A DNA stretch of 64,000 nucleotides, taken from positions 256,001-320,000 of the forward strand of contig CAWJGT010000034.1 of assembly GCA_963842525.1 (NCBI GenBank), written 5' to 3'. The stretch comes from an uncultured Holophagales bacterium (GTDB lineage: Bacteria; Acidobacteriota; Thermoanaerobaculia; Multivoradales; UBA5704). Below the pieces are notes generated by a model. The model searched no databases and was not told the origin of the DNA. It was given only the letters and a program-made list of their open reading frames with translations. Both the position numbers and the translations under genes were made by a program. Of the stretch, positions 1 to 64,000 are shown one piece after another. Every line of letters begins with the position of its first letter. Within the stretch, counting starts at the first letter, position 1.

Positions 1-28756
<28,756 letters not shown>

Positions 28757-28761
28757 GAGAT

Positions 28762-31700
28762 ATGGCCGAGCTCAACGGCTCCGAGATCGCCCTTATCGGC
28801 ATGGCGCTCCGTTTCCCGGGCGCGAATTCTCCGGAGCAGTTCTGGGACAACCTGAAGAACGGGGTCGAATCGATCCGCTTCTTCACGGATGAAGAGCTGC
28901 TTGCGGCGGGCGTGCCCGCGGCCCAGCTCTCCCGCCCCAACTACGTCAAGGCCCGGCCCATGATCGAGGGGATCGACCTGTTCGACGCCGACCTATTCGG
29001 CATCCCCTCCCGCGAGGCCCGGTTCATCGATCCGCAGCATCGCCTTTTCCTGGAGTGCTCCTGGGAGGCGCTGGAGCGGGCCGGCTGTAACTCCGAGAGC
29101 TACCCCGGGCTGGTCGGTGTCTACGCCGGGTGCGATCTCAACAGCTATCTGCTGAGCTATTTCACGAACGCGCAGGCGGTGGCGGAGGCAGCGCCGATGC
29201 AGATCGAAGTGGCGAGCGACAAGGAGTACCTGGCTTCCCGGGTCTCCTACAAGCTCGACCTGCAGGGGCCGAGCGTGGTGGTGCAGTCCGCCTGCTCCAC
29301 CTCGCTGGTGGCCGTCCACATGGCCTGCCAGGCACTGCTCTCGGGCGAGTGCGACATGGCCCTTGCGGGCGGCTCGTCCGTCCGCGTGCCGCAGGTCGGC
29401 GGCTACTCATCGCTGGAGGGAGGGGTCCATTCTCCCGACGGCCATTGCCGCCCCTTCGACGCCCACGCTCGGGGCACCGTCTTCGGCAGCGGCGTGGGGG
29501 TCGTCGTCATCAAGCGGCTGGCCGATGCGCTCGCCAACGGCGACATCGTCCATGCGGTGATCAAGGGCTCGGGGATGAACAATGACGGGGCCCGCAAGAT
29601 CGGTTACACGGCTCCCGGCGGGGATGGGCAGACGCGCGTCGTGCGGGCCGCCCAGCTCGTGGCCGAGGTGAGCCCCGAGACGATCACCTACGTCGAGGCG
29701 CACGGCACCGCAACGCCGCTGGGCGATCCCATCGAGGTCGCGGCGCTCACCCAGGCCTTCCGCGCCGGTACGGAGCGCAAGGGGTTCTGTGCCATCGGCT
29801 CGGTGAAGGGCAACATCGGCCACCTCAAGACGGCTGCCGGGGTGGCCGGGCTCATCAAAACGGTCCTCTGCCTGGAGCACCGGGAGCTGCCGCCGAGCCT
29901 CCACCTCGAGCGGCCGAGCCCGCACATCGATTTCGCCAACAGCCCGTTCTTCGTCAACGACCGGCTGCGCGCCTGGGAGCCGGCGGCGGGCGAGCCTCTG
30001 CGTGCGGCCGTCAGCTCGTTCGGGGTCGGCGGCACGAACGCGCACATCATCCTGGAGGAGGCGTCTCCTCCCGAGACCGGCGAGCCATCCACCGCGGCGC
30101 GCCCGTGGCAGCTCCTGCCGCTCTCCGCCAACACCCCCACCGCTCTCGATCGCGTGCGGGCCAACCTGGCGGATCACCTCAGGCACAGCTCCGCGCCGCT
30201 GCCGGACATCGCCTGGACCCTGCAGGTGGGGCGCCGCGCCGGCAGGCACCGCGCCTTCGTGACAGCCCACAGCCACGAGGAGGCGATCGCCGCCCTGGAG
30301 GCTCCGGAACGCGTGCAGAGAGCCTTCCAGGAGATGCGCGACCGTCCGGTGGCCTTCCTGTTCCCAGGGCAGGGTGCCCAGCATCCCGACATGGGGCGGG
30401 ACCTCTACGAGACGGAGCCTGCGTTCCGCGAATCCCTGGACCGTTGCTGCGAAGCCCTGCGACCGCTCCTCGGCCTGGACCTGCGGCAGGTGATGTATCC
30501 ACAGCCCGGCGCAGCCGGGGAGGCGGCCCGCCGCCTCGAGCAGACGGCCCTCGCCCAGCCGGCGCTGTTCGCCGTCGAGCACGCCCTCGCCCGTTTGTGG
30601 ATGAGCTGGGGGATCCGGCCGCAGGCCATGCTCGGCCACAGCCTCGGCGAGTACGTCGCCGCCTGCCTGGCCGGCGTCTTCTCCCTGGAGGACGCCCTGG
30701 CCCTGGTGGCGGAGCGAGGGAGGCTGATGCAGTCCCTGCCCCCGGGCGCCATGCTCTCGGTCCCCCTGTCCGAGGACGAGCTGCTCCCTCTCCTCGGCTC
30801 CGGCCTCGCCCTGGCCGCCGTGAACGGCCCGTCCCGCTGCGTCGTCTCGGGCTCGGAGGACGCGGTCGCCGCGCTGGAAGCCGGGCTGGGCGCGCGGGGC
30901 ACGGCCGGCCGGCGCCTCCACACCTCGCACGCCTTCCACTCGGTGATGATGGAGCCGATCCTGGCCCCCTTCGCCGAGCGCGTCCGCGCCGTGCGCCGCG
31001 AGCCGCCGCGCATCCCCTTCGTCTCGAACCTGACCGGCACCTGGATCACCGCCGACCAGGCCACAGATCCCGGCTACTGGTCACGGCATCTGCGGCAGGC
31101 CGTCCGCTTTGGCGACGGCCTGGGTACCCTGGCCAGCGACGGCAAGGCGGCGCTCCTGGAGGTCGGCCCCGGCCAGACGCTTTCCACTCTCGCCCGGCAG
31201 GTACCGGGCGTATCGCGTCCGGTAAGCTCGCTCCCCCAGGCGCGGGACGGACGCTCCGCGGCGGAGCACCTGACCGAGGCCGTGGGACGGCTCTGGCTGG
31301 CCGGCGTCGCGATGGACTGGCCGGCCTATCACGCGGGAGAGGACCGCCGCCGGGTCGAGCTGCCCACCTATCCGTTCGAGCGGAAGCGCTACTGGATCGA
31401 GGGTGGGCCCCCCGCAGCCGCCGCACCCAGGCCGGCCGGCCGCCGCGAGCTGCAGGACTGGTTCCAGGTTCCCTGCTGGAAGCCCTCGATTCCGCCGGAA
31501 GTGCCGGCGACGGTGAGCGGGCGATGGCTGGTCTTCGCAGATGCCGCCGGGCTCGGAGAGGCACTCTCCCGTCGGATCACGGAGCGCGGGGGAGACGTTG
31601 TCCTCGTGAAGCCAGGTGACGCCTTCGAGGAGCGCGGCGGCTATACGGAGCTCTTCGCGCGGCTGCGCGGCCAGGGGAAAATGCCCGACCGCGTGCTCCA

Positions 31701-34700
31701 CCTCTGGGGTGTCGGGAAAACGGCCGGTGAGGACCGCTGTTTCTGGAGCCTCCTCTGGCTGGCCCAGGAGCTCGGCCGGCAGGGCCTCGCCTCCGTCCAG
31801 GTCCGCGCGGTCACCGATGGTCTGCAATCGGTAGCGGGCGAGCCGGTGCTCGCTCCCGAGAAGGCCACTGCGCTCGGACCGGTGCGCGTCCTGCCGCTGG
31901 AGCACCCCGGGATCGGCTGCGCCGCCATCGACGTCGTGTTGCCGGCGGACGAAGCCGGGCGCGAGCGGTTGGCGGACCTGCTCCTGGCCGAAGCGGCGGG
32001 AAGCGCGGCCGAGCGGGTCGTCGCCTACCGCGGCGAGGAGCGCTGGATCGAGGCGTTCGAGCCAGTGCGGCTGCCGGCCGCCGATCCCGGGCGGCTACCG
32101 CTGCGCGAGCGCGGTGTCTATCTGATCACCGGCGGTCTGGGAGGCGTGGGCATGACCCTGGCCCGCGAGCTGGCGCGCTCGTTCCGCGCGCGGCTGGTGC
32201 TCACGGGCCGGACGTTGCGCGACGGGAGCCTCGCCGCAGCCCACGAGCTGGAGGAGTTGGGCGCGGAGGTCCTGGTGCTCGCGGCCGACGTGACCGACGA
32301 GGCGGCCATGCGCGAGGTGGTCCGGCGGGCGCGCGAAAGGTTCGGCCCCATCCAGGGCGCGATCCACGCCGCCGGCGTGCCGGGTGGCGGCGTCATCCAG
32401 CTCAAGACCATCGAAGCTGCCTCCCGCGTGCTGGCCCCCAAGGTGCGCGGCGCCCAGGTGCTGGCGCGCGTGCTGGCGGGCGAGCCGGTGGAGCTGCTCG
32501 TGCTCCTGGCCTCGACCTTCGGGATCACAGGCGGCGTGGGCCAGGTGGATTACTGCGCCGCCAACAGCTTCCTGGACGCCTTCGCCCGGCAGGTGGCACA
32601 GCGCGGCCTGCGCGCCATCTCCCTCGACTGGGCAGCCTGGCAGGAGGTGGGCATGGCGGCCGAGGCGGCTGCGCTGCGTGCTGCGGGCGAGCCGCGGCCG
32701 TCCCGCGCTCTGCCGGGTACAAGCGCCGTCGAGCCGGCAGGGCCGGGCGACGGAGCGCCGTTCCACCCGCTGCTCGACCGGCGGCTGGAGAGCGCGGTCG
32801 AGGCCGAGGCGGTCTACGCCACCGACTTCAGCCCGGCGCGCCACTGGGTGCTCGCCGAGCACCGCATCCTCGGCACACCGGCCCTCCCCGGCACCGCCTG
32901 GCTGGAGATGGCGCGCGCCGCCTTCGCTTGCGAGACCGGCGCGCGGGAGGCCGAGCTCCAGGACGTGACCTTCGTCAGCCCTCTGCTGGTGGCGGACGGA
33001 GACCGGCGCGAGGCGCGGATCGTCCTCGAATGGGACGGCGGAGGCGAGGCGGCATTCCACGGGATCAGCCGCGCGTCCACCGGCGGCGAGTGGCAGGAGC
33101 ACGCCCACGGACGGGTCCGCTCCCTCAACAGAGAGCGTCCTTCGCCGCAGGATGCGGCGGCTCTGGCCGCGCGGTGCGTGAGGGAGGTGGCGCCCGAGGG
33201 CAGGGCCGCGGAGCCCGGCCGTACCGACCGGCTGGTCTCCTGGGGTCCGCGCTGGCAGAGCCTCCGACGCGCCAGCCTGGGCGACGGCGAGGGCCTGCTG
33301 GAGCTGGAGCTCCCGGCAGACCTCGCGGCGGACCTGGACGGCCTCGCGCTCCATCCCGCGTTGCTCGACGTAGCCACCGGCGCCGGTGGCGGATTCCTGG
33401 CCGGCGGAAACGCCCTGCCGGAGTCCTACCGCCGGCTCGCCGTGCTGGGGCCGCTCCCCGCCCGAGTGCTCGCCCATGTGCGGGTGAACGGCGTCAACCC
33501 GGCGGCCGAGACGGTCACCATGGATCTCACCCTGCTGGACGAGGAGGGGGGCGTCCGGGTCGAGATCGAGGGCTTCTCCATGAAGCGGCTGGGGAAGAAG
33601 TCGGGCGACGCCGTCGCTCCGGCGAGCGAGCGAGCAGGCTGGATCCGGCCGGACGAAGGCGTCGAGGCGTTCCGGCGCGCCCTCTCCCGGGGACGGTTCG
33701 CCCAGATCGCAATCTCCCCGACCGAGCTGGGCGCGGCCCTTGCGCCGCCGGTGCGGCAGGAGCGCGAGGAGGCCCCCGGCAGGCCTGCCGGGGAGGCGTT
33801 CCCCCGCCCGAGCCTGACCACCCCCTACGTGGCGCCGCGCGATACCGCCGAGCAGGCGATGGCGGAGCTGTGGCAGCGGGTCCTCAAGATCGACAAGATC
33901 GGAGTCCACGACAACTTCTTCGATCTGGGCGGCGATTCGGTGGTCGCCATCCAACTGGTGGCCCAGGCTACCGCAAGCGGGCTTGCCCTCACTACGCAGG
34001 AGGTCTTCGAGAAGCAGACGGTCGCAGCCCTCGCGCGGCTGGCCATTCCTTACGATCCGGGTGCGGCGGTGGTCGCGGAGCCCGCTGAGCCGGCTCCTGC
34101 CGGCGGGAATTTCTCCGTAGCGGGCCTGTCGCAGAGCAGCCTGGAGCGGCTGCTCGCCAGGCTCGGGGACGCGGCTGCGAATGTCGAGGATCTGTATCGG
34201 CTATCCCCGATCCAGGAGGGGATGCTGTTCCATGCCCTGCACGGCGGGGAGGAGGCGCCGTATTTCGAGCAGCTCGTCCTCACCTACGATCGAGACCTCG
34301 ACCTCGACCGGCTCGAGCGCGCTTGGCGCCAGGCCGTCGAACGCCATCCGGTGCTGCGCACCTCGTTCGTCTGGGAGGACGTGGAGACGCCCGTGCAGAT
34401 CGTGCATCGGCGGGTCGAGCTCCCCTTTGGGCGCCAGGACTGGCAGATCCTCGCGCCGCCCGAGCGCGACGAGCGCCTGCGGCGCTTCCTCGCGGAGGAC
34501 CGCTCCCTGGGCTTCGCGCTCGACCGCGCGCCGCTTCTGCGCCTGAACGCGATCTGGTGGAGCGACGCGAGCTGGCGCCTCGCCTGGAGCTACCACCACC
34601 TGCTCCTCGACGGCTGGTCGGTGGGTCTGCTGCTGCGCGAGGTGGCGGCCATCTACAATGCCGGGGGCCAAGCCGCGGCCGCGGCGCTGGAACCCCGGCG

Positions 34701-37700
34701 GCCGTTCCGCGACTACATCACCTGGCTCCGGCAGCAGGACCTCTCGGCGGCCGAGGCCTGGTGGCAGCGGACCTTCGAAGGATTCTTCGCGCCCACCGCC
34801 CTGGGGATCGACCGCACGCCGGGCCGCCCTGTCCTCCCAGGCGACGTCCACGCCGAGGTCGCGGCCGTGCTGCCGGCGGCGCTGACCGCCAGCCTGGAAG
34901 ATTTCGCGCGGCGGCACCGGCTCACCCTGCACACGGTGATCGAGGGGGCCTGGGCACTGGCGCTCGCCCGCTACGGCGACACCGAGGACGTGGTCTTCGG
35001 CAGCACCCTGTCGGGGCGGCCGGCCGCTCTGCCGGGCTCCGAGTCGATGATCGGCTGCTTCATCAACACCTTGCCGGTGCGGGCACGAACCGCGCTCGAA
35101 CAGAAGCTGCTCCCCTGGCTGCAGAACCTGCAGGCCTGCCAGGTGGAGCTCCGCCGCTTCGAGCACAGCCCCCTCGTCGAGGTGCGCCGGTGGAGCGGGC
35201 TGCCCGGCGACCGTCCTCTGTTCGAGACGATCCTGGTCTTCGAGAGCCTCTTCGGCCCCGGTCTCCGCTCGAGCCATGCCGGCGGCCGCAAGGGCCGGCA
35301 GCTCCACCAACGCACCAACTTCCCCCTGACCCTGGTGGTGTGGCCCGGGCGAGAGATCGCGCTCGAAGCCCGCTTCTACACCGGCCGCTTCGCGGCGGAG
35401 GATGTGTCCCGCCTGCTCGGGTATGTCACGGAGCTCCTCGCGGCTATCGTCACCGAGCCCGACGGCCTCCACCCCGGCGACCGGCGCCTAGCAGACCTGC
35501 CCCTCCTGCTTCCTCACGAGCACGCGCAGATCCTGCGCGAGTGGAACGACACGGCCGAGGAGATCCCCGCCGCCCCCGTCCACCACCTCTTCGCGGCCCG
35601 GGCGACGTGTGTCCCGGAGGCCCCGGCCGTCGCCGACGCCGGCCGTAGCCTCACCTGCGGCGAGCTCGACGCGCGCGCCAACCGCCTAGCGCACCACCTG
35701 ATCCGGCTGGGGGTCGGACCGGAGGTCCTGGTGGGGGTCTCCCTGGAGCGCTCGGCGGACATGGTCGTGGCCCTCCTCGGTATCCTCAAGGCCGGCGGAG
35801 CCTACCTGCCGCTCGATCCTGCTTACCCGGTGGACCGTTTGCGCCTCATGCTGGAGGATTCGGGGACCCGCTTCCTTCTCGCCGCGGACGGGACAGAAAC
35901 GCTCGCCGCGCCGGGGCTCTGCGTCGTCCACCTGGACGATCCGGCGATCGCGGGCGAGCCCGCGCGTCCGCCGCGCCCGCCAGACGCCGAGGTCGAAGCG
36001 CCCCATCTCGCCTACGTCCTCTACACCTCGGGCTCGACCGGCCGGCCGAAAGGGGTGCAGGTCACCCACGGCGCGCTCGCCAACTTCCTGGCCGCCATGC
36101 GCAGGCGTCCCGGCCTGGAGCCGGGAGACGTCCTCCTCACCACGACCTCGCTCTCCTTCGACATCGCCGCGCTGGAGATCTATCTCCCCCTGCTCGCCGG
36201 CGCACGGATCGTCGTCGCCCGGCGCGAGGAAGTCTATGACGGCCGCCGCCTGCGGGAGCTGCTCGCCGAGCACGAGGTCACGGTGATGCAGGCGACCCCT
36301 TCGACCTGGCGGATGCTGGTCGATTCGGGCTGGCGAGGGGGCTCCCGGTTCAGGGTCCTGTGCGGCGGCGAGGCCCTGCCCGAGGACCTCGCCGCAGCGC
36401 TGCGAGCGCGTGCCGCCGAGGTCTGGAACCTCTATGGCCCCACCGAGACTACGGTCTGGTCTGCGGTCGAGCTGCTGCCGCCGGACCGGCCGGTCTCGAT
36501 CGGCCGGCCGATCGCCAACACCGGGATCTACGTCCTCGGTTCCGGGGCTCTCCCGGTCCCCGCCGGAGCACCCGGAGAGCTGCTCATCGGCGGCGCCGGT
36601 GTGGCGCGCGGCTATCTGGGGCGTCCGGACCTGACCGCCGAGCGCTTCGTCCCCGACCCGTTCGCCGGCGCGGCAGGAGTCGGCGGACGCCTGTACCGGA
36701 CCGGCGACCTGGCCCGGCACCGGGCGGATGGACGGCTGGAGCTTCTCGGCCGCATCGACCAGCAGGTGAAGGTCCGCGGCTTCCGCATCGAGTTGGGGGA
36801 GATCGAGGCCGCTCTCTCTCTCCACTCCACGGTGGCGCAGGCCGCTGTGGTGGCGCGCGACGACTGGGGCGACCGCCGGCTGGTCGCCTATGTGACGCCC
36901 TCCGGCGTCCGCGAGCCCGTCCCGGCGGAGCTGCGCGAATTCCTGCGTGCGCGCCTGCCCGAATACATGCAACCTGCGGCCTTCGTCGTCCTGCCGGCCC
37001 TGCCGCTCACCCCCAACCTGAAGGTGGATCGCAGGGCGCTGCCCGCGCCCGCGAACACGTCCGTGATGGCGGACGCGTTCGTCGCGCCTCGCAGCCCCCT
37101 TGAAGAGGTGCTGGCGGAAATCTGGGCCGAAGTGCTGCGCCTTGAGAAGGTGGGGATCGACGACGACTTCTTCGCCTTGGGCGGCCACTCGCTGCTCGCC
37201 TTCCAGGTGGTCTCTCGCATCCAGAGGAAGCTCGGCCTGGCGCCGCCGGTGCACTGGATCTTCGAGCGGCCGACCGTGCGCGGCCTCGCCGAGCGGACCG
37301 GGACGGCGCTCTCAGAGCTGCCGGCCCTCCGTCCGACCGGCCTCCGGGAGGGCGAGCCCGTTCCCGCCTCCTTCGCCCAGGAGGGCCTGTGGCTGCTCGA
37401 CCGGCTCGCCCCCGGCTCGGCGGCTTACAACCTTCCGCTGTCCCTGCGGCTGGGCGGTCGACTGGACGCCGCGGCCCTGACGGCGAGCCTGCACGAGATC
37501 GTGCGCCGCCATGCGGTGCTGCGGACCCGCTTTGCCGCCGTCGACGACGTGCCGCACCAGATCGTCGGGCCGGTCCCCGACCTCCTCCTGCCGGTCATCG
37601 ACCTCTCCGGTCTTCCGGAGCGGGTCCGGGACGCCGAAGCCCGGCGGCTGGCTGTCGTGGCAGTGTTGCACCCGTTCGATTTGACGCGCGGGCCGCTACT

Positions 37701-38820
37701 GCGGGCGGTGCTCCTGCGGCTGGGAGCCCAGGACCATGCAGCGCTCTTGGCCGTGCACCACATCGCCTCGGACGGCTGGTCCACGGGCGTCCTCCTCCGC
37801 GAGGTCGCCCTTCTCTACGAGGCCTTCTCGCAGGGCCGGCCTTCACCGCTCACCGAGCTGCCCGTCCAGTACGCCGACTATGCTGCATGGCAGCGGCAGT
37901 GGCTGCGGGGCGAGGTGCTCTCGGCGCACCTCGACTACTGGCGCCGGCAGCTCGCAGGGGCTCCCGCCGTGCTCCCGCTGCGCACCGATCGTCCGCGGCC
38001 CGCGGTCCGGACGTCCCGCGGCGGACGGATCGCGGTCGAGCTGCCGGCGGAGCTCCGCGACCGCCTGGTCGAGCTCGGCCGCACAGAGCACTGCACGCTG
38101 TTCATGACCCTGCTCGCCGGTTATAGTGCCCTGCTCCACCAGTGGGCGGAAGGTACGGAACGCGTCGTCGTCGGCTCGCCGATCAGTTACCGGAATTGGC
38201 CGGAGGTCGAGGACCTCATCGGGTTTTTCGCGAACGTCCTGGTCTACCACACCCGTCTGGAAGGCGATCCGACGTTCCGGGAGCTTCTCTCCCACGTCCG
38301 CCGGATGGTGCTGGACGGCTTGACGCATCAACACGTCTCCTTCGAGCGACTGGTTGAAGAGCTGCGGCCTGAGCGCAGCCTGAGCCACAATCCCCTGTTC
38401 CAGGTGATGTTCGCTTTCACGGCGGCCGGAGCGGTGACCGCTCCGCCTCCCGACAGGGCCGGCCTCGTCGTCGATCCCTTCGGGTTCGAGGGGACGACGG
38501 CACAGTTCGATCTCGAGCTGAGCCTGACCGACGCGCCCCAGGGCGTGATCGGCACTCTGACTTTCAGCAGGGATCTCTTCGAAAAGGAGACCGTTGCCTG
38601 GAGGTGGGACCAGCTCCGCTTCCTGTTGGAAGAGGTCGCGCGGGAGCCCGACCTGCATTTGAGTGAGCTGCGGTCGCGGCTCACTGAGGTCGAGCGCCGC
38701 CTCTGGGCGCGCAGGCAGGAGGAGCTCGAGGAGGCGTCCTCCCGGAGCTTCAAAGACCGTCGGCGCAGGATGGTGATGGCGGTCGCTGAAGTCATCGGCG
38801 GGGCCGTGCAAGAGGGTTGA
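28762..38820 (+). CDS. Hybrid PKS-NRPS (~3350 aa): KS-AT(malonyl)-KR[DH nested]-ACP-C-A(Gly)-T-C
   Basis: The ATG at 28762 (MAELNGSEIALIGMALRFPG) lies 5 nt after the upstream stop. Motifs: KS VQSACSTS, AT GHSLG/HAFH, KR GGLGGVG/YCAAN, DH HRILGTPALP, ACP GGDSV, C HHLLLDGWS and terminal C HHIASDGWS. The 5' extension to 27298 in the ORF track is a shadow frame. Confidence 0.95.
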   Translation: MAELNGSEIALIGMALRFPGANSPEQFWDNLKNGVESIRFFTDEELLAAGVPAAQLSRPNYVKARPMIEGIDLFDADLFGIPSREARFIDPQHRLFLECSWEALERAGCNSESYPGLVGVYAGCDLNSYLLSYFTNAQAVAEAAPMQIEVASDKEYLASRVSYKLDLQGPSVVVQSACSTSLVAVHMACQALLSGECDMALAGGSSVRVPQVGGYSSLEGGVHSPDGHCRPFDAHARGTVFGSGVGVVVIKRLADALANGDIVHAVIKGSGMNNDGARKIGYTAPGGDGQTRVVRAAQLVAEVSPETITYVEAHGTATPLGDPIEVAALTQAFRAGTERKGFCAIGSVKGNIGHLKTAAGVAGLIKTVLCLEHRELPPSLHLERPSPHIDFANSPFFVNDRLRAWEPAAGEPLRAAVSSFGVGGTNAHIILEEASPPETGEPSTAARPWQLLPLSANTPTALDRVRANLADHLRHSSAPLPDIAWTLQVGRRAGRHRAFVTAHSHEEAIAALEAPERVQRAFQEMRDRPVAFLFPGQGAQHPDMGRDLYETEPAFRESLDRCCEALRPLLGLDLRQVMYPQPGAAGEAARRLEQTALAQPALFAVEHALARLWMSWGIRPQAMLGHSLGEYVAACLAGVFSLEDALALVAERGRLMQSLPPGAMLSVPLSEDELLPLLGSGLALAAVNGPSRCVVSGSEDAVAALEAGLGARGTAGRRLHTSHAFHSVMMEPILAPFAERVRAVRREPPRIPFVSNLTGTWITADQATDPGYWSRHLRQAVRFGDGLGTLASDGKAALLEVGPGQTLSTLARQVPGVSRPVSSLPQARDGRSAAEHLTEAVGRLWLAGVAMDWPAYHAGEDRRRVELPTYPFERKRYWIEGGPPAAAAPRPAGRRELQDWFQVPCWKPSIPPEVPATVSGRWLVFADAAGLGEALSRRITERGGDVVLVKPGDAFEERGGYTELFARLRGQGKMPDRVLHLWGVGKTAGEDRCFWSLLWLAQELGRQGLASVQVRAVTDGLQSVAGEPVLAPEKATALGPVRVLPLEHPGIGCAAIDVVLPADEAGRERLADLLLAEAAGSAAERVVAYRGEERWIEAFEPVRLPAADPGRLPLRERGVYLITGGLGGVGMTLARELARSFRARLVLTGRTLRDGSLAAAHELEELGAEVLVLAADVTDEAAMREVVRRARERFGPIQGAIHAAGVPGGGVIQLKTIEAASRVLAPKVRGAQVLARVLAGEPVELLVLLASTFGITGGVGQVDYCAANSFLDAFARQVAQRGLRAISLDWAAWQEVGMAAEAAALRAAGEPRPSRALPGTSAVEPAGPGDGAPFHPLLDRRLESAVEAEAVYATDFSPARHWVLAEHRILGTPALPGTAWLEMARAAFACETGAREAELQDVTFVSPLLVADGDRREARIVLEWDGGGEAAFHGISRASTGGEWQEHAHGRVRSLNRERPSPQDAAALAARCVREVAPEGRAAEPGRTDRLVSWGPRWQSLRRASLGDGEGLLELELPADLAADLDGLALHPALLDVATGAGGGFLAGGNALPESYRRLAVLGPLPARVLAHVRVNGVNPAAETVTMDLTLLDEEGGVRVEIEGFSMKRLGKKSGDAVAPASERAGWIRPDEGVEAFRRALSRGRFAQIAISPTELGAALAPPVRQEREEAPGRPAGEAFPRPSLTTPYVAPRDTAEQAMAELWQRVLKIDKIGVHDNFFDLGGDSVVAIQLVAQATASGLALTTQEVFEKQTVAALARLAIPYDPGAAVVAEPAEPAPAGGNFSVAGLSQSSLERLLARLGDAAANVEDLYRLSPIQEGMLFHALHGGEEAPYFEQLVLTYDRDLDLDRLERAWRQAVERHPVLRTSFVWEDVETPVQIVHRRVELPFGRQDWQILAPPERDERLRRFLAEDRSLGFALDRAPLLRLNAIWWSDASWRLAWSYHHLLLDGWSVGLLLREVAAIYNAGGQAAAAALEPRRPFRDYITWLRQQDLSAAEAWWQRTFEGFFAPTALGIDRTPGRPVLPGDVHAEVAAVLPAALTASLEDFARRHRLTLHTVIEGAWALALARYGDTEDVVFGSTLSGRPAALPGSESMIGCFINTLPVRARTALEQKLLPWLQNLQACQVELRRFEHSPLVEVRRWSGLPGDRPLFETILVFESLFGPGLRSSHAGGRKGRQLHQRTNFPLTLVVWPGREIALEARFYTGRFAAEDVSRLLGYVTELLAAIVTEPDGLHPGDRRLADLPLLLPHEHAQILREWNDTAEEIPAAPVHHLFAARATCVPEAPAVADAGRSLTCGELDARANRLAHHLIRLGVGPEVLVGVSLERSADMVVALLGILKAGGAYLPLDPAYPVDRLRLMLEDSGTRFLLAADGTETLAAPGLCVVHLDDPAIAGEPARPPRPPDAEVEAPHLAYVLYTSGSTGRPKGVQVTHGALANFLAAMRRRPGLEPGDVLLTTTSLSFDIAALEIYLPLLAGARIVVARREEVYDGRRLRELLAEHEVTVMQATPSTWRMLVDSGWRGGSRFRVLCGGEALPEDLAAALRARAAEVWNLYGPTETTVWSAVELLPPDRPVSIGRPIANTGIYVLGSGALPVPAGAPGELLIGGAGVARGYLGRPDLTAERFVPDPFAGAAGVGGRLYRTGDLARHRADGRLELLGRIDQQVKVRGFRIELGEIEAALSLHSTVAQAAVVARDDWGDRRLVAYVTPSGVREPVPAELREFLRARLPEYMQPAAFVVLPALPLTPNLKVDRRALPAPANTSVMADAFVAPRSPLEEVLAEIWAEVLRLEKVGIDDDFFALGGHSLLAFQVVSRIQRKLGLAPPVHWIFERPTVRGLAERTGTALSELPALRPTGLREGEPVPASFAQEGLWLLDRLAPGSAAYNLPLSLRLGGRLDAAALTASLHEIVRRHAVLRTRFAAVDDVPHQIVGPVPDLLLPVIDLSGLPERVRDAEARRLAVVAVLHPFDLTRGPLLRAVLLRLGAQDHAALLAVHHIASDGWSTGVLLREVALLYEAFSQGRPSPLTELPVQYADYAAWQRQWLRGEVLSAHLDYWRRQLAGAPAVLPLRTDRPRPAVRTSRGGRIAVELPAELRDRLVELGRTEHCTLFMTLLAGYSALLHQWAEGTERVVVGSPISYRNWPEVEDLIGFFANVLVYHTRLEGDPTFRELLSHVRRMVLDGLTHQHVSFERLVEELRPERSLSHNPLFQVMFAFTAAGAVTAPPPDRAGLVVDPFGFEGTTAQFDLELSLTDAPQGVIGTLTFSRDLFEKETVAWRWDQLRFLLEEVAREPDLHLSELRSRLTEVERRLWARRQEELEEASSRSFKDRRRRMVMAVAEVIGGAVQEG
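28783..34045 (+). other. PKS module KS-AT(malonyl)-KR-DH-ACP
   Basis: GQGAQ, GHSLG (30634), HAFH; KR GGLGGVG (~32131) and YCAAN (~32551); DH HPLL (~32764), HRILGTPALP (~32860), HPALLD (~33352). Confidence 0.88.
35575..37050 (+). other. Adenylation domain, predicted Gly (DILQLGLVWK)
   Basis: FDIAALE, VMQATP, VLCGGE, NLYGPTETTVW. Confidence 0.85.
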
Positions 38821-38822
38821 GC

Positions 38823-40090
38823 ATGCAGCAGAGCGTCATCCAGGGCTTTCGGCTTTCCCCGCAGCAGGACCGCCTGTGGTCTCTGCAAGGCGATGGGGGA
38901 GAGCTGCCGTACCGCGCGACCTGTGTGCTCCGGATCACGGGCCGCCTCGACGTGCAGGCGCTGCAAGCGGCCCTGGGACGCGTCGTCGAACGGCACGAGA
39001 TCCTGCGCACCACGTTCCGGCAGGCCCCCGGGATGGAGGAGCCCCTCCAGGTCATCGGCGAGAGCGCGGCCGTGCGCATCGAGCGCTGCGAGCTGCGCGG
39101 CGGTTCCTCCGCAGCGCGGGAGGCGTCGGTCGACGCACTCTTCCTGGAGGCGAGCCGTCTCCCCTTGGACATCGAGAATGGGGAGAACGGCGTCCTGCTG
39201 CGGGCGCGGCTGGGCTGCCTGGCCCCCGACCGGCACCTGCTGCTGCTCGTTCTGCCCGCCCTCTGTGCGGACGCCACAAGCCTGGAGAATCTCGCCGCGG
39301 ACCTGGCGCGCTGTTACGCCGCGCTCTGCGGCGGTCCTGCTCCCGGTGAGACGGCTCAGTACGCCGACATCGCGGACTGGATGAACGGGATGCTCGCAAC
39401 GCATGAGGAGGTGGCGCGGAGGTTCTGGGGGAGCCGCGACGTCTTCGCCAGGCTCGACACCCGGCTACCTCTTGAGCGCGAACCGGCCGGCACTGCGAGC
39501 TTTACACCCCGGTCGGTCCCGGTAGAGGTCGCATCCGCGACTGTCGTCGGCGTCGCCCCGGAGCTCGGCGCCACCGAGGAGGCCGTCCTGCTCACCGCCT
39601 GGCAGATCCTCCTGCGGCGCCTGACCGCCTGGCCGGAGACCGTCGTCGGAGTCGCCTTCGCCGGTCGCAAGCATGCGGAGCTGCGCCATGCGCTGGGACT
39701 CTTTACGCGCCATCTGCCCGCTCCCTGCGCATGGGGGGAGGAGGACTGCTTCGCTGCGGCGGTCCGCGCGACCGCAGAGGCCCTCGCCGAGCTGTCCGGC
39801 TGGCAGGAGTCTTTCACCTGGCGGCGCCTGGCGGCGGACGGCGGAGCTCCTTTCTTCCCCTTCGCCTTTGAATATACCGAGGGCGCCGCCGAGCACCGCC
39901 ACGGCGACACGATCTTCTCGATCCTGCGGTCGCAAGCCCAGACCGACCGCTTCCGGGTGAAGCTCGCCGGCTCGCGGCGCGGCGGCACTCTGACTCTCGA
40001 GCTGCAGTACGACGAGAGCACTTTCCGCCGTGAGGACGCCGAGCGCCTTGCCGGCTGGTACGGGGCCTTGCTGGAGAGCGCGGCGAAGTG
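38823..40090 (+). other. Catalytically degenerate condensation-family domain (interface/I-domain-like)
   Basis: GFRLSPQQ at the N-terminus, RHEILRT, and LPALCADATS (39252) lacking the His residues. The preceding gene ends in an intact C domain. Confidence 0.75.
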
Positions 40091-43000
40091 CCCCGGGGCC
40101 GCGACAGGCGATCTCGGAATTCTCACCGCGGAGGAGCGGCGCGAGGCGCTGGTCGACCTCAACCGGACGGAGGTGGAGCACCCCGGAGCCGGCAGGACGC
40201 TGGCGCGGCTCTTCGCGGAGCAGGCTCGCCGCAGCCCGGACGCGGTCGCGGCCTCGTTCCGCGAGCAGCGGATCACCTATGGGGAGCTGAAAACGCGGGC
40301 CGAGCGGCTGGCCCGCCACCTGCGAGGCCTGGGGGTGGCGCCAGAGGTGCGGGTCGCGCTATGCGTCGAGCGGTCGCTGGACATGGTCCTGGGCATCCTG
40401 GGCATCCTCGAGGCCGGCGGGGCCTACGTGCCCATCGATCCGGCCTATCCGGAGGAGCGGCGGGCCCTGATGCTGGAGGACGCACGCACCCCCGTGCTGC
40501 TCACCCAGGAGCGGCTGGCCCCCGGCCTGGAGGGGCTGCGGGCCGGCGCCCGCATGGTCCGCCTGGACGCGGACTGGCCGGAGATTGCGGCCCACAACCC
40601 CCGCGACGGCCGGGAGGAGGATCTCCCGGAGAATCTGCCGGAACATCTGGCCTACGTCATCTACACGTCCGGCTCTACGGGCCGGCCCAAGGGGGTCATG
40701 GTCTCGCACCGGGCCATCGCGAACCGGCTCCTGTGGAAGCTGCGGGTCTTCCCCCTGGAGCCGGGGGACGTGGTCCTGCAGAAGACGCCCTACAGCTTCG
40801 ACGCGTCGATCTGGGAGATCTTCGTCCCCCTCTTCGCGGGCGCGCGCCTGGCCGTGGCCGAGCCCGGCGGGCACCAGGACCCCGCCTATCTCCTGCGCGC
40901 CCTCGCCGAGGAGCAGGTCACTGCGCTCCAACTCGTTCCCTCCATGCTGCCGGTCCTCCTCGACCAGTCAGGAGCGGAAGAGGCCGGCCGCAGCCTTCGC
41001 GGCCTGTTCTGCGGCGGCGAGGCCCTCGCCGCCGAGGCGGTGGACCGCGCCTTCGCCCTGCTGGCGGGCGTTGTCGTGCGCAACCTCTACGGTCCCACGG
41101 AAGCCTCCATCGACGTCGCCTCCCAGCCCTGCGAGCCGGGCAGGTGGGACGGGATCGTGCCCATCGGCCGGCCCATCGACAACATCCGGCTCTACGTGCT
41201 CGACCCCCGAGGCGTGGCGGTGCCGCCGGGGCTGACCGGAGAGCTGCACATCGGCGGAGTGAACCTGGCCCGAGGCTATCTGGGCCGGCCTGGCCTCACG
41301 GCCGAGCTCTTCGTGCCGGATGCCTGGAGCGGCCTCCCTGGCGAGCGGCTCTACCGCACCGGCGACCTGGTCCGCCTCTCGGGCGCCGGGCTGCTCGAAT
41401 TCCTCGGCCGGGCCGACGGCCAGGTCAAGCTCCGCGGCTTCCGCATCGAGCTGGGCGAGATCGAGGCCGCCCTGCTGCGGCATCCGGCGGTGCAGGAGGC
41501 GGCCGTCCTGGTGCGGGAGGACGCTCCCGGAGCCGCACGCCTGGTGGCGTACGTGGCGCCGGGCGAGACCGCCGCCGGGGAGCTGCGCGCCTTCCTCACC
41601 GCGCGCCTGCCGGAGCACATGGTGCCTCCCGTCGTGGTGACCCTGCCGGCCCTGCCGCGCTTGCCCAACGGCAAGCTGGACCGCCGCGCCCTGCCGGCGC
41701 CGGACCCCGCCGGCCTCGCGGGCTCCCACGGCCCGCGCACCCCGGCCGAAGAGCTGATGGCGACGCTGTGGCGGGACCTTCTGAAGGTCGAGCGGGTCGG
41801 GGCCGGCGACGACTTCTTCGCCCTGGGCGGCCACTCTCTGCTGGCCACTCGGCTCGTTTCCCGCATCCGCCAGGTCTTCGCAGTCGAGCTGTCAATGCGG
41901 GATGTGTTCCAGGCACCCACCCTCGCCGGCCTCGTCGCGGAGGTATCCGCCGCGCGCGGCATCGCCTCCGGCCGCTGGGTGCCGCCCCTCGTGCCGGTGG
42001 CTCGCATGCCTGGCACCGGGCTGCCGCTCTCCTTCGCCCAGCAGCGGCTCTGGTTCCTGCACCAGCTCGACCCGGAGAGCCCGTCCTACCACCTGCCCAT
42101 GGCCGTGCGGTTCCTCGGTCCCCTGGACCTGCCGGCGTTCGCCGCTGCGGTGCGCGAGGTCGTGCGGCGGCACGAGTCCCTGCGCACCCGCTTCCCGGCC
42201 GAGGATGGGAAGCCGGTCCAGGTGATCGAGCCGACGCCGGCCTCGCCGCTGGCCTGCATCGACCTGTCGGCGCTCTCGGAGGCACGGCGCGAGGCCGAGG
42301 CGCGGCGGATCACGGCAGCCGAGGCGGAGCGCCCCTTCGACCTGGCCGCGGGACCCCTGATCCGCCCGGCCGTGCTGCGGCTGGACGAGCGGAGCCACGT
42401 CCTGCTCGCCTGTCTGCACCACATCGTCTCCGACGGCTGGTCCCTCGGTGTCCTGGTGCGCGAGGTGGCGGCGCTCTACCAGGCGTTTCGCACGGGGACG
42501 GCGCCGGACCTTCCGGAGCTGCCTGTCCAGTACGCCGACTTCGCAGTCTGGCAGCGGAGCTGGCTGTCCGGCGAGGTGCTGGAGGCGGAGCTCGCCTGGT
42601 GGCGGGAGCGGCTGGCCGGAGCGCCGCCGCGTCTCGATCTCCCCACCGACCGCCCGCGGGGCCTCTCCGGCGGCTCCGGACGGCAGCCGCTCCGGCTCTC
42701 CGCCGGCCTCACGCAGCGCCTCGGAGACCGCGCGGGAGCCACGCCGTTCATGGTCCTGATGGCCGGCTTCCAGGCCCTGCTCGGCCGCTGGTGCAACCAG
42801 GACGACGTGCTCGCCGGAGCGCCGATCGCCAATCGCACGCGGGCGGAGATCGAGGGTCTGATCGGCTTCTTCGTCAATACCCTGGTGCTGCGCGCCGACC
42901 TCTCCGACGGGCCGTCGTTCCGCCGCCACCTGGAGCGTGTGCGCGAGGCGACGCTCGCCGCCGCGGACCACCAGGACGTTCCCTTCGAGCAGGTCGTCGA

Positions 43001-45203
43001 GGCCGTGCGGCCGGGGCGGGTACGTGGTGAGAACCCGCTCGTCCAGGCGCTGCTCGTGCTGCAGAACGCGCCCGTCGGGCCCCTGGACCTTCCGGACCTG
43101 GCGCTGCGTCCTGAGCCGGTCTCGTTCAGCGCGGCCAAACTGGATCTGACCCTGGAGCTGGCGGAGACTCCGGAGGGGATCGGCGGCGTCTGGCAGTACC
43201 GGGCCGACCTCTTCGACGCGGTCACCGTGGCGCGCCTGTCGCGGCACCTCGCCAACCTGCTGGCGGCGGCGGTGGAGACTCCTGAGCGGAGTGTGTCCGA
43301 GCTGCCGTTGCTCGACGAGGCCGAGGCGACCCAGCTCCTGGTGGAGTGGAACGACACGGCGGCAGGGTTGCCGGAGGGTCTCGTCCACGAAGTCGTCGCA
43401 CAGCGGGCGGCGGAGCGTCCGGACGCTGCGGCGCTTGTCTCTTCCGGCGGGAGCTGGACGTACAGCGAGCTGGACCGGCGGGCCAACGGCCTCGCCCGGC
43501 GCCTGCGCGGTCTCGGTATTGGAGATATTGGGCCGGAGCGGGTGGTGGCGATCTGCGCCGAGCGCTCGCCCGAGATGGTGCTCGCCCTGCTCGCCGTGCT
43601 CAAGGCGGGAGGCGCCTGGCTGCCTCTGGACCCCGCCTATCCGGCGGAACGCCTGCGCTTCATGTGGAAGGATGCCGGCCGGCCCCTCCTCCTGGCACCC
43701 GAGGGCCTGCTGGAGGGCCTGCCTGCCGAGGCACGCGAGCGCTGCCTCCCGTTGACCGTAGAAGAGGAAGACGTGGACGCGCCGAGCGCGCTGGAGACGG
43801 GCGTCGCTCCTGATCACTTGGCCTATGTGATCTATACGTCGGGCTCCACCGGACGGCCCAAGGGCACGCTCCTCACTCACGGCGGGCTGCGCAATACAAT
43901 CGCGGCCCTCATGCAGGCTTACCGGATCGACCGCGGCTCGCGCATGCTCCAGTTCTCGTCGTTCTCGTTCGACGCCTCCGTGGCCGAGATCTTCGGCGCC
44001 CTGGCCGCCGGGGCCGAGCTGCACCTGGCCGCGCCGCACGAGCTACTGCCCGGGCCCGACTTCGTCCGGCTGCTCCGCGAGCGGCGGATCACTGTCGCCA
44101 CCCTGCCGCCCTCCGCGCTGCTCGCCTCCCCTCCTGAGGAGCTGCCGGAGTTGGCGACCCTGGTGGTGGCGGGGGAGACCTGTCCGCCGGAGCTGGCGGT
44201 GACCTGGGGGCGCGGCAGGCATTTCGTGGATGCCTACGGTCCGACCGAGGCCACGATCGCGGCCAGCGCGGGAGCGGGCGCAGCGATCGGCCGGCCGCTC
44301 GCGAACGTCCGCATCCATCTCCTGGGAGCCGGCCTCCAGCCGGTGCCCATCGGTGCCGCTGGCGAGCTCTGGGTGGCGGGCGCCGGCCTAGCGCGGGGCT
44401 ATCTCGGCCGGCCCGATCTGACCGCGGACCGCTTCCGGCCCGATCCGTTCGCGACCTCTCCGGGCGAACGGCTCTACCGCACCGGCGACCTGGCGCGGCG
44501 GCGGCCGGACGGCGAGCTGGGCTTCCTGGGCCGCATCGACCACCAGGTCAAGGTGCGGGGATTCCGCGTCGAGCTTGGGGAGATCGAGGCGGCGCTGGTC
44601 CGCCATCCGGCCGTACACGCCGCGGCCGTGGCGGCGCACGCGGATCGGATCGCCGCATACGTGGTCCCGGCGGAAGGGTCGGAGGCGAGCGTCTCCGAGC
44701 TGCGCGGCTTCCTGCGGCGCGAGCTGCCGGACTACATGATCCCCGCGGCCTGGGTGACGCTGCCGGCTCTGCCGCTGACACCGGCAGGGAAGGTGGACCG
44801 CCGCGCCCTGCCCGCGCCGGGCACGGAGCGGCCCGACCTGGCCGCCGGCTACACGGCGCCGAGCGGCCCCGTCGAAGAGGTGCTGGCGGACCTCTGGTCT
44901 CGTCTCCTCGGGCTCGAACAGGTGGGTGCCCACGACGACTTCTTCGAGCTCGGCGGCCACTCGCTGCTGGCGACCCAGATGGTCTCGCGCATCCGCAAGG
45001 TGTTCAAGGTGGAGCTGCCGCTGCGCGACTTCTTCGGCCGGGCTACCGTGGCTTCCCTGGCCCGATGGCTCCAGGAGCACGAGGCGAAGCCCGGACAGGC
45101 CATGGCGATCGCGCACGCGGTGCTGAGGATCGCGGCCATGCCGGCCGCCAGCCTCCAGAGCGAGCTGGAGTCCCGGCGGGCGGAACGGAGGCTGGCGCCG
45201 TGA
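38823..45203 (+). CDS. NRPS (~2126 aa): interface-type C(I)-A(Gln-like)-T-C-A(aromatic-like)-T
   Basis: ORF 38817..45203, with ATG 38823 following AGAGGG. The N-terminal C-fold has LPALCAD in place of HHxxxDG. It contains two full A domains, GGHSLL at ~41827 and ~44952, and HHIVSDGWS at ~42417. Confidence 0.94.
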   Translation: MQQSVIQGFRLSPQQDRLWSLQGDGGELPYRATCVLRITGRLDVQALQAALGRVVERHEILRTTFRQAPGMEEPLQVIGESAAVRIERCELRGGSSAAREASVDALFLEASRLPLDIENGENGVLLRARLGCLAPDRHLLLLVLPALCADATSLENLAADLARCYAALCGGPAPGETAQYADIADWMNGMLATHEEVARRFWGSRDVFARLDTRLPLEREPAGTASFTPRSVPVEVASATVVGVAPELGATEEAVLLTAWQILLRRLTAWPETVVGVAFAGRKHAELRHALGLFTRHLPAPCAWGEEDCFAAAVRATAEALAELSGWQESFTWRRLAADGGAPFFPFAFEYTEGAAEHRHGDTIFSILRSQAQTDRFRVKLAGSRRGGTLTLELQYDESTFRREDAERLAGWYGALLESAAKCPGAATGDLGILTAEERREALVDLNRTEVEHPGAGRTLARLFAEQARRSPDAVAASFREQRITYGELKTRAERLARHLRGLGVAPEVRVALCVERSLDMVLGILGILEAGGAYVPIDPAYPEERRALMLEDARTPVLLTQERLAPGLEGLRAGARMVRLDADWPEIAAHNPRDGREEDLPENLPEHLAYVIYTSGSTGRPKGVMVSHRAIANRLLWKLRVFPLEPGDVVLQKTPYSFDASIWEIFVPLFAGARLAVAEPGGHQDPAYLLRALAEEQVTALQLVPSMLPVLLDQSGAEEAGRSLRGLFCGGEALAAEAVDRAFALLAGVVVRNLYGPTEASIDVASQPCEPGRWDGIVPIGRPIDNIRLYVLDPRGVAVPPGLTGELHIGGVNLARGYLGRPGLTAELFVPDAWSGLPGERLYRTGDLVRLSGAGLLEFLGRADGQVKLRGFRIELGEIEAALLRHPAVQEAAVLVREDAPGAARLVAYVAPGETAAGELRAFLTARLPEHMVPPVVVTLPALPRLPNGKLDRRALPAPDPAGLAGSHGPRTPAEELMATLWRDLLKVERVGAGDDFFALGGHSLLATRLVSRIRQVFAVELSMRDVFQAPTLAGLVAEVSAARGIASGRWVPPLVPVARMPGTGLPLSFAQQRLWFLHQLDPESPSYHLPMAVRFLGPLDLPAFAAAVREVVRRHESLRTRFPAEDGKPVQVIEPTPASPLACIDLSALSEARREAEARRITAAEAERPFDLAAGPLIRPAVLRLDERSHVLLACLHHIVSDGWSLGVLVREVAALYQAFRTGTAPDLPELPVQYADFAVWQRSWLSGEVLEAELAWWRERLAGAPPRLDLPTDRPRGLSGGSGRQPLRLSAGLTQRLGDRAGATPFMVLMAGFQALLGRWCNQDDVLAGAPIANRTRAEIEGLIGFFVNTLVLRADLSDGPSFRRHLERVREATLAAADHQDVPFEQVVEAVRPGRVRGENPLVQALLVLQNAPVGPLDLPDLALRPEPVSFSAAKLDLTLELAETPEGIGGVWQYRADLFDAVTVARLSRHLANLLAAAVETPERSVSELPLLDEAEATQLLVEWNDTAAGLPEGLVHEVVAQRAAERPDAAALVSSGGSWTYSELDRRANGLARRLRGLGIGDIGPERVVAICAERSPEMVLALLAVLKAGGAWLPLDPAYPAERLRFMWKDAGRPLLLAPEGLLEGLPAEARERCLPLTVEEEDVDAPSALETGVAPDHLAYVIYTSGSTGRPKGTLLTHGGLRNTIAALMQAYRIDRGSRMLQFSSFSFDASVAEIFGALAAGAELHLAAPHELLPGPDFVRLLRERRITVATLPPSALLASPPEELPELATLVVAGETCPPELAVTWGRGRHFVDAYGPTEATIAASAGAGAAIGRPLANVRIHLLGAGLQPVPIGAAGELWVAGAGLARGYLGRPDLTADRFRPDPFATSPGERLYRTGDLARRRPDGELGFLGRIDHQVKVRGFRVELGEIEAALVRHPAVHAAAVAAHADRIAAYVVPAEGSEASVSELRGFLRRELPDYMIPAAWVTLPALPLTPAGKVDRRALPAPGTERPDLAAGYTAPSGPVEEVLADLWSRLLGLEQVGAHDDFFELGGHSLLATQMVSRIRKVFKVELPLRDFFGRATVASLARWLQEHEAKPGQAMAIAHAVLRIAAMPAASLQSELESRRAERRLAP
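40195..41700 (+). other. Adenylation domain, predicted Gln (DAWQFGLIDK)
   Basis: FDASIWE, ALQLVPS, LFCGGE, NLYGPTEASID. Confidence 0.7.
43380..44820 (+). other. Adenylation domain, Phe/Tyr-family pocket (DAATVAAIAK); exact substrate uncertain
   Basis: FDASVAE, VATLPPS, LVVAGE, DAYGPTEATIA. Confidence 0.55.
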
Positions 45204-48200
45204 GCTGGGACCGGACGACCCCCGCGGATGTCTTCTCGGCCGAGGGCCTGGAGCTGCTCGACCTCCTGCTCGAGGAGCAGGGGATCGACACCGGCGCCGG
45301 CGCGGCGATCGGCCGGCGCGACGACCCGGCGGAGCTGCCGCTCTCCTTCGCCCAGCAGAGGCTCTGGTTCCTCGACCAATGGCGGCCCGGGACGCCGATC
45401 TACAACATCAGCGCGGCCTATCTGCTGGCCGGGCCGCTGGACCTCGCCGTCCTGGCGCGGAGCCTCGCCGAGGTCGTCCGCCGCCACGAGGTGCTGCGCT
45501 CCACGATCCGCACCGGCCCCGACGGCCGGCCGGTCCAGGCCCTGCACCCCGCCGGGCGCTTCGACCTGCCCCTGGTCGATCTGGACGGCCTTGCGCCCGC
45601 GGCGCGCCAGGCCGAGGCTGCACACCGGGTGGCGGCGGAGGCGCGCCGGCCGTTCGACCTGGCCGCCGGGCCGCTGCTGCGGGCTACGGCGCTCCGCCTG
45701 GCGCCGGACGAGCACGCCCTGCTCCTCACGCAGCACCACATCGTCTCCGACGGCTGGTCCATGGGGGTGCTGGTGCGCGAGGTCGCGTCGCTCTACGCCG
45801 CCTTCGCGGCGGGCCGGCCGTCTCCCCTGCCGGAGCTGCCCATCCAGTATGCCGACTTCGCGGCCTGGCAGCGGCGCCACCTCCAGGGCGAGGAGCTGGA
45901 GCGCCAGCTCTCCTGGTGGCGGCAGCACCTGGCCGGCGCTCCTTCCCTGCTGGAGCTGCCGGCGGACCGGCCGCGCCCGTCCGTCCAGGGGTCCGCCGGC
46001 GCCACGTTCTCCTTCTCGCTCCCCGGCGGGCTGCGTGACGCTCTCGACGCCCTGGCACAGCGCGAGGGGGCGACCCTGTTCATGGTCCTCCTCGCCGCCT
46101 TCGCGGCTCTGCTCCACCGCTGGACGGGGAGTGACGACCTCGTCGTGGGCTCGCCCGTTGCGAACCGGAACCGCGACGAGACCGAGGGCCTGATCGGCTT
46201 TTTCGTGAACACCCTGGCGCTGCGCGCCGGCATGGCGGACGATCCCCCGTTCCGCAGGCTGCTCGGCCGCGTCCGGGAGACGACCCTGGGCGCCTACGAC
46301 CACCAGGACATCCCCTTCGAGATGCTCGTCGACGAGCTGGGGCTGGAGCGGGAGCTGGCGTCACACGCCGCTCTTCCAGGTCGTGTTCTCGCTCCAGAAC
46401 GTGCCGGTGCCCGCGGTCGGCCTGCCGGGCGGGCTCTCCCTGCGGCCCCTGCCGGCCCACAGCGGCACCGCGAAATACGACCTCAACCTGTCCATGACCG
46501 AGACGCCGGAGGGGCTCGCCGGCTCGTTCGAGCACAGCACGGACCTCTTCGACCCGGCCACGATCGAGCGCCTGGCCGGTCACCTCCGCGTCCTCCTGGA
46601 GGGCATCGTGGAGGACCCGGACCTGCGGCTGTCGGCCCTGCCGCTGCTCACGCCGGACGAACGCGACCGGATCGCCGCCTGGAGCGCCGCGGGCCATCGC
46701 TGGACGGTCGCCGGCAACCTGCACGAGCGGTTTGCTGCCCAGGCAGCGCGGACGCCCGGAGCGCTCGCGGTCACGATGCGCGGCGGCGAGAGCCTCACCT
46801 ACCGCGAGCTGGCCGACCGCGCCTCCCGGCTGGCCCGGCACCTGCGCGCCCTCGGGGTCGGCCCCGAGTCGCGGGTGGGGCTCCTCGCCGAGCGCTCGCC
46901 CGCTCTGGTCGTGGGGATCCTCGGCGTCCTCGAAGCCGGCGGCGCCTACCTGCCCCTCGATCCGGCCCATCCCGACGAGCGACTGCTCTACATGCTGCGC
47001 GATGCTGGCGCAGGGCCGGTGGTGGTCGATCCTGCTCTCGCGGAGCGCGCCACGGCCCTGGATGGCGCGGCACGGCTGGTGCTGCTCGGGACGGACACGG
47101 ACAGCCACGGACTGCCACCGACTCGCACTGAGCCGGAGCACCCGGCCTATGTCATCTACACCTCGGGCTCGACTGGAAGGCCCAAGGGCGTGGTGGTCAC
47201 GCATGCCAACGTGCTGCGGCTGTTCGCGGCGACCGAGGGGTGGTTCGGCTTCGGCCCGCAGGACGTCTGGACCCTGTTCCACTCCTACGCCTTCGACTTC
47301 TCGGTATGGGAGATCTGGGGTGCCCTGCTCCATGGCGGCCGGCTTGTGGTTGTGCCGTACCTGGTGAGCCGTTCGCCCGAGGACTTCCACCGTCTCCTCG
47401 TGGAAGAGGGCGTGACGGTACTGAGCCAGACCCCTTCGGCATTCCGTCAGCTCGTACATGTGGAGGGCTCATCGCGCTTGGCGCTGCGCTCCGTAGTCTT
47501 CGGCGGCGAGGCGCTGGATCTCCCGGCACTGGCTCCCTGGTTCGAGCGCCATGGCGACCGCGAGCCGCGCCTCGTCAATATGTATGGCATCACCGAGACG
47601 ACGGTGCATGTCACCTACCGGGAGATCGGGCAGGCGGACACGGCGTCTCCCGGCAGCGTCATCGGCCGCGCGCTCCCGGACCTGTCGGTCCACCTGCTCG
47701 GGCGGCACGGCGCGCCGGTGCCGGTAGGTGTGCCCGGGGAGATCCACGTCGGCGGCGCGGGGCTGGCCCGCGGCTACCTGGGCCGTCCGGAGCTGACCGC
47801 CGAGCGCTTCGTGCCGGACCCCTTCTCGGGCTCGAACGGTGCCCGGCTCTACCGCAGCGGCGACCTGGCGCGCTGGCGGCCGGACGGGGACCTTGAGTAT
47901 CTGGGCCGTATCGACCAGCAGGTCAAGGTCCGCGGCTTCCGCATCGAGCTGGGGGAGATCGAAGCGGCTCTGGCCGGGCACCCGGGCGTGCGCGAGGCCG
48001 CGGTGCTCCAGGGGGACGACGGCCGGCTGACCGGCTACGTGGTGCCGCGGGAGGCGCCGCCGCGCCCGGCCGACCTGCGGAGCCATCTGGAGGAGCGCCT
48101 GCCGGACTACATGATCCCGGCGGGCTTCGTCCTGCTCGCGGCCCTGCCGCTGACCGCCAACGGCAAGCTCGACCGGCGGGCCCTCCTGGACCAGGCGCCG

Positions 48201-51200
48201 GAGGCCGCGGCGGCCCGGGGGGAGGACCATGCCGCGCCGCGCACGCCGGCCGAGGAGCTGCTGGCCGCCGTTTGGCAGCAGGTGCTGGGCCTCGACCAGG
48301 TCGGCATCCGTGACAACTTCTTCGCCCTCGGCGGCGACTCCATCCGCAGCATCCAGGTTCTTTCGCTGGCGCAGGAGCGCGGCCTGAGCCTCTCGGTCCA
48401 GGATATCTTCCAGCACCAGACGATCGCCGACCTGGCAGCCGCCCTGGCCGCGGCGGCGGAGGAAAAGGCGGCCGGCCCGGAGGACGGCGAGCCGCTGTGG
48501 GTCCTGTCCGACGAGGAGCGGAGCCGCCTGCCGCAGGACGTGGAGGATGCCTACCCCCTGACCGGCCTTCAGGCCGGCATGCTCTTCCACATGCGGCTGG
48601 CGCCGGGCGAGGCTCTCTACCACAACGTCAACAGTTGGCACCTCCAGGGGCAGCTCGATCTGGCGGCCCTCCAGGACGCGGTGGATCGGGTCGTGGCGCG
48701 GCACGCGGTGCTCCGCACGTCCTTCGACCTGAGCGCTCCCGCCGAGCCGCTCCAGCGCGTGCACCGCACGGCCGCGCTGCCGGTGGGCGGCGGCGATCTG
48801 CGACATCTCAACCCGGAGCAGCAGGAGGAGGCGATCGCAGACTACGTGCAGCGCGAGCGAAGGAGGCCGTTCGACTTTGCGCATCCGCCGCAGATCCGCT
48901 TCCACGTCCACCGGCGGAGCGACGACAGCTTCCAGTTCACCCTGACGGAGAACCACGCCATCTTCGACGGCTGGAGCCTCCACTCCACCCTGACGGAGAT
49001 CTTCCGCGACTACACGGCCAGGCTGCACGGCCAGCCGCTGCCGCCCGAGCCGCCGCCGGCCGTCGCGTTCCGCGATTTCGTGATGCTGGAGCGCGCCGCG
49101 CGCCGCGCAGAGGAGACGCGCGCCTTCTGGGCCCGCCAGGTGGCCGGCGCGCCGTTCGGCGGCCTGCCCCGCTGGCCGGTGGAGCGCGAGCGTGGCGGTA
49201 TGGGCACTGGAACGGGAACGGTGACCCGCGTTCTCGCGCCGGAGCTGGTGGCGCGCCTCAAGGCCGTGGCGCGGGAGGCCGCGGTGCCGTTCAAGAGCCT
49301 GCTGCTGGCCGTCCACGCCCGGGTGATGGCCGCGGCCAGCGGAGAGGAGGACGTGGTCACCGGCTTCGTGGTCAACGGCCGGCCCGAGTCCCGCGGCGGC
49401 GAGGAGGTGCGCGGCCTCTTTCTCAATTCCGTCCCGCTGCGGCCCGGCCTGGCGCGGGCGCGGAGCTGGCGGGAGCTGGTGCGCGCCGCCTTCGCGGCCG
49501 AGTGGGAGATGCTGCCCCACCGCCGCTATCCGCTGATCGCGATCCAGGACGACGCCGGCGGCCGTCCCCTGTTCGAGACCGCCTTCAACTACATCCATTT
49601 CCACGTGGCCGAAGCGATCTCCCGCCCCGGCGGGCTCGCCGTCCTCTCCAGCCGGCGCTCCGAGGGGAACAACCTCGTCCTGATGGTGAATTTCGACCAG
49701 ACCGCGACCGGCGCCGCCGGCCTCGTCCTCGGGCTGGACTATCACGCGGCCGAGCTGGCGCGCCCCCAGGTCGAAACCATCGCCGGGATGTTCCTGCGCG
49801 CCAGCACCGCCCTGGTGGAGGACCCGGACGCCGATGCCTTCGCCGCGAGCCTGCTGTCGGACGAGGAGCGCGAGCCGTTGGCGGCGTGGAGCGCCGCCGG
49901 GCCGTCGCCGCCCGTCTTCTGCCTGCACGACCGGTTCGCGGCCCGGGTGGCCGCAGACCCGGACGCCCCGGCGGTGACGTACGAAGGCGAGACGCTGAGC
50001 TACGGCGAGCTGAGCCGCCGGGCCGACCGGCTGGCGCAGGTGCTGTGCTCCTGGGGGATCGGCCCCGGCGAGCTGGTGGGGCTCTGCCTGGAACGCTCGG
50101 CAGAGCTGGTCGTGGCTATCCTCGGCGTGCTCAAGACGGGCGCCGCCTACATGCCTGTCGATCCGGACTACCCGGGTGAGCGCATCGCGCGGCTGCTGGA
50201 GGACAGCGGCGTGCCGGTGCTGCTGACGCGGACCTCCCTGGCGGAGCGCCTGCCGGCGCTCTCCTGCCGGCTTCTGCTGCTCGACCGTGAGCGGCCGGCG
50301 CGCGACCCCGTGCCGCTGCCGCGCGACCCCCTGCGGCTGCCGCACGACCCCCTGCCGCTGCCGCACGACCCCCTGCCGCTGCCGCACGACCCCCTGCCGC
50401 TGCCGCACGACCCCCTGCCGCTGCCGCACGACCCCGTGCCGCTGCCACACGACCCCGTGCGGCTGCCGCACGACCCCGCGCCGCTGCCGCACGACCCCGC
50501 GCCGCCGCCGCACGACCGTGAGCGCCTGCCGCTCGACCTCCCGCGCGCCCGGCCGGAGGACCCGGCGTACGTCATCTACACCTCGGGCTCGACGGGCACG
50601 CCCAAGGGTGTCGTGGTCTCCCATGCCAATGTGGCGCGGCTGTTCGCGGCCACCGACTCCTGGTTCGGCTTCGGGCGCGGCGACGTCTGGACCCTGTTCC
50701 ATTCGTGCGCCTTCGACTTCTCGGTCTGGGAAATCTGGGGCGCCCTGCTCTACGGCGGCCGGCTGGTGGTGGTCCCCTACTGGGTCAGCCGCTCGCCGAA
50801 GGCATTCTATGACCTGTTGCGGCGTGAGCGGGTGACGGTGCTCAACCAGACCCCCTCGGCCTTCCGCCAGCTCGTGTGGGCCGAGGAGGAGGCCCTCGGA
50901 GACCGGGAGCCCGACCTGGCGCTGCGCACCGTGATCTTCGGCGGCGAGGCACTGGATCTGGCGAGCCTCGCGCCCTGGTTTGCCCGCCACGGCGACCGCC
51001 GGCCCGAGCTGGTCAACATGTACGGCATCACGGAGACGACGATCCACGTGACGTACCGTCTGCTGCGCACTGAGGACGTCGAGGCGGCCCGCGGCAGCGT
51101 CATCGGCCGGGCGATTCCCGATCTTTCGCTGCACGTCCTCGATGCGGCCTTCCACCCGGCACCGATCGGCGTCCCCGGGGAGATCTGCGTCGGCGGCGCC

Positions 51201-54200
51201 GGCTTGGCGCTCGGCTATCTGGGCATGCCGGAGCGGACGGCCGAGCGGTTCGTCCCCGATCCCTTTGGAGAACCGGGTGCGCGCATCTACCGCTCGGGCG
51301 ACCTGGCGCGGCGGCTGCCGCGTGACTTCAAGGGTGACCTGGAGTATCTGGGCCGCATCGATCACCAGGTCAAGATCCGCGGTTTCCGCATCGAGCTCGG
51401 GGAGATCGAGACCGCCCTCGCGCGGCACCCGGCCGTGCGCGAGGCCGTGGTGATGGTGCGCACTATCGGTGGGGATACCGGCGGCGAGAAGCAGCTCGTG
51501 GCCTACGTCGTGGCGGATCCTGCGCCGGACCTCGGCGAGCTGCGCTCCTTCCTGGCCGCGGACCTGCCCGACTACATGCTGCCCTCGGCTCTGGTGGTGC
51601 TGCCGGAGCTGCCGCTGACCGCCCACGGCAAGGTGAACCGCCAGGCCCTGCCCGAGCCCGAGCGGGCGCGACCCGAGCACGTCGCTCCTCGCACCGGGCT
51701 GGAGCGGCGGATCGCCGAGATCTGGCGCGGGCTGCTGGGAGTCGAGGCGGTCGGGCTGCACGACAGCTTCTTCGAGCTCGGCGGCAACTCCCTGCTCATG
51801 GCGCGCCTCCAGAGCCGCGTGGAAGAGGCCCTGGGCCGCCAGGTCGAGATGGTCGACCTGTTCAGCCATCCGACGGTCGGCTCGCTGGCCCGCTTCCTGA
51901 CCCAGGGCGAGGAGGCGCTCACCCCGGCGCCGGCGCCGCGGGAGCGGACCGGCCGCGAGATCGCCATCATCGGCATGGCGGGGCGCTTCCCCGGGGCGCA
52001 GGACGTCGAGCAGCTCTGGCAGAACCTCCTGGACGGCGTCGAGGCGGTCTCCTTCTTCACCGACGAGGAGCTGATCGCCGAGTCGAGCGTCTCTCCCGCC
52101 CTGCTCGCGGAGCCGAATTACGTACGCGCCGGGGTGGTGCTGGAGGACCCCGACCTCTTCGACGCCGCCTTCTTCGACCTCTCGCCACGCGAGGCGGAGA
52201 TCCTCGACCCGCAGCACCGGCTGCTGCTGGAGTGCGCCTGGCAGGCCCTGGAGCGGGCCGGTTACGCGGGCACGGACCGCACGGTCGGCGTCTTCGCCGG
52301 GGCCAGCCAGAGCAGTTATGCCTTGAACAACCTCCTGCCGAATCCGGAGCTCGTGGCCGCGGTCGGGGGCTTCGCTCTGAATCTGGCGAGCGAGAAGGAC
52401 TTCCTCGCCTCGCGCCTCTCCTACAAGCTCAACCTGGAAGGCCCCAGCTCCACGGTCCAGACCGCCTGCTCGACCTCCCTCGTGGCCCTGCACTTCGCCT
52501 GCCGCAGCCTGCTCGACGGGGATTGCGAGCTGGCCCTGGCCGGCGGCGTCTCGGTGCGAGCCCTGCAAAAAATCGGCTACCTGTACCAGCAGGGCGGCAT
52601 CAACTCGTCCGACGGCCACTGCCGGGCCTTCGACGCCCGGGCCGACGGCGCGATCGGCGGCCAGGGCGTCGGCATGGTCGTGCTGAAGCGCCTGGAGGAT
52701 GCGCTCGCCGACGGCGATCACGTCCATGCGGTCGTCAAGGGGACGGCGGTCAACAACGACGGCTCGCTGCGGGCCGGCTTCACGGCGCCCCGGCGCGACG
52801 GACAGGCGAAGGTGATCCTCGCGGCGCAGGAGCGGGCGCAGGTGGACCCCGAGGCGATCGGCTACGTCGAGACCCACGGCACCGCCACGTCCCTGGGCGA
52901 TCCGATCGAGGTCGCGGCCCTGACCAAGGCCTTCCGGCAGAAGACCGAAAAACGCGGCTTCTGCGCCCTCGGCTCGATCAAGACCAACATCGGTCACCTC
53001 GATGCCGCGGCCGGCGTGGCCGGGCTCATCAAGGCCACCCTGGTGGTCGAACGGGGAGAGATCCCGCCCAGCCTGCACTTCGAGAGGCCCAACCCGCAGA
53101 TCGACTTCGCGTCGAGCCCCTTCTTCGTGGCCTCGCAGCGCTGTGCCTGGCGGCCGGACGGGATGCCGCGCCGGGCCGGCGTGAGCGCCTTCGGCATGGG
53201 CGGGACCAACGCCCACGTGATCCTGGAGGAGGCGCCGCCGGCCGCGCCGGCCGGCCCGTCGCGGCCCTGGCAGGTCCTGTCGTTCTCGGCCCGCACGCCC
53301 GCGGCCCTGGAGCGGATGACGGACGAGCTGTCGGCCCACCTCACGGCCCATCCCGAAAAGGATCTGGCGGACATCGCTTTCACCCTGCGCGTCGGTCGCC
53401 GCGCGTTCCGCCACCGGCGCGCCCTGGTGGCTGCGACGGCCGCCGAGGCGGCCGAGGCGCTGGCGGTGCGCGACCCGCGGCGGGTCTGGACGACCGAGCA
53501 GGAGCCTGGCGGCCGGCCCGTCGCCTTCCTGCTCCCCGGCGTCGGCGATCACTACGCCGGCATGGCCGCGGGGCTCTATCACGCCGAGCCGGTGTTCCGG
53601 CAGGAGATCGACCGCTGCGCCGAGCTCCTGCTGCCCGAGCTCGGGATCGACCTGCGGCAGATCCTCTTCGCGGAGAGCGAGACGGAGGGCGAACGAAAGG
53701 GGTTGGACCTGCGCGCGATGTTGCGGCCCGGTGCCCCGGCCGCGGGACCGCTCCACCAGACCCGGATCGCGCAGCCGGCCGTCTTCGCCGTCGGCTATGC
53801 GCTGGCGCGCCTCTGGATGTCCTGGGGCGTGCAGCCTCAGGCGCTGCTGGGGTACAGCCTCGGCGAGTACACCGCCGCCTGCCTCGCCGGGGTCCTGTCG
53901 CTCGCCGACGCTCTCGCGCTGGTGGCCCGGCGCGCACAACTGATCGACGAGCTGCCGCCGGGCGCCATGCTGGCCGTGCCGCTCTCCGAAGAGGAAACGA
54001 TGCGGCGCCTCGCGCCCGGCCTTGCGATCGCCGCGGTCAACGCGCCCTCCGTCTGCGTGGTCTCGGGGCCGCTGGAAGCTGTGGCCGCGCTGGAGGAGCG
54101 CCTGGAGCGCGAAGGCCTGCTCTGCCGGCGCATCCCGACCTCGCACGCCTTCCACTCCCCGATGATGGAGCCTGCCGCGGACGCCTTCCGCGAGCTGCTC

Positions 54201-56555
54201 CGCACGGTCGAGCTGCGCGCGCCGGAAATCCCCTACCCGTCGAACGTGACCGGCACCTGGGCCCGGGCCTCGGAGGTCACCGATCCCGAATACTGGGTCC
54301 GGCATCTGTGCCGGACCGTGCGCTTTGCCGACGGCGTCGCCGAGCTGTGGCGGGAGCCGGGGAGGGTCCTGCTGGAAGCCGGTCCCGGGCCGGCCCTGGG
54401 GAGCCTGGCGCTGCAACACCCGGCGAGCGCGGAGGCATCGCGCCCGGTCGCCCTGCCGTCGCTGCGCCACGAGCACGACCGGCAGGACGATCAGGCCTTC
54501 CTGCTCAAGACCCTGGGACAGCTCTGGCTGGCCGGCGTGGAGATGGACCCTGCCGCCCTGTACCAGGGCGAGCGGCGTCTGCGCGTGCCTCTCCCGACCT
54601 ATCCCTTCGAGCGGCAGCGCTACTGGATCGAGCGCCCGGCGGCACGGCCTGCCACAGAGCGCACAACGCATTCAACCGGAAAGATCGCCGACCCCGCCGA
54701 CTGGTTCCACGCCCCGTCGTGGAAGCTCGCCGTGCGGCCTCCAGTGCCCGGGGACCGCGGAGGCCGCTGGCTGGTCCTCGAAGACGGGCATCAAGATAGT
54801 ACGGGCGTGGGCTCCCGGCTGGTGGCGCGGCTGGAGGCCGAGGGATGCGACGTGATCGCCGTCCGCGCCGGCGCAGGGTTCGACTACGATGCCCTCTTCG
54901 CCGAGATCGGGCTGCCTGCCAGGATCGTGCACCTCCTCAGCCTGACCTCCGAGGTGAGGGAGCCCGACCCGGAGCTCTTCGATCAGGCGCAGGAGACCGG
55001 GTTCCACAGCCTGCTCGCGCTCGCCCAGGCACTCGGCAAGAGGAGGGGCTCCGGGGACCGCTGCGAGATCTGCATCGTCACCAACGGCCTCGCCGGCATC
55101 GAGCGGGGCGACCGGATCCAGCCGGAGAAGGCGACCCTCCTCGGCCCCCTGCGCGTGATCCCGCAGGAATACGGCCATCTCACCTGCCGGCTGATCGACG
55201 TCGATCCGAGCGAGGACCTGATCGAGGAGATCTGCGTGAAGGGCGCCGAGCCCATCGTCGCCCGGCGCGGCCAGCAGCGCTGGATCGCGGCCATCGAGCC
55301 CCTCCCCCTGGACGCGGGAAACTCCTGGCCAGGACCCCTGCGCCAGGGAGGGATTTACCTGATCACGGGAGGCTTCGGCGGGATCGGGAGCGCGCTCGCC
55401 GAGCATCTGGCGCGAACCGTTCAGGCGAAGCTCGTCCTCGTCGGCCGCACGCCGCGGCCGGATCTTGCGGGCCGCCTGGAGGAACTCGGCGCAGAGGCGA
55501 TGCTGTGCACGGCGGACGTCACCGATGCGCAGGAGATGCAGCGCGTGGTCGAGGAGGCGATCGCGCGCTGGGGACGGATCGACGGCGTCTTCCATGTGGC
55601 GGGCCTGCCGGGCGCCGGCCTCCTCCAGCTCAAGACCCGCGACGCCGCGGCCGAGGTGCTCGCCGTCAAGGCCCGGGGTGCGCTCGTCCTCCAGTCCGTG
55701 CTGCGCGGTCATTCGGTCGACTTCCTGGTGCTCTTCTCCGCCATGACCTCGCTCACCGGCGGCATCGGCCAGGTCGACTACTGCGCGGCCAACGCCTTCC
55801 TCGACGTCCTCGCCCAGAGCACCCAGGGCAACCGGCAGCGGGGAGGGGTGCCCACGGTCTCCGTCAACTGGTGCGAATGGCAGTGGGACAGTTGGACCGG
55901 GCAGGTCGGCGCGCTCAACCCCAGGATGCAGGAGACCCTCCAGCGGCAGCGCCAGGCCTACGGGCTGACCTTCGCGGAGGGCATGGAAGCGCTCGGCCGC
56001 GCCCTGGCGAGCGGCGCGCCGCAAGTGGTCGTCTCCACCCGCCAGCTCCAGGAGGTCCTCCAGCAGCAGCACTCGCTCGCCGAGATGCTCACGGTGCTGG
56101 ACCGGTCGGCCCAGCCGGGAGGGCACGGACGCCGGCACACCCGGCCGGCCCTGCCGACCCCGTACGCCCCGCCCGGAGACGAAACCGAGCGGCAGCTCGC
56201 CGATCTCTGGGGAGACCTGCTCGGGATCGAACAGATCGGCATCCACGACAACTTCTTCCTGCTCGGCGGCCATTCGCTGCTCGGGCTCCAGGTCATGACG
56301 CGCATCGACGAAGCCTTCCAGATCGAGCTGCCCCTGTCCGTCCTGTTCGAGGCTCCCACGGTTGCCGAGCTGGCGGCGGTGATCGCGGGGTCCGGGGAGG
56401 GCGGTGGCGGCGACGGCACGCCTGCGGCGCGTCGCACACCTGAAATCCGCAGAGTCGATCCGCTGAGCGCTCAGCGGATGCTGGAGAGCCTCGACGTCCT
56501 CTCGGAGGAGGAGATGGACCGGCTCCTCGCCGAAATGCAGGAGGAAGAGGTCTAG
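45200..56555 (+). CDS. Hybrid NRPS-PKS with one +1 frameshift near 46361: C-A(Thr)-T-C(modAA-like)-A(Thr)-T-KS-AT-KR-ACP
   Basis: GTG 45200 overlaps the upstream TGA (GTGA), with GGAGG at 45187-45191. The C domain starts in the frame of ORF 45065..47131 and continues in ORF 46383..56555. Removing one base at ~46361 restores ERELAHTPLFQV. Confidence 0.9.
46715..48190 (+). other. Adenylation domain, predicted Thr (DFWSVGMVHK)
   Basis: FDFSVWE, VLSQTPS, VVFGGE, NMYGITETTVH. Confidence 0.85.
48540..49830 (+). other. Condensation domain, modified-amino-acid (dehydrating) type
   Basis: Preceded by T GGDSIRS (48330); EDAYPLTGLQAGMLFH; active site ENHAIFDGWS (48948). Confidence 0.72.
49920..51660 (+). 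other. Adenylation domain, predicted Thr (DFWNIGMIHK)
   Basis: FDFSVWE, VLNQTPS, VIFGGE, NMYGITETTIH. Confidence 0.85.
50301..50531 (+). repeat. In-frame 21-bp tandem repeat, ~11 units (consensus CACGACCCCCTGCCGCTGCCG, HDPLPLP)
   Basis: Directly visible. It translates as RDPVPLP RDPLRLP (HDPLPLP)x4 HDPVPLP HDPVRLP HDPAPLP HDPAPPP HDRERLP. Confidence 0.97.
51955..56390 (+). other. PKS module KS-AT-KR-ACP
   Basis: VQTACSTS/HGTAT/NIGHL; AT GVGDHY (53538), GYSLG (53850), HAFH; KR GGFGGIG, YCAAN; ACP GGHSLL (~56265). Confidence 0.88.
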
Positions 56556-56557
56556 GT

Positions 56558-59500
56558 ATGAGCATCGGCACGGAAACTCCCCGGTCGGCGGCAGAGAAGC
56601 GCGAGCTTCTGGCGAGGCTCCTCGCGGAGAGGGCGAGCCGCGCCGGCCAGCACCCTCTCTCGTTCGGCCAGCAGCGCCTCTGGTTCCTCGACCAACTGCA
56701 GCCGGGCTCCCCGGCCTACAACATCTCGATGGGGATGCGCCTCCCGGTCCCGCCGCCGGTCGCAGTGCTCGAGGCAGCCCTGCGGGAGATTGCCCGGCGC
56801 CACGAGGTGCTGCGAACGACCTTCGCGGTCGCGGACGGTGAGCCGGTCCAGGTCATTGCGCCCGCGGCGCATCCGGCTCTGGCGCAGGTCGATCTTCTCG
56901 GTCTTCCCGAGGCTCTGCGCCCCGGCGCGGCGCGGCGCGCCAGCGATCAGCTCACCCAGAGCCCCTTCGACCTCGCCCGCGGGCCGCTGTTCCAGATCGC
57001 CCTCCTGCGGCTCGGCGCCGCCAACCACCTCGTCCTCCTGGTGATGCATCACATCATCTCGGACGGCTGGTCGGCGGGGGTCCTGATCCGGGAGCTGATC
57101 GCTCTCACCGAGGCGCTGGCCGCCGGCCGGCCCTCCCCCTGCCGGAGCTCCCGGTCCAGTACGCGGACTTCACCCACTGGCAGCGGCAGTGGCTGCGCGG
57201 AGAGGTCTTGGACGAGCAGCTCGCCTACTGGCGACGGCAGCTCGCGGCGGGTCCCTTCGTCCTCGACCTGACGGCCGACCATCCGCGCCCGCCCATGCAG
57301 AGCCTGCGGGGAGCCAGCGAACGCATCCACGTCCCGCAGGCGTTGCGGGAGCGCCTCACCGCGCTGGGCCAGACGCAGGGGGCGACCCTCTTCATGGTCC
57401 TGCTGGGCGCCTTCCAGGCGCTGCTCCACCGCTCCACGGGGCAGGAGGCGATCAGCGTCGGAACGCCCACCGCGGGCCGCAGGCGCCGGGAAGCTCGAGG
57501 GCATGATCGGCCTGTTCGTGAACATGCTGGTCCTGCGCGTCGATCTCTCGGGAGATCCCACCGGCCGGGAGCTGCTGGGACGCGTGCGCGAGGCGGCCCT
57601 GGGGGCCTACGCCCATCAGGACATCCCCTTCGAAAAGCTCGTCGACGCTCTGCAGCCTGAGCGGGACGCCAGCCGCTCGCCGCTCTTCCAGGCCGTCCTC
57701 GTGCTCCAGAACACGCCGGACACGCCGGAGATCGCCCCTGGGAGGCCGGACCTGAGCCTCGACGACGTCGAGAGCGAGCGCAGCTCGGCGAAGTTCAACC
57801 TGACCCTCGATCTCGTCGAGGCGCAGGACGGCCTGCGCGGGGTCTTCGAGTACAGCCGCGACCTGTTCAACCGGACGACGATCCGCCGCATGCTGGGCCA
57901 CTTCGAGGCGCTCCTCGCCGGCATGGTGGACGCCCCCCAGGCCCGGATCTCCAGCCTGCCTCTGCTCTCCGCCGCGGAAAGCCACCAGATCCTCCTCGCC
58001 TGGAACGATACGGCCGCGGCGCGCCCCCCAGGGGCCTGCCTGCACGGCCTCTTCGCCCTCCAGGCGCAGCGGTCTCCCGCGGCCCCCGCCGTCACCTTCG
58101 AGGGGCGGACGCTCTCCTACCGCGATCTGGATCTCCTGTCCGGCCGCCTGGCCTCCCGACTCCTGCATCTGGGGGTCGGGCCCGATACGGCCGTGGGCGT
58201 GCTGATGGAGCGCTCGGTCGAGATGGTGGTCGGCCTGCTCGGCATCCTCCGCACCGGAGGCGCCTATCTGCCGCTCGACCCCGACTACCCCGCCGAGCGG
58301 CTCGGCTGGATGATCGCCGACGCCCGCGTGCCGGTGCTCCTTGCCCAGGAACGCCTCCTGCCGGCCCTGCCGCCGACGGAGGCCCGGGTGCTCTGCCTCG
58401 AAACGGGGTGGGAGGGCCAAGGAGAGCCCGAGGTCCGGAGCGAAGCATCCGACCAGAATCTGGCCTACGTCCTCTATACCTCGGGCTCGACCGGCCGTCC
58501 CAAAGGAGCGATGGTCCCGCACCGCGGCATCGTCAACCGCCTGCTCTGGATGCAGGAGGCCTACGGCCTGACCGCCGCGGACCGGGTGCTCCAGAAGACT
58601 CCGTTCAGCTTCGACGTCTCGGTCTGGGAGCTCTTCTGGCCCCTCCTCACCGGTGCGCATCTCGTCGTGGCCCGGCCCGGCGGGCACCGCGATCCCGCCT
58701 ACCTGAGCGACCTGATCGAGCGCGAACGGGTGACGGTGATGCACTTCGTTCCGTCCATGCTCCAGGCTTTCCTGGAGGAGCCGGACCTCTCCGGCTGCGC
58801 CAGCCTGCGCCTGGTGGCGGCCAGCGGCGAGGCCCTCACGCCCGAGCTGCGCCGCCGCTTCCGGGAGCGGCTCGCCGCCCGGCTGCAGAACCTCTACGGC
58901 CCGACCGAGGCGTCGGTCGATGTCACGTCCTGGAGCTGCGACGAGGAGGCCCGCGGTGGCATCGTCCCGATCGGCCGGCCGGTCGCCAACACCCGCATCC
59001 ACCTGCTCGACCGGTCGTGGCAGCCGGCGCCGACCGGCGTGCCCTCCGAGCTGTGCATCGGCGGCGTGCAGCTCGCCCGCGGCTATTGGAGCCGCCCGGA
59101 CCTGACGGCGGAGCGCTTCGTGCCCGATCCCTGGAGCGAGGCGGCCGGAGGGCGGCTCTATCGCACCGGCGACCTCGCCCGCCACCTGCCCGACGGCGCC
59201 GTCGAGTACCTCGGCCGCATCGACTTCCAGGTGAAGGTGCGCGGATTCCGCATCGAGCTGGGCGAGATCGAGTCGGTCCTCGCCTCCCATCCCGGGCTGC
59301 GGGAGGTGGTCGTCGTGGCGCGGCGCGAGGCGGACGGCGACAGCCGGCTCGTCGCCTACGTCGTCGCGAAGGACGAGCCTGCTCCGGCCCCTGCTCCGGA
59401 AGTGGCCGGCCTGCGCGCCTTCCTGGCCGAACGGCTGCCGGACTACATGGTGCCCTCCGCCTGGGTCGAGCTCGCGGCTCTGCCACTGACGCCCAGCGGC

Positions 59501-62500
59501 AAGGTGGACCGCCGCGCGCTGCCGGCTCCCGAGGCGCTCGCGGCGGATCCCTCCGCCTACACCGCGCCCGGCACCCCGATCGAGCAGGTGGTTGCGGGGA
59601 TCTGGGCTGAGATGCTGCGGGTCGACCGGGTCGGCGCGGAGGCCAACTTCTTTGCGCTGGGCGGCGACTCGATCAAGGCGGTGCGCCTGGTCAATCGCAT
59701 CAACGAGCGGCTCGCCTCGGACCTGCGGGTCCAGGACGTCTTCAAGCACCAGACGGTCGGCGCCCTGGCCGCGCGGGTCCAGACCCGGGCGGAGAGCTCG
59801 GTCGCCGGAGAGCTCGCGGCCGGCCGGGCCGAGATCGAGCGGCTGCAGCGCGCGGTCCTGGCCGACGAGCGGCAGCGCGGGCGCCTGCCCGCCTTCTGGG
59901 AGGACTTCTTCCCGCTGAGCGGCATCGAGAAGGGGATGATCTACTACACCCTCCTCCTGCCCGATCAGCCGGTCTATCACGACCAGCACATGTACCTGTT
60001 GTCGATCCCCGACCCGGACCGCTTCTTCCGCGCCCTCGGCCTGCTCACCGGGCGCCACCCCATCCTGCGCAGCACGTTCCATCTCGACGAGCTCGATGAG
60101 CCGATGAAGGTGGTCCATCGGGCCGTACCGGTGACCCGCGAAGTCGAGGACCTCTCGGGCCGGCCGGCCGGCGAGCAGCGGCGCAGGATCGACGAATACC
60201 GGGCCGAAGACCTGCGCCACAAGTTCCTCTTCCAGGGAGAGCTGCTCTGGCGCCTCAAGCTCTTCCGCCTCGACGGCGATCTCCACGCCTCGGTCTGGAC
60301 CTGGCACCACGCCATCCTCGACGGCTGGAGCAACCTGACGTTCTGGCTGGACCTCAACGAGCTGCTGGCGCGAAAGGACCTCGACCGCCTCGACTCCGCG
60401 CCGCCGCTCGCGAGCAGCTACAAGGACTATCTGGCGATCACCCTGGGGAGGCGCCGCTCCGCGGCCACCGAGGCCTTCTGGCGCGAGACCCTCGCCGGCG
60501 TGAGCCGCAACAAGCTGCCCTTCAACCGGGCGCAGACCCACGGGGGGGCCACCTTCGGCATGCGGTCGCTCAACCGGCCCCTGTCCCCGGAGCTTCTGGG
60601 GAGCCTGCGCGGGCGGGTGGCTTCATTGCAGGCGCCGCTCCAGGCGCTCTTCCTGGCCGCTCACCTGCACCTGCTGCGTGTGACCTCCGGCGAGGAGGAC
60701 GTGGTCACGGGTGTGGTGTCGCACGACCGGCCCGAGATCCCGGACGGCGACAAGATCGTCGGCTGCTTCCTCAACACCTTCCCGCTCCGCCTGCGGCTGG
60801 AGCCCACCGAGAGCGGCGCGGCGCTGATCCGCCGGGTCGGACGCTACCTGGCCGCGGAGAAGGAACACGAGATCCCTCTGGCCGACATCGCCGCGATCGT
60901 CGGCGCCCGGGAGTCGGCCCAGAACCCGATCTTCGACACGCTGCTCAACTTCATGGACTTCCACCTCATGGAGGAGGTGCGGGAGAACGTCCTCTTCCAG
61001 CCCATGGGAACGGGGCGGTCCTCCGGTCTGCCGAGCGTCGAGCTCGAAGAGATGACGAACACCCTGTTCAACGTCGAGGTCTCGGTGACGTTGAGCCATC
61101 CGTCGCTCCGCATCAAGTACTCGCCGCGGCATTTCGACGCTGCGGACGTCGAGCGGGCGGCGGTGCTGTACGAGCGGATCCTGGAGGCTCTGGGCCGCGA
61201 CCTGGAGGCCCCACTGGACACCGGATCGCTGCTGTCACCGGCCGAGCGCGAGCAGCTCGTCCAGCTCTACAACGACACGGCCCGCGACTACCCGCGCGAG
61301 CGGCCGTTGCACAGCTTCTTCGAAGAGCAGGCGGCCCATCACCCCGAACGGACCGCCGTCGTTTCCGGCGGCCGGTCTCTGACCTACGGCGAGGTCGAGC
61401 AGCAGGCCAACCGGCTCGCCCGCCACCTGCTCGCCTGCGGCGTCCAGCCGGGCGACAACGTCGGCGTCTGCTTCGAGCGCTCGCCCGAGCTGGTCGTCGC
61501 CCTGATGGCCGTGCTCAAGGCCGCCGCGGCCTATGTGCCCCTGGAGCCGTCCTATCCGCCGGCCCGCAAGAGCTACATCGTGTGCCAGTCCGGCGTCCGG
61601 CTCCTCCTCGCCGACCGGGAGCACGAGCTGCCGGCCGAGGTGCTGGTCTTCGATCCCGCGAAGCTGGAGAGCTACAGCGACGATCTCCTGTCGCTGCGTC
61701 CGCGGCCGGAGGATCTGGCCTACACCATCTACACCTCGGGCTCCACCGGCACACCCAAGGGCGTGATGATCGAGCACAACAGCGCGGTCAACCTGATCGG
61801 GTGGGTCAACCGCGATTTCCCCGTGGGCCCCGGTTCCCGGGTGCTGATGCTCTCCTCGGTCTGCTTCGACCTGTCGGTCTACGACATCTTCGGCACCCTC
61901 GGGGCCGGCGCCACGGTGGTTATTGCACGGCAGGAGGAGGTCCAGGACCCGGCGGCCCTGCTGCGCCTGGTAACCGGGCAGAAGGTCACCTTCTGGAACT
62001 CCGTCCCCTCCACGCTCGGCCTCCTGGTGCAGTACCTGGAGGAGACCGATCCGGGCTTCCGCGGCGAGGACCTGCGGATCGCCTTCCTGAGCGGCGACTG
62101 GATTCCGCTGTCGCTGCCTGAGCGGGCTCGACGGTTTTTCCCCAACCTGCGGGTCATCAGCCTGGGCGGCGCCACCGAGGGCACCGTCTGGTCCATCTTC
62201 CATCCCGTCGAGAGGATCGACGAGGCCTGGCTGAGCATCCCCTACGGCAGGCCGCTGGACAACAACACCTTCTACGTCCTCGACAGGAGCCCCGGGCTGG
62301 TCCCGGCGGGTGTGGTGGGCGACCTCTATATCGGCGGCGTGGGCGTGGCCCGCGGCTATGCCGGAGATCCGGAGAAGACGGCGGCCTCCTACGTGCCAGA
62401 TCCGTTCTCGGGCCCTGGACAGCGGCTGTACCGCACGGGCGATCTGGGACGGATGCTGGCGGAAGGCGAGATCGAGTTCCTCGGTAGGAGCGACCACCAG

Positions 62501-64000
62501 GTCAAGATCCGCGGCTTCCGCGTCGAGCTGGGCGAGATCGAGAGCCAGCTCTCCCGGGCTCCCGGCGTGCGCGAGGCCGTGGTGCTGGCCCGCGCCGACC
62601 GGGCGGGACAAAAGTACCTGTGCGGCTACGTCGTCGCCTCCGGGGAGACCCCCGGCGAGGGATCAACCGGGGCGCTCCAGGCGCATCTGGCCGCGTCGCT
62701 GCCGGGCTACATGATCCCGGACACCTTCGTCTTCCTCTCCGAGCTGCCGCTGACGGCCAACGGCAAGATCGACCGCAAGGCCCTGCCCGAGCCCGAGGCG
62801 GCCCATGCCGCCGGTGAAGCCCATGTGGCCCCGGCCGGCGAGGTCGAGGCGGCCCTGGTGGAGATCTGGGAAGAGGTGCTGGGCCTGCCCGGCATCGGCA
62901 CCACAGCGGACTTCTTCGCCCTGGGAGGGCACTCCCTCTCGGCCATCCAGGTCCTGACCCGGGTGCGCCGCCGCTTCGAGGTCGATCTGCCCCTGCCCGA
63001 CTTCTTCGACAGCCCCACAGTGGCCGGGCTCGCCGCCGCTATCGAACGGCTGAGGGGGGCGGGCGCCGCGGCCCCGCCGCTCGTCCGGCGCGAACGGCCG
63101 GAGCGGCTGCCGCTGTCCTTCGCCCAGGAGCGGCTCTGGTTCCTCGACCGGCTCCAGCCGGGCAGCCCGTTCTACAACCTGCCCCTGGCCATGGAGGCGC
63201 ACGGCGCCCTGTCCGTGCCCGCGCTGGCTGCCAGCCTCGGCGAGGTCGTCCGCCGCCACGAGGTGTTGCGCACGTCCTTCCCCGTCATGGCTGGCAATCC
63301 GGTGCAGCTCATCGCACCCGCCCTCGACGTGGCGCCTCCGCTGGTGGATCTGGGCTCCTTGCCCGCGGAATCCATCACGGCCGAGGTGGGCCGGCTGACT
63401 CGCGCTTTCGCCGTCCTGTCCTTCAACCTCGCCGCCGGGCCCCTGCTGCGGACCGCCCTGCTGCGCCTCGCCCCGGAGCGCCACGTGGTGCTGGTCAACA
63501 TGCACCACATCATCACCGACGGCTGGTCCATGGCCCTGCTGATGCAGGAGGTTGCCGGGCTGTACCCGGCCGTCAGGAACGGCGAGCCCTCGCCGTTGCC
63601 CGAGCTGTCCGTCCAGTATGCCGACTTCGCCCTCTGGCAGCGCGCGGGGCTCTCGGGAGCGGCCCTGGAGGAGCAGGTCGGCTGGTGGCGCCGCAGCCTG
63701 GCCGGCGCTCCCTACGTGCTCGACCTTCCCACCGACCGGCCCCGGCCGGCCATCCAGAGCCTGCGCGGCGCCCACGCCTCCTCGTTCCTGCCCGCCGGCC
63801 TCGCGCGCGAGCTCCAGGACCTCTCCAAGCAGCAGGGCGTCACCTCCTTCATGACCCTGCTCGCGCTCTTCGGCGTGCTCCTGCACCGCTACACGGGGGT
63901 CGAGGATCTGCTGATCGGCTCGCCCATCGCCGGCCGCAACCACGCCGACGTCGAGCGCCTCATCGGGCTCTTCGTCAACACCCTCGTCCTGCGCGTCGAG
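56558..64000 (+). CDS. NRPS, 3'-truncated, two compensating frameshifts (~57137, ~57491): C-A(Ser)-T-C(modAA-like)-A(Cys)-T-C...
   Basis: ATG 56558 (MSIGTETPRSAAEKRELLARLL...LSFGQQRLW). After ~57493 the original frame is open to the window end, so the ORF track misses it. Hand translation gives FDVSVWELFW, GGDSIKA (~59660), WHHAILDGWS (~60302), FDLSVYDIFG (~61865), GGHSLSA (~62924) and HHIITDGWS (~63503). Confidence 0.9.
58040..59530 (+). other. Adenylation domain, predicted Ser (DVWHASLVDK)
   Basis: Hand translation: FDVSVWE, VMHFVPS, VAASGE, NLYGPTEASVD. Confidence 0.8.
59900..61200 (+). other. Condensation domain, modified-amino-acid (dehydrating) type
   Basis: Follows T GGDSIKA; EDFFPLSGIEKGMIYY...VYHDQ; WHHAILDGWS. 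Confidence 0.75.
61310..62795 (+). other. Adenylation domain, predicted Cys (DLYNFSLVWK)
   Basis: Hand translation: FDLSVYD, TFWNSVPS, AFLSGDW, SLGGATEGTVW. Confidence 0.8.

Follow-up and report, generated by a model that had tools for sequence, protein, structure and literature searches.

The window analysed here, a stretch of 64,000 nucleotides, lies on a hybrid NRPS/PKS assembly line of about 134 kb that is encoded on the plus strand. Toward its 3' end, two consecutive NRPS modules span 58043-63052 on that strand and form the string A(Ser)-T(GGDSI)-C(HHAILDGWS)-A(Cys-like)-T, as determined by translation, Pfam and local phmmer searches; the first-pass annotation had placed an A-T-C-A-T order at 58040..63050, and Pfam, phmmer and the motifs all agree with it. 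The individual domains are listed in Table 1, where C* designates the C domain in the middle of the string. The region 57503-64000 (plus strand) translates as a single open frame of 2166 amino acids that runs past the 3' end of the window, and in this frame Pfam identifies AMP-binding (two stretches, 7e-182), PP-binding (two), Condensation (three) and AMP-binding_C (two). The string is missing from the list of open reading frames, likely in part because the frame is open at its 3' end and the list holds no open-ended frames. The true start of the gene is an ATG at 56558, immediately behind the preceding NRPS/PKS gene, which stops at 56555; this start and the C domain that it leads into had been overlooked in the first reading of the DNA. 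Beyond the window, the line continues with a further Ser-like A domain (DVWHVSLVDK). Elsewhere in the line, a weak Condensation match together with an A domain bearing a nitroreductase insert (24590-28633) is probably a Cy/oxidase module.

Table 1. Positions in the window of the domains discussed in the text
Feature	Position	Strand	Basis
Canonical CmodAA after Thr-like A (DFWSVGMVHK, 46722-48209)	48516..49847	+	PDB, motifs, trees
Gene start and first ordinary L-clade C (HHIISDGWS)	56558..57950 (3' limit approximate)	+	Three-frame translation, Pfam
A1, adenylation, Ser-like code DVWHASLVDK	58043..59542	+	phmmer, code
T1, carrier, GGDSIKAV core 59660-59683	59573..59827	+	phmmer, motif
C*, condensation, HHAILDGWS 60305-60331	59873..61207	+	phmmer, PDB matches, motifs, trees
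A2, adenylation, Cys-like code DLYNFSLVWK	61310..62800	+	phmmer, code
T2, carrier, GGHSLSAIQV 62924-62953	62843..63052	+	phmmer, motif
Next C, ordinary L-clade (HHIITDGWS)	63110..64000	+	phmmer, motifs

The ten-residue codes of the A domains were read from a motif-anchored alignment. They agree with the earlier description of A1 as Ser-like and A2 as Cys-like, where the assignments to Ser and Cys follow the Stachelhaus tables. A2 is a member of a separate class with codes ending in ..FSLVWK, and a literature search for these code strings gave no match. Its code is alike at 7 of 10 positions to that of the local A domain with an oxidase insert (DLWNLSLIWK), to which A2 is 47% identical, against 41% to the local Gly/Ser/Thr A domains; the Asn at code position 4, which the two share, also stands in Cys codes. 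The best single-stretch match of A2 in the PDB is the Cys-activating A domain of BmdB (472.8 bits), and two of its motifs, LSGDWIP (62087-62107) and GGATEGTVWS (62165-62194), are contiguous. We consider L-Cys to be most probably the amino acid that A2 loads.

C* belongs to PF00668 and has an intact HHxxxDG motif, so that peptide-bond formation is expected. The earlier claim that the Ser-Cys junction contains no Cy domain holds: the DxxxxD motif of Cy domains was sought in C* and HHAILDGWS was found instead, and the Cy domains in the PDB match C* only at 5e-6 to 3e-5. A second His motif near the N-terminus, HH[I/L]xxxxGD, marks dual epimerisation/condensation domains (PMC1894796); a search with the regular expression HH[ILVM]....GD found it in none of 135 domains, C* among them. 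The best PDB matches of C* are two solved structures of dehydrating C domains, McyA (8jbr; 159 bits, 1.6e-45) and AmbE (7r9x; 123 bits, 1.8e-34). However, D-clade C domains that do not dehydrate score 122 and 118 bits in the same search, and the likeness of C* to McyA and AmbE is barely greater than its likeness to these. Against McyA, the two canonical CmodAA domains that the line also contains reach 396 and 335 bits; C* is 31% identical to both of them, while they are 48% identical to each other.

According to the available text of PMC11342130, a helix of the form [K/R]SVLLAAH opens with Lys/Arg in 50 of 50 published CmodAA domains and closes with His in 48 of 50, and 96% of them contain Arg or Arg-Arg where motif C6 begins. 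The same text reports that in AmbE mutation of the Lys/Arg position led to a strong loss of activity, whereas mutation of the C6 arginines had no significant effect. The corresponding helix in C* is PLQALFLAAH (60635-60664), in which Gln stands where the published domains have Lys/Arg and the signature His is kept, and the C6 stretch, KEHEIPLAD (60860-60886), has His-Glu in place of Arg-Arg. Met and Glu at 61052 and 61076 occupy columns that are specific to the subclade of C*.

Trees were calculated with FastTree from sequences picked by similarity to the target, without named reference sets. In a tree of 380 such sequences, C* and the canonical CmodAA domains of the line share a clade of 180 leaves (support 0.998), outside which the DCL-like domains fall. 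All 152 sequences that bear the Lys/Arg are within this clade, 28 of whose 180 members do not have it; it is also missing from the other 180 sequences counted, which lie outside. Inside the clade, C* belongs to a subclade of 51 leaves (support 0.998), in which Lys/Arg is present in 40 members and the signature His in 39; among the 17 leaves closest to the target, the corresponding numbers are 7 and 16. A pair resembling the C6 Arg-Arg is found in none of the 51. By the trees and motifs, C* represents a distinct, well-supported and diverged subclade inside the dehydrating CmodAA clade. The first-pass annotation had called this domain modAA-like, which agrees with its top PDB matches and its clade but has to be qualified for its diverged subclade, its Gln and its lack of the C6 Arg-Arg. 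For none of the subclade members was a link to a known compound found.

C* is part of a fixed cassette, in which a Ser, Thr or Asx-like A domain lies upstream and an A domain with a code of the type DL[YFW]x[FLM]SL[VI]WK lies downstream (10/10 close copies). Upstream of the ten close copies the codes are Ser in six and Thr in four, and among the representatives and the further proteins whose upstream code could be read, the A domain is of the Ser, Thr or DLTK type in 36 of 37 and 47 of 49, respectively, a pattern that is expected for beta-elimination. The upstream T domain contains GGDS[IM] in 10/10 close copies and GGDS in nearly all representatives scoring at least 150 bits; the downstream T domain reads GGHSLSAIQV in five of the seven close copies read and has SAVQV variants in the other two. 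The downstream A type was found without exception in the 8 complete close copies, and in 32 of the 35 representatives and 52 of the 54 further proteins that were readable. In contrast, it follows only once in about 43 readable cases of the sister clade and never in the canonical CmodAA clade, whose members have many acceptors, whereas C* has nearly always this one Cys-like type. The pairing still holds at about 40% identity and is seen in Acidobacteriota, Bacteroidota, Firmicutes and Gammaproteobacteria, with C* occurring in 4 of 41 related genomes. Such near-exclusive pairing is expected if the acceptor side chain joins in the chemistry, and simple co-evolution of the acceptor site explains it too. 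Note that the same A type also follows ordinary C domains, as in 5 of 7 cases in the target genome and in P0027 and P0166.

An earlier suggestion, a dehydrobutyrine (Dhb) some residues upstream, is likewise grounded in the line: behind the Thr-like A domain at 46722 comes a canonical CmodAA domain. The latter scores 335 bits against McyA and 214 bits against AmbE, contains PFKSLLLAVH and HRRYPL, and falls in the canonical clade in the trees. The Dhb is probably formed here, four units upstream of the Cys-type module.

From these features we propose, with moderate confidence, that the two modules build a dehydroalanine-cysteine unit, Dha-Cys being the most likely product segment. A1 would load T1 with L-Ser, to which the C domain at the start of the gene would join the upstream chain. 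C* would then take water off the T1-bound peptidyl-Ser to give Dha, and would couple this by a peptide bond to the residue carried on T2, most probably L-Cys loaded by A2, after which an ordinary C domain would hand the chain to the next Ser module. The thiol of the Cys might subsequently stay free, enter a disulfide, or add to the Dha or the Dhb. The trio is found again in many bacteria, and it probably sets a reactive Dha next to a thiol.

Both steps that define this unit can be read in another way. C* might condense without dehydrating, so that Ser-Cys is kept and the subclade consists of D-clade C domains specialised for their acceptor. The target and 10 of its 17 closest leaves have Gln instead of Lys/Arg, which would fit this, as would the absence of the C6 arginines throughout the subclade, the weak PDB margin over non-dehydrating domains, and the few members with non-hydroxy donors (Val-like in P0218, aromatic in P0231). 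Nevertheless, we consider it improbable, given the strong bias toward Ser, Thr and DLTK-type donors, the nesting of the subclade in a clade defined by the CmodAA signature, the signature His kept by most of its members, and the C6 mutants of AmbE mentioned above. The other alternative concerns A2. The two neighbouring genes of a Dap-synthase pair, sbnA and sbnB, lie on the minus strand about 9 kb beyond the final NRPS piece (G000:C34:368545-370612; 8545-10612 of L005), and both exceed their NCBIfam equivalog cut-offs (TIGR03945, 388.4 bits against 349.95; TIGR03944, 332.6 against 326.9); the 5' part of sbnB is in a different frame. With this pair beside the line, A2 might load L-2,3-diaminopropionate (Dap), whose side chain is similar in size to that of Cys. 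This would give Dha-Dap or, should the beta-amine add to Dha, a diazepanone, with no sulfur at this place. SbnA is in fact present in all four genomes that hold C*; in G023 it lies about 22 kb downstream of a C* copy within one NRPS run, and in G005 an SbnA domain is in one open frame with a DLYDLSLVWK A domain. However, SbnA exceeds its cut-off in 22 of the 41 related genomes, as opposed to only 4 with C*, and A domains with the GGATExxVW pattern are present in 9 genomes without SbnA. Of the 13 such domains read, from 8 of these SbnA-less genomes, 10 have DLYD[FL]SLVW, and Pedobacter alluvionis combines C* with DLYDFSLVWK, but there no SbnA passes the cut-off and no match to the SbnB family reaches E 1e-10. 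Moreover, domains with DFFHHGG[VI]NK, found twice in the line and, in G005, immediately ahead of the fused SbnA, offer an alternative user of Dap, and the Asn at position 4 of the A2 code agrees with Cys. These comparative checks weaken the Dap reading of A2, which we regard as unlikely.

The first-pass annotation had suggested a thioether crosslink or a thiazepanone ring. If Dha-Cys is formed, the thiol might close a ring, while the Dha is being made or later, either on the beta-carbon of the Dha to give a seven-membered 1,4-thiazepan-5-one, a lanthionine of two adjacent residues, or on the upstream Dhb to give a macrocyclic methyllanthionine. In such a case the addition might occur spontaneously or be steered by C* itself, in the way that NocB C5 acts for a beta-lactam. 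Dehydroamino acids readily undergo addition of thiols (as stated in the accessible part of PMC10880069), NRPS products with seven-membered S,N rings are known, and the excerpt of PMC11342130 records relatives of CmodAA that carry out conjugate addition, BlmVI-C2 and its kin. The close pairing of C* with its A type is compatible with this ring closure, but acceptor-site co-evolution alone could produce it, and the same A type follows ordinary C domains too. The sequence bears no sign of ring closure, and a Pfam scan of 28 + 10 flanking ORFs on the two sides (upstream, about 9 kb of L001 to 225100; downstream, about 18 kb of L005 past the last NRPS piece; some small ORFs left out) found neither a LanC-like nor another cyclase. 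In addition, the CmodAA domains known for conjugate addition are without both active-site His, while C* keeps HHxxxDG. We therefore hold ring formation to be doubtful. A different question is whether decay has set in, in the gene or even in the entire line, so that no product is made. In the window, two compensating frameshifts of one nucleotide, near 57134 and 57491, break the gene's first C domain (matched by Pfam Condensation on 56558-57271, 1.8e-38), and further frame changes elsewhere in the 134-kb line fall within A domains (such as 77317/78251, 90528/91151 and 93909/94981) and C domains (such as 69645/70258). These breaks would indicate decay if they were genuine in the strain. Soil-metagenome contigs about 97% identical to the window have an additional C after 57134 (run X1) and one nucleotide fewer at 57491 (run X2), so that both sites read in one frame (one contig per site, depth about 3) and the gene exists in an intact form. 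In each domain examined the core motifs are kept and internal stops in its own frame are absent, and other NRPS frames in the same assembly are open for 7059 and 9263 amino acids, which is consistent with sparse assembly indels. Decay is accordingly very unlikely.

Among known systems, the overall chemistry proposed for Dha-Cys with ring closure is that of lanthipeptide synthesis by LanB/LanC, LanM and other such enzymes, namely dehydration of Ser/Thr followed by thia-Michael addition of Cys. Lanthipeptides, however, are made from ribosomal substrates with activated leaving groups and a zinc cyclase, and the scanned flanking ORFs showed no gene of this kind. Two NRPS products resemble the possible ring itself. 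In verrucosamide, as described in the portion of PMC7694325 used here, a 1,4-thiazepane links neighbouring N-Me-Cys and N-Me-Dha via sulfur, with the order Cys then Dha, opposite to that at C*; its authors propose that a disulfide of the precursor is cleaved and the sulfur passes onto the exomethylene of N-Me-dehydroalanine, and that portion names no enzyme. The 1,4-thiazepan-5-one of the mutanobactins closes on an enone rather than on Dha (by the excerpted text of PMC9400992). No C* was linked in this analysis to the verrucosamide or mutanobactin pathway.

NocB C5 of nocardicin biosynthesis, likened here by description only, offers a model for a ring-forming C*. In the section of the review drawn upon (PMC10880069), Ser undergoes beta-elimination, the acceptor amine adds to the beta-carbon and the beta-lactam is then formed; the nucleophile is thus an alpha-amine and not a side chain. 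The same section lists NocB C5 apart from the dehydrating C domains that are placed in the CmodAA clade. It is these CmodAA domains (module-2 C of McyA, 8jbr; C of AmbE, 7r9x; Crz1-C2; C2/C3 of AlbB) that C* resembles most: like them it is a D-clade domain of PF00668 that directly follows the T domain of a Ser/Thr module, and it shares their 180-leaf clade, HHxxxDG and signature His. C* differs from them in its separate subclade, in Gln for Lys/Arg, in the missing C6 Arg-Arg and in its own Met and Glu. Finally, BlmVI-C2 and also TlmVI-C2 and ZbmVI-C2 of the bleomycin family belong to the CmodAA clade and couple Dha formation to conjugate addition, and, as given in the available pages of PMC11342130, have Phe and Gly/Ala for the active-site His. 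Since C* keeps HH, unlike these domains, it is expected to form a peptide bond.

The whole window lies inside one plus-strand NRPS/PKS run (approximately C34:225100-359400, hereafter the line) of a source genome that comprises 9.95 Mb in 34 contigs at 67-69% G+C, and in which a genome-wide census counted 265 A domains. Its closest proteins in the database belong to metagenome-assembled genomes of Thermoanaerobaculia and Acidobacteriota, so that the organism is probably an acidobacterium. An open frame that runs past the window end contains five consecutive domains, A1-T1-C*-A2-T2, where C* denotes the condensation (C) domain considered here. The open frame, the domain places found by Pfam and local phmmer and the motifs bear out the string that a first-pass annotation had read at 58040-63050, that is, a Ser module, a modAA-like C domain and a Cys module. 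From code tables, we take the A1 code to be that of Ser and the A2 code to be that of Cys. For A2, the Cys reading is also based on comparison with other A domains: its code agrees at 7 of 10 positions with that of the local A domain carrying an oxidase insert (DLWNLSLIWK), its identity to that domain is 47% as against 41% to the local Gly, Ser and Thr domains, and its best single-stretch PDB match is the Cys-activating BmdB A domain (472.8 bits), which LgrA outscores only when two A domains are added together.

Features of the cassette, the line and related loci (window coordinates unless another sequence is named)
Feature	Position	Strand	Evidence and remarks
Open frame	57503-64000	+	contains the cassette
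A1	58043-59542	+	Pfam and local phmmer; code DVWHASLVDK
T1	59573-59827	+	Pfam and local phmmer; motif GGDSIKAV
C*	59873-61207	+	Pfam and local phmmer; motif HHAILDGWS
A2	61310-62800	+	Pfam and local phmmer; code DLYNFSLVWK
T2	62843-63052	+	Pfam and local phmmer; motif GGHSLSAIQV
Next C domain	from 63110	+	Pfam and local phmmer
modAA-like C domain	48516	+	after Thr-like A domain; McyA 335 bits, AmbE 214 bits
modAA-like C domain	95722 (window-equivalent)	+	after Ser-like A domain; McyA 396 bits, AmbE 242 bits
Frame changes in the line, examples	45065-47131, 63915-64729	+
Frame changes beyond the window, examples	69645-70587, 77317-78805, 90528-92028, 93909-95412	+
Ser-like A domain	18641		precedes the sulfotransferase; code DVWHISLVDK
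Sulfotransferase domain	20378-21580	+	inside an NRPS module
Module read as thiazole-forming Cy/oxidase	24590-28633		Pfam: weak Condensation match, then A domain with nitroreductase insert
C-like domain	38964-39734	+	start of gene 38817-45203
MFS transporter domain	L004:17903-19417	+	stop-free frame common with last NRPS piece of the line
TIR-domain protein, upstream flank	L001:123-2399	+
TIR-domain protein, downstream flank	L005:2548-4194	+
sbnA/sbnB pair	L005:8545-10612 (G000:C34:368545-370612)	-	about 9 kb beyond the line
Second cassette copy, source genome	G000:C3:579359-580705	-	C* 74% identical, in 9263-aa open frame; flanking A domains DVWHVSLVDK and DLFNFSLVWK
SbnA domain, related genome G005	L044 (G005:C46), ~8528-9442		in 3177-aa open frame with NRPS; A codes DLYDLSLVWK, DAFFLGVTFK, DFFHHGGINK

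The best PDB matches of C* are McyA 8jbr (159 bits) and AmbE 7r9x (123 bits), which are the two members of the dehydrating C-domain subfamily (CmodAA) with solved structures. Non-dehydrating D-clade domains are close behind (bacitracin synthase 3, 122 bits; PvdL, 118; TycB, 103), and all C-domain subtypes share one common fold. The two other modAA-like domains of the line are 48% identical to each other and only 31% identical to C*. According to PMC11342130, the stretch [K/R]SVLLAAH that marks CmodAA begins with Lys or Arg in all 50 domains and ends with His in 48 of them, and motif C6 contains Arg (96%) or Arg-Arg. All of the signature residues are present in the two canonical CmodAA domains of the line. 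C* reads PLQALFLAAH at the signature, with Gln (60641-60643) replacing Lys/Arg and His kept, and KEHEIPLAD at C6, with His-Glu replacing Arg-Arg; arginine mutants of AmbE at C6 had no significant effect (PMC11342130).

In a tree of 135 sequences, C* belongs to a clade of 51 leaves (support 0.997), and in a tree of 380 sequences C*, a sister clade and the canonical CmodAA domains together form a clade of 180 leaves (support 0.998), which holds all 152 sequences with the signature Lys/Arg, none being found among the other 180 sequences counted. Within the 51-leaf clade, Lys/Arg is present in 40 members, the signature His in 39 and the Arg pair in none, and subclade-specific residues include Met at 61052 (98% in C*, 0% elsewhere) and Glu at 61076 (96%). 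The earlier description of C* as modAA-like stands as regards its grouping with proven dehydrating domains and its signature His, but not as regards the Lys/Arg and the C6 arginines, and the PDB margin is modest. These shortfalls call for caution about dehydration; the clade, the bias toward beta-hydroxy donors described below, and the retention of the signature His and of HHxxxDG argue for it. In the proposed mechanism, C* would remove water from T1-bound Ser and would then condense the T1-bound residue with the T2-bound residue. Judged from sequence, we regard the case for this dehydration and condensation as evenly balanced.

Copies of C* with 53-100% identity were found at 10 places in 41 related genomes (two in the source genome, five in G004, two in G023 and one in G002), and the next matches reach at most 37%. 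All 10 copies are preceded by an A domain whose code is that of Ser (6) or Thr (4) and then by a T domain with GGDS[IM], and the motif of the copies themselves is nearly always HHA/SxLDGWS. The downstream A domain reads DLY[NS]FSLVWK, DLFNFSLVWK or DLWNMSLVWK, eight being complete and two ending at a contig end after DLYN, and the downstream T motif GG[HN]SLxA[IV]QV was read in 8 of the 10 cases. Beyond these genomes, a search of 1.84 billion representative sequences yielded 150 proteins, and when their domains were scored one by one, about 41 reached at least 260 bits. For the 41 non-local members of the 51-leaf clade, the downstream A code is DL[YFW]x[FLM]SL[VI]WK in 32 cases (other, 3; unreadable, 6), and the upstream A domain is of Ser type in 15, Thr type in 15 and DLTK type in 6 (other, 1; unreadable, 4). 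A Cys-like downstream A domain occurs once in the 53-leaf sister clade and never in the canonical CmodAA clade. A second sample, drawn from a 5.8-billion-protein collection, gave 59 further C* domains with downstream A domains that are Cys-like in 52 cases (other, 2; unreadable, 5) and upstream A domains of Ser (14), Thr (27) or DLTK (6) type (other, 2; unreadable, 10); note that these counts are not independent events, since the samples are interrelated and both were picked by similarity to the target. At code position 4, the downstream A domain has Asn (7) or Ser (5) in the close acidobacterial group and Asp (40) in the distant group, which is mainly from Bacteroidota and Firmicutes. Acidobacteriota, Bacteroidota, Firmicutes and Gammaproteobacteria all have examples of the cassette, which can be written A(Ser/Thr)-T(GGDS)-C*-A(DLYxFSLVWK)-T. 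In P0173 and P0178, two C*-bearing NRPSs of other origin, the protein also includes glycosyltransferase Pfam families. Among the small C*-bearing NRPSs are a protein of three modules in Pedobacter alluvionis and Paenibacillus proteins of roughly 1700 aa.

No known compound was tied to C*: the clusters of 20 representatives gave generic names and taxa only (Acidobacteriota and Thermoanaerobaculia MAGs, Pedobacter alluvionis, Aliikangiella, Fulvivirga and Fluviicola), and a named protein search added Paenibacillus, Chitinophaga, Flavitalea and [Flexibacter] sp. ATCC 35208, again with no product name. With the P. alluvionis C* as the query for related loci, only its own genome and two distant Streptomyces matches were obtained. 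A placement of C* at the junction of Thr and L-2,3-diaminopropionate (Dap) in the isopedopeptins was rejected, because the module orders of the C* proteins differ from the peptide as described in PMC7979671; also, P. alluvionis was the only species with a copy exceeding 34% identity in a sample of 121 genomes from its genus. A literature string search for A2-type codes found no paper, and one supplementary file of PMC9248904 contains 0 occurrences of the code strings. Full-text searching of the literature did not reveal any account of a CmodAA subclade that is tied to a Cys-type acceptor, although earlier domain sets may include a member. Experimental proof of dehydrating C domains came only in recent years, and the published sets have about 50 members (PMC11342130).

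The assignment of Cys to A2 has to be weighed against Dap. Beyond the line there is an adjacent sbnA/sbnB pair (NCBIfam equivalogs; SbnA 388 bits against a cut-off of 350, SbnB 333 against 327, with the 5' part of sbnB in another frame), so that some A domain of the line probably loads Dap. A2 is one candidate for this role, albeit a rather improbable one. In its favour, the sbnA of G023 and a C* copy are some 22 kb apart within a single NRPS run, and a G005 NRPS having the code DLYDLSLVWK extends in one open frame into an SbnA domain, which may mean that precursor supply has been fused with the assembly line. Against it, SbnA exceeds the cut-off in 22 of 41 relatives, and only 4 have C*. Of the 41 genomes, 26 contain the GGATExxVW motif that belongs to this A class, and 9 of these are without SbnA; 10 of 13 such domains from 8 SbnA-less genomes read DLYD[FL]SLVW, and P. 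alluvionis has the cassette without an SbnA over the cut-off or an SbnB-family match at E 1e-10 or better. The occurrence of such A domains in SbnA-less genomes, P. alluvionis included, also led us to reject the equation of DLYD codes with Dap as a general rule. The code DFFHHGG[VI]NK marks another candidate Dap user; of its two occurrences in the line, one lies shortly before the window and the other spans the window start, and in G005 it immediately precedes the fused SbnA.

The first-pass annotation had also raised a possible lanthionine-type thioether, which would arise by thiol addition to Dha or Dhb. In the strongest form of this idea, C* would represent a previously unrecognised ring-forming class of C domains, in which the donor Ser, Thr or beta-hydroxy-Asx loses water and both the side-chain thiol and the alpha-amine of the acceptor are then used to give an on-line 1,4-thiazepan-5-one, i.e., a lanthionine between neighbouring residues; we think such ring formation unlikely. 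The one new observation in favour of an involvement of the acceptor side chain is the tight pairing of C* with its acceptor, but in the source genome the A2 class has an ordinary C domain before it in 5 of 7 cases. Precedents are the sulfur-joined neighbouring Cys and Dha-type residues of verrucosamide (PMC7694325), the thiazepanone in mutanobactins (PMC9400992) and conjugate addition by bleomycin-type CmodAA relatives (PMC11342130); according to the last source, however, both active-site His residues are missing from the conjugate-addition CmodAA domains, and C* retains the two. In addition, neither LanC-like nor other candidate cyclases were found among 38 flanking ORFs scanned. We also rejected a dual E/C function of C*, since the N-terminal His motif, as given in PMC1894796, is absent in 135 of 135 domains tested. 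Dehydration followed by condensation is the reading that we prefer.

The gene containing the cassette starts at ATG 56558, and its first domain, an ordinary C domain, changes frame at about 57134 and returns to the original frame at about 57491. Soil-metagenome contigs of about 97% identity have an extra C base following 57134 and lack one base at 57491 (two runs, one contig each, depth about 3); the environmental comparison comprised contigs of four runs, from soil or unspecified metagenomes, each with a share of at most 0.21 of the stretch. Since the extra and missing bases are exactly at 57134 and 57491, an uninterrupted form of the gene exists, and the two shifts are either assembly errors or strain-private. 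Along the line, frame changes inside otherwise intact A and C domains occur about once per 12 kb, the comparison with environmental contigs being confined to 57134 and 57491. Other NRPS frames of the assembly are open for 7059 and 9263 aa.

Several other features of the line were observed. Pfam found five PKS modules in the stretches between A, T and C domains. The sulfotransferase (ST) domain comes after the T domain of a Ser-like module and is followed by an ordinary C domain; its best PDB matches are two leaving-group-installing ST domains, those of olefin synthase (4gox, 225 bits) and CurM (4gbm, 217 bits). It may catalyse O-sulfonation of carrier-bound Ser, in which case the result would be O-sulfoserine or a second dehydroalanine route independent of CmodAA. 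The C-like domain has no HHxxxDG, with PALCADATS at the aligned place, and may be inactive or non-condensing. No thioesterase domain was seen in the scanned stretches. Of the TIR-domain proteins in the two flanks, one has PASTA domains and one has DUF7779 and adjoins a TPR protein.

C* thus exemplifies a large, phylogenetically coherent subclade (51 leaves and 59 further domains) that departs from the published CmodAA signature and is tied to one type of acceptor A domain and to beta-hydroxy donors. Should C* do no more than make Dha/Dhb-Cys, many orphan peptides are predicted to have an electrophile next to a thiol. Should it form a ring, lanthionine-type chemistry would enter NRPS enzymology, and the cassette would be the sign of a so far unseen structural motif in numerous orphan non-ribosomal peptides. 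Either way, the cassette is a handle for genome mining, and T-C*-A-T is a compact four-domain system for biochemistry. A ring-forming C* would be a seven-membered analogue of the beta-lactam synthesis of NocB.
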